The position numbers and the translations under genes are program-made. Positions 1-64,000 of a stretch of DNA of 64,000 bases are shown here, piece by piece. The DNA lies in the IMG/VR virus record IMGVR_UViG_3300027759_000045, positions 62,001 to 126,000 of that record. The stretch is one strand, 5' to 3'. The notes beneath the pieces are model-generated. The model saw only the letters and a list, made by a program, of their open reading frames with translations. It did no database searches and was not told the origin of the DNA. Within the stretch, counting starts at the first letter, position 1; every line of letters starts with the position of its first letter.

Positions 1-29
1 ATTAAAGGAAATCTACTAAAGATACTCAC

Positions 30-230
30 ATGAGAGCTCAGGAATTTATCAAAGAAAATGCGTCAGTTGGTGCCACCAGTTCCGGCAGCGTTGCCACAGT
101 GGCCATGCCCATGGGTGGCATGCAGTCAAGAAATCCCGATAGTTTCTTTTCTGGTAAATATACAAATGACCCTTTTCCCAACACACCGAAAAGTATGAGA
201 AAGAAAGCAAGGAAAACAAATGTTAAGTGA
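30..230 (+). CDS. hypothetical protein, 66 aa
   Basis: ORF overlapping the start of the next gene; no recognisable motif. Confidence 0.6.
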   Translation: MRAQEFIKENASVGATSSGSVATVAMPMGGMQSRNPDSFFSGKYTNDPFPNTPKSMRKKARKTNVK

Positions 231-660
231 TTTACTAAAGACCTATTTGGCCAGTACATTTTCGTACTATTTGAAGGCACACTATTTTCATTGGAATGTG
301 GAAGGACCTGACTTTGGTGAATTACATGAATTCTTTTCCAACATCTACGAAGATGCCTATTCAGCTGTGGATCCCATTGCTGAGTACATCCGTACCACAG
401 AAGAATATGCTCCTGGCAGTCTCAGCCGCTTTTTAGAACTAACACAAGTACCAGATCAAACCAAAGTGCCACGTGCTCGTTTGATGCTGGAAGAATTACT
501 CGCAGACACCCAAATAATGATCAACCTTAGCCGCCAAGTTTTCGAAGCCAGTGCTGCCGAAGGTCGTGAAGACATTGCAAACTTTGCCGCAGAACGCCAA
601 AGCCAACACGGCAAGTATCAGTGGCAACTGAAAAGTTACTTGAAGGACGCGAGGGCATAA
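220..660 (+). CDS. dps: Dps / ferritin-like DNA-protection protein
   Basis: KAHYFHWNVEG..F..LHEFF..IYE....AVD.IAEYIR matches the Dps signature region. Confidence 0.9.
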   Translation: MLSDLLKTYLASTFSYYLKAHYFHWNVEGPDFGELHEFFSNIYEDAYSAVDPIAEYIRTTEEYAPGSLSRFLELTQVPDQTKVPRARLMLEELLADTQIMINLSRQVFEASAAEGREDIANFAAERQSQHGKYQWQLKSYLKDARA

Positions 661-661
661 C

Positions 662-1360
662 ATGGATGAAATTTACACGATAATGCAGAGACTTGCATTG
701 ATTGAAAGCACTATCACACCAGATAATGTTACCAAGGGATTGAACGCACAACAAAAATCTGTGCCGCAGATGCCTGCACTGTTTAAAATGCCTGATCAAG
801 GTCCTGTGTTGGGTGGCGATCCTGATAAGAAAGCCTCCAGTGCTGGTTACATGGTTGGCTCCAATGAAAGTGAAGAACCTGAGCAGGATGCACTGGAAGA
901 AGAAGTGGCCAGTGAAGACAAGCTGGACCGAGTTAAAAAGTCATTTGCCGATTACCTTGACAGCATTTCCGACGAAAAGAAAGACAGTGACTTAAAAGAC
1001 CGGGTCCGAGTAGATCGTGACATCAGCAAGCGGCCTGCGAAAGATGCCAGCATCATTGCCAAACAAGTTGTAGGTGTTGCAGAAGATCCCACAGAAGAAG
1101 ATCCCATTGTACAAATGCCCACAACCCCGGTACAAGAACCTACCTATGCTGAATCAGCGCCGGTTAAAACCGTTGCACTAGAAGACGGTCGTTCATGTGA
1201 AATACACGGAGACGAACGTGCGGGATTTGAAATTCGACACGCGGGCCGTTCATTGAAGAGTCGCTTTAAGAACTTGGACCAAGCACAGATGGCACTGGAA
1301 ATGTACCAGGCTAGACAACGCCGACAAGACGAATCAGCCGACTACGTAGAGGAAGCATAA
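662..1360 (+). CDS. hypothetical acidic protein, 232 aa
   Basis: long ORF abutting both neighbours; E/D-rich. Confidence 0.8.
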   Translation: MDEIYTIMQRLALIESTITPDNVTKGLNAQQKSVPQMPALFKMPDQGPVLGGDPDKKASSAGYMVGSNESEEPEQDALEEEVASEDKLDRVKKSFADYLDSISDEKKDSDLKDRVRVDRDISKRPAKDASIIAKQVVGVAEDPTEEDPIVQMPTTPVQEPTYAESAPVKTVALEDGRSCEIHGDERAGFEIRHAGRSLKSRFKNLDQAQMALEMYQARQRRQDESADYVEEA

Positions 1361-4122
1361 TGAACCTAAATGACCTATATGAAATGAGAGACTCACGTGA
1401 CGCATACGAACGTGATGTTGATAACAGCCAAGCGGGTATGGGCAAGCAGTCTCGTTCGGACGTCACAGGCGAGGAAGAACCCAGCGGTGTTTTTACTGTT
1501 GTGATCAACGGTAAACCTTGGAAAACTGGCTCGAGCAATGAAATGTTTGCTCTTGCCAGTCGTGTTGCCGACAAGCACTCTGACAAAAAAGTTGCTGTTA
1601 AATGGCCCACAGGTGAATTAAACACAGTTAAATCACGTGATGTAACCGAAGGTTATCATAATTCTAAAACAATAATCACTGAAGCGTTAATTACACAAAA
1701 ATTATGGGAAAATGCTGGCCGTAAGTTGATGGAAGCACAGTTAACTGCTGACCAAATTAATCAAATCTTTCAACAGGTAGAACAAGGTGCCACTGCCGCA
1801 GGCGGTAATCGTACCTTGATTGGTAAAGGCAAAGATGCTGCCGAAGCTGTTAACAAAGCCTGGGAAGATTTAAAGACCAAAGTACAGAACTCAGGACCTA
1901 TCAAAGGTGTTGATGCCATGTATGACCAAGCCGCTGAGAAACTAAAGCAAGCAACAGGCGGTGATCAAGGCGTGATGAAATACGTTCAAAAGTATCGTGA
2001 CTTTGCCAAGGCACATCCTGTGGCACAGAGTTTAATTTACGCAGCCCTGATTGCTGCCGCTGGTATTACGGGTGTGGCACCCGGTGGTGCTGCCGTACTG
2101 GGATTGTTCAAGTTAGTAGACAAGTTGTTGCAAGGTGAGAAGTTCTCCAGTGCCGCTTACTCAGGTGCCAAAACAGGCGCAATGGCTTATGGTGCTGCCA
2201 AGGTTGGCGACTATATTAAAGGGCAAATGGCAGCAAAAGCCGACCCTGGTATGGCATATAAACCCGACGTCAGGACACCCACTGCTGGCCAAGGTGCTGG
2301 TCAATCATATGATGCAGGCGGAACATTTGCTTCAACTGCAGAAAATCCCGGTGTTCGTAGATTGGCCAATTGGGCTGTTAAAAACTTTGACCAAAACACT
2401 TACGATTATGTTCCCAAGGGCATGGACGTTTTTGTTTATGATAAGGCCGGCAACTTGGTACAATCAATAACATCCGATGGTAGCATGCGACGGGCAGGCA
2501 TCTATACAGGAAAACAAATGTTAGATGTTATGAAAAAATCTGCAGGAGTATATGAATCTATCAATTTGTCAGAAAGTCAAATCTTTTTATTGATAGGAAA
2601 GATTGTTGAACGCCAACATAAAATTGATGAAGGTATCATGGATACCATCAAAGGGGCCGCAGGCAAAGCTGTTGACTGGGCCAAGACCAAAGGCACCAAT
2701 TTAACAACTAAAGTCACTGCTGACAAACTATTACAAGCATGGAAGAAGGCAGGTAGTCCAACTGACAGTGAGGCTGTGGCCAAAATAATTCAATCTGCAG
2801 GCATACCGTCTGATTCTATTAAACAAGTCTATGGTACAATGAAGATACCTTTTGCAGGTGAACCTGGCGCCGCTGCCGCACCTGCACCTGCTGCTAACCA
2901 AGCGGCAGGTGGAATACCTGCAGTTCCGGCCAAACCTGCGGCAACAGCACAAACGCCTGCGGCAGCTCCTGCACCGGCAGCTAAACCAGCAACTCCTCAA
3001 GCAACATCTACTACAGCAGGTGCACCGTCTAAGGTTACCTACGGTGGATTGTTGGCACCGAAGAAATCTGCTGCGCCTGTTGCAGACTTTAGTAAAACTG
3101 GTTTCTCAGGTTACCAGACTGCCACAGCAAAGCAACCAGCAAAGCAACCAAGCATGGCAGAAGGCCATACAGAAGTTAAAGATAAAGAAGGTAAAGTTGT
3201 AAGTTGGAAAGACGACTCAGAATGGCACCCAGCTGAAAAAAACAAGCAAGGTCAGCCCAAAGATCCACGTGGCGTAGTCACACACCTGAGTGATGTTGCT
3301 CGTCGTAAAACTGCTGCCCAGCAAGACATGGCAGAAGCCGAAGTAGACAGCGACGGATACTCTGTTGACCACGCTGACTCCGGCGAGTACGATTACGAAG
3401 GTGATCAAGCTAGAGATCAGATGAACACCATTGTACGTGCGGCTCGCAGACTTGACGGCCTGTTGGATGACAACGAGAACATGCCAGAGTGGGTGCAGAT
3501 GAAAGTTACCCTGGCTGCTGACTATCTTGACACAGCAGCTGACTACATTGAATCCAATCAAGAACCCGAACTAGAAGAAGGTTGGAAAGAAAAATTAGGT
3601 GGTGCGGCACTGGCAGGTGCACTGGCACTGGGTGCAGGCGGAGCACAAGCCAGAGTTATGCCCGGAGATGATCCTGGCGTCAACCGCTTAACAGGCAAAC
3701 CAATTGCCACACAACAGGCAACTGATACTGCACCAACTCAATCAACGTCTTCAATTAGCGTTGCAAAATCCCAGGCACAGTATGATGTTGATACTCAGAC
3801 ACTAACATACAAGGGCAAACAATACAAATGGAACTCTGATGCCCAGGCCACCGGACAAGGCGAAGTTGTTACTGCGCCGTCAATGGCTGTTGGATCTAGA
3901 AGCATGGGCTCAACCAAAGTAGAACTAAACCCAAACGGAACCTACACCAAAGTGCCTGCTAATGAATCTCAAGAAAAAGTTGGCAACATGGATGCCGACA
4001 AGTTTGATTCAGCCATGGCACGTCTTAAACAGTTGGCAGGCGCAGGTCCATTAAAGACTGTGTATGATCCTACTAAACGTGTGTACCGAAACATTCCTGT
4101 AGCAGTGCAACCTCAAAAATGA
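1360..4122 (+). CDS. large hypothetical protein (920 aa), possibly virion-associated, with Ala/Pro-rich linker
   Basis: long ORF; modular, with a low-complexity PA-rich segment and a hydrophobic GGAALAGALALGAGGAQA segment; function is inference. Confidence 0.75.
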   Translation: MNLNDLYEMRDSRDAYERDVDNSQAGMGKQSRSDVTGEEEPSGVFTVVINGKPWKTGSSNEMFALASRVADKHSDKKVAVKWPTGELNTVKSRDVTEGYHNSKTIITEALITQKLWENAGRKLMEAQLTADQINQIFQQVEQGATAAGGNRTLIGKGKDAAEAVNKAWEDLKTKVQNSGPIKGVDAMYDQAAEKLKQATGGDQGVMKYVQKYRDFAKAHPVAQSLIYAALIAAAGITGVAPGGAAVLGLFKLVDKLLQGEKFSSAAYSGAKTGAMAYGAAKVGDYIKGQMAAKADPGMAYKPDVRTPTAGQGAGQSYDAGGTFASTAENPGVRRLANWAVKNFDQNTYDYVPKGMDVFVYDKAGNLVQSITSDGSMRRAGIYTGKQMLDVMKKSAGVYESINLSESQIFLLIGKIVERQHKIDEGIMDTIKGAAGKAVDWAKTKGTNLTTKVTADKLLQAWKKAGSPTDSEAVAKIIQSAGIPSDSIKQVYGTMKIPFAGEPGAAAAPAPAANQAAGGIPAVPAKPAATAQTPAAAPAPAAKPATPQATSTTAGAPSKVTYGGLLAPKKSAAPVADFSKTGFSGYQTATAKQPAKQPSMAEGHTEVKDKEGKVVSWKDDSEWHPAEKNKQGQPKDPRGVVTHLSDVARRKTAAQQDMAEAEVDSDGYSVDHADSGEYDYEGDQARDQMNTIVRAARRLDGLLDDNENMPEWVQMKVTLAADYLDTAADYIESNQEPELEEGWKEKLGGAALAGALALGAGGAQARVMPGDDPGVNRLTGKPIATQQATDTAPTQSTSSISVAKSQAQYDVDTQTLTYKGKQYKWNSDAQATGQGEVVTAPSMAVGSRSMGSTKVELNPNGTYTKVPANESQEKVGNMDADKFDSAMARLKQLAGAGPLKTVYDPTKRVYRNIPVAVQPQK

Positions 4123-4196
4123 ACACAAACGAATATCCTGTATATCCCGAAGATGACGGATACGATCGTTTCCGCAATCCCTACTCACCAGTATAA
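4119..4196 (+). CDS. small ORF MNTNEYPVYPEDDGYDRFRNPYSPV (25 aa)
   Basis: ATGA overlap with the upstream stop and TAATG coupling to the downstream start; fills the gap exactly. Confidence 0.5.
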   Translation: MNTNEYPVYPEDDGYDRFRNPYSPV

Positions 4197-4828
4197 TGCT
4201 GTTAAGTGACTTCAGAATCAAGAACTTAGACAAACTAGATAATATTCTAGTGGATCTCTGCAGTGAAATTGTTCGAGCCAAACTTGACCACACTGACCTA
4301 GGCATGGTGGCTGCCGCAGTGTTAGATCCCGACGACAATTGTGTAAGTGCTATAAACTATCCTGCAGAGGATGGTTCACGTGTGCATGCCGAACGTGCGG
4401 CCATGGATGCTTACCTGGAACAGTTTGGCAGCATTCCTGAAGGCAGTATCATAATCACAACACTGAGTCCTTGTACAGAAGACATGCCAGATCGTCATGG
4501 CGAAAGTTGTACAGACTTGATCAATCGATCTGGTGTACACAAAGTGTATGCAGGCTATGCAGATCCATCACAGGACGAAGTGCGTAAAAAGTTTCACGTT
4601 AAGACCACAACCAACCCACGCATCCGACAACTGTGTAAAGCGTTTGCTGATACCTTTTTAAAAGATCACTTAGACGAACTATCATTCTTAGGATCGCAGT
4701 GTACCAAAGACTGCTCAGGACATCGTGCTGGATATGAATGGTCAAAGCGCAAAGGTCTAAAGCAGGGCAACTCACCCTGGTCACCAAGTTTTAACAAAGG
4801 TGCCGCACTGGCGGTTGCTGGCAAATAA
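4196..4828 (+). CDS. zinc-dependent cytidine/dCMP-deaminase-fold protein with extra C-terminal domain
   Basis: HAE motif (VHAERAA) plus TLSPC...C; C-terminal CTKDCSGH segment. Confidence 0.75.
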   Translation: MLLSDFRIKNLDKLDNILVDLCSEIVRAKLDHTDLGMVAAAVLDPDDNCVSAINYPAEDGSRVHAERAAMDAYLEQFGSIPEGSIIITTLSPCTEDMPDRHGESCTDLINRSGVHKVYAGYADPSQDEVRKKFHVKTTTNPRIRQLCKAFADTFLKDHLDELSFLGSQCTKDCSGHRAGYEWSKRKGLKQGNSPWSPSFNKGAALAVAGK

Positions 4829-4836
4829 TGTTGTAA

Positions 4837-5697
4837 ATGATTTGCACACAGCCCAACAAATTACAGTTGATAATGTACACCGGCGGGCAAGGCGGAGAGT
4901 TTTTAAGTTATCTTTTTAACCAGCATCAAGAGTGTGCTGCCACTGATATACGACAATTACCAAATAACAAATATGCCGCAGTAAGTCTCAAAGAACACGC
5001 CCAGTGGAAAATTGATTCTAACGGCAGTGATCAATTATTATTTGTACCTGTACATCCTAATCTGTCTCCTACGCTGAATGAAATTGTATATGCCAGGCAG
5101 GCAAATTTGTTTATTGCAGATGTTTCTACAAAGTATTACTTTTATTATCAGACTCTTTTTTTACTTAAAACTACATACTTTAAACTTGATATTAATACTC
5201 CTAGTGGAATTAAAACATCACTGTTAGAAAACAATGCCTGGGACAATTTTAAACAAGCAATTAACAGAAATTTTTATTACTGGTACGAAGCAGAAACATT
5301 TTTACTCACTGGTAACGTGCCTAATTTTTTAACTCATTTATCAATGACGCTGGACTCTTGGGAAGAAATCAATGTTGATGCAACTGACAGCAGAAGAACC
5401 AGCGTCTACACAGGATATTTAACATTGGGCAACACCAAGGTGTTTGATGTAGATGAATTGTACTTTGGCAATACAAAACAAGCATACACAGACCTATGTG
5501 CAATTATGGGTATCTCTTCCAACTTTAAATTTTTAGATCTAATACATACCTATCGCTTGGCCAACATTTATATAATACAAAAATATAGCAAAACTAATTT
5601 TGATGATTTTATAAATCTTGATATAGAGTCTCTAAAAAACACAGTGTATCAAACAATAGTTAAATATCACAATGAACCTCTGATCACACTACCTTAG
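4837..5697 (+). CDS. hypothetical protein, 286 aa (AT-rich)
   Basis: ORF; N-terminal YTGGQGGEFL is P-loop/sulfotransferase-like. Confidence 0.7.
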   Translation: MICTQPNKLQLIMYTGGQGGEFLSYLFNQHQECAATDIRQLPNNKYAAVSLKEHAQWKIDSNGSDQLLFVPVHPNLSPTLNEIVYARQANLFIADVSTKYYFYYQTLFLLKTTYFKLDINTPSGIKTSLLENNAWDNFKQAINRNFYYWYEAETFLLTGNVPNFLTHLSMTLDSWEEINVDATDSRRTSVYTGYLTLGNTKVFDVDELYFGNTKQAYTDLCAIMGISSNFKFLDLIHTYRLANIYIIQKYSKTNFDDFINLDIESLKNTVYQTIVKYHNEPLITLP

Positions 5698-5780
5698 GAC
5701 CAGTACTTGTTACTGACTCAAGTGTGAGGCGGCTGCTGCCTTGGACGGCCCGATTCGCTACCGGGAATCCTAAAGTGAGC
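5692..5780 (+). ncRNA. candidate structured ncRNA
   Basis: TTAGGA(5694-99)/TCCTAA(5768-73) closing helix enclosing hairpins CAGTA/TACTG, GGCGG/CTGCC and CCCG/CGGG; TAAATA motif at 5661-66 upstream. Confidence 0.45.
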
Positions 5781-5792
5781 TATAATACTACT

Positions 5793-6860
5793 ATGATCAC
5801 AATCAATAATGTTAAAGAGATACACCTAGAACTCACAACACTTTGCAACGCACGATGCCCGTTGTGTGTGAGGAATGCCAATGGATACCCACACAATTTT
5901 GGATATCCTGAAACATCTTTATCGTTGGAACAAGTTAAACAGATATTTTCTGTTGATTTTATTCGTCAATTACGGCTCATTGACTTTTGCGGCAACTTTG
6001 GTGACTTTGTGATGGCACCAGACGCTGTGGAAATTGTCGAGTGGTTCCGCAGTGTTAATCCTTCCACCAGAATCACAATCAATACCAATGGCAGTGCCAG
6101 AGATCGAGAATTCTGGACACGCATTGGTCAGTGCAATGTGGAAGTGATATTTGATTTAGACGGACTTGAAGATACTCATGCCATGTATAGAGTAGATACC
6201 AACTGGCAAAACATCATTCGTAATGCACAGACTGTGATAGCCACAGGCAGCCGTGCTATATGGAAGATGATCAAATTTCAGCACAACCTGCATCAGATCG
6301 AAGCATGTCGTGAACTGGCTCTAGACCTGGGGTTTTATAGATTTGATCTCACTGATCACGGCAGAGACTACGGACCTGCGTTTGATCGACAAGGAAATCT
6401 AACTCGTATGTTGGGTATCGTTGACGACCGTAACCAACCTCGCACCATTGATCAAATTGTACAATGGCAACACCATACAACTCCACGGCTGCCACCAGAT
6501 GAAAAAGAAACACTGGATTGTTACAGCAACCGCAGTGAAACTATTTTTATTGCTGCCAATGGAGAAGTGTATCCTTGCTGTTATCTTGGTGCATTCCCCC
6601 GAACATTTAAAGACGGACCTTGGTACGATCTGGTGCATACACAACTAAAAACCATTGTGGACCATATCAACAACAATGCACTTGAAATAGGGATTGAAGC
6701 CGCAACAGAATGGTTTAATCAAATTGAAGAACGTTGGAAAATAGAAAAATACAAGGATGGCAGATTAATATTGTGTGATTCTCATTGTGGTAGAAAGTAT
6801 CAACACTGGGAAAGACAAGTACTAAACGACAAGAAAGTAGCAAATGGAACAATGGGTTAA
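5793..6860 (+). CDS. radical SAM protein with C-terminal SPASM/twitch-like domain
   Basis: CNARCPLC (CxxxCxxC) and later CY...GEVYPCC...CDSHC; ATG 5793 chosen because the longer GTG start runs through the RNA element. Confidence 0.85.
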   Translation: MITINNVKEIHLELTTLCNARCPLCVRNANGYPHNFGYPETSLSLEQVKQIFSVDFIRQLRLIDFCGNFGDFVMAPDAVEIVEWFRSVNPSTRITINTNGSARDREFWTRIGQCNVEVIFDLDGLEDTHAMYRVDTNWQNIIRNAQTVIATGSRAIWKMIKFQHNLHQIEACRELALDLGFYRFDLTDHGRDYGPAFDRQGNLTRMLGIVDDRNQPRTIDQIVQWQHHTTPRLPPDEKETLDCYSNRSETIFIAANGEVYPCCYLGAFPRTFKDGPWYDLVHTQLKTIVDHINNNALEIGIEAATEWFNQIEERWKIEKYKDGRLILCDSHCGRKYQHWERQVLNDKKVANGTMG

Positions 6861-7566
6861 CGAGTTTTTAGATCAACACAACGACAAAAACACATTTGAG
6901 TTGTTGCCGCTGCCCGACGGAGATGTGCATTTTCAAGCTGATTGGATTTTAAAACACAGCCAGGCACCGTGGTTAGAAATTCTTGGCATTGATGCTCCGT
7001 ATGCGGAAATGTGTCGCGAAGCACAGTCATTGCGAGACATGTTTGTATTCCATCGCGGCGAAGAAGCAGGTATGAAGGGCTGGCGCAGTTTGGCTGTACA
7101 TGGCATAAGTGCTACGATGACTAATGTTCCGCAGACATATGGACTAGATCCAGACCAAGTAAAATACGACTGGACAGAAATACAAGATCAGTGCCCTGTC
7201 ACAGTGAAGTTTTTTAAAGAAGTATTTCCGTACAATCAGTATCAACGACTACGATACATGCTGGTAGAACCCGGGGGATACATTGCGCCGCATAGCGACA
7301 ATGTAAACAACACACCCGGGGCCGCTGTAAATATTTCTCTAAACAATCCTGAGGGTTGCAGACTGACCAACATACACGGCACTGTGCCTTTTAGAAACAA
7401 CGGCAGTATATTTTTGTTCAACAACCACTATCGTCATGCAGTACATAACAACAGCAACACTGATCGATTCCATATGATTGTACACGGCGCCTGGCGCAAT
7501 CCAGAGTGGAATCACCTGGTTGTAAACAGCTACAAAGAGGCATTAAAAAATGGTCGAAACATTTAA
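6844..7566 (+). CDS. Asp/Asn beta-hydroxylase-like 2OG-Fe(II) oxygenase
   Basis: PGGYIAPHSD...HAVHNNSNTDRFHMIV. Confidence 0.8.
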   Translation: MEQWVNEFLDQHNDKNTFELLPLPDGDVHFQADWILKHSQAPWLEILGIDAPYAEMCREAQSLRDMFVFHRGEEAGMKGWRSLAVHGISATMTNVPQTYGLDPDQVKYDWTEIQDQCPVTVKFFKEVFPYNQYQRLRYMLVEPGGYIAPHSDNVNNTPGAAVNISLNNPEGCRLTNIHGTVPFRNNGSIFLFNNHYRHAVHNNSNTDRFHMIVHGAWRNPEWNHLVVNSYKEALKNGRNI

Positions 7567-8215
7567 AAACGCACTGACTGACGACGACATTGCGTGGTTT
7601 AAATCTGACCTGGCTGCACTGATTGATGTTGATCCAGTAGATCGTCCCTACAGTGTTGAAGATTCACTGCGTATCTATGGACAAGAAATTACAAACATTG
7701 ATCGCAGACACATATTGCAGCCAGGCGACGAAGCTTTTCGAAGAATGGGTGATATTTTATATCGATACGTTCCACGCGGCACATTCTTTTACATGGCCTA
7801 TCAGCGACAATACCTACCGCATCAACTGCATGTTGACGGTGTATACCCTACTACAGATCTAAATTATGCCAAAAGTGCAATCATTCCTCTAGATGAAAAT
7901 ATCAATGGAGTGTTTAAAACTGTAGTATGGAATCGAGCATTCTTGACCAATGATGACTTACAACAATACTTCAGAAAATTTATTGCTGACAACAGTGAAT
8001 TTCCTGTGATAAGCACTGTGAGTGAGACTCAGGAAGTTGATCATTGCTGGGCAGGAACTCCATCCATTGTGGACACCTGGCTGTTGGACGGTGTGTACAA
8101 TTACCAGCTGGGGTCAATTGGCATGTTCGATCGCACACACGTACATTGCAGTTCCAACTGGGTACAGCATCGTTTGGTTGATCACAAAGATATTATACTA
8201 CTGCACATTGGGTAA
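7550..8215 (+). CDS. probable 2OG-Fe(II) oxygenase-fold protein
   Basis: LHVD...HVHCS His/Asp/His pattern. Confidence 0.55.
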   Translation: MVETFKNALTDDDIAWFKSDLAALIDVDPVDRPYSVEDSLRIYGQEITNIDRRHILQPGDEAFRRMGDILYRYVPRGTFFYMAYQRQYLPHQLHVDGVYPTTDLNYAKSAIIPLDENINGVFKTVVWNRAFLTNDDLQQYFRKFIADNSEFPVISTVSETQEVDHCWAGTPSIVDTWLLDGVYNYQLGSIGMFDRTHVHCSSNWVQHRLVDHKDIILLHIG

Positions 8216-9568
8216 CATGTGTTTAAGAGAACCTTGGTTCTCTAACAGAATAGACTGTACAGTATTGGCAGCAAGTTCGTTGATAAAGTTCTGAGTCTTG
8301 TTCAACGCCCAGGCCCGAGTTTTAAAAAACATCAAATAGTCCATGACAAATGCATTGCTGGTCCACAAATAAGATCCCAATGCAGATTGATTGGTAATCT
8401 TTAGTATTTTTTCAGTGGCATCAGCATCCATAAGGTCAAGGTGTACAAATGTGTGTGTCATACCACAGTACTTGATCCATCTTTGGTGAAAATCAGCTCT
8501 TGTTAATCCGGCATTGTTCAAGAACCAATCTATGTTGCTGGCGATTGACTGATGACTGTGATACATAGGCCCATAGTCTGGATGTGCTGATTGAAATTTG
8601 TGCCAGACACTTTCAAACACATCAAAATCACCGTTCCACTCTGCCAGCAGATACTGCTGCCACTCTATTGCTGCCTGGCTGATATCAAATAGATACACAC
8701 TAGTGTTGGCAACAAAATTATCATTGCCAGTTATGCAGGCAGGTTTAAGGCCGCCACATACACCAACAAAACAATCAAGCGGCTGCTGTTTCATCTCTTG
8801 CGGATCAATCAACGTTTCAGTATTCAACACATAATAACCACTGTCTAAGTTTTTGGTAATTTGCCGCATGGCAAATCCAAACCACCAAAGTGCTTCATCT
8901 TTGGGCTCGTGATTTTTATCAGCAATGAGTTTTACAATATCGTCGTGGCCATGATCAGGATAGCAATAGTTTTTCTTCTGTCTGATTTCATTGGGAATAT
9001 TAGTTATACGATGCCCGGCACGAATAAACTCAGCAATGACATTGATGCCAGTGTATTGATAGTCGCTGGCGTATTCTACTAGCTCTTCTGAATCAGGTGC
9101 CACCCACCCAGGCGTATAGTCATCGTGTGCATTGTTTGTATCACGATGTGTTTTGCGTGTGACAAACGTGACAGGTCCCGACTGTTCTTCAAATGCAGGT
9201 TGCCCAATGGCTGTCCATGCCCGTAAATCAAGTGCAAACCATTGCGGGTGTAAATGATAGTAGCCGCCGCGGTCTAATATGTGACAGGCCATTGGCGAGT
9301 TTTCTGCTTGGGCATGTTCGATTGTGTCAATTACTAATGTTTGATTTTGTAAGAAGTTTCCAGCGGCAACCACGCCGGCCCACTCGTACCCTTGCTCAGC
9401 AAGTTTTTTTAATTCTTCGGTGAGTGTTTTTGTTTGATACAGATTAAACTGATATCGGCCGCACAATTTAAACTCAGTCAAGTCAATCAAGTTTTGTGCA
9501 ATATCAGCACATTCAGGTTTTAAATTGTCGTACAGTACTACTGCAATGTTTGGAAAGTCTTTGTTCAT
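8198..9568 (-). CDS. hypothetical protein, 456 aa
   Basis: long ORF; no motif recognised. Confidence 0.8.
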   Translation of the reverse strand: MNKDFPNIAVVLYDNLKPECADIAQNLIDLTEFKLCGRYQFNLYQTKTLTEELKKLAEQGYEWAGVVAAGNFLQNQTLVIDTIEHAQAENSPMACHILDRGGYYHLHPQWFALDLRAWTAIGQPAFEEQSGPVTFVTRKTHRDTNNAHDDYTPGWVAPDSEELVEYASDYQYTGINVIAEFIRAGHRITNIPNEIRQKKNYCYPDHGHDDIVKLIADKNHEPKDEALWWFGFAMRQITKNLDSGYYVLNTETLIDPQEMKQQPLDCFVGVCGGLKPACITGNDNFVANTSVYLFDISQAAIEWQQYLLAEWNGDFDVFESVWHKFQSAHPDYGPMYHSHQSIASNIDWFLNNAGLTRADFHQRWIKYCGMTHTFVHLDLMDADATEKILKITNQSALGSYLWTSNAFVMDYLMFFKTRAWALNKTQNFINELAANTVQSILLENQGSLKHMLPNVQ

Positions 9569-9570
9569 GA

Positions 9571-10452
9571 TTAGGTAATAAGTTGGTATCCAGTGATCTG
9601 GATGTTTGGAGTATTTCTCATGTACTCAAGTGTGGACAGATTGTCAATTCTACCCGGAATACAAAATCCAGTATGATCTAATATTCGTTGTAAACTGTAT
9701 CCTAGCGTTGCTAGGTCAGGTCGATTTGCATGGTACCACTCAGTGAGCGCGGCATCCACATCATCAGGCCACGGCGCTGGCCCCCAGTGAGTACCATTGA
9801 AATTGTTGAGATGTAATTTCCAATTAAGGCTGATACGATCAATCATTTTACAGGTTTGCAACAACATAGAATTATCATTGTGCATCATGCAAAAGAATGG
9901 TTCTTTGCCCACATACGGGTAATCTAACTGTACTTCGCCAGGTTTGATTACTCTTGCAAATTTTACAGGCTCGGGCATTTGATTGTCGGTTGGGCCATTA
10001 ATAAAATAACTAATGTTAGCAAACGACCGTCCTGTAAAATTATAATCAAGAGGTGCTTCGGTAGTTTCTAAACTGTGCAGGCAACAATGCAATTCGTCAA
10101 CTAATTTTATTTGTTCGTTATCAAGTCCGGCATATTTGTTAATTCCTGCTGTTACTTCTAGATCTTTATGCATTGAATTAAAATGCAACTGGTTAGACTC
10201 GTAATGTTCCGGCCCGGCTTGAATATTGTACATGGACCAATCTACTGTATTGGTATTACGTGCTTCTTCGATTAGTTTTATAAAATGATTAATTGTGTAT
10301 TTGGTAAAGTCTGTAACGACAGGCACTGCCCGAACTGGATCTTGTTTGGTAATTTCTACATGTTGATTAAAGAACTGTTCGCCAATCGGGGTATCGTAAA
10401 TATCGATATTAAAATCAACTGCTTGATTTATTTCTACATATATTTTTGGCAT
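9571..10452 (-). CDS. hypothetical protein
   Basis: long ORF; ATG at 10452 lies 5 nt after a minus-strand TAAATA. Confidence 0.75.
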   Translation of the reverse strand: MPKIYVEINQAVDFNIDIYDTPIGEQFFNQHVEITKQDPVRAVPVVTDFTKYTINHFIKLIEEARNTNTVDWSMYNIQAGPEHYESNQLHFNSMHKDLEVTAGINKYAGLDNEQIKLVDELHCCLHSLETTEAPLDYNFTGRSFANISYFINGPTDNQMPEPVKFARVIKPGEVQLDYPYVGKEPFFCMMHNDNSMLLQTCKMIDRISLNWKLHLNNFNGTHWGPAPWPDDVDAALTEWYHANRPDLATLGYSLQRILDHTGFCIPGRIDNLSTLEYMRNTPNIQITGYQLIT

Positions 10453-10489
10453 GTAGATATTTATTTGGTAATCTTGAGTCAAACAATAT

Positions 10490-10518
10490 TTGACTTTGCG
10501 CTAGAACAAGTATATAAT
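10490..10518 (+). promoter_or_regulatory. sigma70-type promoter
   Basis: TTGACT-N17-TATAAT. Confidence 0.85.
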
Positions 10519-10537
10519 AGAAAACAAGGAGCATTTT

Positions 10538-10801
10538 ATGTCACAACCCAAACTATTCAGCGGCGATCAAAAGATCAAACTCACTCAAATTATCAACGAG
10601 GGCATGCAGGTCATGCATGAAATTGACACACTGCAAGGCGGCCTCACTGATACTGTTAAAGCCATTGCGGAAGAACTTGAAGTCAAGCCATCCACACTAA
10701 AAAAAGCAATTCGTATTGCGCACAAAGCAAGCCTGACACAAGCCAATCAAGAACATGAAGATCTTAACACTATTTTAGAAACCGTTGGCAAAACTCTATA
10801 A
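10538..10801 (+). CDS. small helical protein, possibly T4 DsbA-like dsDNA-binding protein
   Basis: 87 aa; AGGAG RBS; IAEELEVKPSTLKKAIRIAHK helix pattern; family call from recollection. Confidence 0.5.
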   Translation: MSQPKLFSGDQKIKLTQIINEGMQVMHEIDTLQGGLTDTVKAIAEELEVKPSTLKKAIRIAHKASLTQANQEHEDLNTILETVGKTL

Positions 10802-10873
10802 GTACTGTTTTACAACAGCGAGTCGTTCCCGTAAGGAACATGAATCACGGCTTACCGGCCATAAACGGAGACT

Positions 10874-13531
10874 ATGAGTTATATTGACGCCTTATACGAT
10901 CGCGAACGCGATAGAATTCACGTTGTAGAACGCCGAGACGGCGTGAGGAAATACCAAGAGTATCCTGCCAACTACATCTTTTACTTTGACGACCCACGTG
11001 GTAAGTTCCAAAGCATTTACGGCACACCTGTGAGTCGTTTCAGCACACGCAACAACAAAGAATTCCGCAAGGAAGTTCGCATGCACTCCGGCAAACAATT
11101 GTATGAGAGTGATATCAATCCCATCTTTCGTTGCCTGGAAGAAAACTACAAAGACCAAGACGCACCAGAACTCAATGTTGCATTTTTTGACATTGAAGTA
11201 GACTTTGACAAAGAGCGAGGGTTCTCGCCTGTGGATGATCCGTTCAATCCTATCACTGCAATCTCAGTCTACCTAAACTGGCTGGATCAATTGGTCACAC
11301 TGGCAGTTCCGCCTCGTGGGTTAAGTTGGGAAACTGCACAAGACCTTGTGAAGGACTTTGAAAACACCATGCTGTTTGAACGAGAAGAGGATATGATCAA
11401 AACATTCCTGGACTTGATTGAAGATGCAGATGTGCTGAGTGGGTGGAACTCAGAGGGCTACGATATTCCATACACTGTGAATCGTTGTACTCGTGTGCTG
11501 AGCAAAGACGACACTCGTAAATTCTGCCTGTGGGGACAACTGCCCAAGATGCGCATGTTCGAACGCTTTGGCAGTGAGAATCAAACTTATGATCTAGTGG
11601 GTCGTGTGCATATGGACTATATGCAACTGTATCGCAAGTACACATATGAAGAACGGCACAGCTACAGTTTAGATGCCATTGGCGAATACGAACTAGATGA
11701 ACGCAAGACACAGTTCGAAGGCACCTTGGATGCTTTGTACAATCAACACTTTAAAAAGTTTATTGAATATAACAGACAAGATACGCTGTTGTTGCATAAA
11801 CTGGATCGTAAACTACAGTTCTTAAGCCTGGCCAGCGAACTGGCACATGCCAACACAGTGCTACTACAAACCACAATGGGTGCTGTGGCAGTGACTGAGC
11901 AGGCCATTATCAATGAAGCACACGAACGTGGCATGGTGGTGCCAAATCGCAAACAACGTCTCACAGACGACGACACGCAGGCTGCAGGTGCGTATGTTGC
12001 GTATCCTAAGAAAGGCCTGCATGACTGGATTGGATCTGTTGACATCAACAGCCTGTATCCATCGGCTATTCGTGCTATGAATATGGGACCAGAAACAGTA
12101 GTAGGACAACTGCGTCCTATCATGACTGATCACTACATCAAAGAAAAGATAGCCAAGGGTGCAAGTTTTGCAGCCGCATGGGAGGGTCTGTTTGGCAGCT
12201 TGGAATACACTGCTGTGATGGAACAGCAACGTGGTACAGAGATCACCATTGACTGGCAGGATGGCACAGAAAGCACACACAGTGCCGCAGAGATCTGGAC
12301 CATTATGTTTGACAGCAACCAGCCTTGGATCATGAGTGCTAATGGAACTATCCTTACATATGAGAAGAAGGGTATCATTCCTGGCTTGCTGGAACGCTGG
12401 TATTCGGAACGTAAAGAACTGCAGGCCAAGAAAAAAACAGCCAAAGATAAAAAAGAAGAAGCATTCTGGGACAAGCGGCAACTGGTCAAGAAGATTAACT
12501 TGAACAGCCTGTATGGTGCTATTTTGAATAGTGGCTGTAGATTCTTTGATCATCGCATTGGACAAAGCACTACACTAACTGGTCGTGCCATTGCCCGGCA
12601 TATGGATGCACACATTAATGAGTGTATCACAGGTGTGTATGATCACACAGGTGAAGCCATTATCTATGGTGACACAGACTCCTGCTACTTCACTGCTTGG
12701 CCGGTGTTGAAGAAAGAAGTGGCAGAAGGTCGCATGCAGTGGTCAAAAGAAACTTGCATCCAACTGTATGATTCTGTTGCTGAACAGGTTAATGAGAGTT
12801 TTCCGGGGTTTATGGAACAGGCATTTCATTGTCCACGTGAAATGGGTGCGCTGATTGCGGCCGGGCGAGAACTGGTAGCAGATCGTGGCCTGTTTATCAC
12901 AAAGAAACGCTATGCTGTAAACATCATCGACTTAGAAGGCAAGAGACTGGATGTAGACGGCAAGAAGGGCAAGACCAAGGCCATGGGCTTGGATCTGAAA
13001 CGATCAGACACACCTAAAGTTATTCAAGACTTTTTGTTAGAAATTCTAAATAGTACACTGCATGGTGCCACACGTGAATCTATCATTGAACGTATTCGTG
13101 AATTCAAGTATGAGTTTATGGAACGGCCAGGTTGGGAAAAAGGTAGTCCCAAGCGTGTGAACAACTTGACCAAGTATGGCGCAGAAGAAGCCAGACTGGG
13201 CAAAGCAAATATGCCAGGCCATGTGCGAGCTGCCATGAACTGGAACAACATGCGTAAGATGAACGGTGACAACTACAGTATGCAAATTGTTGATGGTATG
13301 AAAACTATTGTGTGCAAACTTAAAAGCAATGCTCTTGGCTGGACCAGCATTGGCTATCCCACAGATGAGCAACGACTGCCTGCATGGTTTACAGAACTGC
13401 CGTTTGATGATGGATTGATGGAGGCAACTGTTGTGGATCAAAAGATTGATAACTTGCTGGGTGTGTTGGATTGGGACTTGGCCAGTGCCACCAACACAGA
13501 GAATACATTCCAAACATTATTTGAATGGTGA
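10874..13531 (+). CDS. polB: family B DNA polymerase (T4 gp43-like)
   Basis: exonuclease FFDIEV and GWNS..YDIPY; polymerase SVDINSLYPS, KINLNSLYG, YGDTDS, KKRY. Confidence 0.97.
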   Translation: MSYIDALYDRERDRIHVVERRDGVRKYQEYPANYIFYFDDPRGKFQSIYGTPVSRFSTRNNKEFRKEVRMHSGKQLYESDINPIFRCLEENYKDQDAPELNVAFFDIEVDFDKERGFSPVDDPFNPITAISVYLNWLDQLVTLAVPPRGLSWETAQDLVKDFENTMLFEREEDMIKTFLDLIEDADVLSGWNSEGYDIPYTVNRCTRVLSKDDTRKFCLWGQLPKMRMFERFGSENQTYDLVGRVHMDYMQLYRKYTYEERHSYSLDAIGEYELDERKTQFEGTLDALYNQHFKKFIEYNRQDTLLLHKLDRKLQFLSLASELAHANTVLLQTTMGAVAVTEQAIINEAHERGMVVPNRKQRLTDDDTQAAGAYVAYPKKGLHDWIGSVDINSLYPSAIRAMNMGPETVVGQLRPIMTDHYIKEKIAKGASFAAAWEGLFGSLEYTAVMEQQRGTEITIDWQDGTESTHSAAEIWTIMFDSNQPWIMSANGTILTYEKKGIIPGLLERWYSERKELQAKKKTAKDKKEEAFWDKRQLVKKINLNSLYGAILNSGCRFFDHRIGQSTTLTGRAIARHMDAHINECITGVYDHTGEAIIYGDTDSCYFTAWPVLKKEVAEGRMQWSKETCIQLYDSVAEQVNESFPGFMEQAFHCPREMGALIAAGRELVADRGLFITKKRYAVNIIDLEGKRLDVDGKKGKTKAMGLDLKRSDTPKVIQDFLLEILNSTLHGATRESIIERIREFKYEFMERPGWEKGSPKRVNNLTKYGAEEARLGKANMPGHVRAAMNWNNMRKMNGDNYSMQIVDGMKTIVCKLKSNALGWTSIGYPTDEQRLPAWFTELPFDDGLMEATVVDQKIDNLLGVLDWDLASATNTENTFQTLFEW

Positions 13532-13534
13532 TCT

Positions 13535-14500
13535 ATGAAACTCAGTGAATTAGTTGCGTACCGTAACCACTTGTTAGAATTTGATGTTAACAACATCCAA
13601 TATACTGCACGACATAAACTAGAAGAAATAGTGTACGGTGTACAGAATAGTGTGATACAGCCACGTGCGTTTACGCAAACTCTTAAAGAAGATCAAACTC
13701 GTGTGGTAAATGCGTTTGACCATTTTGCGTCTACCTTAAACGAATTAACAAATGAGTTAGACACCATGATCGAGACGGCTGAAAAAATACAGTACGCCGA
13801 AAGCACCAGGTTGTACACTGAAGAAATGGCACGATATGGTCGACTTGACGAGCCTACAAATAAAAAAGTCAATCAGCACATTCTAGATCGTCGTATGCCA
13901 ATGACTGCGGATGTACAACAGATGATTTCTAATCGTATCAAAAGTTATGTTGATTGGAAGTACCCAGGATTAATTATCCGTCCTGGGGTCGAAACTTTTA
14001 TACATGATTTAGTAGCTTTGGATCCGCTGTACATTGTTGATCACAGTGCAGAACTATTGCAACCTGCATTGGTTGCGTTTCCTGAAGAATACCGCCGCAG
14101 GCTACGAATGTACGAGCAAGATCCATGCTCGGCTGACGTGCTGGCCACAATGCCCAACAATCAATTTGGATTGTGCCTGGCATTTAACTTTTTTGAGTTT
14201 ACTCCAATTGAAGTGCTAGAACAATACTTGAAAAATATTTTTAACAAGTTACGCCCAGGGGGCATATTAGCAATGACATTCAACGATTGCGATCGAGCAC
14301 ACTGTGTTGCGTTAGTTGAAAAGAATTTCTGCTTCTATACTCCGGGACAACGAGTTAAGGCAACTGCAAAATCAATTGGATATAAACAAATGTTCAGTTG
14401 GACAGACGCAGGTAATCTAACTTGGTTAGAATTACGAAAACCTGGCGAACTTGAAAGCATCCGTGGTGGACAGACTTTGGCAAAAATAGTTAACAAATAA
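13535..14500 (+). CDS. class I SAM-dependent methyltransferase-like protein
   Basis: C-terminal YLKNIFNKLRPGGILAMTFND. Confidence 0.7.
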   Translation: MKLSELVAYRNHLLEFDVNNIQYTARHKLEEIVYGVQNSVIQPRAFTQTLKEDQTRVVNAFDHFASTLNELTNELDTMIETAEKIQYAESTRLYTEEMARYGRLDEPTNKKVNQHILDRRMPMTADVQQMISNRIKSYVDWKYPGLIIRPGVETFIHDLVALDPLYIVDHSAELLQPALVAFPEEYRRRLRMYEQDPCSADVLATMPNNQFGLCLAFNFFEFTPIEVLEQYLKNIFNKLRPGGILAMTFNDCDRAHCVALVEKNFCFYTPGQRVKATAKSIGYKQMFSWTDAGNLTWLELRKPGELESIRGGQTLAKIVNK

Positions 14501-14501
14501 C

Positions 14502-14530
14502 TTGCAAAATCTAAATAAACCATATACAAT
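14502..14530 (+). promoter_or_regulatory. sigma70 promoter with nested TAAATA late-type motif
   Basis: TTGCAA-N17-TACAAT; TAAATA at 14512-17. Confidence 0.65.
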
Positions 14531-14550
14531 ACACAATAGGAGAATTAAAC

Positions 14551-15273
14551 ATGAGAGATCATTTATTAGACTTGGTTGAACACACACTTGATTTGGGTGT
14601 GATCGATTTGGTAAAAATTACAGGCACAGAAGAAGACACAGTTATTTCCGGGCTGGCAGAAGATAGGTCTGTGGTAGTTGAAGGCAAGTTTGCTAACCCA
14701 GTGCCAGACTTCGTTGGCAACTTTGGTATGCCTAACTTGAGCAAACTAAAAATCTTGTTGAACTTACAAGAGTATCGTGAGGATGCCAAACTCAGTATCA
14801 CACGTCGCACTACAGGCGAGCCTGACGGCATTAATTTTGAAAACAAGCTAGGTGACTTTAAAAACAGTTATCGCTTTATGGCCAGTGAGATTGTGAATGA
14901 GAAACTTAAGACTGTTAAGTTTAAAGGAGTTAACTGGCACATTGAATTTGAGCCAACCAATGCCAGCATCATGCGTCTAAAGATGCAGGCACAGGCCAAC
15001 AGTGAAGAAACAAACTTCCAGGCAAAAACAGAAAATGGCAATTTAATGTTTTTCTTTGGTGACCATTCAACACATGCAGGCAACTTTGTGTTCCAGCCTG
15101 GTATCACTGGTCAATTGAAACGTGCGTGGTCATGGCCCATCAAAACATTCATTTCCATCATGGATCTCACCGGTGACAAAGTTGTGAAGATCAGTGACGA
15201 TGGTGCCGCAATGATTACAGTGGACTCTGGACTGGCTGTTTACAACTATATCTTACCAGCACAGAGCAAGTAA
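14551..15273 (+). CDS. probable DNA sliding clamp (gp45-like)
   Basis: 240 aa, alternating beta/alpha pattern, near the polymerase, AGGAG RBS; call from size, context and recollection. Confidence 0.6.
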   Translation: MRDHLLDLVEHTLDLGVIDLVKITGTEEDTVISGLAEDRSVVVEGKFANPVPDFVGNFGMPNLSKLKILLNLQEYREDAKLSITRRTTGEPDGINFENKLGDFKNSYRFMASEIVNEKLKTVKFKGVNWHIEFEPTNASIMRLKMQAQANSEETNFQAKTENGNLMFFFGDHSTHAGNFVFQPGITGQLKRAWSWPIKTFISIMDLTGDKVVKISDDGAAMITVDSGLAVYNYILPAQSK

Positions 15274-15482
15274 TGGAAACTAAAAAACGCACAGTGGTCA
15301 GGATGCTGACTTATCGTCTGACTGCATGGCTATTTACAATCTTTTGGACTTATATGTTCACAGGCAACATTGCCAATGCCACAGGTTTTGCTACTGCACT
15401 ACATATTCTTTTAAGTGTTGACTATTACATACATGAACGAATCTGGCTCAAAATCAAATGGGGCAGAATTGACTCAAGATAA
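15273..15482 (+). CDS. DUF2061-like small membrane protein
   Basis: ETKKRT...YR...YYIHERIW.KIKWG pattern with two hydrophobic segments. Confidence 0.75.
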   Translation: METKKRTVVRMLTYRLTAWLFTIFWTYMFTGNIANATGFATALHILLSVDYYIHERIWLKIKWGRIDSR

Positions 15483-17037
15483 TCTCACTGCCAAGCAGAA
15501 TGACTATGCTGTGTTCTTGCCTGCTATATCTGGCTTCTATGCCACGTTCATAGGCAAACAACGTGATCCAGTTAATGGACCTTATATAGAACCTGCACGT
15601 ATGCCACAGGGCATGCCGGATATGGAACAGATGAATTGGCTCAACAGTCAAACAGGTCTGTTCCCATACCGGTGGAGCCTGTATTCAGGCGGCCATGCCA
15701 ACTTGGACTTAAACAAACCGGACTGGTCTGAAGATATGGTTCGCAATCGTGAGCCCGGCACAGTGATCTTAGGTGACTCTGGTGGATTCCAGATTGCTAA
15801 AGGCTTGTGGGAAGGTGACTGGAAAGCCAACTCAGGTTGTGCCAAAGCACAGAAGAAACGTGATGCTGTGCTTAAATGGTTGGATGGTGTGTCTGATTAC
15901 GGCATGATCTTGGATATTCCAACCTGGGTTATTCACGATAAAAAAGCCAGTGCCGCTTGTCAGATTACTACACTGCAAGAAGCAGTTGACGCTACCAAGT
16001 ATAACAACGATTACTTTATGAAACACCGCAAAGGTGTTAAAAATGGCGGTGCCAAGTTCTTAAACGTGTTGCAAGGTGCCAATCATGCTGATGCAGATCG
16101 TTGGTACGACATGATGAAAGAGTATTGTGATCCTGCAAAATATCCCGACACACACTTCAATGGGTGGTCAATGGGCGGACAGAACATGTGCGATGTGCAC
16201 CTGGTGCTACGACGATTGGTGGCACTGCGACATGATAACCTACTACAACCAGGTGTTCATGATTGGATGCACTTCTTGGGCACAAGCAAGTTGGAATGGG
16301 CTGTGTTGCTCACCGTGATTCAAAGGGCAGTACGTAAATATGTGAATCCACAATTTACTATCAGCTTTGATTGTGCCAGCCCATTCCTTGCCACAGCCAA
16401 CGGTCAAGTGTACCACGAGATTGTGTTGCCGCACAACGGCAAGTGGAGTTACAGAATGAATCCTATTGTGGATGACAAGAAGTACGCTGCCGACACACGC
16501 CCATTTAGTCAAGGCGTTGTAGCAGATGGATTGGTTGATACGTTTGAAGACAGTCCTATCAGTCGGCATTTGCAAATGAAAGATATTTGCTACTACCGAC
16601 CCGGTGACCTAAATAAAATTGGCAAAGAAGGCAAGACCAGTTGGGACAGTTTCAGCTATGCATTGCTGATGGGCCATAATGTTTGGTTGCATTTGGAATC
16701 AGTGCAACGTGCCAATCGTGAGTTTGATGCTGGCAACAGGCCCAGGATGATGTGGGACACATGCGGTGACCACACTAAATTTGAGGACATTGTAGAAGCA
16801 ATCTTTGCCACTGCCGATCGTGCAGAAGCAGAAGCTATCATCGAGCAGTATGATCGTTACTGGATGGATATTGTGGGCACACGTGGCTTCAAAGGTAAAA
16901 AGGCCAAAAACGCACACACTCAATTTAATAGTCTGTTCGAAACTGTTGACACAGATACAGAAGATAGTGTACAATTAGATGAAGAGGAATTGTCTGTAGA
17001 TAATTTGGATAAACTTGAACAGGAACAATCTAAATGA
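15469..17037 (+). CDS. dpdA: DpdA / tRNA-guanine-transglycosylase-like base-exchange enzyme
   Basis: ILGDSGGFQ TGT motif, LDIP, HFLG, SFDCASPF; probable TTG start at 15469; pathway genes nearby. Confidence 0.8.
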   Translation: MTQDNLTAKQNDYAVFLPAISGFYATFIGKQRDPVNGPYIEPARMPQGMPDMEQMNWLNSQTGLFPYRWSLYSGGHANLDLNKPDWSEDMVRNREPGTVILGDSGGFQIAKGLWEGDWKANSGCAKAQKKRDAVLKWLDGVSDYGMILDIPTWVIHDKKASAACQITTLQEAVDATKYNNDYFMKHRKGVKNGGAKFLNVLQGANHADADRWYDMMKEYCDPAKYPDTHFNGWSMGGQNMCDVHLVLRRLVALRHDNLLQPGVHDWMHFLGTSKLEWAVLLTVIQRAVRKYVNPQFTISFDCASPFLATANGQVYHEIVLPHNGKWSYRMNPIVDDKKYAADTRPFSQGVVADGLVDTFEDSPISRHLQMKDICYYRPGDLNKIGKEGKTSWDSFSYALLMGHNVWLHLESVQRANREFDAGNRPRMMWDTCGDHTKFEDIVEAIFATADRAEAEAIIEQYDRYWMDIVGTRGFKGKKAKNAHTQFNSLFETVDTDTEDSVQLDEEELSVDNLDKLEQEQSK

Positions 17038-17570
17038 ATAGAGAAGGACACGAAAATGTTAAGTTTTTCACAGGTGTAGAAGTAGAACATACTCCTGCCT
17101 ATGACAAGAAAACATTATTTGTAGTAGGGTTACAGCCAGTCAGTGAAATTCAAGATTGGATAGATGATTTTGCCGCCTATGAAGATGCCGCACAGCACAT
17201 TGAGCACATTTACTTTGGTGCCAATCAGAGCTTTCCTAATCTAAAAGTCAATGACGGTGCTGAGTGGGCCAAGTGGGAAACTATGATTTACCACTTCCTA
17301 GATCGAGACTATGTCTGCACATTAGATGTAGATGTGTCAAGTGTCGAAGGTTTAGTCGAAGGCGGATTTTGTGAACGTCACAACTTCATTCCGATGATTT
17401 CAGTAAAATTACCCTATGTACAACTGCTAGGATACAATGCTACAATCAAGTTAGACGATAAAGATTTTTCAGCCACCAACCCCGGTGTTTGGTGCCATAG
17501 TTTGCATACGTTACAAAATCGAAACAAATTCACTCCATGGTCTAAATACACAAAGGACAAAACAATATGA
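17034..17570 (+). CDS. hypothetical protein coupled between dpdA and dpdL
   Basis: ORF overlapping both neighbours by 4 nt; HIYFGANQSF. Confidence 0.85.
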   Translation: MNREGHENVKFFTGVEVEHTPAYDKKTLFVVGLQPVSEIQDWIDDFAAYEDAAQHIEHIYFGANQSFPNLKVNDGAEWAKWETMIYHFLDRDYVCTLDVDVSSVEGLVEGGFCERHNFIPMISVKLPYVQLLGYNATIKLDDKDFSATNPGVWCHSLHTLQNRNKFTPWSKYTKDKTI

Positions 17571-18025
17571 CACAACGAGAACAAGCACTAGCAGAGCAGG
17601 CTATTAGAATTATGGGTAGTGCGGAACGTAAAATTTGGGTCACGTTCCGCAAAGAAGGGATCCACAAATATCCCGCGGCAGCAACAGACCCTTCATTAGC
17701 AACAGGAGATGAATATGATGTATCGTTTTTGGGCTATCCTCATCGCCATATTTTTCATTTCAGGGTTTGGATTGACGTATTCCACAACGACCGAGATGTG
17801 GAATTTATACAATTCAAGCGATGGCTCGAAAAACTGTATTCTAGCAACCAAGGTGTATTGTCGCTAGATTACAAAAGTTGTGAAATGATCAGCGATGATC
17901 TGTACTTACAAATTGCCGCACGTTACCCCGACCGTGCAGTCTGGATCGAAGTGGCCGAAGATGGCGAGAACGGCGCTTTGATCAAATATGAAATTTCTCG
18001 TCCTAGTCTTAACATTAAAATTTAA
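17567..18025 (+). CDS. dpdL: QueD-paralogous T-fold protein, DpdL-like (putative CDG decarboxylase)
   Basis: LGYPHRHIF fits the LxxxHRHxF motif I recall for DpdL; also DRDVEFI and SCEMIS (T-fold pattern). Confidence 0.65.
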   Translation: MTQREQALAEQAIRIMGSAERKIWVTFRKEGIHKYPAAATDPSLATGDEYDVSFLGYPHRHIFHFRVWIDVFHNDRDVEFIQFKRWLEKLYSSNQGVLSLDYKSCEMISDDLYLQIAARYPDRAVWIEVAEDGENGALIKYEISRPSLNIKI

Positions 18026-18036
18026 AAGGATTTACC

Positions 18037-18258
18037 ATGGGTAAACAAGCAGTGTATTCTAACCCCAAGGCCCAGGCCGCGCAGGATGAGCTGGATCGTT
18101 TTCTAGACTTCTGCCGCGATTTTGGATATCGCTTTAACGAAGCAGACTTGTATAACTTCAAGAGTTATGCATGGCAACAATACAACAAGTTTTCACAGGG
18201 CAAGAATGCTCGTGACATGTGGGCCGAGGATGCTCGTCGTTTGAATAGACCTATCTAA
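18037..18258 (+). CDS. hypothetical protein, 73 aa
   Basis: ORF with AAGGA RBS. Confidence 0.75.
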   Translation: MGKQAVYSNPKAQAAQDELDRFLDFCRDFGYRFNEADLYNFKSYAWQQYNKFSQGKNARDMWAEDARRLNRPI

Positions 18259-18259
18259 C

Positions 18260-19462
18260 ATGAGAAAACTATACTACATGGGCCTAGAAAGTTACGAAGC
18301 CCGTTACACACTACAACTTACAGAATGGAACCGACGTGTGTTTGACCGTAGAGGTCTTGACGTGGTTTACGTTCCTGGTACAACTATTGATAACAGCCAA
18401 GCAATCAGCGTAGGCCAAGTGCTGGACGCACACGGACGCAGTTACTTTGGCATGAGTCAGATGATGAACTTGGTTCAGATGATGCGTCGAGGTGAAGTTA
18501 CTGGGGAAGATGTTATCTACTTTGAAGACATGTTTCAACCTGGCATCGAGTCCTTGCCATATATATTTGATCAGATTCCTGCTGACCAGCGTCCCAGGGT
18601 ATATGTACGCTGTCTAGCCCAGAGTATTGATCCCGATGACTTTGTGCATGTATGGGGCATGGCCAAGTGGATGGGCCTGTACGAACACATGGTCAATGAG
18701 TTTGTCACCGGAGTTCTCGCCACAAACGAAGAGATGGTTGCTCACATGCGCATTGCCGGATGGCGTGCTCCTATATACAATATTAGTGGCTTGGCATTTG
18801 GTAAAGAAGAAGTGCTAGAGCGCATCGGTGGTGCAGAGAATATCCGACCATTTGGTGAACGCAAACGTCGTGTAGGATTTGCCGCACGATTTGACCAAGA
18901 GAAGCAACCAGACTTCTACATGGACTTGATTGAAATGTATGGCCAGTTGACCAAAGAACCGTGCGAGTTTGCCATCTTCTCTGGTGGTCCTTTACGCAGT
19001 AACAACCCCAAGTATCTTGAACGTGCTAGAATGTACGAACAAGAAGGCAAGTTAAAAATTTATGATAATCTAAGCAAAAATGACTACTATAATCTTGTTA
19101 ATGATACTCGGGTGCTATTCAATTGTGCTTTACAAGACTGGGTATCCAATACTGTTTCTGAAGCCGATACTCTTGGGTGTAATGTGTTATATCCTGCTTA
19201 TCGTAGTTTCCCCGAGACATTCGCTAATGACCCTAATAGGCTCTACGTGCCTTGGAGCATAGATGATGCCTATCACAAGATGCAAAACTTATTGCGCGAT
19301 CCGCATCACAACATGGGCTTGATTTCAGATTGGAACGACGGCACCATTGATCGCGTTATTGACGTCATGACCGGACAAGGCGAGCAATGGAATCGTGCAG
19401 GCAATCGTTATCGCGACCATACTGCACACGAAAAATATCAAGTGAGAAGAATAGAAGAATGA
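18260..19462 (+). CDS. GT-B glycosyltransferase (GT4 / phage DNA glucosyltransferase-like)
   Basis: GFAARFDQEKQP...DWVSNTVSEADTLGCNVLYP (Ex7E-like motif). Confidence 0.75.
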   Translation: MRKLYYMGLESYEARYTLQLTEWNRRVFDRRGLDVVYVPGTTIDNSQAISVGQVLDAHGRSYFGMSQMMNLVQMMRRGEVTGEDVIYFEDMFQPGIESLPYIFDQIPADQRPRVYVRCLAQSIDPDDFVHVWGMAKWMGLYEHMVNEFVTGVLATNEEMVAHMRIAGWRAPIYNISGLAFGKEEVLERIGGAENIRPFGERKRRVGFAARFDQEKQPDFYMDLIEMYGQLTKEPCEFAIFSGGPLRSNNPKYLERARMYEQEGKLKIYDNLSKNDYYNLVNDTRVLFNCALQDWVSNTVSEADTLGCNVLYPAYRSFPETFANDPNRLYVPWSIDDAYHKMQNLLRDPHHNMGLISDWNDGTIDRVIDVMTGQGEQWNRAGNRYRDHTAHEKYQVRRIEE

Positions 19463-19656
19463 CGCCTCGGGAACAAAGTTTCTGCTATCTCAAGCAGTAT
19501 ATTTGTGCTCAAACAACCGCTCCTTGGATTGCCAAAATGAACGACGTAGAAGATCGGGCTCGTTGTGCGTTACAGCACTTGGGTGGCATGGCAGGAGATT
19601 GGTATCCGTATCGTCATGAATGCCAGTACTATTATCCACAAAGGAAACAAGAATGA
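19459..19656 (+). CDS. hypothetical protein, 65 aa
   Basis: ATGA overlaps at both ends. Confidence 0.55.
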   Translation: MTPREQSFCYLKQYICAQTTAPWIAKMNDVEDRARCALQHLGGMAGDWYPYRHECQYYYPQRKQE

Positions 19657-20597
19657 ATGTAGTAGTCACCGGCTCAGCCGGATACATTGGCGGGCAAGTT
19701 GCCTTGCAGTTGAAAGACGCAGGGCATACAGTTTTGGGCATTGACCGTAGACCTTTGCAGCCACATCAAAAAGGTCTACTTGATAGTTTTGTACTGGCAG
19801 ACTTTGATAGTGATACAGCATTTAAAAAGTTATTAAACGTGCGGCCTGATGCCATTGTGCATTGTGCAGGCACCAGTCTGGTTGGCCCTAGCATTAAGAA
19901 TCCAAGTGAGTACTACTTTAACAATGTGGCCAAGACACTGGAGTTGATTACTTTCATAACACGGGCCATGCCTCGGACTAGAATTATCTTTAGTTCTAGT
20001 GCGGCAACCTATGGTGAACCTGTGATGAATCCCATCTGCGAAGTGGATCCAACCGAGCCAGTCAGTCCATATGGACAAAGTAAACTGATGATTGACATGA
20101 TGTTAGAATCGTATCGCCGGGCATACGGGCTTGACTATGTTAGTTTCCGCTACTTTAACGCATGTGGTGCGGATCCCCGAGCCAGACACGGACAAGAACC
20201 CGGCGCTACACACATCATTGCTCGAGTGTTAGAAAGTATTAGAGATGATCAAGAGTTCACACTTTACGGTGATAACTATCCTACCGCAGATGGCACTTGC
20301 ATTCGAGACTATGTACACGTGGATGATATTGCTCGTGCTCATGTGTTGGCGTTGGATCAAACAATTCCTGCAGGCATTTACAATCTTGGGTCAAACACAG
20401 GCACTAGTAATCGTGAAATTATTGCGGCAGCCGAACGTATCACAGGTAAGACATTAAAGTTTACAATAGGAGAACAACGTGTGGGCGATCCTCCTATGCT
20501 GACAGCCAGTGCAGATAAGTTTAATGCTGTGGCCGGTACATGGCAATTGCATAATTTAGATGACATGATTCGTCATGCCTGGGCCTGGTATGTTTGA
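19653..20597 (+). CDS. galE: UDP-glucose 4-epimerase
   Basis: TGSAGYIG, FSSSAATYG, SPYGQSK, RYFNACGAD, DGTCIRDYVHV. Confidence 0.92.
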   Translation: MNVVVTGSAGYIGGQVALQLKDAGHTVLGIDRRPLQPHQKGLLDSFVLADFDSDTAFKKLLNVRPDAIVHCAGTSLVGPSIKNPSEYYFNNVAKTLELITFITRAMPRTRIIFSSSAATYGEPVMNPICEVDPTEPVSPYGQSKLMIDMMLESYRRAYGLDYVSFRYFNACGADPRARHGQEPGATHIIARVLESIRDDQEFTLYGDNYPTADGTCIRDYVHVDDIARAHVLALDQTIPAGIYNLGSNTGTSNREIIAAAERITGKTLKFTIGEQRVGDPPMLTASADKFNAVAGTWQLHNLDDMIRHAWAWYV

Positions 20598-21186
20598 TAA
20601 AATTCTACAATTTGAACAAGCACTAGCAGAGTTTACTGGTGCCCCATATGTGGTCATGACCGATTGCTGTACACACGCCATTGAACTGTGCTTACGTTAC
20701 GACCAAGTTACAGAGTGTAGGTTTACTCCGTACACTTACTTGAGCATCCCAATGACCATGCACAAGCTGGGCATCAAATACAAACTACTAGACCACGAAT
20801 GGCAACGCTGGGTCGGTGAATACCCATTTCTCGAAACACGTATCTGGGATTCAGCACGTAGACTTGAAAAGGACATGTACCGCGAAGGTACAATGCAATG
20901 TTTGAGTTTTGGGCATGGCAAACCTTTGCAGATCGGACGTGGCGGAGCAATCTTGCTAGATGATGTTGTTGCATACGATACCATGTTGGCTCAAAGGTAC
21001 GATGGTAGAGATTTGACTATTACGCCATGGGAATCGCAACAGGTGTTCCGAGTGGGGTATCATTACAAACCCACAATCGAAGAAGCTGTACAAGGACTTG
21101 CACTACTCGAAGGTGTCAAACAAAATCGGCCCGTGCCAATACCGGTTGATTACCCAGATTGCAGAAAAATAACTATTGTTCCTTGA
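20590..21186 (+). CDS. short DegT/DnrJ/EryC1/StrS-like PLP aminotransferase
   Basis: FEQALAEFTGAPYVV..DCCTHAIEL...WDSA...LSFGHGKPLQIGRGGAI. Confidence 0.7.
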   Translation: MFDKILQFEQALAEFTGAPYVVMTDCCTHAIELCLRYDQVTECRFTPYTYLSIPMTMHKLGIKYKLLDHEWQRWVGEYPFLETRIWDSARRLEKDMYREGTMQCLSFGHGKPLQIGRGGAILLDDVVAYDTMLAQRYDGRDLTITPWESQQVFRVGYHYKPTIEEAVQGLALLEGVKQNRPVPIPVDYPDCRKITIVP

Positions 21187-21211
21187 CACTGACCTAAATA
21201 CCCTGTATAAT
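21183..21211 (+). promoter_or_regulatory. consensus sigma70 promoter with nested TAAATA
   Basis: TTGACA-N17-TATAAT; TAAATA at 21195-21200. Confidence 0.9.
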
Positions 21212-21252
21212 AACACAATGGCAATCCACTGCCTTAACATCGGAGACTATGA

Positions 21253-22083
21253 TTGAAAAAAGAATTTGCACCAGATCCAGTATTTCACTCGGATACTAAA
21301 AAGAAGTTTATACCAGACCGCCTGGACCACAATGCCACAGAGCCATCCCCAATTACCACAGCAACTGAAATTATGTCAGACAAAGATTACCAAGAAGGTT
21401 ACCTAGGCGATGCCATTCGCTTTAAGATGAAACGTGACAACAAACGTTTCTGGGCAGGCGATAATATCAGTGACTACCTGCACGAAGGTGATCGAGAACG
21501 ACTAATTGACGAAGCCTCAGAAGCATTTGAGACAGTGCTGGATCGGTTGTTGATCGATCGTGAAACAGATCCCAACTCAAAAGGCACAGCAAGACGTTTG
21601 GCCAAAATGTACTTTAATGAAATAATGGCAGGAAGATATGAACCAGAACCAGATGCAACCGCTTTCCCTAATGACTCAGCGGATCGATATGAAGGAATGC
21701 TTGTGGTGCGTAGTGAGCTTCGCAGTATGTGCAGTCATCACCACCAACCTGTCAGTGGCGTTGCTTATATCGGGATTATTGCCGCTCAAAAGCTCATTGG
21801 CCTTAGCAAGTACACTCGTATTGCTCAGTGGTGTGCTCGTCGTGGCACACTACAAGAAGAACTTGCTAATGACATTGCCCGCGAGATAATGCGGGCCACA
21901 GATGCCACAGACGTTGGTGTGTATATTCAAGCAGTGCATGGATGTTGCGAGAATCGCGGCATCATGGCACATAGTAGCCTCACACAGACCACAGTGCTTA
22001 AAGGTGCGTTTAACACAGATCAAAGTACAAAGAAAGAATTCTTTGACAATATCAAACTACAACAGGACTTTGCTCCACGATGA
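21253..22083 (+). CDS. folE: GTP cyclohydrolase I
   Basis: [30 protein letters not shown]; TTG start after GGAG. Confidence 0.95.
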
Positions 22084-22412
22084 CCTATGTTGTAACTGAC
22101 GACTGCATTTTATGCAAACACACAGACTGTGTTGATGTGTGTCCTGTGGATTGCTTTGTAGAAGGTCCAAACTTTTTGGCCATCAATCCGGATGAGTGCA
22201 TTGACTGTGCAGTGTGCGTTCCAGAATGTCCGGTAAATGCAATTTATGCTGAAGAGGATCTACCGGAAACGCAACGTGCATTTACAGTCATCAATGCTGA
22301 ACTGGCAAAGCTATGGCCTGCTATTACCAAAAGTAAGGCACCGCTGCCAGACCATGAAAAATGGACCAACGTGCCCGATAAACTACAGTACCTAGACCGT
22401 GGCACAGCGTAA
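22080..22412 (+). CDS. fdxA: 7Fe ferredoxin (FdxA type)
   Basis: [18 protein letters not shown]...[12 protein letters not shown]. Confidence 0.93.
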
Positions 22413-22998
22413 AAACTTTGTTGTCTACGGACACGGGAGAACCGGCAGCCACTGGGTTGAATCAATTCTAATCGGATTGTTGGCACCAACTTCATTCCGG
22501 TATTCAAACTGTTCTCTTTTGCCCGACGGCTGGATATATCACACCAACCACATTCAAGAGTTATTGGAAATACCTCGAGAGATACGAGATTCTGTCACAT
22601 TGATTGTGTGTGATAGGTCAAATTATTTTGATGCGGCCGTCAGTTACAATGTAGCAAAACATACAGATGAATTTTTTACTTACACAGATACCCCAGTGGC
22701 GCCATTCAATGTGGATCCTGACGACTTTACAAATTTATTAAATGCACAGCACCATACATATCAATTGGTTGGTTCAGAAGTCATACCAAGGTACAACAGT
22801 GTGATACGCATCGACTACGACAGTTTGGTAGCTGCCGCTGTTCCGGAAAAGTATGTGGCCGACCAATTGGGTGTTGATTACACAGTAAATTCCGAGTACA
22901 CGCACCAAAGTGTTAAAAACCCAAGAAATTACAAAGATTTAATTTTAAATTGGGAAGAATTGTACCAACTTTATCAAGAATGGCTAGTTGACCACTAA
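22399..22998 (+). CDS. sulfotransferase-like P-loop protein
   Basis: [17 protein letters not shown]-binding-like motif. Confidence 0.65.
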
Positions 22999-23016
22999 TT
23001 CTTAATTTGTTATAAT
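22988..23016 (+). promoter_or_regulatory. sigma70-type promoter
   Basis: TTGACC-N17-TATAAT. Confidence 0.75.
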
Positions 23017-23050
23017 ACGTGTACATTGAACAACTCTTGGTGGAAATATT

Positions 23051-24295
23051 ATGCGCTTTATTATTAGCACAATTGGACTGGTTTTAGTCCTAGCTAGTTG
23101 TAGCGGTTGTGGCGGAGGCGGTGGTGGTGGCACCACACCCACAACGATGGTGCAGTCTGCAACTGCATCATCCTGTGTTGTTAAACCTGTAATAGGCTCT
23201 GACAAATACCGCAGTGCAATCATGGACATGCGATTTGAACAGTACACCGATTTCACTGCCGATGGCAAATTGGTGGCATCGTATGATGCTGTGTCTCGAG
23301 TCATTGATAAGATTGATTGTGTTGGATTTAATACAATTGTTTTTCAGACCAATATTCCCATTGACGTCAAAACTGGGCATTTAGAATTGTATGACTCAAG
23401 CCCGGTGGCCTACAACCGTGATAAGAATATACCTAAGGATTTTTGGCGATTGGTCAAGTACTCTAAAGACCAAGGACTCCGTGTGTTTATCAAAGCAATT
23501 CCAGTCAATCACATCACAGATTCAACCATCTGTCCCAGCTGTACCAGTTCTGAATTTGCATTGCCGCCTACATTCTCCACTGCAAATTTCTTTAACACGT
23601 TAGTCTCGTATCAACGAATCTTGGCCACAGAAGCAGAGAAATACAAAGTGGATGGGTTTTACATCGGAACCATGAACCTCGGGCTTGACACAACCCCTTA
23701 CATGGCCAACTGGGACAACGTTATAGCTCAGATCAAAACTGTGTACACAGGTAAATTGATTTACGAATCCTGTGATCGTTGTACCACACCAGTATGGAAT
23801 CGAGTAGATCTTGTTGCAGTGCATGTTGGCGCTCAGGTAACCAAATCCTCTGCCACCACAGTGGCCAGCTTAATCAACGATACTCAGATATTTAATTTGA
23901 TTGTTGATATTCAGCGCATTGCTACTCTATACCAGAAACCAATTTTGTTAGATACCATCATGATTGGAGCAACAGGTAAAGATTATGACTATGGCAGCAT
24001 CACCAGTGGGCAAACTCCGTACACAAGCCTACAGCCCAATTATGAATTGCAAGCTGTGAAAATTGCCACAGTGTTTGAATTGCTTGGCTCCAAACTCCCC
24101 AAACAAGTAGTGGGGGTGCAATGGTCAGAATACATGCCATGGAGCCAGGCTGCCTGGATACAAAATCCCACCAATACTACATCGTGGACCTGGCATCATG
24201 TTCAGTTCTATGGAATTGATTTGTTAAACAACAAGTCAGCACAAAATAAATTGTCTGAATATTTTGCTAAGCCATGGGGCTACACAGTTAACTAA
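23051..24295 (+). CDS. lipoprotein with GH113-like TIM-barrel domain
   Basis: signal peptide with lipobox (VLASC), Gly/Thr linker, AEKYKVDGFYIG...IKTVYTGKLIY...KPIL pattern. Confidence 0.6.
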   Translation: MRFIISTIGLVLVLASCSGCGGGGGGGTTPTTMVQSATASSCVVKPVIGSDKYRSAIMDMRFEQYTDFTADGKLVASYDAVSRVIDKIDCVGFNTIVFQTNIPIDVKTGHLELYDSSPVAYNRDKNIPKDFWRLVKYSKDQGLRVFIKAIPVNHITDSTICPSCTSSEFALPPTFSTANFFNTLVSYQRILATEAEKYKVDGFYIGTMNLGLDTTPYMANWDNVIAQIKTVYTGKLIYESCDRCTTPVWNRVDLVAVHVGAQVTKSSATTVASLINDTQIFNLIVDIQRIATLYQKPILLDTIMIGATGKDYDYGSITSGQTPYTSLQPNYELQAVKIATVFELLGSKLPKQVVGVQWSEYMPWSQAAWIQNPTNTTSWTWHHVQFYGIDLLNNKSAQNKLSEYFAKPWGYTVN

Positions 24296-24305
24296 AGGAT
24301 CAACT

Positions 24306-24725
24306 ATGAGTTTACCGCACACAAAAGAAATCATTCCGGGAATCGGCCCAGAGATTAATAAACAACTTGCACCGTGGACTGAACTGGTTCGAGAGGACTT
24401 TCATGTTCAAGTATTTGAAGATATCTATCCTGTGACTCCGGGACACTTGTTATTCGTACCTAAATACAACACAGTAGGTGTGCTGATGGATGCTGTACAA
24501 GATGCAATCTATCACGGGCAGGCGCAGGTCGAATCGGGTGCCTGGGATGGATTTAACATTGGATTAAACTATGGTTCGGCAGCCGGGCAGACAGTGCCTT
24601 GGCCACATGTACACTTGATTCCTCGTCTGACAGGTGATGTTGCTGACCCTATTGGCGGTGTCCGAAATACAATTCCCGGGCAAGGTAACTATCGCACAGG
24701 TAGTTATAAACACCCCAATGCGTAA
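24306..24725 (+). CDS. HIT family nucleotide hydrolase
   Basis: DIYPVTPGHLLFVP...GFNIGLN.G.AAGQTVPWPHVHLIPR. Confidence 0.9.
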   Translation: MSLPHTKEIIPGIGPEINKQLAPWTELVREDFHVQVFEDIYPVTPGHLLFVPKYNTVGVLMDAVQDAIYHGQAQVESGAWDGFNIGLNYGSAAGQTVPWPHVHLIPRLTGDVADPIGGVRNTIPGQGNYRTGSYKHPNA

Positions 24726-24800
24726 TACAATAAATATTTCTTTACAACATCAAACTTCAACAAGAATTTGATCCTCAATGGGTTATTAAGAAAATAATAA

Positions 24801-25652
24801 ATGGACTATACAATACATCAAAACGGCTGGACAGTTATGTTGGGTGATCAGTTCAGCTTCAAGACTGCCACCCAAGACAACATCAACGAAATAGCACGCC
24901 TGCTTGCATCAAACACCTTGGTAGTTGCCAAAAAACAAAACTTGACAGTTCAAGAAGAGTTGCGTGTTATCAACATGTTCAAGGATCCTGAGGCCGCGCC
25001 TGAACAGTTGCCAATGGCTCGACGATTATGTGTTCCTGACACACAAGGCAAGATAGTTAGAGTAACTGGCGAACTTGATGAACACGGAGAACCTGGACTG
25101 TTTGGTCATGTCAGCGATCTTGATTGGCACTGTAACAAACCAGCTGTGCCCGATCGCAGACCAATTGTGTGGCTGTATGGAGTAAAAGGCACAGCTGGTT
25201 CCAGAACGTCATGGAACAACAACATACTGTCTTACCAAGATCTTGAACAAGACACTAAAAATCTGTTGGATCCGTTGGAGGGAATATTTGGATACGAAAA
25301 CGGGCGCTATACTGACATGCAATTTGAGAATGTTCCAACAAAAAGTATCAACACCCACTACACTCCAAAAATTGTTACCACAAATATTGCAGGCAAGAAA
25401 GGGCTGTTTTTTCCTTTCTTGCAGTTGTTCTATTTCAAAGGAATGAGCGAGGAAGATAGTATCAAGATTATTGATCCAATCAGCCAACATATTACACAGG
25501 ATAAGTACTGTTATCATCATGACTGGGATGATGGAGACGTTGTGATTGCCGAGCAAGTGCTAGGCATACACAAAAGATGGGCGTTTGACGGTATGCCGAA
25601 CAGGGTACTACATCGAGCTACCATGCAATTCCCAGATCAAATATATCAGTGA
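24801..25652 (+). CDS. TauD/TfdA-like 2OG-Fe(II) dioxygenase
   Basis: DWHCN...YHHDWDDGDVVI....IHKR...RVLHR. Confidence 0.8.
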   Translation: MDYTIHQNGWTVMLGDQFSFKTATQDNINEIARLLASNTLVVAKKQNLTVQEELRVINMFKDPEAAPEQLPMARRLCVPDTQGKIVRVTGELDEHGEPGLFGHVSDLDWHCNKPAVPDRRPIVWLYGVKGTAGSRTSWNNNILSYQDLEQDTKNLLDPLEGIFGYENGRYTDMQFENVPTKSINTHYTPKIVTTNIAGKKGLFFPFLQLFYFKGMSEEDSIKIIDPISQHITQDKYCYHHDWDDGDVVIAEQVLGIHKRWAFDGMPNRVLHRATMQFPDQIYQ

Positions 25653-25656
25653 TCTC

Positions 25657-25722
25657 AGCGGCCTGTTCGGCATCATCCCGCTTTACAAACTCTGCTGCCT
25701 ATGCTATAATTAACATAGGAGA
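25657..25722 (+). promoter_or_regulatory. candidate riboswitch-like leader of queD
   Basis: AGCGG/CCGCT stem; loop GGCA complementary to TGCC; alternative CCTATG/CATAGG hairpin sequesters the SD. Confidence 0.4.
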
Positions 25723-25727
25723 AAATA

Positions 25728-26234
25728 ATGGCACAATTTGAATCAGTACAATACAAATACACTTCTACCAAGGAGTATCACGATGCGTTTCCCTGCGCAT
25801 ATCGGCAATGGCGAGCAGACAGTCACTGTAATCTAATTCACGGTTACAGCTTCAGTATGAAGTTCTACTTTGGTACTAATGACCTAGATGTGCGTAACTG
25901 GGCCGCTGACTACGGTGGGCTTAAAGAGCTCAAGAAGACCTTGGAAGATCAATTTGATCATACATTGATTGTGGCAGCGGATGATCCTGAAATGGCCACA
26001 TATAACTTGTTGGTAGAAAAGAAAATGGCCAAGGTAGTTGTGTTACCAAAATTAGGATGTGAAGGTCTCAGTGACATGCTGTACAAGTATGTGAATGGGG
26101 TTTACGTTCCAGAAATGTGGGGACCCGGAGAGGCCACTCGTTTGTGGTGCTATCGTGTAGAAGTGCGTGAAACACAAGCCAACATGGCGTATCGTGAAGG
26201 GCATCGTGAATGGAATGAGGATCTGTTTGCGTGA
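25728..26234 (+). CDS. queD: 6-carboxy-tetrahydropterin synthase / PTPS family
   Basis: SHCNLIHGYS...DYGGLKELK..LEDQFDH...VEVRET. Confidence 0.88.
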   Translation: MAQFESVQYKYTSTKEYHDAFPCAYRQWRADSHCNLIHGYSFSMKFYFGTNDLDVRNWAADYGGLKELKKTLEDQFDHTLIVAADDPEMATYNLLVEKKMAKVVVLPKLGCEGLSDMLYKYVNGVYVPEMWGPGEATRLWCYRVEVRETQANMAYREGHREWNEDLFA

Positions 26235-26851
26235 ACTTGTTTGTAACCGGTGGCAGTTCTGGTGTTGGTCAAGCATGTGTAGAACTGTTTGATCAATACA
26301 CAATTACAGCACCAACAAGGAACGAACTAGATTTGTCTGACTTTGAAGCAATAGCTCAATTGGATTTATCTCAGTACGATATTGTTATCAACTGTGCAGG
26401 TGCCAATGTAGGTGCATTTCGGGGCTGGCAAGATAATACTTGGCAAAATCAGCAAAATCAAGTTGATGTAAACTTCACTGGTGCATTGCTGTTGGCCAAG
26501 CAATACGTTAAGCAACGTGCCACCGGACATTTCATTTATATCACCAGCAGTAACATCGATGATCCCATTGTGTATAACATATTTTACACTGCTGCCAAGG
26601 CCGCACTGCATTACAGTATGAATACAGTGAAGAAACAGTATCCCGATGTGCTCTTTACAGAAATCAGGCCTGGTAAAATACGTAGTAATATGTTAAATCA
26701 AAATTATCAAGGTGCAAAAACTCCTGATGAAATCGAAGAACTCTATGCCAAAGGGCCTGCACTGGCACCTGCAGATATTGCCGAGGCCATTGCGACTGCT
26801 ATTAAATACAAGATAGAACAAATCACAATAACTCCCCATGACAAATCGTGA
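26231..26851 (+). CDS. short-chain dehydrogenase/reductase
   Basis: VTGGSSGVG, INCAG, YTAAK. Confidence 0.9.
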   Translation: MNLFVTGGSSGVGQACVELFDQYTITAPTRNELDLSDFEAIAQLDLSQYDIVINCAGANVGAFRGWQDNTWQNQQNQVDVNFTGALLLAKQYVKQRATGHFIYITSSNIDDPIVYNIFYTAAKAALHYSMNTVKKQYPDVLFTEIRPGKIRSNMLNQNYQGAKTPDEIEELYAKGPALAPADIAEAIATAIKYKIEQITITPHDKS

Positions 26852-27659
26852 ATTTAAAATAGCTGTACTACTTCCCACGCACAAACGAACAGATGCACTG
26901 AGCCGCAGTGTGTTTAGTCTGCTGGATAATGCCCACGACTTGAGTCAAATACAATTTGTGTTTGGTATTGACAGTAACGATGAAATTGGACGTGAACATT
27001 TTGTCAATGAAATTCAACCTGTATTAGATGAACGAGATGTGACATATACCGCACTGGAGTTTGAACCTTTGGGTTACGGAGCACTCAATCGTTATTTTAA
27101 CACACTGGCTGAACATGCCAACGCTGATTGGTTGTTTGTTTGGTGTGACGACGCTATCATGTCAACCCAGGCATGGGATCAACGCATCATCGAATGCACA
27201 GGCGAGTTCAAGTTGTTAAAAGTGCATACACACAACGAGCATCCTTATAGCATATTTCCCATTATACCTGCAGAGTGGCCAGAGCTAACAGGTTATCTTA
27301 GCAAGCATCAATTGATCGATGCTGAAGTTAGTCAAATGGCCTACTTGCTGGACATAATGAAAATTATCGAAGTAGATGTCACACACGATCGTCATGATCT
27401 AACTGGTAATAATGCAGATGAAAATGCCAAAAAGAAAAAGTACTTTGAAGGCAATCCAAAAAATCCCGAAGACTTCCATAACAAGTATGTTACACACAAT
27501 CGGCTTGTGGATGTGAACAAATTGTTCAAATATATGAAGTCCAAGAATCTTGACACTAGTCATTGGGAGGCAGCGGTCGCAGGAAAAATTGATCCATGGG
27601 CACTTATGAAGGCCAATGATCCAAACAATCAAACAACACAATTTAAACTTCCAAAATGA
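26838..27659 (+). CDS. GT-A (GT2-like) glycosyltransferase
   Basis: VLLPTHKR...WLFVWCDDA. Confidence 0.8.
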   Translation: MTNREFKIAVLLPTHKRTDALSRSVFSLLDNAHDLSQIQFVFGIDSNDEIGREHFVNEIQPVLDERDVTYTALEFEPLGYGALNRYFNTLAEHANADWLFVWCDDAIMSTQAWDQRIIECTGEFKLLKVHTHNEHPYSIFPIIPAEWPELTGYLSKHQLIDAEVSQMAYLLDIMKIIEVDVTHDRHDLTGNNADENAKKKKYFEGNPKNPEDFHNKYVTHNRLVDVNKLFKYMKSKNLDTSHWEAAVAGKIDPWALMKANDPNNQTTQFKLPK

Positions 27660-28888
27660 CAACAGACATAACACACAGCAGACAGTTAGACACATGTTTA
27701 ATCACCACAGAACCAGTGACCAAGGTATTGGACTTTGGGCAACACGCCTACGCAGACACGTTTGTGTCCCGGGATCAGTTGAATCTAAGTGAGCCAGTAT
27801 TTCCTTTACAAGTTCATTTAAATCCCAACTCAGGCATGTTGCAATTAGGATATGTCAGCAATGCCGAAGCAAGATATAACCTGTACAGTTACAGTTACAC
27901 ATCCAGCAACTCAAAGACAGCAAGAGATCACTGGGACGAGTTTGCCGCAACTATCAAATCAAAATATAACACTGCGGGTCTTGTGGTTGAAATTGGCAGT
28001 AACGATGCATACCTAATTCGACAATTCAACAATGAATCAACTGCCACACTGGGAATTGATTCAAGCAGTGCAATGTGTGCTATTGCACAAGAGCAAGGTG
28101 TTACAGCACTACAGGCATTATTTCATCCTAATGTTGCTTATGATCTTGTTCCCAAATATGGTCGTGCCGCGGTTGTTATTGCCAACAATGTGTTTAACCA
28201 TGCTAACGATCCCGTGGAGTTTGCACATGGTGTAAGTTTCTTGCTGGACAAGGATGGTGTATTTGTGTTTGAAGTTCCTTACTGGCTGGAAATGGTCTAC
28301 AGTGGTCGTTTTACAGACATGGTGTACCACGAACATATCAGTTATTTTACCATCAAGAGCCTACATAATCTGTTGGCCATTGCTGGGTTAGAAATTATCG
28401 ACTTTGATGTGGTCGACTATCACGGTGGTAGTCTGCGTGTGGTGGCAAAGAAAGCCAGCGGCAATCCAATATCTGAAAAAGTCGCGCAGGCCATTGTTAA
28501 AGAAACTGAACTGGGGTTGTTTGATGTGGTCTTTTATGCTGGTTTGCAGAAAAGATTTGAACGTCAACGCAATGAATGGATGTCCAAGTTCTATCAAATA
28601 CTACAAGACGAGCCTGGTGCAGTTGTTATCGGCGTAGGTGCTGCCGCCAAAGCAAACACATGGCTTGCATGGCACGGCCTAAATAAAACACACCTGCATT
28701 GTATTACCGATGCCAGCGAACACAAGCAAGGTAAGTATACTCCACTTAGCCGTATACCAATCTTGGACGATAATGAATTTGCAAAGCATCCTACCCCATA
28801 TGCTCTAATCTTAAGTTGGAACATTGGCGAAGGTCTTAAGCGAGCATTATTACGCATCAATCCCAACACAAGGTTTATATCACAATGA
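27656..28888 (+). CDS. NDP-sugar C-methyltransferase family
   Basis: VVEIGSNDA, ANNVFNH, YHEHISYF, HGGSLR, GAAAKANT, KQGKYTP, ILSWN. Confidence 0.88.
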   Translation: MTTDITHSRQLDTCLITTEPVTKVLDFGQHAYADTFVSRDQLNLSEPVFPLQVHLNPNSGMLQLGYVSNAEARYNLYSYSYTSSNSKTARDHWDEFAATIKSKYNTAGLVVEIGSNDAYLIRQFNNESTATLGIDSSSAMCAIAQEQGVTALQALFHPNVAYDLVPKYGRAAVVIANNVFNHANDPVEFAHGVSFLLDKDGVFVFEVPYWLEMVYSGRFTDMVYHEHISYFTIKSLHNLLAIAGLEIIDFDVVDYHGGSLRVVAKKASGNPISEKVAQAIVKETELGLFDVVFYAGLQKRFERQRNEWMSKFYQILQDEPGAVVIGVGAAAKANTWLAWHGLNKTHLHCITDASEHKQGKYTPLSRIPILDDNEFAKHPTPYALILSWNIGEGLKRALLRINPNTRFISQ

Positions 28889-29301
28889 AACAATACAACA
28901 TTTACAACAACAACGAAACAGGTCTAGGAACGTTCACCGACGATCGTGGCACAATCACTGATATCTTTTACAAAGCCAGTGTTAATCACGCCTGTTTGAT
29001 TACCAACACAGCCGGGGCAGTGCGCGGCAATCACTATCACAAATACACTACTCAATATACCTATGTGCTCACAGGCAGCATGGTGTATTACAGTAAACCC
29101 GTAGACAGTGATGGAACGCCTACAGAATTCTTAGCCAGAAAAGGTGACTTTATTATCAGTCCACCCAATGAGATTCATGCCATGCAAACCACCGTGGATG
29201 GCTGTACATTTATTGCGTTTGCCGAAGGTCCACGTGGCGGCGAAGATTATGAAACCGACACATACAGAGTGGATTCAATCATTCCGGGAGATAGCAAATG
29301 A
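28885..29301 (+). CDS. cupin, sugar epimerase/isomerase-like
   Basis: DDRGTI...GAVRGNHYHK...PNEIHAM. Confidence 0.8.
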   Translation: MKQYNIYNNNETGLGTFTDDRGTITDIFYKASVNHACLITNTAGAVRGNHYHKYTTQYTYVLTGSMVYYSKPVDSDGTPTEFLARKGDFIISPPNEIHAMQTTVDGCTFIAFAEGPRGGEDYETDTYRVDSIIPGDSK

Positions 29302-30071
29302 ACGTGGGCGTAATTGGAAAAGGTACTGTTGGCAAAGCAGTGTACGAAGGACTAGAGTATCTGGGACATAACATGTGCTTCTTTGATCCTGCATACGAAG
29401 GATCCTCTATCATGGACGTTGTAGACGCTGATTGTGTTTTTGTCAGTGTGCCAACTAATCAAGCAGCCAACGGCGACTGCGATACATCTATTGTAGAAAA
29501 TGTAATCAAAGACTTGGATGGATTAAACTACAAAGGATTGATTGCGGTCAAAAGTACAGTGGTTCCGGGCACAAGCGAACGACTCAGTGCAGAATATCCA
29601 CGCATGAAAATCTGTAGTGTGCCGGAGTTCCTACGTGCCAAGACAGCACTGGCAGACTTTATTCACAATCATGACCTGTTGGTCATTGGCAGTCACCGCG
29701 AAGAAGACTTTGAATTGATCAAAAAGATTCATGGTTTCTATCCCAAGCATGTGGCCTGCGTTAAACCTACAGAAGCAGAAATTGTCAAGTATTTCAACAA
29801 CGTACACCATGCCATGCAAGTGACCTTTGCCAACGTCACTTATGAAGTGTGTCAAAAACTAGATGCCAACTACATGAATGTGTACAATGCCATCACACAA
29901 CGTGATTGTATTAATCCTGCATATTTGATGGCCAATAAAAACACACGTGGCTATGGCGGCCATTGTTTGCCCAAAGATACCAGTGCCTGGAATAACTTGA
30001 TCAAGAAACTGGGTCTTGACTTTAACCTGATTCAAAGTGTAATCGACGACAACGAGAAATTTATCAAATGA
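29298..30071 (+). CDS. ugd: UDP-glucose/GDP-mannose 6-dehydrogenase family
   Basis: GKGTVG, VKSTVVPGT, PEFLR, EIVKYFNN, GYGGHCLPKD. Confidence 0.9.
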   Translation: MNVGVIGKGTVGKAVYEGLEYLGHNMCFFDPAYEGSSIMDVVDADCVFVSVPTNQAANGDCDTSIVENVIKDLDGLNYKGLIAVKSTVVPGTSERLSAEYPRMKICSVPEFLRAKTALADFIHNHDLLVIGSHREEDFELIKKIHGFYPKHVACVKPTEAEIVKYFNNVHHAMQVTFANVTYEVCQKLDANYMNVYNAITQRDCINPAYLMANKNTRGYGGHCLPKDTSAWNNLIKKLGLDFNLIQSVIDDNEKFIK

Positions 30072-30979
30072 AAATATTAGTAACCGGTGCCAGCGGCTTA
30101 TTGGGCACAGAAATTTGCCGACAACTCAAACACGATAAAAAAAATGTAGTATGGGCCATGGACAACCATAGTCGCAGTTCAACTATACCACTCTGTGACA
30201 AGTTTATCGACGTAGACTTGACTGCTGGCGATGTGGCCTACGCAGACTTGCCTGTGGACTTTGATTACATCTATCACTATGGTGCAATCAACGGAACCAA
30301 AAACTTTTACGAGCGTCCCAACCAAGTGTTATGGAACAACATGGTGGGCGACTTCAATGTGTTTGAATTTGCTGGCATGAATAAACAGTTAAAAAAACTA
30401 GTGTATGCTTCCAGCAGTGAAGTGGTAAGCGACGATCCTGTTAGCCCTGTGGCCGAGCACACAGACATCACAATCAACAATATCCACAATGCCAGATGGA
30501 GTTATCGTTTGCCCAAGATCTGTGCGGAAAACTATTTGGCCAACTCACCGTTGCCCTATGTGATGATACGTTACTTTAACGTGTACGGTGACAACAGCAA
30601 GGCCGGTCATTTCTTAGCAGATCAAATTGCCAAGATTCAAAATGGTGTATTTGAAGTTGTTGGCCCCGAAGAAACACGCAGTTTTTGTCATGTAGAAGAT
30701 GCTGTTCGAGCCACGATATTCTGCGCCAAAACACAAACACGTGAACTGTTCAATATTGGTAACGATAGAGAAATTACCATTCGAGATGCAGTAAAAGTCA
30801 TTGCTGAAGAACTGGGCCACACCGACCCTGAGTGGACTACTTCTCCTGGCAAGGCCGGCAGTACTGCAACACGTAGACCCAACATTGCCAAACTGAGATC
30901 CGTCATGTCCGATTATAAACCAATGTCCTTTGAGCAAGGTGTCAAACGAATTGTTAAGAATTTAGTTGACAAGTCTTAA
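30068..30979 (+). CDS. NAD-dependent epimerase/dehydratase (UDP-glucuronate decarboxylase-like)
   Basis: TGASGLLG, YASSSEV, RWSYRLPK, RYFNVYG, RSFCHVED. Confidence 0.88.
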   Translation: MKILVTGASGLLGTEICRQLKHDKKNVVWAMDNHSRSSTIPLCDKFIDVDLTAGDVAYADLPVDFDYIYHYGAINGTKNFYERPNQVLWNNMVGDFNVFEFAGMNKQLKKLVYASSSEVVSDDPVSPVAEHTDITINNIHNARWSYRLPKICAENYLANSPLPYVMIRYFNVYGDNSKAGHFLADQIAKIQNGVFEVVGPEETRSFCHVEDAVRATIFCAKTQTRELFNIGNDREITIRDAVKVIAEELGHTDPEWTTSPGKAGSTATRRPNIAKLRSVMSDYKPMSFEQGVKRIVKNLVDKS

Positions 30980-30995
30980 ACAATTATCGTATAAT
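30966..30995 (+). promoter_or_regulatory. sigma70-type promoter; ATG only 5 nt after the -10 box
   Basis: TTGACA-N18-TATAAT. Confidence 0.65.
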
Positions 30996-31000
30996 AGTGT

Positions 31001-31876
31001 ATGAAATTAAAAGTATCTGAACTATTCTATTCGGCACAAGGCGAAGGACGCTTTGTTGGTGTACCCAGTGTGTTTCTGCGCACATTCGGTTGTAACTTTA
31101 AGTGTGCTGGCTTTGGTATGCCACCGGGTGAAGTGAGTCACGAAGCCACTGACATTGCGGCCACACACACTATGATTCAACCGTTTGCAAAGTTTGAAGA
31201 CTTGCCGTTGGTCAATACTGGCTGCGACAGTTATGCCAGTTGGCATCCAGACTTTAAAGACCTAAGTCCAACTATTGATACTGACAAGTTGGTGGATCAG
31301 ATGCTGGCACGGACACCCAATCACAAGTGGATGCAAGACAACGGCAATGACGTACACTTGGTTATCACAGGCGGCGAACCCTTGCTGGGTTGGCAACGCA
31401 CATACGAAGAGTTGATCGGTAATCCTGGCATGAGTGATCTACGTAATATTACATTTGAAACCAATGGCACTCAAAAATTACAACCTAGTTTTAAAAACTT
31501 CATGCACGAGTGGAGTCGGAATCCCCCATTTGTTTCTAGAGAAGTTACATTTTCAGTCAGTGCTAAACTCAGTGCCAGTGGCGAAAAGTGGGAAGAAGCT
31601 ATCTGTCCCGACATTGTTGCAAGTTATCAAGACATTGGTACCACTTATCTTAAATTTGTTGTGGAAACAACAGAACACTTTGCAGAAGTTGAACGTGCGG
31701 TAAAAGAATTTAGAGACGGCGGCTTTACTGGTGTTGTATATGTCATGCCACAGGGCGGTGTAGTTACTCCGTATGCACAAAATCGTGTACGAGTAGCCGA
31801 CTGGGCTTGCAGTAAGGGCTATTACTATAGTCCTCGCCTACACGTTGACCTTTGGGGCAATGGGTGGGGAAAATAA
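31001..31876 (+). CDS. queE: 7-carboxy-7-deazaguanine synthase (radical SAM)
   Basis: SELFYSAQGEG..VG.PSVFLRTFGCNFKC...GCDS, ITGGEPLL, ETNGT, PRLHV. Confidence 0.9.
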   Translation: MKLKVSELFYSAQGEGRFVGVPSVFLRTFGCNFKCAGFGMPPGEVSHEATDIAATHTMIQPFAKFEDLPLVNTGCDSYASWHPDFKDLSPTIDTDKLVDQMLARTPNHKWMQDNGNDVHLVITGGEPLLGWQRTYEELIGNPGMSDLRNITFETNGTQKLQPSFKNFMHEWSRNPPFVSREVTFSVSAKLSASGEKWEEAICPDIVASYQDIGTTYLKFVVETTEHFAEVERAVKEFRDGGFTGVVYVMPQGGVVTPYAQNRVRVADWACSKGYYYSPRLHVDLWGNGWGK

Positions 31877-31886
31877 AAGGAAATTA

Positions 31887-32987
31887 ATGAGTTATCTATT
31901 TACAAGTGAAAGTGTATCCGAAGGACACCCGGATAAAATTGCAGATGCTATCAGTGATGCAGTGTTAGATTTGGTAATGTCCAAGGAAAATACTGCACTT
32001 CGCTGTGCTTGCGAAACACTTGTTACTACCAATCGTGTTGTGGTTGCTGGCGAATACAAAGGCGTCTTGCATGCCGAAGAAGTTGAATCAGCAGTACGCA
32101 GAGTTATTAAAGACGTTGGGTACGAACAGTCTGGATTTGATTGGCGTACTGTTGAAATCACCAACTTGTTACACGGACAAAGTGCAGATATTGCACTGGG
32201 CACAGACACATTTGGTGCCGGCGACCAAGGGCTGATGTTTGGGTATGCTTGCAACGAAACTGATAATCACATGCCCAGTGCTATCTACTACAGTCACAAG
32301 ATTGTGGAGCACTTGGCACAAGTACGTCGAACAGGCAAATTGCATTGGCTTGGTCCAGATGCCAAAAGCCAAGTGACATTTGAATACAATGATAACGGCT
32401 CGCCCAAGCGCATTGCCAAAGTTGTGTGTTCAACCCAGCACAGTGATGACATGTCAATTGACGTTGTTCGTGCCGCAGTAGAAGAAATTATTCGTCAAGT
32501 TTTACCGATGAAGTTTGTGGATGAGAATACTGAGTTTCATATTAACCCCACTGGTCGATTTGTTATTGGTGGTCCTGATGGTGACACAGGGCTCACTGGT
32601 CGTAAGATTATTGTTGACACTTATGGTGGGTATAGCCCTCATGGTGGCGGAGCCTTCTCAGGAAAAGATCCTACTAAAGTTGATCGAAGTGCTGCCTACT
32701 TGACACGCTGGATTGCCAAGAACATTGTGGCTAGCGGCCGAGCAGACTGGGCCACTGTGCAGATCAGTTATGCCATTGGTCTAGCACAGCCCATGAGCTT
32801 TTATGTTGAAACTGACCACAAACCGCAAAGTCGCGAATTGACCAAATGGGTGCAAGACAACGTTGACCTAACACCCCGAGGCATTATTGAACGATTTGAT
32901 CTCTTCCGTCCTATCTACAGTAGCACCACCAACTACGGACACTTTGGCAAAGACTATTTGCCATGGGAAACTGTAGATTTATTCTAA
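31887..32987 (+). CDS. metK: S-adenosylmethionine synthetase
   Basis: FTSESVSEGHPDK, GAGDQG, GGGAFSGKDPTKVDRS. Confidence 0.97.
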   Translation: MSYLFTSESVSEGHPDKIADAISDAVLDLVMSKENTALRCACETLVTTNRVVVAGEYKGVLHAEEVESAVRRVIKDVGYEQSGFDWRTVEITNLLHGQSADIALGTDTFGAGDQGLMFGYACNETDNHMPSAIYYSHKIVEHLAQVRRTGKLHWLGPDAKSQVTFEYNDNGSPKRIAKVVCSTQHSDDMSIDVVRAAVEEIIRQVLPMKFVDENTEFHINPTGRFVIGGPDGDTGLTGRKIIVDTYGGYSPHGGGAFSGKDPTKVDRSAAYLTRWIAKNIVASGRADWATVQISYAIGLAQPMSFYVETDHKPQSRELTKWVQDNVDLTPRGIIERFDLFRPIYSSTTNYGHFGKDYLPWETVDLF

Positions 32988-32996
32988 GGAAACTAT

Positions 32997-33386
32997 ATGG
33001 GATTTTTTGATAGATTTAAAAAGAAGCCAGAGCCTGAGCCCAAAGTCAAGTCAGAGCCTAAACCTAAGGCACCAGTAAAAACTGAAAAAGAAATTGCCAC
33101 AGAAAAAGGCGAGCCGTATGTGGCAATTCTCAGCATGCATGTAGATCCAGAGAACATGCACCAAGGTGCGTTTGAGCTAGACTGGAATGATAAGTTTATT
33201 GCCAATTTGGTTCGTGCGGGATATCAAGGCAAGCCCGATGATAAAGATTCAGACATTGTGGATCGATGGTTCCAAAATGTTTGCCGACATGTTGTGATGG
33301 AAACATGGGAACAAGAAATGGCAAATAATCCTAGTCGTGTGGTAAAAACTCGAGACATTGGCGACGGACGTTCCGAAGTATCCTGA
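32997..33386 (+). CDS. hypothetical protein, 129 aa
   Basis: ORF with AAGGA RBS. Confidence 0.85.
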   Translation: MGFFDRFKKKPEPEPKVKSEPKPKAPVKTEKEIATEKGEPYVAILSMHVDPENMHQGAFELDWNDKFIANLVRAGYQGKPDDKDSDIVDRWFQNVCRHVVMETWEQEMANNPSRVVKTRDIGDGRSEVS

Positions 33387-34072
33387 TGTTAATATATTTT
33401 AATGGTGACAGCAATGTAGCCGGTACAGAGTTACCAGAGTCCACACACGGCATGGCACCTAAGTTGGCCGAAAAATTTGACGGGCAATACAAAACAAAAT
33501 TTATCAACGATGCAACCCCAGGTGCAAGTAATGATTTAATTTACGAACAAACACTGGATTTTTTAAACAATCCCAGCAGTCCAACTCCTGATCTAGTGGT
33601 GATTGGGTGGACACAGTTTAGTCGTGTACAATGGTTTTTAGTGGACCAGTGGGGCAAGGGACGATTTTGGGAAATAAACCAAATTGGGGTAGGTATTCCT
33701 GTTCCCGAGGAATATAACGATCGATATAAACATTATGTTGAAAATGTGCAACACAATGGGCACTGGAGAATGGTGCAAGGTGCCTACTGGCACAATAAAA
33801 TTTTTAACATACACAAGCTATTAGAGTACAAAAAAATTCCGCATTTGTTTTTCAATGCATTTGACGAGTTTATTTTGCCAGTTGAAGTTACTCAACTTGA
33901 CTGGAACAATGTATTTTTAACACCATATTCTAAAGAGCTAATCTACACTGAATGGTGCCAGCGCCAAGGTTATAAAGAAATAACCCCAGGATGGCAACAC
34001 TACGAAAGTGCGGCTCATACTCAGTGGGCAAATGTTATGCACGAATATATTACAAAACACAACATTGTATGA
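33386..34072 (+). CDS. SGNH-hydrolase-like protein
   Basis: N-terminal GDS (FNGDSN), GASN, C-terminal His. Confidence 0.6.
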   Translation: MLIYFNGDSNVAGTELPESTHGMAPKLAEKFDGQYKTKFINDATPGASNDLIYEQTLDFLNNPSSPTPDLVVIGWTQFSRVQWFLVDQWGKGRFWEINQIGVGIPVPEEYNDRYKHYVENVQHNGHWRMVQGAYWHNKIFNIHKLLEYKKIPHLFFNAFDEFILPVEVTQLDWNNVFLTPYSKELIYTEWCQRQGYKEITPGWQHYESAAHTQWANVMHEYITKHNIV

Positions 34073-34770
34073 TTCTTTATGTAAACGGCGACAGCCACAC
34101 TGCGGCTGCTGAAGCAGTTAATCCGCATGCATTTGCCATGGACGACGGACAGTTGTTTTACATGGGTCGTGCACCACACCCTGAAAATCTAGCAGTGAGT
34201 TGGGGGAGACGATTGAGCGATGCACTACGAGCCAGTTTTCACTGTGATGCTGAAAGCGCCAGTAGTAACACTAGAATTTTGCGCACAACTAGAGATTGGT
34301 TAAAAAAAATACATCACCCAGAAGAAGTGCTGATGGTAATACAATGGAGTACCTGGGAACGAGAAGAGTGGCTACTTGACGGAGTACATTATCAAATTGG
34401 CGCCAGCGGCTTAGATGATGTTCCTGACGAGCATAAGCAACGCTACAAAGAGTTTGTGGTCAGTGTAGATTGGAAACAAAAAACTCAACAAGCACACGAT
34501 GAAATTTGGAAGTTACATACCGAATTGAACAAACTGGGTGTTAATCATATCTTTTTTAATGGTAATAATGATTTCAGCAGTATTAAGAAACCAAAAAAAT
34601 GGGGCAACAGTTACATTGACCCATATAGTCCTGCAGGCACATACAACGCCCAAATTAGGGCCGCAGGAATAGAAACAGTTGCACCCAATTCATGGCATTT
34701 TGGCAAGGATGGCCATAGCTTTTGGAATCGTTTTATGTTACAATATATCAATACCCACAACAAAGTCTAA
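34069..34770 (+). CDS. SGNH-hydrolase-like protein (paralogue of the preceding gene)
   Basis: VNGDSH, ASSN, WHF..DGH. Confidence 0.6.
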   Translation: MILYVNGDSHTAAAEAVNPHAFAMDDGQLFYMGRAPHPENLAVSWGRRLSDALRASFHCDAESASSNTRILRTTRDWLKKIHHPEEVLMVIQWSTWEREEWLLDGVHYQIGASGLDDVPDEHKQRYKEFVVSVDWKQKTQQAHDEIWKLHTELNKLGVNHIFFNGNNDFSSIKKPKKWGNSYIDPYSPAGTYNAQIRAAGIETVAPNSWHFGKDGHSFWNRFMLQYINTHNKV

Positions 34771-34778
34771 GGTTTCCC

Positions 34779-35786
34779 ATGCGTTATGTGTTAATTGACA
34801 CAGCTAATATGTTTTTTCGTGCCAGGCACACTGCTTTTCGTGCCAGCGACCCTTGGGAAAAAGTTGGGGTAGCACTGCACACAACGTTGATGAGTGCTAA
34901 TAAGGTTGTCAAACGTTTTGAAGCAGACCATGTTGTGTTTGCACTAGAGGGACGTAGCTGGCGCAAAGATCACTACAAACCCTACAAAGCAAATCGTGCT
35001 GTAGCCCGGGCCGCACTGACTGAAGCAGAAGCAGAAGAAGACAAGATGTTCTGGGAAGCATTTGACAGTTTGACTAAATACTTGTCAGAAAGAACCAACT
35101 GTAGCGTAGTACGATGCGCCACTGCCGAAGGCGATGATATCATTGCACGTTGGATTGCCCTACATCCCCAAGACGAACACATAGTAATTTCAAGCGACAC
35201 AGATTTTGTACAGTTGGTGGCCGCAAACGTAAAACAATACAATGGCATCACCGACGAACTTATCACCACAGAAGGCATTTATGATGCCAAAGGTCGCCCT
35301 GTAGTTGATAAGAAAACCAAGGAACCCAAACAGATTCCTGATCCTGCATGGTTGTTGTTCGAGAAATGTATGCGTGGTGATACCAGCGACAATGTGTTTA
35401 GTGCATTTCCTGGTGTGCGAACCAAAGGCACCAAGAACAAGGTGGGTCTACAAGAAGCATTTGCAGATCGCAACCAGCGTGGTTATTTTTGGAACAATCT
35501 CATGTTGCAAAGATGGACTGATCACAACGGTGAAGAACACCGTGTGCTGGATGACTATGAACGTAACCGTCAGTTAATTGATCTCACACATCAACCACAG
35601 GCAGTAAAAGACACAGTGGATCTTGCCATCATTGAACAAATCTCACACAAGGATATCGGGCAGGTGGGCGTGAGGTTTATGCAATTTTGTGGCAAATATG
35701 ATCTAGTGCGGTGTAGTGAAAATGCCGAAGGGTTTGGCCGTTGGTTAAATGAAACATACAAAGGAGTTTTAAATGTTAGTAGCTAA
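34779..35786 (+). CDS. rnh: RNase H / 5'-3' exonuclease (T4 rnh, FEN family)
   Basis: LIDTAN, EGRSWRK...YKANR, EGDDIIA, SSDTDF, GDTSDN. Confidence 0.9.
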   Translation: MRYVLIDTANMFFRARHTAFRASDPWEKVGVALHTTLMSANKVVKRFEADHVVFALEGRSWRKDHYKPYKANRAVARAALTEAEAEEDKMFWEAFDSLTKYLSERTNCSVVRCATAEGDDIIARWIALHPQDEHIVISSDTDFVQLVAANVKQYNGITDELITTEGIYDAKGRPVVDKKTKEPKQIPDPAWLLFEKCMRGDTSDNVFSAFPGVRTKGTKNKVGLQEAFADRNQRGYFWNNLMLQRWTDHNGEEHRVLDDYERNRQLIDLTHQPQAVKDTVDLAIIEQISHKDIGQVGVRFMQFCGKYDLVRCSENAEGFGRWLNETYKGVLNVSS

Positions 35787-36210
35787 AGTCGTAGCAGATA
35801 AACAGTTTTGGATCTTACAAGAAGATGATCGCAAAGTTGGAAATATTGAAGCATGGAATGGTGGATATCAAGTTCGTATCAACAATCAAGTAAAGCAATT
35901 TAAAACAATTAAACTTGCGGCACGTGAATCAAACATTGTATTTGCCGAAGAAAAAGTTGTGTCAAAGCCAGACAACACCGCTGTACACGGATATCCGGTA
36001 GCGGGTCGTTGTTATAATCCTGTGTGGGACGTGGTGCATCACTTGCCAATTTATACCAAGACTGCCAAAAGCAAAAGTTGGTTTGCCGCAGGATGGTATT
36101 CCATCAAGCGTGGACGAAATTGGAAAATCATTCAGGATCCCAAATTGATTGCACTACAACGCTATCCTTACCAAGGCCCGTTTAAGAACAAAGAACAAGT
36201 GACACTATGA
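35773..36210 (+). CDS. hypothetical protein, 145 aa
   Basis: coupled ORF with GGAG RBS. Confidence 0.8.
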   Translation: MLVAKVVADKQFWILQEDDRKVGNIEAWNGGYQVRINNQVKQFKTIKLAARESNIVFAEEKVVSKPDNTAVHGYPVAGRCYNPVWDVVHHLPIYTKTAKSKSWFAAGWYSIKRGRNWKIIQDPKLIALQRYPYQGPFKNKEQVTL

Positions 36211-36575
36211 CCAATCCATTCCGAGATCAAGAGAAGTTCATGAAGGCCTGTGATCAAAAGGTCGATGCCTACTCTATTTCACAATACAAGATGTATCTGA
36301 ATCTAATAGACGAAGAACACCGAGAACTGCAAGAAGCAGTCGAAGCTGATGACTTGACTGAACAACTGGATGCGCTGATCGATATATTGGTTGTTACAAT
36401 TGGTGCCATTCATTCAGCAGGATTTGATGGCGAAGGTGCATGGAAAGAAGTTATGGCAACCAACTTTGCCAAGATTGATCGAGAAACAGGCCGGGTTCGC
36501 AAACGTGAAGATGGCAAAGTTCTCAAGCCTGACGGTTGGACTGCGCCAGACTTAAAAGGATACTTGACAAGATGA
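36207..36575 (+). CDS. MazG-like / PRA-PH nucleotide pyrophosphohydrolase
   Basis: LIDEEHREL....DALIDILVV...EV..TNFAK...REDGKVLKP. Confidence 0.85.
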   Translation: MTNPFRDQEKFMKACDQKVDAYSISQYKMYLNLIDEEHRELQEAVEADDLTEQLDALIDILVVTIGAIHSAGFDGEGAWKEVMATNFAKIDRETGRVRKREDGKVLKPDGWTAPDLKGYLTR

Positions 36576-36778
36576 TACACATTCAGCGATTCATTGAGCG
36601 ACTGCAAGGCTTTGAAGCACGTGGTGCCAGAGACTTTACCATGCCCATCCGAGACGCCAAAGACCTCCATGCTGACCTCACAAGGCTGTTGATCGCACTA
36701 CAGGCCGCAAGGGAATCTGCTGTAAGCACTGCACAACAAAGCGAAATCACAGTGGAAATGAAGGGCGGATCATTCTAA
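36572..36778 (+). CDS. hypothetical protein, 68 aa
   Basis: ATGA overlap. Confidence 0.7.
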   Translation: MIHIQRFIERLQGFEARGARDFTMPIRDAKDLHADLTRLLIALQAARESAVSTAQQSEITVEMKGGSF

Positions 36779-36821
36779 AAGTCCCTATATTTGTCATAAA
36801 TAAAATGTAGGAGTTTAATGA

Positions 36822-37118
36822 ATGTCAAGACCAAAACCCAAAGTTCTTCTAGAACTAACAAACAAAACCACATACAAAACTGAACAGGTTTTATCGTCGG
36901 CGGGGGTGTGGGCTGTGTTCTTCGATGACTCTCCTATCAATCTCAAAACCAGCAACATGTTGGTTCAACATCCTGGGCCCAAATACAAAAAAGTCAGTTT
37001 CTCTAATCCAGGGCATGCACACAATCTTTCAAAGAAACTAAACGCACAGTTCAAAACAGACAAGTTCACTGTGGTATTGTTGACACAGGGCAACACTGTT
37101 CAGCCCGGTGGTGCGTGA
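36822..37118 (+). CDS. hypothetical protein, 98 aa
   Basis: AGGAG RBS, TAAATA upstream. Confidence 0.8.
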   Translation: MSRPKPKVLLELTNKTTYKTEQVLSSAGVWAVFFDDSPINLKTSNMLVQHPGPKYKKVSFSNPGHAHNLSKKLNAQFKTDKFTVVLLTQGNTVQPGGA

Positions 37119-37473
37119 TAAACTAAAATTAACCCAAGCACTGGTAACCAATCTACCAGAAGAATTTGCCGAGCCTGCGGAAGTTGCTGTCAAGACCTGG
37201 TGGGCAAACATTCGCAAGACCGGAGGAATGCGCCTCACTGAACATGGATTTTATGTATTCAGTCGTGTGTTAGAATTAGATCACTATGAATTAGAAATCA
37301 AACCAACTCCTGGCAACCGACGCATTGTGCTGACACTTGACCGTAAACTGCAAAGTCCATATTACATCAGAATAGACAAACGTATACCCGCCAGTGTTTA
37401 TATGTTTGGCAGTCGCGAAGCAGTCATGGCACAACTGTATGGTGATTTAGAAAAGTTCCTGCGTAACTATTGA
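37108..37473 (+). CDS. hypothetical protein, 121 aa
   Basis: GTG start overlapping the previous gene. Confidence 0.7.
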   Translation: MVRDKLKLTQALVTNLPEEFAEPAEVAVKTWWANIRKTGGMRLTEHGFYVFSRVLELDHYELEIKPTPGNRRIVLTLDRKLQSPYYIRIDKRIPASVYMFGSREAVMAQLYGDLEKFLRNY

Positions 37474-38379
37474 CTGCAACTCTGGTCGCTGTTGGGCTTT
37501 TTCTAACACATCTTTTAAAAACACATTTTGTTGCAACAGATCATAATTGTGCTGTACACGTACTAAATCAACACTGCGGTGTGCCAGATCAAAGTTGGTC
37601 AGCAATCCAAGATTAAGTTCCACTGCAAGATCACATCTGCGACCAGGATCCGATTCTGTTTGGTAACTGTGATCAACAATGTCATTGAATACATCAAATC
37701 CCATGCTGGCCATATAGTCTGCTATGCGCCATCCACCAACCCAGATTGGAATGGTTCCGGCGTACAACGCCATCAGTGTTTTTTCTGTCACAATGGTTTC
37801 TCGTTCATAGTAAGCAGGCTCAGTTATCAAAGAAACACAAGCAGGCTCAAACACTGTGTTCTGCAACAATTTATTATATGTGTGTGCATTTTTAAATGAG
37901 CCGTTACGAACTCCTTGGTCCATCGCAACTTCGGGTCCAAACACATAGTTGGTAACAGCTATGTTGTTGACGTCATTTATTTTCCATGCAAGAGAATGGC
38001 AGTAGTCGGTTAACCGGTGCTGTTCAATCAATGACAACAACCGACGTCTATTGGACCTGGGTTTGTTGATCATAAAATTAAATGTGGCTATTTTACGGCT
38101 CCAATCCGGTTGTATGTTTTGATGTACAAATTCTCGATTTTCTCGGGCCAAAAACATAGGTAAACAAACATACGGATATTTGGTCAATCCTTCTTGTATC
38201 ACAACATGATCAAATACCAACAGGTGTTGTTGCGGATCGCATAAGCTGTTTTCCAGTAATTTTTCCACATGATAACAATGTTCGTAAGGATTATAGTGGT
38301 GATCCCGAACCAGAATAATTTCAGGACTAGACAGAATCTCACCCGAGTAGGTGTAGGTAGGACCGTGTATTTCAATCAT
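37447..38379 (-). CDS. GT10 (alpha-1,3-fucosyltransferase)-like protein
   Basis: LITE.....IVTEKTLMALYAGTIPIWVGG resembles the GT10 TEK..A...G.VPI..G motif. Confidence 0.55.
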   Translation of the reverse strand: MIEIHGPTYTYSGEILSSPEIILVRDHHYNPYEHCYHVEKLLENSLCDPQQHLLVFDHVVIQEGLTKYPYVCLPMFLARENREFVHQNIQPDWSRKIATFNFMINKPRSNRRRLLSLIEQHRLTDYCHSLAWKINDVNNIAVTNYVFGPEVAMDQGVRNGSFKNAHTYNKLLQNTVFEPACVSLITEPAYYERETIVTEKTLMALYAGTIPIWVGGWRIADYMASMGFDVFNDIVDHSYQTESDPGRRCDLAVELNLGLLTNFDLAHRSVDLVRVQHNYDLLQQNVFLKDVLEKAQQRPELQSIVTQELF

Positions 38380-38406
38380 GACCTGTATTTACAAGTAAAT
38401 ATTGCT

Positions 38407-39060
38407 ATGACAGATATAATAAAAACAGCACTGGGGTCAACATACTGTATGTTTTACCATCCAGCATTTCCCATTGCACAACTAACTCCAGTGCAGACAC
38501 TAGCAGGATCTTGTTCTGTGGTAAATCAAGCATTAGACTCGCATGGTACCGATTTATTGTCTTGGCCAGCGGGACTGCAAGACGAAATCACAAGATTACT
38601 GTGGGTCAACCAATTTTATCAAAATTTACACAAAGAGCCCATACGCAAGCCATTGTTAATACACTGGCAACAGGAACAGTACATAGTAGACTGCGGCGAC
38701 ACACGACTGATGACACTGCAACTGAATTCCGAAATATCCACAGTCAGTGTTGTTACAACATGCACAGTGTCCGATGCTGGCCGATATCAGGACTGGCAAC
38801 GGATTACCTCTGATTCAGACCTGACACGATTGACTCAGTTTGATACTAACAACACAACAATATTAATTACTACCACACAGCCTGGCACTGACTACGGACT
38901 TGAGTGGTTAGAAATTGGCGATCACAGCACCGGACATCATTTGCACAGTGTTGATCTCAGATTGACAATGATGCAAAATTATCTTAATGCACAAGTTACA
39001 AATTTTAAATTTGACACCGAATGGGCGAAGTCGCCCGTGGATTGGCTAGCGTTTGTGTAA
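38407..39060 (+). CDS. hypothetical protein
   Basis: ATG 5 nt after TAAATA; divergent from the previous gene. Confidence 0.7.
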   Translation: MTDIIKTALGSTYCMFYHPAFPIAQLTPVQTLAGSCSVVNQALDSHGTDLLSWPAGLQDEITRLLWVNQFYQNLHKEPIRKPLLIHWQQEQYIVDCGDTRLMTLQLNSEISTVSVVTTCTVSDAGRYQDWQRITSDSDLTRLTQFDTNNTTILITTTQPGTDYGLEWLEIGDHSTGHHLHSVDLRLTMMQNYLNAQVTNFKFDTEWAKSPVDWLAFV

Positions 39061-40099
39061 GCAGGTTGGTCCACTGAACAAAGTCATTGGGCCATTCAGC
39101 AGCCATTTCTGCCAATACAGTTTGGTTGTGTGTGGCAGCACGTTGACATCTACTTTGTAATACAGCCAATTCTTTAGACTTTATTGCTCGAACAATTTCA
39201 AGACTTTTCCATACAAATATACGTTGCTTCTCTTGTACTTCTATTAGCCGGTCGTAGTGATTGTGATCTACCAGGTCTGATAGAGTATCAAATCCCAAAC
39301 TAGTTAGATAGGCCACTGTGTATCGGCCCGACGACACTGTCCATGGAGCAGGTGTTACCAATGCTCGAAATATTTTTTCACTAAGTGATATGTTGTTGTC
39401 ACTACTGTAGGTTTCAGCTACAATACTAAGAAATGACCGATTAAAAATTTCATCATGATCTATTTCATAATTGCGCACAGGCATTTGTGCTGTGAGCAAT
39501 TCATAACTTTTTTGATATTTTAATTTATCTTCGTCACTGGCATGAGACCAATGTTCGTTCCAGTACTCCAATGCACTGGTTGTGGAAATAAGAGCAGGGT
39601 CCGACACCACAGAATTCCCTGGACGGTAACAGTTGAAATTTACATGGCCTTTGTGCAAATGTACTCTGAGTCCAATTTCCAACATCAGCATAAATCTACG
39701 TTGGTCAATTCGATTTACTGCAAAAGAAAAATCTCGTTCCGGAGTCCAGGATTGGTTGCTAGGCACATAATGATAAATTCCCAAGAAACTTGTGGGTAAT
39801 CTTATCACACGGTACTGAGTAGGACAGGTGATGTAGTTGTCTGTTATAACTGTGGTGTTGGGATCAAACAGATAAGGCAAGTCACTGTGATAGTCTGTGC
39901 TACAACTGCGTATGTCGTCCACAAGGCACACAATCACAGTTTGGGTGCCTTTTTTCCATATCCGTGGGTTGTCAGTTACACTAAACCCAGTATCATGTAG
40001 TGTTTGATAGATTGTGTTATTGATGTTGTATTCGTGTACTAGACATTGACTTTGATTCCAAATCTCGCCGCTGTGTACTCCGTTAAATGCCTGTTGCAT
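39005..40099 (-). CDS. GT10-like protein (paralogue)
   Basis: IVAETY......LSEKIFRALVTPAPW...GFDTLSDLVDH..YD; ATG 4 nt after TAAGTA. Confidence 0.5.
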   Translation of the reverse strand: MQQAFNGVHSGEIWNQSQCLVHEYNINNTIYQTLHDTGFSVTDNPRIWKKGTQTVIVCLVDDIRSCSTDYHSDLPYLFDPNTTVITDNYITCPTQYRVIRLPTSFLGIYHYVPSNQSWTPERDFSFAVNRIDQRRFMLMLEIGLRVHLHKGHVNFNCYRPGNSVVSDPALISTTSALEYWNEHWSHASDEDKLKYQKSYELLTAQMPVRNYEIDHDEIFNRSFLSIVAETYSSDNNISLSEKIFRALVTPAPWTVSSGRYTVAYLTSLGFDTLSDLVDHNHYDRLIEVQEKQRIFVWKSLEIVRAIKSKELAVLQSRCQRAATHNQTVLAEMAAEWPNDFVQWTNLLTQTLANPRATSPIRCQI

Positions 40100-40157
40100 A
40101 GTGTACTTATTAAGGCAAATATCTTGAAAAAAATTTGCATTTTGAGCAACCAACGGG

Positions 40158-40186
40158 TTGACATTGTATAAATAAACCTATACAAT
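40158..40186 (+). promoter_or_regulatory. sigma70 promoter with nested TATAAATA, heading the RNA-gene region
   Basis: TTGACA-N17-TACAAT; TATAAATA at 40167-74. Confidence 0.85.
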
Positions 40187-40234
40187 ACACACATGCGCTG
40201 ATAAAAAGGTGTATGTAAATTTAGAGAAACAAAA

Positions 40235-40375
40235 ATGCAAACAAACGTATTACATTCTATATCAAATTGTTCAGCCAAACAGGCCGGCTTCGTGCCCTCT
40301 ATTTGGTCGGCAATCAATAGCATGTCATATGATCGCACACCAGAGGGTACCAGGGTCCAGGAGACCATGTTGTAA
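40235..40375 (+). CDS. putative attenuator leader peptide MQTNVLHSISNCSAKQAGFVPSIWSAINSMSYDRTPEGTRVQETML
   Basis: hand-translated 46-codon ORF between the promoter and a terminator; contains all 20 amino acids; last codons carry the antiterminator strand. Confidence 0.65.
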   Translation: MQTNVLHSISNCSAKQAGFVPSIWSAINSMSYDRTPEGTRVQETML

Positions 40376-40400
40376 ATAAAAATTTACACACAAACTCCAA

Positions 40401-40438
40401 GGACCCTAGGATTAAAAACCCTAGGGTTTTTTGTTTTT
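40401..40438 (+). terminator. intrinsic terminator (attenuator)
   Basis: ACCCTAGG(40403-10)/CCTAGGGT(40420-27) stem, then TTTTTGTTTTT. Confidence 0.85.
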
Positions 40439-40450
40439 AGAAAAGGAAAA

Positions 40451-40612
40451 ATGAAGAAATTAGATTTAGAAAAACGAATGCGTGAAGTAAAGTACACAAC
40501 AGAGCACACGCTGACTCCGGAACAACGTGAAAAGTTGATTCGGGAAAAGTTGGAACGTGCCAGATTGATGCGTGAAACTCGTACGCGAGTCGAAAATCAA
40601 CTTTGGGCATAG
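40451..40612 (+). CDS. charged helical protein, 53 aa (MKKLDLEKRMREVK...NQLWA)
   Basis: AAGGA RBS; first ORF after the terminator. Confidence 0.65.
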   Translation: MKKLDLEKRMREVKYTTEHTLTPEQREKLIREKLERARLMRETRTRVENQLWA

Positions 40613-40714
40613 ATCCTAAAGTGTTGACAGGAAACGAGGTCCTGTGCTACACTATAAACAAGCACAAACGGGCGGCGACTAGGATGGAATCCCTTTTGTG
40701 GGACTAAAAATTAG
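40613..40714 (+). ncRNA. candidate structured RNA (may instead or also be a promoter)
   Basis: ATCCTA/TAGGAT, AGTGT/ACACT, ACAGGA/TCCTGT, GTGCT/AGCAC, TCCC/GGGA; also TTGACA-N18-TACACT at 40624-53. Confidence 0.4.
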
Positions 40715-40804
40715 ATCGTATTAAAGCATTCTTTAAGAACAGTCAGACTAAGTATTTTAGAGTGCTTTAATACACACATTGGAAACAGTGTGTTCGACGT
40801 ATAT

Positions 40805-40879
40805 GCACAGGTGGCGGAATGATTACGCAACGGATTGCAAATCCGTATCATGCAGGTTTGAGTCCTGTCCTGTGTTCCA
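40805..40879 (+). tRNA. tRNA-Cys(GCA)
   Basis: cloverleaf; ACGGA-TTGCAAA-TCCGT; U73; encoded CCA. Confidence 0.92.
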
Positions 40880-40898
40880 ATTTTTACAAAGTAAAGAT

Positions 40899-41660
40899 AT
40901 GAAATTATTTGCCACTGTGTTTTTTTGTGCAGTTTTATCCAATGTGTCAGCTCGCACCAGTGAGCCCACAGTGTTGGTCTACAACATTAATGCACAGCGC
41001 ACAGAACAGAGTCAACACGCCGATCAAGTCAGATCTATGGCCAGTGTGACCAAATTGATGACTGCTATGGTTGCATTGGATCACAACAGAAATCTACAAC
41101 AGACGGTGATGCTGGGGAAACACACCGGTAGTCGATTGCCGCCTGGTCTATACACTAGAGAACAGTTGTTGCTGGCCATGCTGGTCAGCAGTGACAACGG
41201 TGCAGCCGAGGCCATTGCACAGGACTATCCCGGAGGTCGATCTGCGTTTGTGGCTGAGATGAATCGACATGCTAAAATGTGGAATCTTGGAGATACTAAG
41301 TTTGTAGATCCTTCGGGTCTGGGTGTGTTCAATGTGTCCACTGCGCAGGACCTGGCAGAGATGGTACAGATTGCTGCCAGCTATTGGTTTATACAAGAAG
41401 CCAGCGGGCAGTCTACTGTACAATTGAAAAAGCCGGATCGAACTCGTGGCAACACTGTGAATCTTATTCACACATCCCGTCAACTGTTAGCAGAATTTGA
41501 CCGTGTGGTTGTGAGCAAGACTGGATTTACCAATCCCGCCGGTTGGTGTGTGGCCATGCTGGTGGAACGGAACAAACAACAGTATGTGGTCATTGTGTTG
41601 GGTGCCAGTACTAAACTGGATCGCAGTGAGATTATAAAGAAAGCGTTTAAAAATTTGTGA
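40899..41660 (+). CDS. peptidase S11 (D-Ala-D-Ala carboxy/endopeptidase, PbpG-like), secreted
   Basis: signal peptide; SxxK (ASVTK), SDN, KTG; start moved past tRNA-Cys. Confidence 0.9.
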   Translation: MKLFATVFFCAVLSNVSARTSEPTVLVYNINAQRTEQSQHADQVRSMASVTKLMTAMVALDHNRNLQQTVMLGKHTGSRLPPGLYTREQLLLAMLVSSDNGAAEAIAQDYPGGRSAFVAEMNRHAKMWNLGDTKFVDPSGLGVFNVSTAQDLAEMVQIAASYWFIQEASGQSTVQLKKPDRTRGNTVNLIHTSRQLLAEFDRVVVSKTGFTNPAGWCVAMLVERNKQQYVVIVLGASTKLDRSEIIKKAFKNL

Positions 41661-41693
41661 TACTAGCACTGTATTACATTCAAAGGAGTGGCC

Positions 41694-42293
41694 ATGTCAA
41701 AAGTATTTTATCTCAACTTACCTCAACTTCCAGACAAAATTTATAATAAATTAGTCGAAATTTGTTATTCAACTGTGCTAAATGAACAATCTCGTCTTTG
41801 GACACATGATTTTCATCGTGGCGAGTTGGTGGTTGCCACAATCGATGGTGGAATAGTTGTACCAGATGATTTGTTGGTAAAAGAGTTAGACCTACTTTAC
41901 AAAGATTATTTTCCCGGCCAAGAACTTCTTTTCACTACTTCTAGAATCAGCAATGTGGTTGGACAAAAAAGTATATTGCCACCGCACTGTGATCGCAAAA
42001 GAAAACTGGCCATCAACTATGTTTTAAAAACTGGTGGGTCACAAGTTTCGACTTGTTTTTACAAAGAACGTAGATCTACTCCAACACTCGACACTGCTGA
42101 GAATAGATATTACAAGGATCTCACTGTTGACTTTCTTGAGGTAATTCCTGAAAAAACTTGGCACTGTTTTGATGTTCAAACTTTTCACAGTGTCAACGAT
42201 ATAGAGACAGATAGATTTTTCTTTTCAATAATTTTAAAAACAACCAACCCTTCAATAGAAGAATTTTCTTTGAAGTACAAGAATTTAATGTAG
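41694..42293 (+). CDS. 2OG-Fe(II) oxygenase-like protein
   Basis: LPPHCD...FHSV....R. Confidence 0.6.
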   Translation: MSKVFYLNLPQLPDKIYNKLVEICYSTVLNEQSRLWTHDFHRGELVVATIDGGIVVPDDLLVKELDLLYKDYFPGQELLFTTSRISNVVGQKSILPPHCDRKRKLAINYVLKTGGSQVSTCFYKERRSTPTLDTAENRYYKDLTVDFLEVIPEKTWHCFDVQTFHSVNDIETDRFFFSIILKTTNPSIEEFSLKYKNLM

Positions 42294-42322
42294 GTGTGGG
42301 TCGAGTCCTGTCACCTATTCCA
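42291..42322 (+). pseudogene. tRNA 3'-half remnant / minihelix ending TCCA
   Basis: TAGGTG/CACCTA stem, GGGTCGAGTCC T-loop-like sequence, CCA. Confidence 0.45.
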
Positions 42323-42328
42323 ATTTCA

Positions 42329-42420
42329 GGAAGATGATGCAGCGGGGTTGGTCCTGCGACTGGCCTTGAAAACCAGGTTCTCTTAACAGGGATGGGGTTC
42401 GACTCCTCCGTCTTCCGCCA
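42329..42420 (+). tRNA. tRNA-Ser(TGA), 8/4 fold
   Basis: 8-bp acceptor GGAAGATG/CGTCTTCC, 4-bp T stem, long variable arm, G73, loop CTTGAAA. Confidence 0.85.
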
Positions 42421-42424
42421 ACAA

Positions 42425-42514
42425 GGTGTGGTCCTATAATGGTATTAGAGCAGATTGCTAATCTGTCGCTCGGCGTAATCCGAGTTCTGAGTTCGAGTCT
42501 CAGTCACACCGCCA
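42425..42514 (+). tRNA. tRNA-Ser(GCT)
   Basis: GCAGA-TTGCTAA-TCTGT, long variable arm, G73. Confidence 0.92.
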
Positions 42515-42519
42515 ACATT

Positions 42520-42595
42520 GCCGACGTAGCTCATCAGGTAGAGCACCAGACTGAAAATCTGGGTGTGACTGGTTCGAGTCCAGTCGTTGGTACCA
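42520..42595 (+). tRNA. tRNA-Phe(GAA)
   Basis: CCAGA-CTGAAAA-TCTGG. Confidence 0.93.
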
Positions 42596-42599
42596 ATCT

Positions 42600-42674
42600 G
42601 GGTCTTTGGTGAAATGGATATCATGCTTGGCTTCGAACCAAGTGGTGTGGGTTCGATTCCTGCAGGACCCGCCA
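42600..42674 (+). tRNA. tRNA-Arg(TCG)
   Basis: CTTGG-CTTCGAA-CCAAG. Confidence 0.92.
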
Positions 42675-42678
42675 ACAC

Positions 42679-42752
42679 AGCCCGTTAGCTCAATGGTAGA
42701 GCACTCGACTGATAATCGAGCGACAGAGGATCGTTACCTCTACAGGCTACCA
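42679..42752 (+). tRNA. tRNA-Ile(GAT), non-canonical T loop
   Basis: CTCGA-CTGATAA-TCGAG; T arm AGAGG-ATCGTTA-CCTCT. Confidence 0.88.
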
Positions 42753-42775
42753 ACAATTTTTACAGAGTAGAATTA

Positions 42776-43318
42776 ATGAAAGATTTAATATTAATCGCAT
42801 TGAAAGAAGAAGCACCCAACATAGCTTTCAGTATGAAAGTTTTTTTCACTGGGGTAGGAAAAGTAAATGCCGCAATGACTACAGCTGAAATGATTGCTAA
42901 GTACCGCCCCGATCGTATTATCAACTTTGGTACAGCTGGTGGAGTCACTGTTAAGTCAGGATTTCACCAAGTGACCAAGTTTATACAACGTGACATGATG
43001 TGCTGTGAGTTGGGTAGTCTGCCAGGTCAAACACCATTCGAAGATGGTGTTGTTTTAGATTTTGGCAAGGGGTTGACCTGCAGTACAGGTGATAACTTTG
43101 TTACTGATAGTAATCTATTGATACCAGCCGACGTAGTGGATATGGAAGCATACGCTATAGCAAAGGCATGTAAAAAACATAACGTAGAATTTTTATGTTA
43201 CAAGTTTGTTAGTGATGGTGCTAATGAAGATTCATTAAATGATTGGCGCACAACTGTTAGTCAAGGGCAACTTCACTATCTAAATAAACTTAAAGAATTA
43301 AATGTATCTCTGGTGTAA
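42776..43318 (+). CDS. mtnN: 5'-methylthioadenosine/SAH nucleosidase
   Basis: ALKEE, TGVGKVNAA, NFGTAGG, STGDNF, VDMEAYAIAKAC, KFVSD. Confidence 0.9.
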   Translation: MKDLILIALKEEAPNIAFSMKVFFTGVGKVNAAMTTAEMIAKYRPDRIINFGTAGGVTVKSGFHQVTKFIQRDMMCCELGSLPGQTPFEDGVVLDFGKGLTCSTGDNFVTDSNLLIPADVVDMEAYAIAKACKKHNVEFLCYKFVSDGANEDSLNDWRTTVSQGQLHYLNKLKELNVSLV

Positions 43319-43377
43319 TGGCAGCACCGCGGTCTCCAAAACCGTCAGTCAAGGTTCGAGTCCTTGGAGGTACGCCA
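43304..43377 (+). tRNA. tRNA-Trp(CCA)
   Basis: GCGGT-CTCCAAA-ACCGT; 5' end overlaps the mtnN stop. Confidence 0.9.
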
Positions 43378-43382
43378 GTTTA

Positions 43383-43456
43383 GCTCTTATAGTATAATGG
43401 CATTACATGCCCTTGGTAAGGGTAAAACACAAGTTCAATTCTTGTTAAGAGCACCA
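43383..43456 (+). tRNA. tRNA-Thr(GGT)
   Basis: TGCCC-TTGGTAA-GGGTA. Confidence 0.88.
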
Positions 43457-43460
43457 AATA

Positions 43461-43579
43461 ACCCTACAGTGAGCAGGGTATACTAAAGTACTAAGTTGAC
43501 CATTTAATGCCGTTTTGCTATAATAGAAACAAGTTAAGAAATTAGCTGGATCTGCAAATAACCCTACACAGTGTAGGGT
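43461..43579. repeat. two 19-bp palindromic sites 100 bp apart
   Basis: ACCCTACAGTGAGCAGGGT (43461-79) and perfect ACCCTACAC-A-GTGTAGGGT (43561-79), both preceded by AAATA. Confidence 0.75.
43496..43524 (+). promoter_or_regulatory. sigma70 promoter (first of tandem pair)
   Basis: TTGACC-N17-TATAAT. Confidence 0.85.
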
Positions 43580-43593
43580 GTTTGCAAAACAAA

Positions 43594-43622
43594 TTGACTA
43601 GATATAGCCATTGTGTTATACT
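43594..43622 (+). promoter_or_regulatory. sigma70 promoter (second of tandem pair)
   Basis: TTGACT-N17-TATACT. Confidence 0.8.
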
Positions 43623-43627
43623 AGAGA

Positions 43628-43661
43628 CTAGTTAGGAAATTAACTAGACGTTCTTTAAAAA
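43628..43661 (+). promoter_or_regulatory. boxB-like hairpin plus boxA-like antitermination signal
   Basis: CTAGTTA-GGAAAT-TAACTAG then CGTTCTTTAAAAA. Confidence 0.6.
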
Positions 43662-43691
43662 GTTATTGTTTTTGGTAACCCGCAAGGGTTG

Positions 43692-43906
43692 CTATTTTAA
43701 AATGTATTAAAGGTTACCTACACCGTTAGGGATCTAAGGCGAGGACAGTGGGGCCGCCCACGCTCAAGCTAGGTCTATGAAACCGGGCAGAAATGTCCAG
43801 AAAAGCGGCGGAGCATGTAGGCAGTAATGACCGTGCAGGCCTATAGCAGACGGTGCTATAGGTAGACATAGATGCACAATGGTTCCTTTAGTATGTTTTA
43901 AAATAG
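43692..43906 (+). ncRNA. unidentified ~215-nt multibranched RNA
   Basis: 22-bp closing stem with three G-U pairs and at least five internal helices. Confidence 0.65.
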
Positions 43907-43913
43907 TAGAATT

Positions 43914-43989
43914 TGGTCTGTTCGTATAGAGGTTATTACTGTGGATTGTCTATCCACTTACGGGGGTTCGATTCCCCCACAGACCGCCA
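43914..43989 (+). tRNA. tRNA-Asp(GTC)
   Basis: GTGGA-TTGTCTA-TCCAC; G73. Confidence 0.92.
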
Positions 43990-43995
43990 AGTTTT

Positions 43996-44060
43996 GAGAG
44001 TCACATCGCCTGGACACTTCCTTTGGTAACGAAGCACTAGGTCCTGCAACCGTGGCTCTC
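43996..44060 (+). ncRNA. 65-nt rod-like structured element
   Basis: GAGAGTCAC/GTGGCTCTC, CCTGG/CTAGG, CTTC/GAAG nested. Confidence 0.4.
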
Positions 44061-44068
44061 CCCTTTTT

Positions 44069-44143
44069 GCTCGATTCGTCTATCGGTTAGGACATCTGGT
44101 TTTCATCCAGGCAAGAGCGGTTCGATTCCGCTATCGAGTACCA
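44069..44143 (+). tRNA. tRNA-Glu(TTC)
   Basis: TCTGG-TTTTCAT-CCAGG. Confidence 0.92.
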
Positions 44144-44144
44144 A

Positions 44145-44343
44145 ATCCCGTTACTATTTTCGTTAAAATAGCGTTTGATTAGCGATAGAGATCCGGTGGC
44201 AGAAGACCGTAAGTGTAGGGCTGGAAACTACCCCTCGGAATCTGATAGGCAGTATCCTTCTGCACACAGACATTAGAATAAAAAGGATGGACAGAGTAAC
44301 CGCTCAATTAAGGGCTGGCATGGAAACCAGTAGCTTATCCTAA
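44145..44343 (+). ncRNA. unidentified structured RNA domain A
   Basis: no ORF; CTATTTT/AAAATAG, GCAGAAG/CTTCTGC, CTGG/CCAG, GGAT/ATCC. Confidence 0.55.
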
Positions 44344-44346
44344 CAT

Positions 44347-44431
44347 GGAGATGCCGCCGTAATGGTATGGCAGGAGACTGTAAATCTTCCGACTTCGGTC
44401 ACAACAGGTTCGATCCCTGTCATCTCCACCA
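44347..44431 (+). tRNA. tRNA-Tyr(GTA)
   Basis: GGAGA-CTGTAAA-TCTTC, long variable arm. Confidence 0.92.
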
Positions 44432-44432
44432 G

Positions 44433-44630
44433 AACCCGCCGGGGTAACGCCTGGCTAGTATGACCCGTACGAGAGAAGTGAGTTCGTTACTCAAGGGTGG
44501 TAGTCTTCTTACCAAAAGGCCGCTGGCAATGCGATAACGGTTCCTGTCGGGAAGCGGGTGGAAGGTACGAGTGAGGGGTATGATAGCGTCATATCTTTCT
44601 GTACTATAATTACCGCCGGGGGATGCAGAG
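44433..44630 (+). ncRNA. unidentified pseudoknotted RNA domain B
   Basis: GC-rich non-coding stretch, at least five hairpins, and a long-range GGTGGTAGT(44496-504)/ATTACCGCC(44609-17) pairing. Confidence 0.6.
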
Positions 44631-44635
44631 CATTT

Positions 44636-44711
44636 GGGGGATTGGTATACTTGGCTAACACACCTGGTTTGCAACCAGGAGCAAACGGTTCGAATCCGTT
44701 ATCCTCCACCA
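44636..44711 (+). tRNA. tRNA-Ala(TGC)
   Basis: CCTGG-TTTGCAA-CCAGG; G3-U70. Confidence 0.92.
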
Positions 44712-44730
44712 TTTTATAAAAGGAAATTGT

Positions 44731-44874
44731 ATGAAACGTAAACCGATCGTGCGCGAACGTAACTGCTTCGTTCGTCTGGCACTGTTCCGCAAAGCAGGTG
44801 CGCATCGCAAGAGCAACAAGGCTCTGCGTCGAGCACAAAAACAAAGCCCATTAGGGGGTGAAACTTTAAGGTGA
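44731..44874 (+). CDS. small very basic protein, 47 aa (MKRKPIVRERN...FRKAGAHRKSNKALRR...)
   Basis: AAGGA RBS; 3' end overlaps tRNA-Lys. Confidence 0.55.
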   Translation: MKRKPIVRERNCFVRLALFRKAGAHRKSNKALRRAQKQSPLGGETLR

Positions 44875-44927
44875 AGTAACGGACTTTTAATCCGTAAAAC
44901 AGGGATCGTTCCCCTGCACCCCTACCA
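44854..44927 (+). tRNA. tRNA-Lys(TTT), non-canonical T loop
   Basis: ACGGA-CTTTTAA-TCCGT; T arm CAGGG-ATCGTTC-CCCTG. Confidence 0.87.
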
Positions 44928-45020
44928 TATAAAAGCACTCTAAACTGGACGCAGGTTCTGTGAAGTAACACCTCGGATTGATCGCCGAGAAGGTATGGAG
45001 AATAAGAGTGTTTCTATATG
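44926..45020 (+). other. long stem (15/16 bp) enclosing ~63 nt
   Basis: CATATAAAAGCACTCT / AGAGTGTTTCTATATG. Confidence 0.55.
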
Positions 45021-45048
45021 GTAAGAATACCAGTCAATAAATAATGTT

Positions 45049-45783
45049 ATGAAAATTAAACTACCTCAAGAATTGCACTGGTTCTGCCCAGTGGCAGCAC
45101 CTGACCTAATTAGATTAGGTGGAAAAATGGATGGTGGCTACATTGTGCCACGTTCAGCAGTGGAACAAGCACAGGGCCTGCTGAGTTTTGGACTGGGTGA
45201 CGATTTTACATTTGACCAAGACTGGCATGATCTCAAGCCCCAGGATCCAATTCAGATGTATGACGCCAGTGTTACCAGAGATACCATGCGTATCAGCATC
45301 AATACGCCGGTTCGCGGACATCTGGACATTCGAACCATGTACGATGAATTCTTTCAGGGCAATGTAAAACATTGGCCAGAGTTTATTGGTCCTGAGAACT
45401 TTGTTCGAGCCCTGGACAGAATGGGCGTGGATCAAGTGTTTATTAAAATGGATATCGAAGGTGGCGAATACAGTTTGATTGAAAGTATTTTACAACATCG
45501 AGATCGTATCGTGGGTGTCGCAATGGAATGGCATAACTGTGCAAATCGTAGCGAGCAATGGCGCCGAGCTGTGCAACGCTGGCAAGAGCACTATGCTATA
45601 GTACATGTACACGGAAATAACCATGTGGGATTTGATTCAGATGGTGTGTTTGGATGTATGGAACTGACACACATTCGCCGAGACTTGGTTCCTGGAAATG
45701 AACTGCGTAAAGAGTCTTACATACACGGTTTAGATTATTCTAACGTGGCTGGTCTTACTGATATTGAATACTATTTTGATTAA
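45049..45783 (+). CDS. FkbM-like methyltransferase
   Basis: LIRLGGKMDGGY, LSFGLGDD, FIKMDIEGGEY, HVHGNN. Confidence 0.75.
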   Translation: MKIKLPQELHWFCPVAAPDLIRLGGKMDGGYIVPRSAVEQAQGLLSFGLGDDFTFDQDWHDLKPQDPIQMYDASVTRDTMRISINTPVRGHLDIRTMYDEFFQGNVKHWPEFIGPENFVRALDRMGVDQVFIKMDIEGGEYSLIESILQHRDRIVGVAMEWHNCANRSEQWRRAVQRWQEHYAIVHVHGNNHVGFDSDGVFGCMELTHIRRDLVPGNELRKESYIHGLDYSNVAGLTDIEYYFD

Positions 45784-45786
45784 TTT

Positions 45787-45862
45787 GGTGATGTAGCTTA
45801 GACGGTAGAGCAATTGCTTCATACGCATTAGGTCGGTGGTTCGATACCACCCATCACCACCA
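45787..45862 (+). tRNA. tRNA(CAT), elongator Met or Ile2
   Basis: loop TTCATAC; paired 1:72, so not initiator; identity unresolved. Confidence 0.8.
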
Positions 45863-45872
45863 AACAAATAAT

Positions 45873-45948
45873 GCGGCTGTAGCTCAGTTGGTAGAGTACT
45901 TGCTTGCCAAGCAAGACGTCACCGGTTCGAACCCGGTTAGCCGCTCCA
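45873..45948 (+). tRNA. tRNA-Gly(GCC)
   Basis: CTTGC-TTGCCAA-GCAAG; U73. Confidence 0.94.
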
Positions 45949-45959
45949 ACATTTATTAC

Positions 45960-46033
45960 TGGGGGTTAGTGTAGCGGTAACACTACAGACTTTGACTCTG
46001 TCATCACTGGTTCGATCCCAGTACCCTCTGCCA
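45960..46033 (+). tRNA. tRNA-Gln(TTG)
   Basis: ACAGA-CTTTGAC-TCTGT; unpaired 1:72, G73. Confidence 0.92.
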
Positions 46034-46057
46034 TCTCTGCCCTTATCTTGGGTGGTA

Positions 46058-46867
46058 TCAAAGATTCTGTTGGGTTGATCCAATAATAATGCTGTTGGGT
46101 TGATCCAACAGCAGATCAACAACCAAATGCACACGTTGGGTTGTTCCTTGATTTTGAACTTGATGCCACGTTAAATTGTTAAGTCTGTACAGCCAACCTA
46201 AAGACATGTGTTCTTGACTGTCAGATTTTCCAGTAAAAGTTACTTGACGGTTGGTTTGCAGTGGTATGTGAAATCTACAATAGTGTTCAAAATAACGACC
46301 TCCGTCGATATGTAGCAGAACACTACCACCTGGCTGCATGCAGTTTAAAACACTGGTACCAATGGCCTTGGCATTCATTTTTTGTTGTGTCCAGTGTAAA
46401 AGTTTAGTCACACCGGGCAGTCGCACTTGCCATTCAGTGTCTACTGAGTCAAGATTTTTGTAATAATCCTTCAACTCAGTTATATTATCATTCGATGCGT
46501 GAGTGCGCAGAAAAATTGATTGGGTTTTATTTACAAAATTCTGTTGGACTGGTGAAGTAGTGTCAGTGACACTATCATGATGTTTAGCTAGGTAAGTTTG
46601 GATATATAAATCTGGTTGTGTCTGCGCCCAATCTATGTTGTCTATTTCGGCTATAGCCGCATTCAGTATAGATTCGGGTACCTGGCTGATTGCATGCGCT
46701 AACAACGGTGGGCGGGCAGCCTGCTTGAAACTGCCTGGTACATAACTATGCACGGTCTCGCATTCCTGACGTATGAAATCAGGTAGAAGTGGATAAGAAT
46801 CTTCGGTGGCACAGTCAGGCCATGCAGGATCTCTTACTGCTTGATAAAATTGATGCCAGTCATTCAT
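46058..46867 (-). CDS. Asp/Asn beta-hydroxylase-like 2OG-Fe(II) oxygenase
   Basis: PGGSVLLHIDGG...RFHIPL...WHQVQNQG...RVHLVVD; TAAATA upstream. Confidence 0.8.
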   Translation of the reverse strand: MNDWHQFYQAVRDPAWPDCATEDSYPLLPDFIRQECETVHSYVPGSFKQAARPPLLAHAISQVPESILNAAIAEIDNIDWAQTQPDLYIQTYLAKHHDSVTDTTSPVQQNFVNKTQSIFLRTHASNDNITELKDYYKNLDSVDTEWQVRLPGVTKLLHWTQQKMNAKAIGTSVLNCMQPGGSVLLHIDGGRYFEHYCRFHIPLQTNRQVTFTGKSDSQEHMSLGWLYRLNNLTWHQVQNQGTTQRVHLVVDLLLDQPNSIIIGSTQQNL

Positions 46868-46892
46868 GATCTGATATTTACCAATTAATGTT

Positions 46893-46968
46893 AGGGGACA
46901 TAAATTAACGGCCAACGCAACTGGCTTTTGCCCAGTAAATCAGAGTTCAATTTTTGTACCCTCTGCTA
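46893..46968 (+). pseudogene. degenerate tRNA, Gln-like body
   Basis: ACTGG-CTTTTGC-CCAGT arm; 3' GTACCCTCTGCTA nearly identical to the tRNA-Gln end; broken D and T arms, no CCA. Confidence 0.6.
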
Positions 46969-46970
46969 TT

Positions 46971-47045
46971 CTCGCTTTAGTATAATGGATAATACAAAGA
47001 GCTTCTACCTCTTGAATGTGGGTTCGATTCCTGCAAGCGAGACCA
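46971..47045 (+). tRNA. tRNA-Arg(TCT)
   Basis: AAGAG-CTTCTAC-CTCTT. Confidence 0.92.
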
Positions 47046-47050
47046 AACAT

Positions 47051-47126
47051 GGAGTTGTTAGTGTAAAGGTCAACACCACGGATTGTGATTCCGTTAATAC
47101 GGGTTCGATTCCCGTACGACTCCCCA
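47051..47126 (+). tRNA. tRNA-His(GTG)
   Basis: ACGGA-TTGTGAT-TCCGT; encoded G-1:C73. Confidence 0.92.
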
Positions 47127-47130
47127 AACG

Positions 47131-47319
47131 TTATTGATAATCTTCTTTAAAAGACTTGATCCAACTGACCGCAGAGTCATGATCACTAAAGTAACGCATA
47201 ATTAGCCGATCATTGAAAATATCATTGACAAAAATGTAAGATGTGTTATACTCACTAAGTGACAGGTGCACTTGCAAATGTCCACTGGTTGAAATAAAAT
47301 CTTGTGTTTGCGTCTGCAT
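47131..47319 (-). CDS. hypothetical protein, 62 aa
   Basis: minus-strand TATAAATA 5 nt before the ATG. Confidence 0.6.
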   Translation of the reverse strand: MQTQTQDFISTSGHLQVHLSLSEYNTSYIFVNDIFNDRLIMRYFSDHDSAVSWIKSFKEDYQ

Positions 47320-47376
47320 GCACATATTTATACCTCAATCCTGTACCAATAAATACCCCACACAACAAGGAAACAA

Positions 47377-47532
47377 ATGAAAACCACATCAGCATTTAAA
47401 CTCAGCAAAAGAACAAAAACATTATTGGCATTGCTAAAGTTTAGAGATCAACATGATCGTAATGGATTTAAAAGAGCCATGGTTGACGCACAAGCAACCC
47501 CAGTGGCATTTTCGCCCAAAGACCGCAAGTAA
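47377..47532 (+). CDS. small basic protein, 51 aa (MKTTSAFKLSKRTK...KDRK)
   Basis: TAAATA plus AAGGA RBS. Confidence 0.65.
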   Translation: MKTTSAFKLSKRTKTLLALLKFRDQHDRNGFKRAMVDAQATPVAFSPKDRK

Positions 47533-47538
47533 GATTAT

Positions 47539-47614
47539 TCCCCAATAGCTCAGTCGGTAGAGTAGCAGACTGTTAATCTGTTGGTCCGTGGTTCGAGCCC
47601 ACGTTGGGGAGCCA
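47539..47614 (+). tRNA. tRNA-Asn(GTT)
   Basis: GCAGA-CTGTTAA-TCTGT. Confidence 0.94.
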
Positions 47615-47621
47615 ATTAAAA

Positions 47622-47706
47622 GGGGATGTGGCGTAATTGGTAGCCGCACTGGATTTAGGTTCCAGCGAGTAAAATCGTGAGAGTTCGAGTCTCTCCATCC
47701 CCACCA
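47622..47706 (+). tRNA. tRNA-Leu(TAG)
   Basis: CTGGA-TTTAGGT-TCCAG, long variable arm. Confidence 0.92.
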
Positions 47707-47718
47707 AGGTAAACTATT

Positions 47719-48219
47719 ATGGAAAAAATCAATCTCGCCAAGGTAAAAAAGTTCATTGAGGCGCAGACACCCGAAACTCGAATTTATCTCGGCTGTGACT
47801 CTGAGCGCCTTAGAGTAAACGGGGTCTGGCATGCCGACTATGTGTTGGCTGTTGTGGTTCACATCAACGGCAACAACGGTTGCAAACTATTTGGCGAAGT
47901 ACAGCGTGAGCGAGACTTTGATCAAAAAACTTCTCGTCCCAGTATGCGATTGATGAATGAAGTTTACAAAGTATCCGAACTGTACCTAAAGCTGGGCGAA
48001 GTGCTAGAAGGCCGTCATGTTGAAGTGCATTTGGATATTAACCCAGATGATCAGTACGGTTCTAGCTGTGTGATATCACAGGCAGTGGGCTATATCAAAG
48101 GCACTTGCAATGTGACACCATCAGTTAAACCCAATGCGTTTGCTGCCAGCTATGCTGCCGATCGTTTTAAAGGATTATCAACTGCATGTCATCGTGCCAG
48201 AATCAACGAAAGATTCTAA
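47719..48219 (+). CDS. RNase H-like YkuK/DUF458 family protein
   Basis: IYLGCDS...RLMNEVYK...EVHLDIN...VKPNAFAASYAAD. Confidence 0.8.
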   Translation: MEKINLAKVKKFIEAQTPETRIYLGCDSERLRVNGVWHADYVLAVVVHINGNNGCKLFGEVQRERDFDQKTSRPSMRLMNEVYKVSELYLKLGEVLEGRHVEVHLDINPDDQYGSSCVISQAVGYIKGTCNVTPSVKPNAFAASYAADRFKGLSTACHRARINERF

Positions 48220-48226
48220 AAAGTTG

Positions 48227-48254
48227 TTGACTTTTAATTTTTTTCTGTTATAAT
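48227..48254 (+). promoter_or_regulatory. sigma70 promoter, extended -10
   Basis: TTGACT-N16-TATAAT with TGn. Confidence 0.75.
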
Positions 48255-48264
48255 TACAACTGTA

Positions 48265-48354
48265 GGAAGCGTGTCCGAGTGGCCGATGGAACTGGTCTAC
48301 TAAACCAGCATACGAGTAATCGTATCGTGAGTTCGAATCTCACCGCTTCCGCCA
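48265..48354 (+). tRNA. tRNA-Ser(ACT), rare A34 anticodon
   Basis: CTGGT-CTACTAA-ACCAG; Ser-type long variable arm and G73. Confidence 0.85.
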
Positions 48355-48360
48355 AGTTAC

Positions 48361-48435
48361 CGCGGGGTACGTCAGTGGTAGACCGCCAGGCTCATAACCT
48401 GGAAGCCGGAGGTTCGAGTCCTTCCCCCGCAACCA
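48361..48435 (+). tRNA. initiator tRNA-fMet(CAT)
   Basis: C1:A72 mismatch, CGCGGGG acceptor, loop CTCATAA. Confidence 0.88.
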
Positions 48436-48453
48436 TTTGTTTTAGGAAGCATT

Positions 48454-48840
48454 ATGAACTCTAATCCTGAGCGCAAGAACAATTTAGAATACGACTTGCG
48501 GAATACCAAGTGGATCTGCGACAAGGCCAAGGCCAGCGAATTTTACGCACAAAATCTGTATGCTGCCATGTGCAATCAAGACTGGCAAAAAAATGAAGTT
48601 TGGCCGTTGCTCAAAAGCGAAACATACAGTTGCAGTTGGCGCTATGCCGGTGGCATTGTGGCCGACATGGTCGAAAAGGGTGACTATATCGATTGGTACT
48701 GCTCAGGTATTCGTGGAGAACAAGGCATCGATTACGAGCCTCCTCTAACTTTTGTGCCCGAAGGTACAGTCACAGAAGAAATACGCGAAGACTTTTTTAA
48801 ATTAGGATGGATTCCTATTGATCAAGTAGACGATGAATAA
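48454..48840 (+). CDS. hypothetical protein, 128 aa
   Basis: ORF with AGGA RBS. Confidence 0.8.
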   Translation: MNSNPERKNNLEYDLRNTKWICDKAKASEFYAQNLYAAMCNQDWQKNEVWPLLKSETYSCSWRYAGGIVADMVEKGDYIDWYCSGIRGEQGIDYEPPLTFVPEGTVTEEIREDFFKLGWIPIDQVDDE

Positions 48841-48849
48841 ATAAGTGTT

Positions 48850-49270
48850 ATTGCTGTATGAAGCAAAGAGAAAAGTGTTCTGGACGGGGGTGCGAATCCC
48901 CCCAGGTCCACCAAAAAGACTTTTACCCTAGACCGCAAGAGCCAACTACATGTTGCGGAAAAGGATGTGAAGGATGTGTCTGGATTAGCTATTTTGAAGC
49001 ACTAGCTAGATGGGAGAGTCTTTTTGGAGGGCCTGACCTAGATTCGACAGGGCAACAAGTAAATTAGTGGACAGCTCGGGAATGTGAAACCCGTAGGGTT
49101 GGGGAGACTCGGCCGAAGAAGCAAAAAACGTAAATGCAAACGTAAACAAAACCGTAACTGTTTCAGGCAAGAATATCAAGTTCTCTGCTCGTTCAGCCAA
49201 GGAAGCATTGGCAGTCTAAACACTGCCTAGGGTTTTTGGTAATTTATCCTCGTAACAGAATTAAATTACC
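48850..49270 (+). ncRNA. ssrA: circularly permuted two-piece tmRNA
   Basis: acceptor piece first (T arm GGGGG-TGCGAAT-CCCCC, CAGGTCC-A-CCA ending 48913); coding piece from GGGCCTGAC..ATTCGAC at 49029 with G3-U70; tag ANVNKTVTVSGKNIKFSARSAKEALAV at 49136-49219; 5' end approximate. Confidence 0.9.
48858..49067 (+). CDS. Oxidored-like (CC..GC..CVW..Y) small protein nested in the tmRNA gene
   Basis: PRPQEPTTCCGKGCEGCVWISYFEALARWE encoded in the tmRNA spacer. Confidence 0.5.
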   Translation: MKQREKCSGRGCESPQVHQKDFYPRPQEPTTCCGKGCEGCVWISYFEALARWESLFGGPDLDSTGQQVN

Positions 49271-49275
49271 TTTTT
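49238..49275 (+). terminator. hairpin plus U-tract at the tmRNA 3' end
   Basis: GGTAATTTA/TAAATTACC then TTTTT. Confidence 0.6.
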
Positions 49276-49299
49276 ATTCAATAACAAAAATCCACCGGC

Positions 49300-50589
49300 A
49301 TGAACATTCCCTTAGACAATTTGTACCACTGGGTGCAATCGATCATACCTGTTCCTGCAGTAATCTATAGATTTTATCCACACGGTAGTAAAAATATTGT
49401 TGATCTTACTTCACTGAGTCCCCGACCCGATGAGGAACATTATGTTGATATTCCAGTTGTTGTCCACGACCAGGAACCATTGGATTATAATCTGTACACA
49501 AATATTGATCTGGCATCATTGCAGCAATTGTGGCAAACCATGGCGTTAAGCAATCCTGTTGCCACAGAAATAAGATGCCAGGCCTTAGTTGATAAAAATT
49601 TATTGGCAATACCATTAGCAGGTGGATCGCTTCATGACCAGGCAATTTTACTGCATTCTGAAAAAAATTCTGTTGACTTAGAACAGTATTCTCAAAATAA
49701 TTTTTTGCCGGTTTACCATTGGTGTCATGCAATTATTGCTCGTGACTGGTATAGATTTGCTGAAATAGATGCTCGGCTTGTTCCACAATCTCATATACAA
49801 GAAAAATTCCTTATATATAATCGCGCATGGGGCAATACCAGAGAATACAGATTAAAGTTCATGGAGTTATTGATTAAACATGGATTACATGAATCAAGTA
49901 AAACCAGTATATCAGCCAGAGCCGAAGGCAATCAAGGACATCATTATCATGATCATAAATTTAAAAATGTCAATTTTGCGCTTGAAGACAGCACTGTATT
50001 AGATCTGCTCGAAGATAATCAATTCAACAGCAACGAAAGCGCACAGTACAATCATGATGATTTCAATTCAACTGCAATAAGTGTAGTTTTAGAAACCATG
50101 TTTGACGACTCAAGAATTCACTTGACAGAAAAGACACTGAGACCAATTGCCTGCGGTCATCCATTTGTATTGGCAGCGGGGCCACGCAGTTTAGAGTATC
50201 TTAGAAGTTACGGATTTCGAACATTTGCTCCATGGATTGACGAAAGTTATGATCATGAACCTGACAGTTTGCGCAGACTTGAAAAAATTATCAACAGCAT
50301 GAATAAAATTAATTTGCTTGATGCCGAGGAGTTTGATCAATTTCTAATAGAAATCAAACACATAGCCGATTTTAACAAAAAACATTTTTTCAGCGATGCA
50401 TTTCAACAACAGGTGATTGAAGAATTAAAAACTAATTTAACACATGCAATTCAACACATTAAAAAACCACGTGGCATATTTCCAAGAGCATTGAAAAAAA
50501 AAATATTAAAAGCAGATCCCAGTTTCTTTGATACAAAATGTCATTATGACTATTATTGCGAAGTGATTCGGTTGCTGAGATCTCAATGA
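49300..50589 (+). CDS. GT10-like protein (paralogue)
   Basis: VVLETMF....IHLTEKTLRPIACGHPFVLAAG...GFRTF...IDESYD. Confidence 0.5.
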   Translation: MNIPLDNLYHWVQSIIPVPAVIYRFYPHGSKNIVDLTSLSPRPDEEHYVDIPVVVHDQEPLDYNLYTNIDLASLQQLWQTMALSNPVATEIRCQALVDKNLLAIPLAGGSLHDQAILLHSEKNSVDLEQYSQNNFLPVYHWCHAIIARDWYRFAEIDARLVPQSHIQEKFLIYNRAWGNTREYRLKFMELLIKHGLHESSKTSISARAEGNQGHHYHDHKFKNVNFALEDSTVLDLLEDNQFNSNESAQYNHDDFNSTAISVVLETMFDDSRIHLTEKTLRPIACGHPFVLAAGPRSLEYLRSYGFRTFAPWIDESYDHEPDSLRRLEKIINSMNKINLLDAEEFDQFLIEIKHIADFNKKHFFSDAFQQQVIEELKTNLTHAIQHIKKPRGIFPRALKKKILKADPSFFDTKCHYDYYCEVIRLLRSQ

Positions 50590-50701
50590 GTACACCCCAC
50601 CTTTTTGGTGTGTTTCTTCATTGAAAAAGCCGGGGATCATGTACCGTGACTAAGTATTATTCTAGCCGATGAAAGTCGGCTTTAATTTAAAGGAAAATAA
50701 A

Positions 50702-51244
50702 ATGAAAAAAATCTTCGCAATTTTGGCTTTGGCCGTTTCTAGTTCTGCTTTCGCAGTATCATATGTTTCAGTTGACGTTGACAGCGTTTCTGGACTCAAG
50801 GGCGCTGGCGACAGTACAGCACAATACATTCGTGCTGGTAAAGAAATTGGCGGAATCCAATTTGGTTTGCAAGGCCGTACTGCTACATTGAACAACAACT
50901 CAGGTATGTTGAGTAGCGTAGAAGTCACAGCGGGAAAGAATTCCAAAGGCATTACACCATTCATTGGTGCAGGTCATGACAATGGAGTCAATGCAGGCAC
51001 ACCTTACAACTACGGGTTGGTTGGTGCAACATATGGTCTGCCAGCTGGCCCAGGTTACTTGTTAACAGGTGTCAAGACTCGTGTTGGTTCAACAGAAAAT
51101 GGCGCACGTACAAAGCAGACAGTTGGCTTTGCTACATACTCAATTCCAGTTACCAAGGGCGTTGCTGTTAACTTGAATGCTAGCCGTTCTGGTCAAGACA
51201 TCAAAGAAAAGGCGTTTGGCGTAGGTTTAGGTTTTAGTTTTTAA
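50702..51244 (+). CDS. outer-membrane beta-barrel protein
   Basis: signal peptide MKKIFAILALAVSSSAFA, amphipathic strands, C-terminal GLGFSF. Confidence 0.75.
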   Translation: MKKIFAILALAVSSSAFAVSYVSVDVDSVSGLKGAGDSTAQYIRAGKEIGGIQFGLQGRTATLNNNSGMLSSVEVTAGKNSKGITPFIGAGHDNGVNAGTPYNYGLVGATYGLPAGPGYLLTGVKTRVGSTENGARTKQTVGFATYSIPVTKGVAVNLNASRSGQDIKEKAFGVGLGFSF

Positions 51245-51265
51245 TTTAATTAATGCTTGCCACAA

Positions 51266-51288
51266 ACCCGCTTCGGCGGGTTTTCTTT
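51266..51288 (+). terminator. intrinsic terminator
   Basis: ACCCGC-TTCG-GCGGGT then TTTCTTT. Confidence 0.9.
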
Positions 51289-51345
51289 ATTAATTTTTCC
51301 TATTGCTGTCATTAAGATATAGTTGACAAAAATTCAACAATGTTG

Positions 51346-51374
51346 TTGACTTCGTGGATATATACTAGTATACT
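51346..51374 (+). promoter_or_regulatory. sigma70 promoter
   Basis: TTGACT-N17-TATACT. Confidence 0.75.
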
Positions 51375-51419
51375 ACACACTAGTGGTAAACACTAGTTCA
51401 TTTTTAACAAGGAGAAGAT

Positions 51420-51977
51420 ATGAAAACAGTTGGCGATAAGTTAGAAAAATTTACGGTCACAGGCGTCCGTCCCGGACAACCAGAAGATGCGTTCTTTGAC
51501 ATCACAGATGAGAGTTTTCCAGGCAAGTGGAAAGTAATTGTTTACTATCCCAAGGACTTTACATTTGTATGCCCTACAGAAATTGTAGCCTACGACAAGT
51601 TGACACAAGACTTTGCGGATCGTGATGCAGTATTACTCACAGGAAGCACAGACAATGAGTTCTGTAAAGTGGCATGGCAAAAGAGCCACAGTGATTTAAT
51701 CAAGATCACACACAATCAATTTGCTGACACACAGCGTTATGATCCAAAAACATGTGATGACTTGAGCTTGATTGAACAACTTGGTGTATTCTATGCTCCA
51801 GCAGGTGCGGCACTTCGCGCCACATTTATCGTTGACCCTAGCAATGAAATCCAACACGTCACTGTGAACAACTTGAATGTGGGCCGTAACCCAGAAGAAA
51901 CACTTCGTGTTCTTGATGCGCTACAAACTGGCGAACTGTGTGCTTGTAACCGCACTGTTGGTGGCGAGACTCTGTAA
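51420..51977 (+). CDS. ahpC: 2-Cys peroxiredoxin
   Basis: YPKDFTFVCPTEI, RATFIVDP, GRNPEE.LR.LDALQ..ELC. Confidence 0.95.
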   Translation: MKTVGDKLEKFTVTGVRPGQPEDAFFDITDESFPGKWKVIVYYPKDFTFVCPTEIVAYDKLTQDFADRDAVLLTGSTDNEFCKVAWQKSHSDLIKITHNQFADTQRYDPKTCDDLSLIEQLGVFYAPAGAALRATFIVDPSNEIQHVTVNNLNVGRNPEETLRVLDALQTGELCACNRTVGGETL

Positions 51978-52031
51978 TGTTAGAAAAACAACTAGACCAT
52001 ATAATAGAAAACAGAAATAAAGGAGAAAATT

Positions 52032-52721
52032 ATGTTTGGAACAAGTTATACAGGCGGAATGACATATCGTTCTGCCAGTGAAATCAATTCAGCAATGGGC
52101 CGCGTGTATGGACACATGAGTCTAGCAGTGATTGTGTCAATGTTTGTGAGTTACTTTGTGGGCTCTAGTCCAGAGTTACTGGCATTCTTTTTTACAGGCG
52201 TAATGAAATGGATTGTGATCTTTTCACCCTTGGCAGCAATTTTTGGTGTCAGCTATGTGCTAGGAAACAATCCTAGCAAAGGTACTGCACAGCTATGCTT
52301 ACATGGATTTGCGGCACTGATGGGTCTGAGTTTTGCCACAATATTTGCTGTGTTCACTATGGGCAGTATTGTGTCAGCATTCATGGGTGCAGGCATCTTG
52401 TTTGCGGTAATGAGTGGCTATGGCTACTTTACCAAACAGAGTCTAGACAGCATGGGCAAGTTTATGTTTGTGGGATTAATTGCAATTGTGATTGCCAGCA
52501 TCGTTAATATCTTTATTGGATCAACTGTGATGCAGATGGTGATCTCCGCACTGGCTATCATTATCTTCCTTGGACTAACTGCTTACGACACACAGAAGAT
52601 TCGTGAAGAACTTTCAGTAGAAACCAGTGACAGTGCAGAAATTCGCGGAGCATTAACTTTGTACATGGACTTTATCAACTTGTTTATCAATCTGTTACAA
52701 CTGTTCGGAGATAGAAAATAA
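52032..52721 (+). CDS. Bax inhibitor-1 / YccA family membrane protein
   Basis: about seven TM helices; LTAYDTQKI...ALTLYMDFINLF. Confidence 0.92.
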   Translation: MFGTSYTGGMTYRSASEINSAMGRVYGHMSLAVIVSMFVSYFVGSSPELLAFFFTGVMKWIVIFSPLAAIFGVSYVLGNNPSKGTAQLCLHGFAALMGLSFATIFAVFTMGSIVSAFMGAGILFAVMSGYGYFTKQSLDSMGKFMFVGLIAIVIASIVNIFIGSTVMQMVISALAIIIFLGLTAYDTQKIREELSVETSDSAEIRGALTLYMDFINLFINLLQLFGDRK

Positions 52722-53356
52722 TGAGTTATATTGTAGGATCTCTTCCGCCCATCAAATGTTTTGTCAAGCGTGAATTTCTCTACAATTTTGAAAAAGGTCA
52801 CGGAGAATTAGAACCTGCCATCTGGGTCAGTCTCAAAGCTCTACGTGGACAGGTGTTTCGTATTGAGAGCTTGTTGCCCAACTACGGAGCACTGTACGAC
52901 AAACTGCCTATCCATGCTTATGTTTGGCAGGAGAACTACACTGGCAACTTGCCCGTAGATATCTTGCAACTCTGGGACTGCATGGGCTATCGTTTCACTA
53001 TAGTTGAAAAAATTGGTTTGCGTAATCTAGGTGTGAAGTTTTTAGGTAAAGATCGAGAATGGCATCACGGCACTTATTTGTTTACAGTAGATTTTTGTGC
53101 TGACGGTATGGATGTGGACACAGGCTTTACTGAGGTTGCAGAAGAACACAAGAGCTTTAACTTTATCAGATTAGAAAACGGACAGTTTGCCTGTCAGCCC
53201 AACAACCGATGTTTGTGGTATGACCAAAGTTTGATTTCAGGCAATGTCAAGTTTCCAGACTTTCAGGCCGCACAAACTATATTCGCAGTGGATGGCACAC
53301 GCAAGTGGTCAGCAGGAGATGATTGGTTTTATAATATAGAAGAAAGAAAAGAATGA
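52721..53356 (+). CDS. hypothetical protein, 211 aa
   Basis: TAATG-coupled ORF. Confidence 0.8.
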   Translation: MSYIVGSLPPIKCFVKREFLYNFEKGHGELEPAIWVSLKALRGQVFRIESLLPNYGALYDKLPIHAYVWQENYTGNLPVDILQLWDCMGYRFTIVEKIGLRNLGVKFLGKDREWHHGTYLFTVDFCADGMDVDTGFTEVAEEHKSFNFIRLENGQFACQPNNRCLWYDQSLISGNVKFPDFQAAQTIFAVDGTRKWSAGDDWFYNIEERKE

Positions 53357-53859
53357 GTTTTATTGAATCAGTAAAAGGTGCGTTGCCAGACTATGCCAAA
53401 GATACAAAATTAAATTTGGATGCTGTGTTACTGCGTAGCACACTAGATGCAGATGTGGCCATGGGCTGTGCTGTGGCCGCATTGGCCGCAACCGGTAATG
53501 GTAAAATCTTGTCAGTAATACTAGCAGATGCTCCTGTACACGCAGAGTCAGCAATGACAGCAGCCAGTATCATGGCACAGAACAATGTGTGGTATCCTTA
53601 TGTCGAAATGACAGATGATCCTGCACTGAAAGGCCTTCCAGCACAGTTACGCATGAATGCTATTACGTCACATGGTGGTACTACCAAGAGCAACTTTGAA
53701 GCATTTAGTTTGGCCGCAAGTATTGTTGGCCGGTGCCATTTTTGTGTGAAAGCACATTATGAAACACTCAAGCAAGAAGGCTATAGTGTGGAACAACTTC
53801 GTGACATTGGTCGTATTGCCGCAGTGATGAATTCAGTTGCCAAAGTGTTAAACAGTTAA
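53353..53859 (+). CDS. ahpD: alkylhydroperoxidase AhpD
   Basis: LPDYAKD.KLNL...MAQNNVWY...LRMN...SIVGRCHFCVKAH. Confidence 0.92.
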   Translation: MSFIESVKGALPDYAKDTKLNLDAVLLRSTLDADVAMGCAVAALAATGNGKILSVILADAPVHAESAMTAASIMAQNNVWYPYVEMTDDPALKGLPAQLRMNAITSHGGTTKSNFEAFSLAASIVGRCHFCVKAHYETLKQEGYSVEQLRDIGRIAAVMNSVAKVLNS

Positions 53860-53869
53860 ACATTTCTGG

Positions 53870-53898
53870 TTGACAATTAACTCGATTTATTGTATAAT
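53870..53898 (+). promoter_or_regulatory. consensus sigma70 promoter for the second tRNA block
   Basis: TTGACA-N17-TATAAT. Confidence 0.9.
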
Positions 53899-53915
53899 AT
53901 ATACAAGTTAGAAAT

Positions 53916-54002
53916 GCGAGTGTGGTGAAATAGGTAGACACAAGAGACTTAAAATCTCTCGCTTTAAAAGGCATGCCGGTTCGATTCCGGCCACTCGCAC
54001 CA
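53916..54002 (+). tRNA. tRNA-Leu(TAA)
   Basis: AGAGA-CTTAAAA-TCTCT, long variable arm. Confidence 0.93.
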
Positions 54003-54020
54003 GTCTATAAATAAAAACAA

Positions 54021-54096
<76 letters not shown>

Positions 54097-54108
54097 AGTT
54101 AAGTTTTT

Positions 54109-54182
54109 CTCGGTATGGTGAAATGGTATCACTGAACGTTTGGGACGTTCGAGCGTAGGTTCGATTCCTGCTACCGAGACCA
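54109..54182 (+). tRNA. tRNA-Pro(TGG)
   Basis: GAACG-TTTGGGA-CGTTC. Confidence 0.93.
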
Positions 54183-54195
54183 AAGAAGAATAGAA

Positions 54196-54270
54196 GCCTG
54201 GATAGCTCAGGGGTAGAGCGTCTCCTTTACACGGAGAGGGTCCGCGGTTCGAAACCGTGTCCAGGTACCA
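54196..54270 (+). tRNA. tRNA-Val(TAC)
   Basis: TCTCC-TTTACAC-GGAGA. Confidence 0.93.
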
Positions 54271-54279
54271 AGTTAGTAT

Positions 54280-54353
54280 GCGGGGTTAGTTTAATGGCAA
54301 AACAGCAGATTTCCAATCTTCGGTCGAGAGTTCGATTCTCTCACTCCGCTCCA
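54280..54353 (+). tRNA. tRNA-Gly(TCC)
   Basis: loop TTTCCAA; U73. Confidence 0.92.
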
Positions 54354-54364
54354 TTATAAATAGT

Positions 54365-54712
54365 ATGTTAGCATTTAAAAAATCATTAAAGATTTATCTG
54401 TTTAAAGATAAACAGTCAGTTGATATCACAATACGTGTCACAGACAGTCATGCACACACGTATGCAATGTCTGCAGAACAGTTTGAATATCTACTAGATA
54501 ATTGGCTTGACAACAACGGTTGCTCTTTTACGACACCTAATCAGCATTGGTTTATTCATTACAAAACCACAACGCCCAGGCCCGAAAGTGCTCCAGCAAG
54601 TTATGTAAGAATATCAGTTAATCATCAACAATACAGAGTTGATCACAGCGACATGACGGATTTAGTAAAAGATTATTATTTTCAAAAAAATAACCAAATG
54701 TATTGGGATTAA
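54365..54712 (+). CDS. hypothetical protein, 115 aa
   Basis: ATG 2 nt after TATAAATA. Confidence 0.7.
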   Translation: MLAFKKSLKIYLFKDKQSVDITIRVTDSHAHTYAMSAEQFEYLLDNWLDNNGCSFTTPNQHWFIHYKTTTPRPESAPASYVRISVNHQQYRVDHSDMTDLVKDYYFQKNNQMYWD

Positions 54713-54717
54713 TCAAA

Positions 54718-54924
54718 ATGCAAATATCAAGAGCCGAACAAAGTGTTATAAAGTACAATCTAGAACAGTATCAACTAGATCAGACTCGTATGGACCGGCA
54801 ACGAGAACAAGATTACAGTAAAAAAATTGAAGAACGAAGACTTGATCAAATCATAGCAGAACGTGTGAGCAGAAATCTCCGACTAGACTTAGACAAAGGT
54901 CGACACATTGACATCGAGTGCTGA
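54718..54924 (+). CDS. hypothetical coiled-coil protein
   Basis: ORF filling the gap. Confidence 0.6.
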   Translation: MQISRAEQSVIKYNLEQYQLDQTRMDRQREQDYSKKIEERRLDQIIAERVSRNLRLDLDKGRHIDIEC

Positions 54925-54929
54925 CGTGC

Positions 54930-55415
54930 ATGGATGACTCAGATCACACAAACTCCGCCAAAGGTAGAACCAGTTTTGATATTGCTACAGGCAATACCCT
55001 GGTTCATTTTTTTAACCGCAATGTAACACCATATGCCACTGAATCCGGTGGCCCCAAGTTTGATCTAATTCCAGTTGAAAAACAAAAGGATATAATGATC
55101 AATCATGCTAGGATGTATGCCCAGCAAGAGTATGATCGTATTATGGAACTGGTCTCAGTATTAGAAAAACAAGCACAAGCGATCAAACGACGGCTTGACG
55201 TAACTGATGCTGTATATGCCGCAGAGTACCATTTTCAAATTGTCATGGGCAACTGCTATTGGTTGGTGTGGCACCGACGGCATGAGAAAAATCTGCTGGT
55301 GCTTAATGGACCCACGGATTGGAACACTGGTATTCCGGAAGATTATCAGTACATAATGCAGGTCAAGTACATGGGTGATCACACCTGGCAAGAAGTAATA
55401 CTTTCTGCTGATTGA
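54930..55415 (+). CDS. DUF2452-like hypothetical protein
   Basis: QAQAIKRRLDVTDAVYAAEYHF...G.CYWL; family call from recollection. Confidence 0.6.
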   Translation: MDDSDHTNSAKGRTSFDIATGNTLVHFFNRNVTPYATESGGPKFDLIPVEKQKDIMINHARMYAQQEYDRIMELVSVLEKQAQAIKRRLDVTDAVYAAEYHFQIVMGNCYWLVWHRRHEKNLLVLNGPTDWNTGIPEDYQYIMQVKYMGDHTWQEVILSAD

Positions 55416-55440
55416 CCAAATATACCCAAAATGTTATAAT
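55412..55440 (+). promoter_or_regulatory. sigma70 promoter
   Basis: TTGACC-N17-TATAAT. Confidence 0.85.
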
Positions 55441-55465
55441 ATTACATTAAAGAAAGGAGCACACA

Positions 55466-56068
55466 ATGCCAGCAGTATTTTTAACTAGCGACACACACTT
55501 TGGTCATGCCGGCGTGTGCCGATTCACAGAAGCAGACGGGATCACAAAGATTCGGCCATGGACTGATCCAGATGAAATGGATGAGGAAATGATAAAGCGT
55601 TGGAATGATCGTGTTCGGCCTAACGACAAGGTGTACCATTTAGGCGATGTTGTTATTAACCGCAAGAGTTTAAAAACATTACATCGGTTAAACGGAGACA
55701 AGGTGTTGATCCGCGGCAATCACGACATCTTCCGTGACGACGAATACAGAGAATACTTTCGCGAGTTGCGGGCGTACCATGTGATGAACGGAATGATCTT
55801 GAGTCATATTCCTGTGCATGAAGCCAGCTTGGGTCGGTTTGGTACTAACATACATGGGCACTTGCACACCAATCGTGTGAAACGGGCTCGTGGAGTCGAT
55901 GCTCGAACAGGCGCTGTGTTATACAGTGACGAGAACGATGTGCGGTATCATTGCGTATGCGTGGAGCAAACCGACTTTACTCCTATCTTGTTTGAAGATG
56001 CTATCAAACGCATCGAAGCAGAAGGCGGCACAGTGGGCTTTAAAAACGGCAATGGTCCTGCAATGTGA
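55466..56068 (+). CDS. calcineurin-like metallophosphoesterase
   Basis: SDTHFGH, HLGD, GNHD, SHIP, IHGHLH. Confidence 0.93.
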   Translation: MPAVFLTSDTHFGHAGVCRFTEADGITKIRPWTDPDEMDEEMIKRWNDRVRPNDKVYHLGDVVINRKSLKTLHRLNGDKVLIRGNHDIFRDDEYREYFRELRAYHVMNGMILSHIPVHEASLGRFGTNIHGHLHTNRVKRARGVDARTGAVLYSDENDVRYHCVCVEQTDFTPILFEDAIKRIEAEGGTVGFKNGNGPAM

Positions 56069-56102
56069 CTAGTCAAGGCCTAGTGCCTTGACTAGTCTTA
56101 AT
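56067..56102 (+). terminator. 13-bp hairpin, probable terminator
   Basis: GACTAGTCAAGGC-CTAGT-GCCTTGACTAGTC. Confidence 0.7.
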
Positions 56103-56222
56103 TTAATCAGCATACAAATTGGAAAAATGATTGCGGCGGCGCTGAGTAGGATTGGATCGATTGTAGAACGAGTAATTTTCATACAAATAGTTATGCACCA
56201 CTATATTTAAATAAATAGGTAT

Positions 56223-57143
56223 ATGAAATTATCAATCGATCCAAACGGCTGGGTGATTCATATCACCGATTTTGACATTTTTAATATTGATCCAGCAGAT
56301 GCCAACGTCTTAAAAAAACTGCCTTACATGAATTTGTTAGCAGTGATTCATAACAAAGAAAAGTTGACACTGGAACAATATCATCATTTTTCGCAACAGG
56401 TGTTTGAAGGCCTTAACAATGATCTTCCAGCCAAAGAGAAAGTGTTTATGGAAGGCACTAACAAAGAAGTGATTCGTGTTACTGGTCGTAGAGACGAAAC
56501 TGGAGAGATGTTGGGATTATTCGGTATGCCCGAACATTTGCCATGGCATTGCAACGAACCGGGTAGAACTGCTGAAGAAAGACCCGATGCTTTATGCTTG
56601 TATGCAGTTGAGCATACAGAAGGTAGTGCCACACTTTTTAGCAACAGCATAGCGGCATTAAAAGATTTGAGATCAGCAGATAATGCACCCAATGGTTTAC
56701 TTGAAAATTTAGATAAAATTTATTGCTATTACAATTATCAAGGCAGCACCGACAACGGACCAGGTGCGGTCGATGTGAATTATCAAGGTCGGGTAGGCTT
56801 TAACAAACTGGTTAATTCCAACAAGTCCGGACAGCAAGGGATACACTGGAGCCCAATGCAATATCCTAAATTTTACATAGATCAGCAACCCGTTTCTAAA
56901 CGTCAGCAAATTCAGTGGCATCATTTTTTATTAGAGTTTTTAACTCAGCCCAAATACTGCTATTCTCAAAATTGGGTCGATAACGAAATTATTATAAATT
57001 GTCAGTGGCTCAGCATGCATGCTAGAGATCCGTTTGAACACATTCAAGATCGATTGTTATGGAGAATCATGGGATACACTTCAAAGTTTGATTCTTCTGA
57101 TGTGGATATTTCAACTCTGGAAAAATATCCATGCGCCCTGTAA
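56223..57143 (+). CDS. TauD/TfdA-like dioxygenase
   Basis: PWHCN...YSQNWVDNEIII....MHAR...RLLWR. Confidence 0.78.
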   Translation: MKLSIDPNGWVIHITDFDIFNIDPADANVLKKLPYMNLLAVIHNKEKLTLEQYHHFSQQVFEGLNNDLPAKEKVFMEGTNKEVIRVTGRRDETGEMLGLFGMPEHLPWHCNEPGRTAEERPDALCLYAVEHTEGSATLFSNSIAALKDLRSADNAPNGLLENLDKIYCYYNYQGSTDNGPGAVDVNYQGRVGFNKLVNSNKSGQQGIHWSPMQYPKFYIDQQPVSKRQQIQWHHFLLEFLTQPKYCYSQNWVDNEIIINCQWLSMHARDPFEHIQDRLLWRIMGYTSKFDSSDVDISTLEKYPCAL

Positions 57144-57814
57144 TTTTTTTAGGAACAAGCACAAACTTAGAAGTTCCTTTGCGTATCTGCCAGCTAAGTA
57201 ATATACCAGTGGCCGGTATTGTCGATAGTGATTACTATGGAAACACTGACAAAAAAAATGGTGTAGAAATCATCGGCAGTGAACATTCATTTGATTTTGA
57301 TGCGGCCCGAGATCAATTTGATTTTTTCATTGGACAATCATACTCTACTCAAGATCAGAGGTCTAGAAAAAAGAGATTAGATTACATATCAATAATTAAC
57401 CACCATAATCTAAATTGTGCAACTCTGATCCATCCCGGTAGCGAAATATATGATGGGGTAGAAATAGGACCAGGTTGCTTGATTGGGTTTTGTGCCGGCA
57501 TTTCTCACCATGTTACCATTGGCGCTCACTCTCGTCTTGACAGTTTTTCAATAATCGGACACCATGTAGAAATAGGAGATAATTGTTATATAAACTCGTA
57601 TAGTATGATTTCTACTAATACCATTATCAAAGACAATGTATCGATCATGCCAGGCGCGGCAATTTTACGAACTGGAAAAAATCACACTGTTGTGGGCAAC
57701 GATGCAATTATTTATCCCAGAGTCACTGTTGCAAGAGATGTCGAACCCAGGGAAATAGTATCATTGGCAGGCAGCAATACAAGAAGAATTTATGGAGAAG
57801 TAATACGGTCATGA
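57131..57814 (+). CDS. hexapeptide-repeat acyltransferase (NeuD/PglD-like)
   Basis: ATLIHPGSEIYDGVEIGPG...IGHHVEIGDN left-handed beta-helix repeats. Confidence 0.85.
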   Translation: MRPVIFLGTSTNLEVPLRICQLSNIPVAGIVDSDYYGNTDKKNGVEIIGSEHSFDFDAARDQFDFFIGQSYSTQDQRSRKKRLDYISIINHHNLNCATLIHPGSEIYDGVEIGPGCLIGFCAGISHHVTIGAHSRLDSFSIIGHHVEIGDNCYINSYSMISTNTIIKDNVSIMPGAAILRTGKNHTVVGNDAIIYPRVTVARDVEPREIVSLAGSNTRRIYGEVIRS

Positions 57815-58707
57815 AAATAGAACTAGATAAAAATGGATGGACTTCGATCATTACCGGCATCGATTTACGTTCTGCTTCACAGCAAGAGATGAACACCATA
57901 GCTTGGTTAGCCGCTAAAGACACTGTGGTTGTAATTCGCAATCAACATCTTTTTCCAGGCGACGAAGTTGACATCTGTGAAAGAATTGGTGTGTGTGAGC
58001 AACTTGCGCTGCCGGATGCTCCGACTCAAGGCACAAAATTTGTAGAAGGCGGATGTGGGAAAATTGTTAGAGTCGGCGGGGGCAATCATCACGGCGGGGT
58101 GGCCGGAGTGTTTGAACATGTGAGTGACATGGATTGGCACAGTAATCGAACTGGCGACGAGGCTAGGGATCCGTTGATTTGGCTGTATGGCGTCAAAGAC
58201 TCACAAGGCAGTAGGACCAGTTGGATCAACAACATCATGAGCTATCAGGATCTTGACCAAGAGCTCAAAGAACAAATCAAAGATTTAAAACTAGTAATGG
58301 GGTTTGACGCAAAAGTAATCTCTGAAGACACTTACTCAATCACCGCTCGAGATTCAAATGCCATCAATAATAACTGGCATCCAAATTTAATACACACCAA
58401 TCAGGCCGGTGTCACAGGCATGTTTTTTTCGTTTTTGCAAATTCATCAGATTCTGGGATTTGACAAAGACAAAAGTGATGCTCTAATTCAAAAATTACGA
58501 CTACATGTTGAGCAAGAAAAATACACATATCACCATGACTGGCAAGATGGTGATATTGTGTTGAGTGAACAATGGTTAAGTATTCACAAAAGATGGCGCT
58601 GTGAAAATATTCAAAATCGAGTGGTGCATCGTATTGCTCTTAATTTTAATCACTGCGACATTTCTAGGACAGTAGCAAGAACACCAGAAGAATTTATAAA
58701 AATATAA
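57811..58707 (+). CDS. TauD/TfdA-like dioxygenase
   Basis: DWHSN...YHHDWQDGDIVL....IHKR...RVVHR. Confidence 0.8.
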   Translation: MKIELDKNGWTSIITGIDLRSASQQEMNTIAWLAAKDTVVVIRNQHLFPGDEVDICERIGVCEQLALPDAPTQGTKFVEGGCGKIVRVGGGNHHGGVAGVFEHVSDMDWHSNRTGDEARDPLIWLYGVKDSQGSRTSWINNIMSYQDLDQELKEQIKDLKLVMGFDAKVISEDTYSITARDSNAINNNWHPNLIHTNQAGVTGMFFSFLQIHQILGFDKDKSDALIQKLRLHVEQEKYTYHHDWQDGDIVLSEQWLSIHKRWRCENIQNRVVHRIALNFNHCDISRTVARTPEEFIKI

Positions 58708-58720
58708 TAAGGGATTTAAA

Positions 58721-59458
58721 ATGAAAAATCGAAAACAATTGCCTTGTTTTGGTTATCTTAAAGATCATGTGGTTGACATTGCTTCGTTGGCCAGTTACCT
58801 TGATGATCACAGTATACTGGATATACAGCAGTACAATGATATCAGGCTCAGTGCTGACAGTGACATGAAAACGTATATCAGCATCAATGAAGACTGTTAC
58901 AATAACTTTTTTAAAGATGCTGACGAACCCGGCTTGGAAAGTTTGAAATTTAGGCAAATAGCATTGACCAAATTTGACACCACCAAGGCTTTGCAAAACA
59001 ACAATACTTCTCCTGATACATTTTTTAATCGGCTAAAGCGACGAGATCCAAATCACAAAAATTATATACCGCATGCCGACGAATTGAATTATGGCGAGAG
59101 AAACGAACTAGTAGCAGGTGAACTTGCAAAAGTTTTAGATCTTTTCAAGTCACAACTTACCAGAGCAAGATTGACGTACATTGCAGCCGGGCATGATATA
59201 AAGCCTCATGTGGATCATGATCCAAGTTATGTAACTCGCTATCATATCCCAATCATTACTCATCCCGGTGTTATTATGCACATGGAACGCCAAGGCAAGC
59301 AATATTCCATGCACATGCCAGCAGATGGTAGAATTTATTTTTTCAACACTGGAGTAAAGCATTGGGTCACAAATCAATCCCCTGTTGACCGGCTGCACCT
59401 AATCATTGACGTACACGGTCAGTCAGAGTTGGAAAGTCTAGTGAGCTTAGACGAGTGA
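58721..59458 (+). CDS. Asp/Asn beta-hydroxylase-like oxygenase
   Basis: IKPHVD...RYHIPI...HWVTNQSPVDRLHLIID. Confidence 0.82.
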   Translation: MKNRKQLPCFGYLKDHVVDIASLASYLDDHSILDIQQYNDIRLSADSDMKTYISINEDCYNNFFKDADEPGLESLKFRQIALTKFDTTKALQNNNTSPDTFFNRLKRRDPNHKNYIPHADELNYGERNELVAGELAKVLDLFKSQLTRARLTYIAAGHDIKPHVDHDPSYVTRYHIPIITHPGVIMHMERQGKQYSMHMPADGRIYFFNTGVKHWVTNQSPVDRLHLIIDVHGQSELESLVSLDE

Positions 59459-59459
59459 T

Positions 59460-60200
59460 ATGAAATTAGTAATGGACAACCGTAATACCACCATTGCCTA
59501 CTACGCTGGGGCTTTGGGATTGGCATATGCTATGTTCAACTGGGATTGGAATCTGTTTGTGATGGCACTGGCCATCCACTTTGTGCTGATTTCAATATTC
59601 AGTGCTGTCACACATAGATATTTTTCTCATCGTGCGTTTGCTGCCAACCCGCATGTGATGTGGTGCTTGGCTGCCTTGACTGTTTGTTACTCATATGCCA
59701 GTCCTATAAATTGGTCGTATCTACATCTAGCACACCATAGGTACGCCAATACTGAAAAAGACTCACATATCAAGGGACTGCGTGGGTTTTTAACTGCCAG
59801 CTATAAACTGCCAGACAAAAAGTTTTTGGTTCCGGGCCGTTGGTTTTCTAATCAACAACATCTGTTTTTGCACAACAATGCTGTGTTGTTTGTATTGGGA
59901 TTTGGGTTGCTATCTGCTTTGGTATCTATGGACTTTTTTGTGTGGGGATATCTGTTGCCCATATTCTTTTTGCATTTTGGACAAGGCTTTCACAAAACGT
60001 TTAGCCACAACAAAGACAGCGCAACCAATCATTGGTGGCTGGAATTTGTTGTCCCAATGGGCGGCGAGTGGCTGCATCACAAGCATCACGACATTGCATC
60101 CGATGCTAAATTCAAAAACAAGTGGTACGAATTTGACGCAGGCTGGTTGATTGTAAAAATGCTAAAACAGGACGGGGTAAATGCAAACGCTGCTTCGTAA
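59460..60200 (+). CDS. membrane fatty-acid desaturase (delta-9 type)
   Basis: His boxes THRYFSH, HLAHH, LHHKHH; TM segments. Confidence 0.85.
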   Translation: MKLVMDNRNTTIAYYAGALGLAYAMFNWDWNLFVMALAIHFVLISIFSAVTHRYFSHRAFAANPHVMWCLAALTVCYSYASPINWSYLHLAHHRYANTEKDSHIKGLRGFLTASYKLPDKKFLVPGRWFSNQQHLFLHNNAVLFVLGFGLLSALVSMDFFVWGYLLPIFFLHFGQGFHKTFSHNKDSATNHWWLEFVVPMGGEWLHHKHHDIASDAKFKNKWYEFDAGWLIVKMLKQDGVNANAAS

Positions 60201-60930
60201 AATCCACTATTTCTTTTTTGTGCCTGTGATGCACATTGCGTTGCTGTTTGGCCTTTACAACACAAACTTTTGGTTGGTTGTTGCGTTGACTGTGCTGTTT
60301 TATTATCCTTTGCATAGTCTGGCCACAGTGATCGGCTACCATAAGCTACTGTCGCATCGGGCATTTGCACCCAAACCAGGTTTGGTCAAAACAGTGTCCT
60401 GGATGTCGATGTTGATGTTTTCTGGACAACCGCTGGCATGGGCAGCCACTCATCGGTTGCATCACAAATATTCTGACACTGATCAGGATCCGCACAGCCC
60501 AATTCATGGCAGACTTCATGCTTACTACACCTGGTTGGTGTCGTACAAAATGCCGGAGTCAGACAAGTTCATTGTCAAAGACCTGATCAAGGAACACCCT
60601 TGGATGTTGTCCATGTGGAAATACGAGAGTATTGCGCCTGCTGTGTTTTACGCTGTGTTGTTTGCCCTGAACACAACTCTGGCAACTGTGATACTGTTTG
60701 CGGCAATACTGTCGTTTCACAAAGGCATGTTGGTGAACATGATCAGTCACGATCCTTTGTTACCAGGACCAAACAAGTCCACGGATCGTGTTTGGTTGGC
60801 AAGATTACTATCTCCAACATTCTTGCACCGTGACCACCATCAGCACAGCAACAAATACGATTACACCAACAGTCAAGTGACTGACTACAGTGCGTGGTTT
60901 ATACAAGTATTTCTTGCCAAGAAAGTATAA
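60181..60930 (+). CDS. membrane fatty-acid desaturase (delta-9 type)
   Basis: GYHKLLSH, THRLHHKYSDT..DPHSP, LHRDHH. Confidence 0.88.
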   Translation: MQTLLRKIHYFFFVPVMHIALLFGLYNTNFWLVVALTVLFYYPLHSLATVIGYHKLLSHRAFAPKPGLVKTVSWMSMLMFSGQPLAWAATHRLHHKYSDTDQDPHSPIHGRLHAYYTWLVSYKMPESDKFIVKDLIKEHPWMLSMWKYESIAPAVFYAVLFALNTTLATVILFAAILSFHKGMLVNMISHDPLLPGPNKSTDRVWLARLLSPTFLHRDHHQHSNKYDYTNSQVTDYSAWFIQVFLAKKV

Positions 60931-60932
60931 CG

Positions 60933-60957
60933 CAAACTGATTAATGATCAGTTTGTT
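60933..60957 (+). terminator. hairpin, probable terminator
   Basis: CAAACTGAT-TAATG-ATCAGTTTG. Confidence 0.55.
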
Positions 60958-61058
60958 GACAATCTTGGCAAAGAACCAGTTGATAAATGGCCCTACAATG
61001 TAGTGTTGCGTAAAAACAACACTATATTCTGCTTAAAAAATAGACACTTTTTGCCCGG

Positions 61059-61087
61059 TTGACCCATAATTCCCATTTTGCTATAAT
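61059..61087 (+). promoter_or_regulatory. sigma70 promoter
   Basis: TTGACC-N17-TATAAT; TAGTGTTG/CAACACTA inverted repeat upstream. Confidence 0.85.
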
Positions 61088-61118
61088 ACTTGTATTGTAA
61101 CTTAATTAGGAGCCAACT

Positions 61119-61508
61119 ATGCATACATACACAAAACAAGAACGCCTCAGCGATATCGACACTAACGACATTGGTGAACACATTGAAGACTTTGGTAACG
61201 AAACGCTAAACAAGGCGTTTGGCAAGTTCTGCATTATGGACGACGAAATGGCTCTCCACAATGTGCTGACAGACGAGATGGGCTACGATGATGACGAGGT
61301 AGACTCCAGCCACGTAGACATTGTGCAAAAAACAGTGGAAGAAACTCTTAAACAAGTTAACCTTGTGTTTAAGAACTTGGGCATTGCTTTGGAGTTTAAA
61401 GAAGCAGACATGGTGGAGTACACTGCCTACATGCTCACAGGCAAAGGCGACACAGAAGAAGACATGGGTGTACGCATCCGTAGGCTGGTTGACGGAAAAA
61501 CAGTTTAA
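61119..61508 (+). CDS. hypothetical acidic protein, 129 aa
   Basis: AGGAG RBS. Confidence 0.8.
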   Translation: MHTYTKQERLSDIDTNDIGEHIEDFGNETLNKAFGKFCIMDDEMALHNVLTDEMGYDDDEVDSSHVDIVQKTVEETLKQVNLVFKNLGIALEFKEADMVEYTAYMLTGKGDTEEDMGVRIRRLVDGKTV

Positions 61509-61543
61509 CAGTATAATACATACATTAGCAACAAGGAAGCACT

Positions 61544-62629
61544 ATGTCAGATACCCGTACCGTTACCTCTACGCAGGCTCGCAAGAGTTTGTTAAAAGCA
61601 TTTAAAGTTAAACGCCCGCTGTTCCTTTGGGGTCCTCCCGGTATCGGTAAAAGTGAACTGGTAGAGGAACTTGCAAACGAACTAGGCGGTATCATGTACG
61701 ACTGCCGACTGGGACAGATGGAGCCCACAGACATTCGAGGCATTCCTTTTTACAATAAAGAAATCGGCAAGATGGACTGGGCACCTCCGATCGACTTGCC
61801 GGACGAGGAAACTGCCAGCCAGTATCCTATTGTAGTCTTGTTCTTAGACGAGATGAACAGTGCCGCAGGCAATGTACAGGCTGCCGCTTACCAACTTATT
61901 TTGAACCGTCGTGTAGGCAAGTATAAACTGCCGGACAATGTTGTTATGGTGGCCGCTGGCAACAGAGAAAGCGACAAAGGCGTTACCTATCGCATGCCTA
62001 CTCCGCTTGCCAATCGTTTCATCCACCAAGAGATGAAAGTGGACTTTGCCAGTTACCAGGCCTGGGCTGTTCAGCACAACATCCACAAAGACGTTGTGGG
62101 CTATTTGAGCTTTGCCAAACAGGACCTGTACGACTTTGACGCCAAGAGTGCCAGCCGTGCCTTTGCTACTCCGCGCTCGTGGACTTTTGTGAGCCAGTTG
62201 TTGGATGACGAGGACACAGACAACGACACATTGACCAACTTAATTGCCGGTACAATTGGCGAAGGTCTTGCTGTTAAATTTATGGCTCATCGTAAGATCA
62301 GTTCTAAACTGCCCAAGCCCGAGGACATTTTGTCAGGCAAGGTAACCGACCTGTCTGTTAAAGAAGTCAGTGCCATGTACAGTTTGGTTATCTCCATGTG
62401 CTATGAGCTCAAAGATGCAGTGGCCCGTAAAGTGCCAGACAAAGAGTTTCATAACATGTCCGACAACTTCCTGGGCTACATGATGAAGAACTTTGAGACA
62501 GAACTAGTTGTTATGGGTGCTCGTATTGCTCTTACCACGTACGACCTGCCATTCCAGCCTACCAAGCTGAAGAACTTTGACGAGTTCCATCAAAAGTACG
62601 GCAAGTACATTTTGCAAGCCAGATCTTAA
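61544..62629 (+). CDS. MoxR-like AAA+ ATPase
   Basis: Walker A GPPGIGKS, Walker B LFLDEMN, AAGN, PLANRF. Confidence 0.92.
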   Translation: MSDTRTVTSTQARKSLLKAFKVKRPLFLWGPPGIGKSELVEELANELGGIMYDCRLGQMEPTDIRGIPFYNKEIGKMDWAPPIDLPDEETASQYPIVVLFLDEMNSAAGNVQAAAYQLILNRRVGKYKLPDNVVMVAAGNRESDKGVTYRMPTPLANRFIHQEMKVDFASYQAWAVQHNIHKDVVGYLSFAKQDLYDFDAKSASRAFATPRSWTFVSQLLDDEDTDNDTLTNLIAGTIGEGLAVKFMAHRKISSKLPKPEDILSGKVTDLSVKEVSAMYSLVISMCYELKDAVARKVPDKEFHNMSDNFLGYMMKNFETELVVMGARIALTTYDLPFQPTKLKNFDEFHQKYGKYILQARS

Positions 62630-62641
62630 TTAAGGAATTGT

Positions 62642-63949
62642 ATGAGCGCCAAAAAAGGTACCACCGCAGATTCTAAAGACAGCGACAAGTTTAAAGATCT
62701 CATTGGTAAAATGGATCCCAAACTGGATCGAGAAGTACGAGAAATCTTGACCACTGCTCGTGTGGGCCTGTTGCTAAAGGCCAGTTTCTTTGGTAACTTG
62801 GCAACTCGTTTAAAACTGGTCAACGCAGACGAGTGGTGTCCTACTGCCGCAACAGATGGACGTAATTTCTATTATAACTGTAAGTTTATTAAACTGCTCC
62901 GTCCCAAAGAAGTAGAATTCCTGTTTGGACACGAAGTGTTGCATTGTGTATATGACCACTTTGGACGTTGCGGAGAACGAGATCCCATGTTGTGGAATAT
63001 TGCAGACGACTATTGTGTAAATGGTGACTTGAAGAAGCACGGTGTCGGCGAGTTTATCACCAGTGTGCCTTGTTTATACGACAAAAAATATGAAGGTCTC
63101 TGCGCCGAGGAAGTGTACGATATCCTGTATGAGAAAGCAGACAAGATCGACATTGGCAAGTTGATGGACCAGATGATTGACGAGCACCTGGATGGCGAAG
63201 GCGATGACGACAGTGGCGGTTCAGGTGAGGAAGGTGAAGACGGAGACAAAAAAGGCAAGGGTCGTCCTAAACTGAGTGCCGAGGATCGTCAACAGATCAA
63301 GGACGAGATTAAAGAAGCTATGTTGTCGGCTGTGGCCGCAGATGCAGATGGCGCAGGCAACTTGCCCGCAGGCGTTCGTCGTATCTTAAAGGACTTGACA
63401 GAGCCCAAGATGAACTGGCGCGAACTGCTCCGCATGCAGTTAGAAAGCACTATTAAGAGTGACTATACCTGGATGAAAACCGGCCGTAAAGGCTGGGACA
63501 TGGATGCCATCATGCCCGGCATGAAGCTGGAGCCCATGATCGATATTGCAGTGGCAATTGACACGTCTGGATCCATTGGTGAAGCCATGTTGAAGGACTT
63601 CTTAAGTGAGATCCAAGGCATTATGGAATCGTTTCCAGCATACAAGATCCATGTTGTTAGCTTTGATACAGAAACTTATAATCCTGTGCAATACGATAGT
63701 GACAACTTGGACACAATCTGTGACTACGAGCCAGCAGGTGGCGGTGGCACAGATTTTGATTGTGTGTACCAGTATTTAAAACACAACGAGATTGAGCCCA
63801 AACGCTTGGTCATGTTCACAGACGGATACCCATATGGTAGCTGGGGCGACGAGAACTATACAGAAACTGTGTTCATCTTGCATGGTACTAGAACTATTGT
63901 TCCTCCATTCGGGCAATATGCCTACTACGGTGAAGAAGAAGAAAATTGA
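62642..63949 (+). CDS. metallopeptidase-like plus vWA domain protein (DUF2201 type)
   Basis: TAATDG, HEVLH, acidic linker, AIDTSGSI, GGGGTDF, FTDGY. Confidence 0.88.
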   Translation: MSAKKGTTADSKDSDKFKDLIGKMDPKLDREVREILTTARVGLLLKASFFGNLATRLKLVNADEWCPTAATDGRNFYYNCKFIKLLRPKEVEFLFGHEVLHCVYDHFGRCGERDPMLWNIADDYCVNGDLKKHGVGEFITSVPCLYDKKYEGLCAEEVYDILYEKADKIDIGKLMDQMIDEHLDGEGDDDSGGSGEEGEDGDKKGKGRPKLSAEDRQQIKDEIKEAMLSAVAADADGAGNLPAGVRRILKDLTEPKMNWRELLRMQLESTIKSDYTWMKTGRKGWDMDAIMPGMKLEPMIDIAVAIDTSGSIGEAMLKDFLSEIQGIMESFPAYKIHVVSFDTETYNPVQYDSDNLDTICDYEPAGGGGTDFDCVYQYLKHNEIEPKRLVMFTDGYPYGSWGDENYTETVFILHGTRTIVPPFGQYAYYGEEEEN

Positions 63950-64000
63950 GGAGTGCCAGAAATGATTGTTGTATTATTAATTACATTAGCAGTAGTGGTG

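What the first reader, a model, noticed from the sequence alone, without database searches (positions are those of the whole stretch)
43461..43661. rRNA-operon-like control region: tandem promoters followed by boxB-boxA
Seen: two sigma70 promoters 98 bp apart, then a 7-bp hairpin with a GGAAAT loop, then CGTTCTTTAAAAA, then long processing-type stems. Known: bacterial rrn operons have tandem P1/P2 promoters and a boxB-boxA leader (consensus near TGCTCTTTAACA) that recruits NusB/NusE/NusG/SuhB. Inference: the phage borrows the host stable-RNA antitermination machinery for its ncRNA/tRNA block.
Basis: partly seen in the sequence, partly recalled or inferred. Interest (0 to 1): 0.65.

Follow-up and report, generated by a model that had tools for sequence, protein, structure and literature searches.

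The report
Phage tRNA operon with rrn-style boxA leader
An uncultured 347-kb lake phage starts its main tRNA and small-RNA operon with the same promoter, hairpin and boxA leader that bacteria use for ribosomal RNA operons, so it probably recruits the host's Nus factors, and over a hundred related environmental phage contigs carry the same leader.

Summary

- **Elements present:** P1 (43496-43524), P2 (43594-43622, 98 bp later), a 7-bp hairpin with loop GGAAAT (43628-43647), GTTCTTTAAAAA (43650-43661), and a 24-bp leader-trailer stem (43690-43713 / 43885-43908) around a conserved structured RNA.
- **boxA match:** The 12-mer fits the published functional boxA consensus GYTCTTTAANA perfectly. The same 12-mer follows a consensus promoter and a hairpin, 117-190 nt before 16S, in rrn operons of Zoogloea, Sutterella, Arenicellales and other proteobacteria.
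- **Spread in phages:** Of 133 distinct promoter-boxA modules, 122 have a same-strand tRNA within 1.5 kb. Chance matches without a promoter have one in 3 of 54 cases.
- **Uniqueness:** In the whole 347-kb genome, only P2 among the promoter-like sites scoring at least 10 of 12 carries boxA.
- **No phage Nus genes:** The phage encodes no NusB, NusG or S10.
- **RNA evidence:** A lake metatranscriptome contig covers the boxA leader and the RNA behind it.

Nus binding and its effect remain untested, and the host is unknown. This is a new variant of a known mechanism.

The parts
43461..43479 (+). Imperfect hairpin (ACCCTAC..GCAGGGT) just upstream of P1. It is the first element of repeat unit 1.
   Evidence: Sequence. 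Flagged as terminator-like on the minus strand. In relatives L005, L069, L128 and L503 the same place holds a canonical terminator with a T-run.
43496..43524 (+). Promoter P1: TTGACC-17-TATAAT with an extended -10 TG.
   Evidence: Scores 11 of 12. Conserved in 12 close relatives.
43532..43547 (+). 5' hairpin of the P1 transcript: AGTTAA-GAAA-TTAGCT, one G:U pair. No boxA follows it.
   Evidence: Sequence. Aligns with the P2 hairpin in the tandem duplication. Conserved in relatives.
43561..43579 (+). Hairpin ACCCTAC-ACAGT-GTAGGGT between P1 and P2. It is the first element of repeat unit 2.
   Evidence: The stem covaries in relatives: CCTTC/GAAGG and CCCTA/TAGGG.
43594..43622 (+). Promoter P2: TTGACT-17-TATACT with an extended -10 TG.
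   Evidence: Scores 10 of 12. Conserved. RNA contig cover starts near it: 43636-43827 in X16.
43628..43647 (+). boxB-position hairpin at the 5' end of the P2 transcript: 7 bp, loop GGAAAT.
   Evidence: In leaders fetched without specifying a hairpin, 68 of 77 have one and 30 have GNRA loops. Stem positions 2-5 of the 30 GNRA-loop hairpins are paired in 0.958 of cells against 0.664 after shuffling.
43650..43661 (+). boxA: GTTCTTTAAAAA, the predicted NusB-S10 binding site.
   Evidence: Perfect match to GYTCTTTAANA. Identical 12-mer in rrn leaders of proteobacteria. Conserved upstream of the small RNA in 31 of 55 independently anchored relatives, against 1.3 in shuffles. It is the only such match behind a promoter in the genome.
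43662..43689 (+). G/T-rich spacer followed by a small GCAA hairpin (43675-43692).
   Evidence: The hairpin covaries in alignment A2. There is no match to the boxC consensus UGUGUGGG.
43690..43908 (+). Conserved structured RNA of unknown family. A 24-bp leader-trailer stem (43690-43713 / 43885-43908) encloses a core of about 170 nt.
   Evidence: Fold z-score -4.05. In 14 homologues, 75 consensus pairs, 35 of them with compensatory changes. No Rfam family. Its 19-mer is found in 82 IMG/VR stretches. RNA contigs lie on it.
43915..44143 (+). tRNA-Asp (43915-43989) and tRNA-Glu (44069-44143).
   Evidence: ARAGORN and Rfam.
44146..44333 (+). Spacer RNA 1. It is very abundant in lake metatranscriptomes.
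   Evidence: Word depth of 12,505-26,396 in three RNA runs. Contigs lie at 44175-44313. No Rfam family.
44347..44431 (+). tRNA-Tyr.
44432..44635 (+). Spacer RNA 2. It is abundant in lake metatranscriptomes.
   Evidence: Depth up to 14,324. Contigs lie at 44490-44565 and 44545-44635.
44636..44927 (+). tRNA-Ala (44636-44711), a small basic ORF (44731-44874) and tRNA-Lys (44854-44927).
   Evidence: The ORF has no family match.
45049..46033 (+). A 244-aa ORF with a weak FkbM-type methyltransferase match, then tRNA-Met, tRNA-Gly and tRNA-Gln. This is the probable far end of the P2 unit.
   Evidence: No plus-strand terminator follows. No RNA cover on the ORF.

Best explanation
This is the leader of the phage's main stable-RNA operon, built like a bacterial rrn leader.

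1. Host sigma-70 RNA polymerase starts at P2. It may also start at the duplicated upstream P1.
2. The first roughly 20 nt of the transcript fold into a short hairpin in the boxB position.
3. Two nucleotides later, boxA (GTTCTTTAAAAA) emerges and is bound by the host NusB-S10 dimer. Together with NusG, NusA and SuhB, this converts the polymerase into a processive complex like the one on rrn operons.
4. That complex carries transcription through about 2.4 kb of mostly untranslated RNA without Rho-dependent or pause-driven loss. This stretch holds a 220-nt structured RNA, eight tRNAs and two abundant spacer RNAs.
5. Because boxA stays held near the RNA exit channel, the complex may also help the 24-bp leader-trailer stem close around the structured RNA, ready for processing.

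Shown here: the elements themselves, their conservation and covariation, their link to tRNA arrays, their identity with real rrn-leader boxA, and RNA cover of the leader.

Inferred: Nus binding, the effect on termination or folding, and processing by RNase III and RNase P.
For: - Elements and spacing are in the sequence.
- The 12-mer is a perfect match to the functional consensus GYTCTTTAANA.
- The pattern 'consensus promoter, 10-40 nt, this 12-mer' in bacterial genomes returns rrn leaders with a hairpin, boxA, TGTGTGGG and then 16S, mostly 120-190 nt later. A 16S start was found in 33 cases. Rfam confirmed 16S and 23S in four of them.
- With the promoter and hairpin fixed, most of the 84 distinct modules are followed by GTTCTTTAAAAA or a near variant.
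- With the promoter and boxA fixed, 68 of 77 leaders hold a hairpin, and the stems of the 30 with GNRA loops covary.
- 122 of 133 modules have a same-strand tRNA within 1.5 kb, and 60 have one within 100 nt.
- Control: 26 of 26 matches with a promoter have a downstream tRNA, against 3 of 54 without a promoter (Fisher p = 5e-18).
- Anchoring on the downstream RNA instead of boxA, 31 of 55 upstream regions hold boxA 61-70 nt upstream, against 1.3 expected. Variation falls mainly at positions 5 and 10, and position 10 is the N of the consensus.
- In the whole genome only P2 has boxA. Promoters of protein genes run straight into a ribosome-binding site.
- The phage has no NusB, NusG or S10.
- An RNA contig at 43636-43827 covers the leader.
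- PMC10250234 describes the rrn design: boxB-boxA-boxC after P2, a leader-trailer helix, and boxA as necessary and sufficient.
Against: - No binding or genetic data exist for this element.
- The host is unknown, so a match to its own rrn boxA is not shown.
- No boxC consensus is present.
- 24 of 55 homologues of the downstream RNA sit directly behind a promoter without boxA. Three other tRNA clusters of this genome also lack it. boxA is therefore not needed for tRNA expression as such.
- The hairpin also occurs without boxA, at P1 and in 26 'TGCGGTG' modules.
- Cultured capsid relatives (PA5oct, GAP32, CBB, Vibrio phage 2.275.O, Phosso) lack the module.
- According to the text read, E. coli rRNA is intrinsically Rho-resistant. 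The benefit may therefore lie in folding rather than in resisting Rho.
- Contigs cannot define transcript starts.
Confidence: 0.7

Rival explanations
1. It is a nut-like site for a phage-encoded N-type antiterminator. A small arginine-rich phage protein would bind the GNRA-type hairpin and, together with boxA-bound Nus factors, make the polymerase terminator-resistant, as in lambda.
For: The hairpin loop is often GAAA or GCAA closed by A-U. Lambda N binds a GNRA-like boxB loop (introduction of PMC10250234). The hairpin is conserved even where boxA is absent.
Against: - The order is hairpin then boxA, as in rrn, not boxA then boxB as in nut sites.
- In the unbiased set, only 30 of the 68 hairpins have GNRA loops, and the other loops differ widely.
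- Bacterial rrn leaders with this same boxA have the same layout without any N.
- No N-like gene was identified. No dedicated search was possible, because such proteins are short and poorly conserved.
Confidence: 0.1
2. The elements determine RNA stability and processing and do not load Nus factors. The 5' hairpin would protect the transcript from 5'-end-dependent RNase E or RppH attack, and the A/U-rich 12-mer would be a cleavage or spacer signal for maturation of the downstream RNAs.
For: The hairpin starts within a few nucleotides of the expected start site. It occurs at P1 and in other modules without boxA. In 60 modules a tRNA begins only about 16 nt after the 12-mer.
Against: An A/U-rich cleavage site would not need 12 nearly invariant positions, nor match GYTCTTTAANA exactly. 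The same 12-mer holds the same place in rrn leaders. The hairpin part of this reading is compatible with the main explanation.
Confidence: 0.12
3. The palindrome at +1 to +20 is a DNA operator for a repressor, and the 12-mer is part of its flank.
For: It is an inverted repeat that overlaps the start site.
Against: The centre is asymmetric and of the GNRA type on the transcribed strand. Stems change sequence freely while keeping pairing, including G:U pairs. The 12-mer is not palindromic.
Confidence: 0.03

Closest known systems
Bacterial rrn operon leader (E. coli rrnB type): P1-P2, boxB-boxA-boxC, leader-trailer helix, rrnTAC
   Same: - Tandem sigma-70 promoters.
- A hairpin followed by boxA just after the downstream promoter.
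- A boxA sequence within the functional consensus, identical to that of several proteobacterial rrn leaders.
- A long covarying leader-trailer stem around a structured stable RNA.
- tRNAs co-transcribed.
   Different: - The enclosed RNA is about 220 nt and of unknown family, not 16S.
- There is no boxC consensus.
- There is no second boxA further down the operon.
- The element is carried by a phage.
- The upstream promoter is a recent duplicate of the downstream one and lacks boxA.
Lambdoid nutL/nutR sites (N-dependent antitermination)
   Same: It is a phage RNA element combining boxA with a short hairpin, and it uses host Nus factors.
   Different: - The order of the elements is reversed.
- No N protein was identified.
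- It controls a stable-RNA operon, not delayed-early protein genes.
- The boxA here is the full rrn type, not the shorter lambda form.
boxA outside rrn: the suhB 5' UTR (Baniulyte et al. 2017, bioRxiv 10.1101/091223) and CRISPR-array leaders (Stringer et al. 2020, cited from my own knowledge; related papers listed)
   Same: A consensus boxA sits just behind a promoter. In the CRISPR case it protects a long untranslated array from premature Rho termination.
   Different: Those elements are chromosomal. This one is viral, heads tRNA and small-RNA arrays, and is paired with a conserved 5' hairpin.
Phage T4 tRNA gene cluster with stable RNAs 'species 1 and 2' (from my own knowledge)
   Same: It belongs to a T4-type phage (Gp23 capsid). 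tRNAs and small stable RNAs of unknown function are co-transcribed and then processed.
   Different: To my knowledge, no boxA leader is described for T4.

Membership tests
rrn-type boxA / Nus-factor loading leader | RNA-strand sequence matching the functional boxA consensus GYTCTTTAANA | tested here: met
   GTTCTTTAAAA(A) at 43650-43661. The consensus was read.
rrn-type boxA / Nus-factor loading leader | Lies in the transcribed leader shortly after a promoter, on the sense strand | tested here: met
   It lies 27 nt after the -10 box of P2. An RNA contig at 43636-43827 covers it.
rrn-type boxA / Nus-factor loading leader | boxB hairpin immediately 5' of boxA (rrn order) | tested here: met
   A 7-bp hairpin lies 2 nt upstream. 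68 of 77 unbiased leaders have a hairpin, and the stems of the 30 with GNRA loops covary.
rrn-type boxA / Nus-factor loading leader | boxC (UGUGUGGG-like) about 18-19 nt after boxA | tested here: not met
   Only a G/T-rich stretch (GTTATTGTTTTTGG) is present. The bacterial hits do carry TGTGTGGG.
rrn-type boxA / Nus-factor loading leader | Long leader-trailer helix enclosing a stable RNA | tested here: met
   A 24-bp stem, 43690-43713 with 43885-43908, with compensatory changes in 14 homologues.
rrn-type boxA / Nus-factor loading leader | Heads an untranslated stable-RNA unit | tested here: met
   The unit holds a small RNA and eight tRNAs. 122 of 133 modules in relatives precede tRNAs, with a control.
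rrn-type boxA / Nus-factor loading leader | Same boxA as the host's own rrn leader | tested here: inconclusive
   The identical 12-mer is found in rrn leaders of Zoogloea, Sutterella, Arenicellales and Bacterioplanoides, but the host of this phage is unknown.
rrn-type boxA / Nus-factor loading leader | Bound by NusB-S10; Nus- and boxA-dependent processivity | not testable with these tools
   This needs binding and reporter assays. The phage itself has no NusB, NusG or S10.
Lambdoid nut site | boxA 5' of boxB | tested here: not met
   The hairpin precedes boxA.
Lambdoid nut site | boxB loop of GNRA-like fold recognised by N | tested here: inconclusive
   The loop here is GGAAAT. In relatives, GAAA and GCAA tetraloops are common but not universal.
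Lambdoid nut site | Phage-encoded N-type protein | not tested
   No search was run. N proteins are too short and too variable for the family scans used here.

The most novel reading that the evidence does not exclude
The locus may be a miniature rrn operon. A large clade of uncultured T4-type jumbo phages from lakes and seas would load the host Nus complex onto polymerase for two purposes. One is to outrun Rho. The other is to act as a co-transcriptional chaperone that closes a leader-trailer helix around a new, widespread class of structured phage RNA, which is then released with the tRNAs and two highly abundant spacer RNAs. boxA-driven stable-RNA factories would then be a general phage strategy, and the enclosed RNAs a new family with an unknown role in infection.
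Probability: 0.35. Interest if true: 0.78.

Novelty: new variant of a known kind. Interest (0 to 1): 0.62.

Why it matters
Outside rrn operons, boxA is known from lambdoid nut sites, a few mRNA leaders and some CRISPR arrays. Finding a full rrn-type leader at the head of tRNA and small-RNA operons in over a hundred environmental phage contigs has three consequences.

- It suggests that large phages carrying their own translation-related RNAs also secure the expression of those RNAs by taking over the host's stable-RNA transcription machinery.
- It gives a simple sequence marker for such operons.
- boxA variants could serve as a host-range clue for uncultured phages.

It also frames three unknown, expressed small RNAs for study. 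The claim can be tested directly with standard NusB-S10 binding assays and read-through reporters in laboratory strains.

Tried and rejected
- **GenBank phages:** blastn of 43300-44000 hit only tRNAs. A neighbouring 429-aa ORF had no tblastn match.
- **Synteny walk:** Starting from the PNP-like gene 42776-43318 gave 31 loci, but only one held the region, because gene order is shuffled.
- **Rfam:** No family matches the structured RNA or the spacer RNAs at E up to 10.
- **Phage-encoded factors:** No NusB, NusG, S10 or RNase III in the phage.
- **Cultured capsid relatives:** Vibrio phage 2.275.O, PA5oct, GAP32, CBB and Phosso have GYTCTTTAANA matches but none with a promoter, hairpin and tRNA context. 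They also lack the small-RNA 19-mer.
- **ArfA idea:** The idea that ORF 44731-44874 is ArfA-like found no Pfam or NCBIfam support.
- **Spacer RNA folds:** The two abundant spacer RNAs do not fold better than shuffles (z = -0.43 and -1.75).
- **DNA operator reading:** Considered and rejected, because the loop is an asymmetric GNRA type and the stems covary.
- **Literature:** Searches found no report of boxA in phage tRNA operons.
- **Not attempted:** A covariance model of the leader or the RNA was not built. The formal pair count on a typed 356-column structure was left out to avoid typing a long string; the RNAalifold pair table stands in for it.

Full report
**Setting.** The window is bases 62001-126000 of a 346,856-bp IMG/VR virus record with direct terminal repeats. 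It is rated 100% complete and has 43.6% G+C. It encodes a T4-type Gp23 capsid protein (E = 8e-98). The nearest cultured relatives by capsid are jumbo phages: Sinorhizobium phage Phosso, Vibrio phage 2.275.O, Pseudomonas phage PA5oct, and Cronobacter GAP32 with its group, at 64-72% identity. The window carries 26 tRNA genes and a permuted tmRNA. DNA runs that hold the stretch are lake and freshwater metagenomes.

**Observation.** All elements are present.
- P1 is TTGACC-17-TATAAT at 43496-43524.
- P2 is TTGACT-17-TATACT at 43594-43622. Both promoters have a TG extension.
- A 7-bp hairpin, CTAGTTA/TAACTAG with loop GGAAAT, lies at 43628-43647.
- GTTCTTTAAAAA lies at 43650-43661.
- A 24-bp stem pairs 43690-43713 with 43885-43908, around a G+C-rich core. 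The fold z-score is -4.05.

The two promoters belong to a tandem duplication of about 100 bp. Each unit is an upstream hairpin, a promoter and a GAAA-type hairpin. Only the second unit is followed by the 12-mer. Twelve close relatives keep this tandem layout. In some of them the hairpin before P1 is a canonical terminator with a T-run.

Taken alone, the promoter-like sites and the 12-mer are not beyond chance in the window. The case rests on comparison.

**Is the 12-mer a boxA?** It matches perfectly the consensus GYTCTTTAANA, which Baniulyte et al. derived from functional E. coli boxA elements.

I scanned bacterial genomes for 'TTGACA, 16-17 nt, TAYAMT, 10-40 nt, GTTCTTTAAAAA'. It returned many rrn leaders with the layout promoter, hairpin, this 12-mer, TGTGTGGG, then 16S, mostly 120-190 nt later. 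They come from Zoogloea, Sutterella, Arenicellales, Succinivibrionaceae, Bacterioplanoides and unnamed gammaproteobacterial MAGs. A 16S start was found in 33 cases. Rfam confirmed 16S, 23S and spacer tRNAs in four of these loci. The phage therefore carries a boxA that real proteobacteria use, in the rrn order of elements described in PMC10250234.

**Conservation in phages.**
- A first hint came from two distant relatives, where only the hairpin-boxA stretch matched by BLAST.
- With the promoter and the hairpin GTTGAGAAATCAAC fixed, most of the 84 distinct modules continue with GTTCTTTAAAAA. The variants are GTTCTTTAACAA, GTTCTTTATACAA, GTTCATTAAAAA and GTTGTTTCAAAAA. A second class of 26 runs into an RNA starting TGCGGTG, without boxA.
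- With the promoter and boxA fixed, 68 of 77 distinct leaders contain a hairpin, and 30 of those have GNRA tetraloops. In these 30, stem positions 2-5 are paired in 0.958 of cells, against 0.664 (maximum 0.783) after shuffling the 3' arms.
- As a test that does not use boxA, I scanned for a 19-mer of the downstream structured RNA and found 82 stretches. Of the 55 distinct upstream regions, 31 hold the 12-mer with at most two mismatches, 19 of them exact, usually 61-70 nt upstream. Shuffles give 1.3 (maximum 4). Flanking positions are 32-55% conserved. Variation within boxA sits mainly at positions 5 and 10, and position 10 is the N of the published consensus.
- The other 24 homologues have a promoter directly in front of the RNA and no boxA.

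**What does the module drive?** Of 133 distinct promoter-boxA modules with enough downstream sequence, 122 have a same-strand tRNA within 1.5 kb. Sixty have one within 100 nt, typically starting 16 nt after boxA. In the scan that did not require a promoter, 26 of 26 matches behind a promoter have a downstream tRNA, against 3 of 54 matches without one (p = 5e-18).

In this genome, the promoter-like sites scoring at least 10 of 12 were checked on both strands. Only P2 carries boxA. Promoters of protein genes run straight into a ribosome-binding site. Three short, tight tRNA clusters have a promoter directly before the first tRNA. GYTCTTTAANA occurs six times in the genome against 2.3 expected, and only the copy at 43650 has a promoter and a hairpin in front of it.

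The P2 unit is the long one, with long untranslated spacers. It holds, in order:
- the structured RNA
- tRNA-Asp and tRNA-Glu
- a 200-nt spacer
- tRNA-Tyr
- a 200-nt spacer
- tRNA-Ala
- a 47-aa ORF
- tRNA-Lys
- a 244-aa ORF
- tRNA-Met, tRNA-Gly and tRNA-Gln

**The RNA behind boxA.** Fourteen homologues at 70-97% identity align well. RNAalifold gives 75 pairs, 35 of them with compensatory changes. These include the 24-bp closing stem and several internal helices with conserved loops. No Rfam family matches. The layout is boxA, then a long leader-trailer helix around a stable RNA, then tRNAs. This mirrors pre-16S rRNA, where boxA-bound Nus factors are thought to hold the leader near the exit channel until the trailer emerges.

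- One contig covers 43636-43827, which is the leader with boxA plus the RNA.
- Others cover 43738-43900.
- The interval between P1 and P2 (43488-43581) has no cover in three runs and 1.6 in the fourth.
- The 244-aa ORF has no cover except at its extreme 3' end in one run, so contaminating DNA is unlikely to explain the signal.
- The two spacers, 44146-44333 and 44428-44615, reach summed depths of thousands to 26,000.

Contigs cannot fix transcript ends, and the depths include close relatives.

**Factors.** The phage has no NusB, NusG, S10 or RNase III. Any Nus-dependent action and any cleavage of the stem must therefore use host proteins.

**Mechanism and rivals.** The best reading, with confidence about 0.7, has three steps.
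1. Host RNA polymerase starts at P2.
2. The 5' hairpin forms.
3. boxA recruits host NusB-S10 and the other Nus factors, and the modified polymerase transcribes the stable-RNA array processively.

A possible second role is in closing the leader-trailer helix. Whether the gain is resistance to Rho or better folding is open, because E. coli rRNA itself was reported to be intrinsically Rho-resistant.

The hairpin may be a 5' end protector rather than a true boxB, since it also occurs without boxA. The rivals are an N-type phage protein acting on the hairpin (0.10), a pure stability and processing signal (0.12), and a DNA operator (0.03).

**Novelty.** I found no report of boxA leaders on phage tRNA operons. 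Cultured relatives lack the module. The mechanism is of a known kind. What is new is its use by a widespread uncultured phage clade, its miniature rrn architecture, and the unknown RNAs it drives.

Noticed in passing
window 43690-43908: A conserved structured RNA of unknown family. A 24-bp closing stem surrounds a core of about 170 nt with invariant motifs such as GGTTACCTACACCGTTAGG. It occurs in 82 IMG/VR stretches and has 35 covarying pairs. In 24 of 55 homologues it sits directly behind its own promoter, without the boxA leader.
   Followed up: partly
window 44146-44333 and 44428-44615: The two 'spacers' between tRNA-Glu, tRNA-Tyr and tRNA-Ala are among the most abundant RNA contigs in three lake metatranscriptomes, with summed depths up to about 26,000. 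They match no Rfam family and fold no better than shuffles.
   Followed up: partly
window 44731-44874: A 47-aa, very basic ORF with a ribosome-binding site runs 21 nt into tRNA-Lys (44854). RNase P cutting at the tRNA 5' end would therefore remove its stop codon. The phage also carries a tmRNA. An ArfA-like role was considered, but no family match was found.
   Followed up: partly
window 48852-49219: A permuted (two-piece) tmRNA gene scoring 104.7 bits in Rfam. This type occurs in alphaproteobacteria, in some betaproteobacteria and in some cyanobacteria, so it is a possible host clue.
   Followed up: no
L156-L260 (for example L159:11519-11600): 26 distinct marine and lake modules have the same consensus promoter and the GTTGAGAAATCAAC hairpin. 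They run directly into a conserved RNA starting TGCGGTG..CCCTT..GGTTCAGGAG, with no boxA. This is probably another phage small RNA.
   Followed up: no
L361, L393, L397, L409, L463: In the contigs of L361 (Omnitrophota), L393 (Planctomycetales), L397 and L409 (unclassified bacterial MAGs) and L463, the same promoter-boxA pattern is followed within a few bases by a tRNA gene, not by 16S. boxA-led tRNA operons therefore also exist in bacteria.
   Followed up: no
L549:1501, L551:1394, L558:1501: Cronobacter phage GAP32 and Pectobacterium phage CBB carry a conserved GCTCTTTAAAA behind a weak promoter-like site near their genome ends. In CBB it is present at both genome ends. No tRNA lies nearby.
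   Followed up: no
L379:2678-2744: A phage-type module (promoter, GTTAAGAAATTAAC hairpin, boxA) sits on a 7.5-kb contig binned into a Crocinitomicaceae MAG. This is probably phage DNA caught in the bin and not reliable evidence of the host.
   Followed up: no
window 42329-42416: A sub-threshold match to tRNA-Sec (36.6 bits, gathering score 47) lies just before tRNA-Ser 42425. ARAGORN did not call it.
   Followed up: no
L213, L235, L287, L313, L314, L320, L321, L331: In several relatives two complete promoter-hairpin-boxA modules stand in tandem, 90-400 nt apart. Tandem promoters therefore recur in the clade. In the window, the upstream copy has lost boxA or never had it.
   Followed up: partly

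Follow-up and report, generated by a model that had tools for sequence, protein, structure and literature searches.

A new structured RNA encoded by giant phages

The window analyzed in this work is a stretch of 64,000 nucleotides comprising bases 62001-126000 of a complete 346,856-bp IMG/VR virus record with direct terminal repeats (IMGVR_UViG_3300027759_000045). The family-B DNA polymerase of this virus (PHROG DNA polymerase) is closest to those of the giant phages Sinorhizobium phage Phosso (51% identity), Agrobacterium phage Atu_ph07 (47%) and the 121Q group. The window carries a same-strand array of 26 tRNAs plus a permuted tmRNA at 48821-49310 (+), which was assigned to the Rfam model tmRNA_permuted with 104.7 bits and for which ARAGORN predicts the tag peptide ANVNKTVTVSGKNIKFSARSAKEALAV. 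Permuted tmRNAs are typical of Alpha- and Betaproteobacteria and cyanobacteria, and together with the alphaproteobacterial-phage relatives this hints at an alphaproteobacterial host. ARAGORN also calls a tRNA-Ser with the unusual anticodon ACT (A34) at 48265-48354 (+), in addition to tRNA-Ser(GCT) at 42425-42514. Protein genes are embedded in the array as well, including an RNase H-like DUF458 protein (47719-48219, +; PF04308, E = 1.4e-16), which could take part in RNA processing, a weak FkbM-methyltransferase-like ORF (45049-45783, +) and an Asp/Asn beta-hydroxylase-like ORF on the opposite strand (46058-46915, -). The element described here occupies positions 43692-43906 (+), between tRNA-Thr(GGU) (43383-43456) and tRNA-Asp(GUC) (43915-43989), the latter starting 8 nt after its terminal stem.

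Upstream of the element there are two tandem cassettes of ~100 bp (43456-43655, +), each of them composed of a hairpin starting with AAATAACCCTACA, a near-consensus sigma-70 promoter and a transcribed AGTTAGRAAAT-type leader. In the first cassette (43456-43524) the hairpin AAATAACCCTACAG..GGGT is followed by TTGACC-17-TATAAT at 43496-43524 (11 of 12 matches), and in the second one (43556-43622) the same hairpin type precedes TTGACT-17-TATACT at 43594-43622, which is probably the proximal start of the precursor. Both promoters have an extended TG, and an exact 13-mer is repeated at 43456 and 43556. The 5' leader of the precursor (43628-43691) contains the hairpin CTAGTTA..TAACTAG (43628-43647) and a GCAA-capped hairpin (43676-43691) that abuts the terminal stem. 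A small hairpin is found just 5' of this stem in most homologues that lie within tRNA arrays, and in some homologues the AGTTAGRAAAT-type leader words form the 5' strand of the stem itself.

The original prediction proposed an unidentified multibranched RNA enclosed in a 22-bp processing stem, transcribed as the first product of tandem promoters and not matched to 5S, 6S, SRP, RNase P or common riboswitches, and each of these points was supported. The terminal stem, P1, is formed by pairing of 43692-43713 with 43885-43906 over 22 bp and includes three wobble pairs (43703·43895, 43704·43894 and 43707·43891). The + strand folds to -76.9 kcal/mol (z = -4.66), a value not reached by any of 200 shuffles, while the - strand reaches -62.5 kcal/mol (z = -3.38). 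Four of the six inner helices originally proposed were confirmed by covariation, namely CCTACA/TGTAGG (P2, 43717-22 / 43816-21), GTGGG-GCCG-CCCAC (P3b, 43748-61), GTGCA/TGCAC (P5b, 43833-37 / 43873-77) and the 9-10-bp CCTATAGCA/TGCTATAGG hairpin (P6, 43839-63). The remaining two required correction: CCGTT (43723-27) pairs with GGCGG (43807-11) and not with AGCGG three bases upstream, since that register is the one that covaries (CCGUU/GACGG, UCGCU/GGCGA, CCACU/GGUGG), and TGTCC (43794-98) pairs locally with GGGCA (43785-89) in a small hairpin, P4, and not with GGACA (43744-48), as P4 changes on both sides in relatives while GGACA stays fixed.

Homologues were searched in viral and cellular sequence collections. 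An exact 19-mer from the core found 17 IMG/VR loci, and in total more than 100 homologues exist in uncultured aquatic phage contigs, many of which are 150-525 kb long; the runs that hold the sequence are lake, river, marine and wastewater samples. The genome containing the window holds one copy. In contrast, blastn of four family members against 50,697 GenBank phage records gave no match, and the covariance model, applied with strict filters, found nothing in five cultured relatives chosen by DNA polymerase similarity (Phosso, Atu_ph07, Vibrio 2.275.O, 121Q and XbC2). A pattern scan of 185,579 cellular genomes (GTDB) gave 22 loci, none of which was confirmed by the model, so they are chance matches.

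To evaluate the fold, a hand-checked structure of the window copy was mapped onto a nine-sequence alignment, from which a covariance model (R1) was built; 33 matches were aligned and the model was rebuilt as R2, which was then used to align 71 distinct sequences. Model-guided alignments were used because a MAFFT/RNAalifold consensus on diverse members misaligned the variable arms. In the alignment of 71 sequences, 91.0% of cells form standard pairs, against 35-47% when the 3' partners are slid by 1-3 columns, 49 of 61 pairs show changes on both sides, and the covariation score is 0.543, against at most 0.084 for the slid versions; no column shuffle out of 500 reaches any observed measure. The alignment was fitted to the model, which flatters these figures, however, the margin is still very large and every helix except the invariant core pairs carries compensatory changes. 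The 33-sequence alignment agrees with these results. Besides, G·U/U·G make up 13.2% of cells and A·C/C·A 1.7%, a ratio of about 8:1, therefore selection acts on the + strand as RNA and not on duplex DNA.

P1 is AU-rich, 19-26 bp long across the family (median 22), with a conserved U·G (43707·43891 in the window) three pairs outward of the AAAGG/CCUUU end, and opens into a three-way junction (P1/P2/P5). The 5' part of the invariant core (43714-43729) comprises J1/2 UUA, the P2 5' strand CCUACA, the P2a 5' strand CCGUU and then AG; the consensus GGUUACCUA..CCGyUAGG is at least 90-97% conserved in the 71 sequences, and both P2 and P2a covary. The first arm continues from P2 and P2a into a second junction carrying P3 and P4. 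The P3 arm (43730-43776) includes P3, P3a and P3b, the last one with a GNCG tetraloop (GCCG, 43753-56), and all P3 and P3b pairs show compensatory changes. It is followed (43777-43806) by J3/4 (AUGAAA, part of the conserved cAuGAA), the P4 hairpin GGGCA-GAAA-UGUCC (43785-98) and J4/2a. The segment 43807-43832 includes the P2a 3' strand GGCGG, AGCA, the P2 3' strand UGUAGG, the invariant J2/5 CAGUAAU and the start of P5 (GACC); UAGG..GUAAUGA is invariant, and the P5 base pair covaries (CG 46, GC 14, UA 5, UG 5). The second arm (43833-43884) contains P5b (GUGCA/UGCAC), the P6 hairpin with loop GACGG (43849-53) and the P5 3' strand GGUU, and the P1 3' strand (43885-43906) closes the structure. 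The bases conserved at 90% or more (GGUUACCUA, CCGyUAGG, cAuGAA, GnCGG, UAGG..GUAAUGA and gUUCC) are located in the junction strands and the helices next to them.

Interestingly, the periphery comes in two classes. In class A, which includes the window, P3b has a GNCG tetraloop, P6 a GACG(G/U) loop and P4 is short, variable and often GNRA-capped; the two loops co-occur in 39 of 44 cleanly extracted sequences. In class B, P4 is replaced by a long arm presenting CACCA, together with a P6 loop carrying UGGUG (14 of 14 sequences). Two class A variants, L164 and L207, have GGCA on P3b together with GAUGC on P6, which, if the loops pair through C-G/G-C, represents a compensatory G:C to A:U change. 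It is concluded that the two arms are clamped by a distal loop-loop contact, the partner of which has moved from P3b to P4 between the classes, although sequence alone does not distinguish a contact within one molecule from one between molecules. The class A contact, in which two GNCG-type loops would pair through only two C-G pairs, is supported only by class-level co-occurrence and one compensatory variant.

Regarding the transcriptional context, 58 of 71 homologues have a promoter matching at least 10 of 12 consensus positions within 150 nt upstream on the same strand, while 3 of 71 do on the antisense strand of the same stretches. In 21 homologues the -10 box ends 0-9 nt before P1, so the RNA begins at the transcription start, and in about 35 the promoter lies 66-115 nt upstream with a small hairpin in between, as in the window. 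Most copies sit in tRNA arrays on the tRNA strand, with a tRNA (Asp, Ser, Tyr, Glu, Leu or Ile) starting within a few bases of P1, while about a third have no tRNA nearby and are followed by small ORFs, in several cases after a second consensus promoter placed directly behind P1. The unit therefore behaves as a self-contained promoter-plus-RNA cassette. No conserved neighbouring protein with a telling domain was found, the neighbours being small ORFs shared among related phages plus a radical SAM protein in one locus.

Evidence at the RNA level was obtained from assembled contigs of public metatranscriptomes aligned at 90% identity or more, which come from relatives as well as from this phage and carry neither strand nor true read ends. 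In one run (X28) the RNA has depth 47.6, the 5' flank 0 and tRNA-Asp 13.6, and in two others (X26 and X27) the contigs lie wholly within 43721-43877, a pattern that DNA contamination would not give. The depth is modest compared with two neighbouring spacers. A contig from run X16 spans 43636-43827 and represents a precursor starting just after the second promoter, and a contig of a relative in run X19 spans 43514-43986. Three runs from different studies contain contigs that run from the 3' strand of P1 back into the 5' strand: in X28, 43733-43891 is followed by 43698-43762 in a 224-nt contig whose first and last 30 nt are the same, as expected for a closed 194-nt cycle at k = 31; in X17 the join is 43900->43699; and in X25 position 43888 is followed by 17 variant bases and then 43710. 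The joined form was not found in 2.9 million viral contigs (IMG/VR), and in 241 million metagenome records (JGI) only three chance hits were obtained, corresponding to AT-rich coding sequence with no model match. Either the RNA is circular, or its ends are so sharply defined and so close together that a few template-switch cDNAs closed the assembly graph. The second reading is plausible since a closed de Bruijn cycle needs only a few junction reads, and reverse-transcriptase template switching between ends held together by P1 could supply them, helped by 2-3 nt of shared bases at the joints and a TTTTAAAAT repeat on both P1 strands; true circularity is considered about as likely as not, or slightly less so. 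Both readings place the mature ends inside P1, near 43698-43702 and 43891-43903, leaving a 9-15-bp stub. An endless ORF across the joint, of the DRT2 type, is not supported, as the circle lengths (194, 196 and 202 nt) are not multiples of three and stop codons abound.

The RNA could not be assigned to a known family. No Rfam 15 model reached its gathering threshold on 43692-43906, nor E <= 10 apart from microRNA-type noise, and no hit was obtained at E <= 1 on two divergent relatives (a class B member and an L146-type member). With regard to bacterial Y RNA/YrlA, no TROVE (Ro) domain was detected in the complete phage genome, whereas positive controls were, and no T-arm-like module is present. 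The absence of an RVT_1 domain in the phage genome, together with downstream neighbours that are tRNAs, is contrary to a retron msr-msd or DRT template RNA. The string GAGGACAGUGG resembles CR-I of RNase P RNA only superficially: it forms the local helices P3a and P3b, which covary, it is not conserved across the family, and no RNase P model matches. A group I intron is not supported either, as the secondary structure is nested with no pseudoknot in the core and the flanks are promoters and a complete tRNA. Resemblances of AGGCAGUAAUGAC to 4.5S RNA or the 16S 530 loop, of AAGGUUACC..CCGUUAGG to the 16S 3' end, and to the hammerhead core (in which junction strand order and sequence do not fit) have no model support. 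Searches of the phage genome for RtcB, RNase III and Rnl1 found none, although for Rnl1 the control genomes were also silent, and the single RNA_ligase hit (PF09414) is an ATP-dependent DNA ligase. The family, its fold and its possible circular form were likewise not found in the literature searched, although prior listing among the 8,495 unnamed candidates of an IMG/VR structured-RNA survey (PMC10690425) cannot be excluded.

Ornate phage RNAs of unknown function in tRNA islands are already known. The phage T4 species 1 and 2 RNAs (rnaC, rnaD) are also small stable RNAs of unknown function, encoded inside the tRNA gene cluster of a phage with a T4-type replication core, co-transcribed with the tRNAs and cut out of the precursor. 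However, they are 119-139 nt long and lie at the 3' end of the cluster, and rnaC ends in a tRNA-like T-arm, while the RNA described here is about 200 nt and lies at the head of a transcription unit; no sequence or structure similarity was detected, the best score of R1 with filters off in the T4 tRNA region being 6.8 bits and not on rnaC or rnaD. ROOL and GOLLD are ornate, covariation-supported RNAs of phages and prophages, often beside tRNA islands, which are 3-4 times larger and for which neither Rfam model matches here; their kissing loops, first read as tertiary contacts, proved to be intermolecular in cryo-EM structures (bioRxiv 10.1101/2024.12.08.627333). As in rRNA-type processing stems cut by RNase III, the mature RNA is enclosed by a roughly two-turn duplex formed by its flanks, with mature ends mapping inside the stem. 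In archaea such stems are cut and the ends ligated into circles in pre-rRNA intermediates, but the element has no bulge-helix-bulge motif, and circularization in a bacterial virus would, to our knowledge, be without precedent.

The best-supported interpretation, held at about even confidence, is that the locus is the gene of a stable, highly structured non-coding RNA of a new family that acts in trans on an unknown partner. It is transcribed first from strong sigma-70-type phage promoters as the head of a polycistronic tRNA precursor, as indicated by the promoter linkage and the precursor contig. RNase P cleavage at the 5' end of the adjoining tRNA is inferred to free its 3' side, and a double-strand-specific cut (RNase III type) or trimming inside P1 would remove the flanks. 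The nucleases are inferred; the phage itself appears to encode no RNase III, and the joint positions, judged from assembled contigs, differ between runs and do not give the 2-nt 3' overhang expected of this enzyme. The product would be a compact particle of about 195-200 nt, the stability of which is inferred from contig depth, with its two arms held side by side by the loop-loop contact, in this class between the P3b GNCG loop and the P6 GACG loop, and with ends held together by the P1 stub that may be ligated into a circle. The invariant junction core (GGUUACCUA, CCGYUAGG, CAUGAA, GUAAUGA, GUUCC) is proposed as the functional site, most likely binding a host or phage factor as an RNP scaffold or decoy during takeover. 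Since in several homologues another promoter follows directly after the RNA, the downstream genes do not need it in cis. A more far-reaching possibility, which remains doubtful, is that the RNA is excised within P1 and covalently circularized in infected cells as a DNA-encoded, non-intronic circular RNA of a bacterial virus, an exonuclease-proof particle that would use its junction pocket to soak up a host factor or small-molecule signal early in infection, or, alternatively, that its GNCG loops assemble it into RNA-only multimers, as in ROOL and GOLLD. If the re-joined transcripts are true circles, they would point to an RNA circularization route in bacteria and phages that has not been described.

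Among the alternatives, a cis-acting 5' leader is possible but less likely. In this view the folded RNA would act on its own transcript, for example by making RNA polymerase terminator-resistant through the long tRNA array, as HK022 put or EAR RNAs do, or by protecting the 5' end from decay, and the mature species would be only a stable by-product. The position of the RNA at or near the transcription start in most homologues, the lack of a terminator between it and the downstream tRNAs and the precursor contig running from the promoter into the RNA are in agreement with this model. However, the full consensus promoter placed after the RNA in several homologues gives the downstream genes their own start, the RNA accumulates without its flanks, polymerase-modifying RNAs seem to be much smaller, and a ~22-bp closing stem plus a clamped three-way junction is more than 5' protection needs.

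A ligand-binding aptamer, acting as a switch or, if abundant and stable, as a sponge (for instance for a nucleotide second messenger), is somewhat less probable still. Invariant bases concentrated in junction strands, variable helices and peripheral loops, and a tertiary clamp swapped between classes are a pattern typical of aptamers and ribozymes, and purine and lysine riboswitches share a closing P1, two arms packed side by side by a loop-loop contact and conserved junction strands. On the other hand, P1 is much longer and too stable to switch, the arms are larger and branched, there is no expression platform, the element is followed by a tRNA or a new promoter instead of a terminator or a sequestered ribosome-binding site, no Rfam riboswitch matches and no ligand is suggested by the neighbouring genes. 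A ribozyme catalyzing its own excision and/or end-joining would explain the re-joined contigs in three metatranscriptomes without a phage-encoded ligase, and the complex conserved tertiary architecture is compatible with it, but this is improbable given that no Rfam ribozyme or intron model matches, that P1 is a plain helix without the internal loops or pseudoknotted core of known self-cleaving or self-splicing classes, and that the joint positions differ between variants. Finally, a DNA-level element (an inverted repeat for recombination, replication or packaging) or a chance palindrome, suggested by the 22-bp AT-rich inverted repeat flanking about 170 bp and by the - strand fold, is contradicted by the excess of G·U over A·C, the covariation of the inner helices and the transcription and processing of the region.

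Neighbouring spacers of the array are mosaics and some may encode additional RNAs. The spacer 44144-44346 (+), between tRNA-Glu and tRNA-Tyr, is conserved at 83-97% identity in 10 related loci, with compensatory changes in two helices, and is 97.5% identical in the homologous locus L026, whose copy of the target RNA is a distant variant. In two lake metatranscriptomes contigs aligned to it reach depths of up to 33,430, against about 100-350 for the flanking tRNAs, although some of the depth may come from other organisms. It has no Rfam hit, contains CUGAUAGGCAGUAUCC, which recalls UAGGCAGUAAUGAC of the target, and is probably a second unknown stable RNA. The spacer 44432-44635 (+), between tRNA-Tyr and tRNA-Ala, is present in more than 30 loci, shows very high metatranscriptome depth (up to 18,830 at 44474-44607) and gives only a weak sub-threshold tmRNA_permuted hit (24 bits). 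Its last ~45 nt (44590-44635) carry a hairpin-plus-promoter cassette that lies directly upstream of the target-RNA homologues in loci L007, L010 and L017, therefore promoter cassettes shuffle within these arrays. A 79-nt spacer between tRNA-Asp and tRNA-Glu (43990-44068, +) is conserved at 86-96% identity in 16 related loci and can form a GAGAGUCAC/GUGGCUCUC stem.

What the first reader, a model, noticed from the sequence alone, without database searches (positions are those of the whole stretch)
44145..44630. Two ~200-nt ornate RNA domains bracketing tRNA-Tyr: possibly one large GOLLD/ROOL-like RNA
Seen: both flanks of tRNA-Tyr lack credible ORFs and are helix-dense. Domain B has GCCGGG/CCTGGC, TGAGT/ACTCA, AGAAG/CTTCT, TTCC/GGAA, a 10-bp AGGGGTATGA/TCATATCTTT helix and a 9-bp long-range pseudoknot. 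Known: GOLLD and ROOL are large phage-associated RNAs typically found next to tRNAs, and I recall GOLLD can carry tRNAs in a variable linker. Inference: one ~490-nt RNA with an embedded tRNA, or two new ncRNAs. Family membership is not established.
Basis: partly seen in the sequence, partly recalled or inferred. Interest (0 to 1): 0.7.

Follow-up and report, generated by a model that had tools for sequence, protein, structure and literature searches.

The report
Two new phage tRNA-operon RNAs
The two ~200-base stretches either side of tRNA-Tyr in this 347-kb freshwater jumbo phage are two separate, previously undescribed structured RNA genes, not one GOLLD/ROOL-like RNA, and both are far more abundant in lake RNA samples than the protein-coding genes beside them.

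Summary
The window is part of a 346,856-bp IMG/VR jumbo phage with a 26-tRNA array.

**Domain B (44432-44635)** belongs to a family found in at least 170 viral contigs.
- Covariation is strong: 96-97% of cells are paired and 25-30 of 49 pairs have compensatory changes.
- It has a loop-loop pseudoknot.
- The phages that carry it share only 63-97% PolB identity with the window.

**Domain A (44144-44346)** is a second, unrelated family.
- It has a pseudoknot and belongs to a wider superfamily of about 210-nt modules.
- It is missing from all nine closest relatives, where tRNA-Glu and tRNA-Tyr lie 5 nt apart in eight of them.
- So A, the tRNA and B are not one RNA.

**Known families.** Rfam gives no GOLLD, ROOL or other match, even at E≤10. 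Real GOLLD RNAs do occur elsewhere in some relatives' arrays. T4 rnaC/rnaD occupy the same kind of position but are not homologous.

**Expression.** In lake metatranscriptomes A and B reach assembler depths of hundreds to about 16,000, against 0 for the adjacent ORFs and 151 for the phage tmRNA.

**Most likely reading.** They are cassettes in the tRNA operon, cut out by tRNA-processing nucleases, that act in trans as stable RNAs. Their function is unknown.

The parts
43496..43622 (+). Two sigma-70-like promoters (TTGACC-17-TATAAT at 43496-43524; TTGACT-17-TATACT at 43594-43622), the likely start of the transcription unit that holds tRNA-Asp, tRNA-Glu, A, tRNA-Tyr, B and tRNA-Ala
   Evidence: 11/12 and 10/12 matches, both with an extended -10 TG. 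The number of sites is not above shuffles, so the assignment is inferred. No + strand terminator-like site up to 46100.
44069..44143 (+). tRNA-Glu(UUC); its 3' CCA end abuts RNA A
44144..44346 (+). RNA A: a ~203-nt structured ncRNA cassette, member of an 'A superfamily' with a conserved 5' end, a conserved 3' domain (GGACAGAGUAAC...) and a variable middle
   Evidence: R2 model hit 44141-44345, 224.5 bits. 21 close and about 30 divergent full-length relatives in related arrays. 95% paired, 28/43 pairs compensatory. Absent from the nine nearest relatives. Metatranscriptome depth up to 16,447.
44154..44184 (+). A: 5' hairpins H1 (44154-44171) and H2 (44172-44184)
   Evidence: in H1 all 7 pairs show compensatory changes across the superfamily
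44194..44236 (+). A: conserved hairpin CGGU-GGCAGAAG-ACCG (44194-44209) and variable hairpin (44215-44236)
44241..44288 (+). A: stem 44241-44244/44267-44270 enclosing hairpin 44249-44263, whose loop AUCCU (44254-44258) pairs with AGGAU (44284-44288) as an H-type pseudoknot
   Evidence: the pseudoknot pairs covary (T-A 11 / C-G 5; C-G 12 / T-A 1 / T-G 1)
44289..44337 (+). A: conserved 3' domain: GGACAGAGUAAC hairpin (44294-44305) and terminal hairpin (44309-44337)
   Evidence: terminal helix: 6 of 9 pairs compensatory. Metatranscriptome contigs of four runs end at 44312-44314.
44347..44431 (+). tRNA-Tyr(GUA), an ordinary separate gene and not an embedded linker
   Evidence: 41.7 bits
44432..44635 (+). 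RNA B: a ~204-nt structured ncRNA, single copy in the genome, member of a family in at least 170 IMG/VR contigs
   Evidence: R1 model 192.3 bits; family size; covariation; depth up to 3,713
44438..44493 (+). B 5' domain: P1 (44438-44443/44450-44455), P2 (44458-44462/44466-44470, invariant loop), purine-rich linker (44471-44478), P3 (44479-44483/44489-44493); P1 loop AACG (44446-44449) pairs with P3 loop CGUU (44485-44488)
   Evidence: Kissing interaction from mutual information (columns 24-68 G-C 56 / A-T 25) and from the swap to AACG/CGUU in window-type variants, read from alignments.
44496..44527 (+). B: P4 hairpin (GGUGGUAGUCUU...AAGGCCGCUGGC)
   Evidence: Invariant in the first sample because the search pattern fixed it. 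In the second, independent sample 4 distal pairs show compensatory changes.
44540..44624 (+). B 3' domain: long-range helices P6 (44540-44545/44619-44624 and 44548-44549/44617-44618), P7 (44554-44557/44613-44616), P8 (44564-44569/44600-44605) and variable P9 (44574-44583/44589-44598); conserved UAUAAUUA in between
   Evidence: Most members have a k-turn-like GUGAUG/UGA internal loop between P8 and P9; the window's copy has a bulged helix there instead (read from the alignment).
44636..44711 (+). tRNA-Ala(UGC), starts 3 nt after the conserved end of B

Best explanation
A (44144-44346) and B (44432-44635) are two independent genes for compact, pseudoknotted, non-coding RNAs of about 200 nt. They belong to two unrelated families that have not been described before.

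They sit as cassettes in the phage's polycistronic tRNA operon.

**Shown:**
- Conserved structure backed by covariation.
- Each has its own distribution across genomes.
- Very high steady-state RNA level on this stretch, while neighbouring ORFs give nothing.
- Low-depth RNA contigs that bridge tRNA-Tyr to B and B to tRNA-Ala.

**Inferred:**
- They are transcribed with the tRNAs from the promoters near 43.5 kb.
- They are released by the enzymes that mature the flanking tRNAs: RNase P at the 5' end of the downstream tRNA, and endo/exonucleolytic 3' maturation of the upstream CCA-encoding tRNA.
- They then accumulate as stable trans-acting RNAs, as T4 RNA C and RNA D do.

**Function is not established.** The many invariant nucleotides outside helices and the pseudoknots suggest a precise three-dimensional fold. 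Most B members (not the window's own copy) also have a k-turn-like loop. Such a fold would bind a partner (protein, tRNA or ribosome) or would self-assemble, rather than act as a simple antisense RNA. The setting in a tRNA/tmRNA island suggests a role in translation or tRNA metabolism during infection.
For: **B**
All 51 new loci were confirmed by the model.
- 97.5% and 96.4% of cells paired; 25 and 30 of 49 pairs compensatory; covariation 0.439 against at most 0.089 for slid controls; 0 of 500 shuffles reached the observed values.
- Loop-loop pseudoknot.
- Single copy in the genome.
- Host phages have 63-97% PolB identity to the window.
- B abuts a tRNA 3' end within 4 nt in 50 of 83 distinct contexts (nine tRNA identities) and a downstream tRNA within 10 nt in 30.

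**A**
- 21 close and about 30 divergent full-length relatives.
- 95% paired, 28/43 pairs compensatory.
- Covarying pseudoknot.
- Precise presence/absence inside the 5-nt Glu-Tyr spacer.

**Not coding:**

**Expression (summed assembler word depth)**

| Run | A | B | Other |
|---|---|---|---|
| X16 | 16,447 | 3,713 | ORF stretch 44717-45727: 0 |
| X18 | 4,457 | 3,469 | ORF stretch: 0 |
| X15 | 453 | 296 | ORF stretch: 0 |
| X19 | 2,041 | 2,222 | phage tmRNA 151; ORFs 0 |

- Sources.
- At least 17 freshwater RNA runs hold B's words.
- Bridging contigs 44343-44435, 44424-44562 and 44572-44665.

**Layout precedent:** T4 rnaD and rnaC follow tRNA-Arg by 1 and 6 nt. Their roles are unknown (PMC3014915).
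Against: - The RNA evidence comes from assembled contigs of metatranscriptomes. Their depths are summed over related phages at 90% likeness or more and carry no strand information, so exact ends, strand and the processing route are not shown.
- Contigs from four runs end at 44154-44162 and 44312-44314, some fused to Illumina adapters. The abundant form of A may therefore be a core of about 155 nt without its terminal hairpin, which simple RNase P/exonuclease trimming does not predict.
- No partner, target or activity is known.
- The alignments used for A4 and A5 were fitted to the models, which inflates pair counts somewhat.
- The short UGC/GCA closing helix of B is not supported (19 of 42 unpaired).
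- The promoter calls are consensus matches only.
Confidence: 0.8

Rival explanations
1. One large GOLLD/ROOL-like ornate RNA of about 490 nt, with tRNA-Tyr embedded in a variable linker between two structured domains.
For: GOLLD and ROOL lie near tRNA islands of phages, and GOLLD can carry tRNAs in its linker (PMC12286853). True GOLLD RNAs with an embedded tRNA exist in arrays of related phages (L012:1864-2326 at 201.7 bits; L070:311-775 at 189.4 bits).
Against: - No GOLLD or ROOL hit at E≤10 on the region or in the whole genome.
- No sequence similarity of A or B to the relative's GOLLD.
- A is absent from the nine nearest relatives, which keep B.
- The distance from A to B varies from 70 nt to 1.8 kb.
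- B has nine different upstream tRNA neighbours.
- RNA depth falls 10- to 100-fold over tRNA-Tyr between A and B.
Confidence: 0.03
2. A and/or B are cis-acting processing elements, for example a new class of self-cleaving ribozyme that cuts at its own 5' edge and so frees the CCA end of the upstream tRNA.
For: Both start 0-4 nt after an encoded CCA in most contexts. Many invariant unpaired nucleotides and pseudoknots, as in ribozymes. Discrete contig ends within A.
Against: - No match to any known ribozyme family in Rfam.
- In about 40% of contexts B has no abutting upstream tRNA.
- Ordinary tRNAs in the same arrays are spaced just as tightly without such elements.
- The very high accumulation fits a stable product rather than a discarded spacer.
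Confidence: 0.08
3. B is a tRNA-interacting or tRNA-mimicking RNA. It would act as a decoy or sponge for host tRNA-targeting defence nucleases or tRNA-processing enzymes, or as a binder of tRNA 3' ends.
For: - The 5' domain has three hairpins, with the first and third loops pairing, which recalls the D-loop/T-loop elbow.
- Two invariant GGGUGG elements contain UGGN, the sequence a T-box uses to pair with NCCA (own knowledge; sequence).
- It lies in a tRNA/tmRNA island and is very abundant.
Against: - No acceptor-like stem can be drawn, and neither the tRNA nor the T-box Rfam model matches.
- P2 has a 3-5-nt loop and no anticodon loop.
- The UGGN argument rests on invariant positions, so covariation cannot test it.
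- No Ro60/TROVE protein in the genome.
Confidence: 0.1
4. The two stretches are ordinary degenerating spacers, tRNA pseudogenes or small protein genes.
For: Single-sequence folding energy is not unusual (z -0.43 and -1.75). The tRNA arrays of these phages are highly rearranged.
Against: - The cores are near-invariant across phages with only 63% PolB identity.
- Compensatory changes are abundant.
- No codon periodicity.
- RNA is very abundant.
Confidence: 0.02

Closest known systems
T4 RNA C (species 1) and RNA D (species 2), the small stable RNAs of the T4 tRNA gene cluster
   Same: Non-coding RNAs of 119-139 nt encoded flush against a tRNA (1 and 6 nt gaps) inside a phage tRNA operon. They accumulate as stable RNAs and their function is unknown (PMC3014915). 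This is the closest analogue for layout and probable biogenesis.
   Different: No detectable homology: R1 and R2 score 10 bits or less on the T4 region with filters off. A and B are longer (~200 nt), pseudoknotted, and come from an uncultured freshwater jumbo-phage clade related to Atu_ph07/Phosso rather than to T4.
GOLLD RNA (Rfam RF02032)
   Same: Phage-encoded, lake-derived, next to or inside tRNA islands, rich in conserved structure, function unknown. Genuine GOLLDs occur in arrays of phages that also carry B.
   Different: A and B do not match the GOLLD model and show no sequence similarity to it. Each is about 200 nt rather than 400-800 nt. They are separate genes, and the tRNA between them is not a linker insert.
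ROOL RNA (RF03087), raiA and OLE: other 'ornate' orphan RNAs
   Same: Many conserved nucleotides outside helices, pseudoknots, high abundance, no known partner. ROOL is also found near phage tRNA islands (PMC12286853).
   Different: No model match. The size differs (ROOL model 574 positions). Oligomer formation, the defining property recently shown for ROOL, GOLLD and OLE, could not be tested here (the tool needs a protein chain).
Two-piece (permuted) tmRNA
   Same: The phage encodes one 4.2 kb downstream (48852-49219, 104.7 bits). Rfam gives a weak tmRNA_permuted hit across 44404-44627.
   Different: That hit (21.6-24.1 bits against a gathering score of 47) aligns only the T-arm and acceptor strand of tRNA-Tyr and GGGGAUG of B, across a 180-nt insertion. 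GGGGAUG covaries with an internal segment of B, not with a tRNA.

Membership tests
GOLLD (RF02032) | Match to the Rfam covariance model at or above the gathering score (150 bits) | tested here: not met
   No hit at E≤10 on 40500-49500 or on 44140-44640. 0 matches at E≤1 in the whole 346,856-bp genome. Positive controls: L012 201.7 bits, L070 189.4 bits, L124 144.5 bits (5'-cut).
GOLLD (RF02032) | A single large RNA in which a tRNA, if present, sits in a variable linker between domains that always occur together | tested here: not met
   A is absent and B present in nine of nine close relatives. A-B spacing is 70 nt to 1.8 kb. B has nine different upstream tRNAs.
GOLLD / ROOL | Location in a phage or prophage next to a tRNA island | tested here: met
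   26 tRNAs and a tmRNA at 40.8-54.3 kb of the window in a DTR-bounded virus record
ROOL (RF03087) | Match to the Rfam covariance model (gathering score 99.1 bits; 574 positions) | tested here: not met
   No hit at E≤10. None in the genome, though that search had no positive control.
GOLLD / ROOL / OLE | Homo-oligomeric RNA-only assembly (nanocage or dimer) | not testable with these tools
   Complex prediction refuses RNA-only jobs. It needs native gels, mass photometry or cryo-EM.
T4 rnaC/rnaD-type stable RNAs of tRNA operons | Encoded flush with tRNAs in a phage tRNA operon and accumulating as a stable non-coding RNA | tested here: met
   Gaps of 0-4 nt to flanking tRNAs. Metatranscriptome depth 296-16,447 in four of the eight runs laid (X15, X16, X18, X19), against 0 for adjacent ORFs. 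T4 layout.
T4 rnaC/rnaD-type stable RNAs of tRNA operons | Sequence/structure homology to T4 rnaC or rnaD | tested here: not met
   R1 at most 3.3 bits and R2 at most 9.7 bits on T4 69000-75000 with filters off
tmRNA_permuted (RF04321) | Score at or above 47 bits, with tRNA-like domain, pseudoknots and tag reading frame | tested here: not met
   21.6-24.1 bits. The alignment covers model positions 36-95 only and borrows the tRNA-Tyr T-arm.
Bacterial Y RNA (YrlA) / Ro60 system | Ro60 (TROVE) protein gene in the genome and a YrlA model match | tested here: not met
   No TROVE match in the genome, controls positive. YrlA hits fall only on tandem tRNAs elsewhere.
k-turn-containing RNAs (structural motif, not a family) | C-helix, 3-nt bulge, tandem sheared G.A pairs, NC-helix | tested here: inconclusive
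   Most B members have P8-UGU-GA-U-P9 opposite P9-U-GA-P8, which fits the consensus (read from the alignment; motif definition from own knowledge). The window's own copy and about 8 of 50 others replace it with a Watson-Crick/G.U extension and a 4-nt bulge.

The most novel reading that the evidence does not exclude
B, and perhaps the A superfamily, is a new class of functional RNA machine acting on the translation apparatus during jumbo-phage infection. It could be a new ribozyme or a tRNA/ribosome-binding RNA.

The A superfamily would act as a modular scaffold: conserved 5' and 3' ends, a hypervariable central module, and up to two or three paralogues per array. The variable middle would set target specificity, much as in a guide RNA.
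Probability: 0.12. Interest if true: 0.9.

Novelty: categorically new. Interest (0 to 1): 0.72.

Why it matters
Large, highly conserved, pseudoknotted RNAs with no known function are rare, and several earlier ones proved to be ribozymes, riboswitches or self-assembling cages.

Two such families appear here:
- They are core (B) or accessory (A) parts of the tRNA operons of a widespread clade of freshwater jumbo phages.
- They are absent from Rfam.
- In one lake RNA run (X19) their summed assembler depth is more than ten times that of the phage's own tmRNA.
- They sit among a larger set of about 200-nt modules (about 25 sequence clusters) interleaved with tRNAs.

This suggests that phage 'tRNA islands' are general expression platforms for structured RNAs. 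That bears on the unresolved roles of T4 RNA C/D, GOLLD and ROOL.

Caveats:
- The genomic niche itself is already known, and function remains open.
- Fragments of these RNAs may be among the anonymous candidates of 151 nt or less in a 2023 IMG/VR survey (PMC10690425). I could not check this.

Tried and rejected
- **Rfam at permissive thresholds** on 9 kb and on the 501 nt alone: only tRNAs and a spurious tmRNA_permuted hit.
- **blastn against 50,697 GenBank phage records:** only tRNA matches, nothing for A or B.
- **R1 and R2 on the nearest cultured phages** (Phosso, Atu_ph07, Vibrio 2.275.O, 121Q): nothing for B. For A, two hits of 11-13 bits; the one I checked, in 121Q, lies inside a structural-protein CDS.
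- **Genome-contig scan:** spent on a pattern that was too loose. It returned 120 chance hits in unrelated bacteria, and R1 found no B in the 80 fetched as loci. Presence in cellular genomes is therefore untested.
- **Ro60/Y RNA idea:** no TROVE gene.
- **Array-embedded ORFs** as possible partners: no informative Pfam or PHROG match. Found only PNP_UDP_1-like, RNaseH_like and unknowns.
- **Supplement of the IMG/VR csRNA catalogue:** not held.
- **Literature searches:** no description of these RNAs.
- **Ideas considered from sequence and dropped:** RNase P RNA (ACAGA-like motifs, no model hit), hammerhead (GAUGAG in the B linker, core incomplete), and a sarcin-ricin-loop likeness of GUACGAGAGAAG that is specific to the window's variant.

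Full report
**Context.** The window is bases 62001-126000 of a 346,856-bp IMG/VR virus record with direct terminal repeats.
- Its family-B DNA polymerase is closest to the jumbo myoviruses Sinorhizobium phage Phosso (51%), Agrobacterium phage Atu_ph07 (47%) and E. coli phage 121Q (42%).
- Between 40.8 and 54.3 kb it carries 26 tRNA genes and a two-piece tmRNA (48852-49219, 104.7 bits).
- The finding covers the two spacers around tRNA-Tyr: A = 44144-44346, between tRNA-Glu and tRNA-Tyr; B = 44432-44635, between tRNA-Tyr and tRNA-Ala.

- Neither spacer holds a credible ORF.
- Taken alone the sequences fold no better than shuffles: z = -0.43 for A and -1.75 for B. So 'helix-dense' is not more than chance on one sequence.
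- The comparative evidence is decisive. I fetched nine related loci through the neighbouring 244-aa ORF.
- B is conserved in all nine (72-98% identity), always directly 5' of tRNA-Ala. A is absent from all nine.
- The tRNA-Glu to tRNA-Tyr gap is 5 nt in eight of them and an unrelated 71 nt in the ninth.

**RNA B.**
- A second pattern from the other end of the molecule found 51 further loci. My covariance model R1 confirmed all of them at 50-212 bits.
- On 50 diverse members, RNAalifold predicts 49 pairs, 25 of them with compensatory changes.
- 97.5% of cells are paired. The covariation score is 0.439, against at most 0.089 when the partners are slid, and 0 of 500 shuffles reach the observed values.
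- The second sample gives 96.4%, 30/49 and 0.439. It also adds compensatory changes in P4, which the first pattern had held fixed.
- Layout in window coordinates (and direct reading):

| Element | Coordinates | Note |
|---|---|---|
| P1 | 44438-44455 | |
| P2 | 44458-44470 | invariant loop |
| linker | 44471-44478 | purine-rich |
| P3 | 44479-44493 | |
| P4 | 44496-44527 | |
| P6 | 44540-44549 / 44617-44624 | long-range |
| P7 | 44554-44557 / 44613-44616 | the middle pair switches C-G / U-A / A-U |
| P8 | 44564-44569 / 44600-44605 | |
| P9 | 44574-44598 | variable |

- Mutual information adds a kissing interaction between the P1 and P3 loops. It reads GUC/GAC or AUC/GAU in most members and AACG/CGUU (44446-44449 / 44485-44488) in the window's type.
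- Most members have a k-turn-like loop between P8 and P9. The window's copy does not.
- The short UGC/GCA closing helix is not supported.
- B is single-copy in the genome.
- The phages that carry it have 63-97% PolB identity to the window, yet long stretches of B are invariant.
- In 83 distinct contexts B starts within 4 nt of a tRNA 3' end in 50 (nine tRNA identities). It ends within 10 nt of a tRNA in 30.

**RNA A.**
- A is also a family. blastn finds 76-89% homologues in about 22 of the B-bearing loci. They are always upstream of B on the same strand, at 70 nt to 1.8 kb, and most start right after a tRNA CCA.
- A model built from 16 of them (R2) also finds about 30 weaker, full-length modules of 206-214 nt (26-67 bits).
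- These share the 5' end ((A/C)CCCGGUUAC plus a hairpin) and a 3' domain (GGACAGAGUAAC..., a stem and a terminal hairpin). The middle differs.
- On that alignment 95% of cells pair and 28 of 43 pairs are compensatory. Covariation is 0.383 against at most 0.067 for slid controls, though the alignment was fitted to the model.
- The loop AUCCU (44254-44258) covaries with AGGAU (44284-44288), which makes a pseudoknot.
- In relatives without A the spacer reads CCA-NACAT-tRNA-Tyr. In the window A ends ...CCUAACAU. So A is a precise cassette insertion or deletion inside that 5-nt spacer.

**One RNA or two?** Two.
- A and B have different distributions, variable spacing and different neighbours.
- They show no similarity to each other beyond a short GAUG..CAGAG motif.

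**Coding?** No. There is no third-position pattern (31/57, 31/59, 29/59 variable columns) and lengths fall in all three classes mod 3.

**Expression.** All figures are summed assembler word depths from Logan contigs.

| Run (lake metatranscriptome) | Over A | Over B | Comparison |
|---|---|---|---|
| X16 | up to 16,447 | up to 3,713 | ORF stretch 44717-45727: 0; adjacent tRNA bins 0-82 across X15, X16 and X18 |
| X18 | up to 4,457 | up to 3,469 | ORF stretch: 0 |
| X15 | up to 453 | up to 296 | ORF stretch: 0 |
| X19 | 2,041 | 2,222 | phage tmRNA 151; every ORF bin 0 |

- Sources: for X15, X16 and X18; for X19.
- The silent ORFs in the same laid stretch argue against DNA carry-over.
- At least 17 freshwater, lake or river RNA runs hold B's words.
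- Low-depth contigs bridge tRNA-Tyr to B and B to tRNA-Ala, as expected for precursors.
- Contigs from four runs end at 44154-44162 and 44312-44314, in some cases joined to Illumina adapter sequence. The abundant form of A may therefore be a shorter core. I leave this open.
- Limits: the data are assembled contigs, pooled over related phages at 90% likeness or more, without strand.

**Comparison with known families.**
- Rfam 15 (4,227 models) gives only tRNAs and a spurious tmRNA_permuted hit in the region, even at E≤10 on 501 nt.
- GOLLD and ROOL are absent from the whole genome.
- The GOLLD model does find true GOLLDs, each with an embedded tRNA, in three related arrays that also hold B: L012, L070 and L124.
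- The closest analogue in layout is T4, where rnaD and rnaC follow tRNA-Arg by 1 and 6 nt and still have no known role (PMC3014915). R1 and R2 score 10 bits or less there.
- The nearest cultured jumbo phages have neither family.
- Literature searches found no description.
- A 2023 IMG/VR survey lists anonymous candidates of at most 151 nt that could include fragments. I could not check them.

**Mechanism.**
- Shown: two conserved, pseudoknotted, non-coding, very abundant RNAs encoded flush with tRNAs.
- Inferred: co-transcription from the promoter-like sites at 43496-43524 and 43594-43622; release by RNase P and tRNA 3'-end maturation; action in trans.
- Function is not known. The invariant unpaired nucleotides and tertiary pairings point to a specific fold that binds a partner or self-assembles. 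The tRNA/tmRNA setting suggests translation or tRNA metabolism.
- Alternatives that remain possible but untested: self-cleaving processing elements, tRNA mimics or decoys, and oligomeric assemblies like ROOL or GOLLD.

**Verdict.** The feature is real. It consists of two new RNA families in a known kind of genomic niche. The GOLLD/ROOL single-RNA reading is rejected.

Noticed in passing
L012:1864-2326, L070:311-775 (minus strand), L124:1-374: True GOLLD RNAs (201.7, 189.4 and 144.5 bits; L124's copy is cut at its 5' end). Those of L012 and L070 each have a tRNA embedded. They lie in tRNA arrays of related phages that also carry B. The window's own genome has none.
   Followed up: partly
window 48852-49219: Phage-encoded two-piece (permuted) tmRNA, 104.7 bits, tag peptide ANVNKTVTVSGKNIKFSARSAKEALAV. 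It is expressed in lake metatranscriptomes (depth 151 in X19). RNA contigs skip about 103-125 nt at 48913-49039, which may be the excised intervening segment or strain variation.
   Followed up: partly
related loci L002-L129 and the window's array: The inter-tRNA spacers of 100-330 nt in these phage arrays fall into about 25 sequence clusters plus 75 singletons. Many are close to 200-215 nt, so A and B appear to be two of many RNA-sized cassettes interleaved with tRNAs.
   Followed up: partly
window 43700-43910: G+C-rich, strongly folding stretch inside the tRNA-Thr to tRNA-Asp spacer (whole spacer z = -5.4). It is 96% conserved in six relatives and missing from L004 and L006. RNA depth is modest (7-46). 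Possibly another small RNA.
   Followed up: no
window 43990-44068: The 79-nt tRNA-Asp to tRNA-Glu spacer is 89-96% conserved in all nine close relatives. Its nature is unknown.
   Followed up: no
window 44731-44874: A 47-codon ORF for a very basic peptide (MKRKPIVRERN...) with a Shine-Dalgarno-like AAGGA upstream lies between tRNA-Ala and tRNA-Lys and overlaps the start of tRNA-Lys. The spacer is a conserved cluster (12 variants). The stretch 44794-44929 (the ORF's 3' part plus tRNA-Lys) matches a 'hypothetical protein' region of Synechococcus phage BUCT-ZZ01 at 78.7%.
   Followed up: no
window 42329-42416 (also L007:3876-3963): Sub-threshold tRNA-Sec model hit (36.6 bits, gathering score 47) just upstream of tRNA-Ser(GCU). 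ARAGORN does not call it. It may be an unusual long-arm tRNA.
   Followed up: no
L008/L009/L010 (3876-5356 in L008) and L004:4656-5350: Insertions of about 1.5 kb and about 0.7 kb sit exactly between tRNA-Tyr and B in some relatives. They are probably mobile genes of the kind common in phage tRNA clusters. I did not examine them.
   Followed up: no
window 48265-48354: tRNA-Ser with anticodon ACU (unmodified A34 is unusual in bacteria). It is conserved in the related arrays.
   Followed up: no
contig behind L071 (IMGVR_UViG_3300027749_002876, 524,565 bp): It carries two PolB copies, at 18.7 kb and 508.5 kb on opposite strands. The contig may be an assembly artefact rather than a true 524-kb genome.
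   Followed up: no
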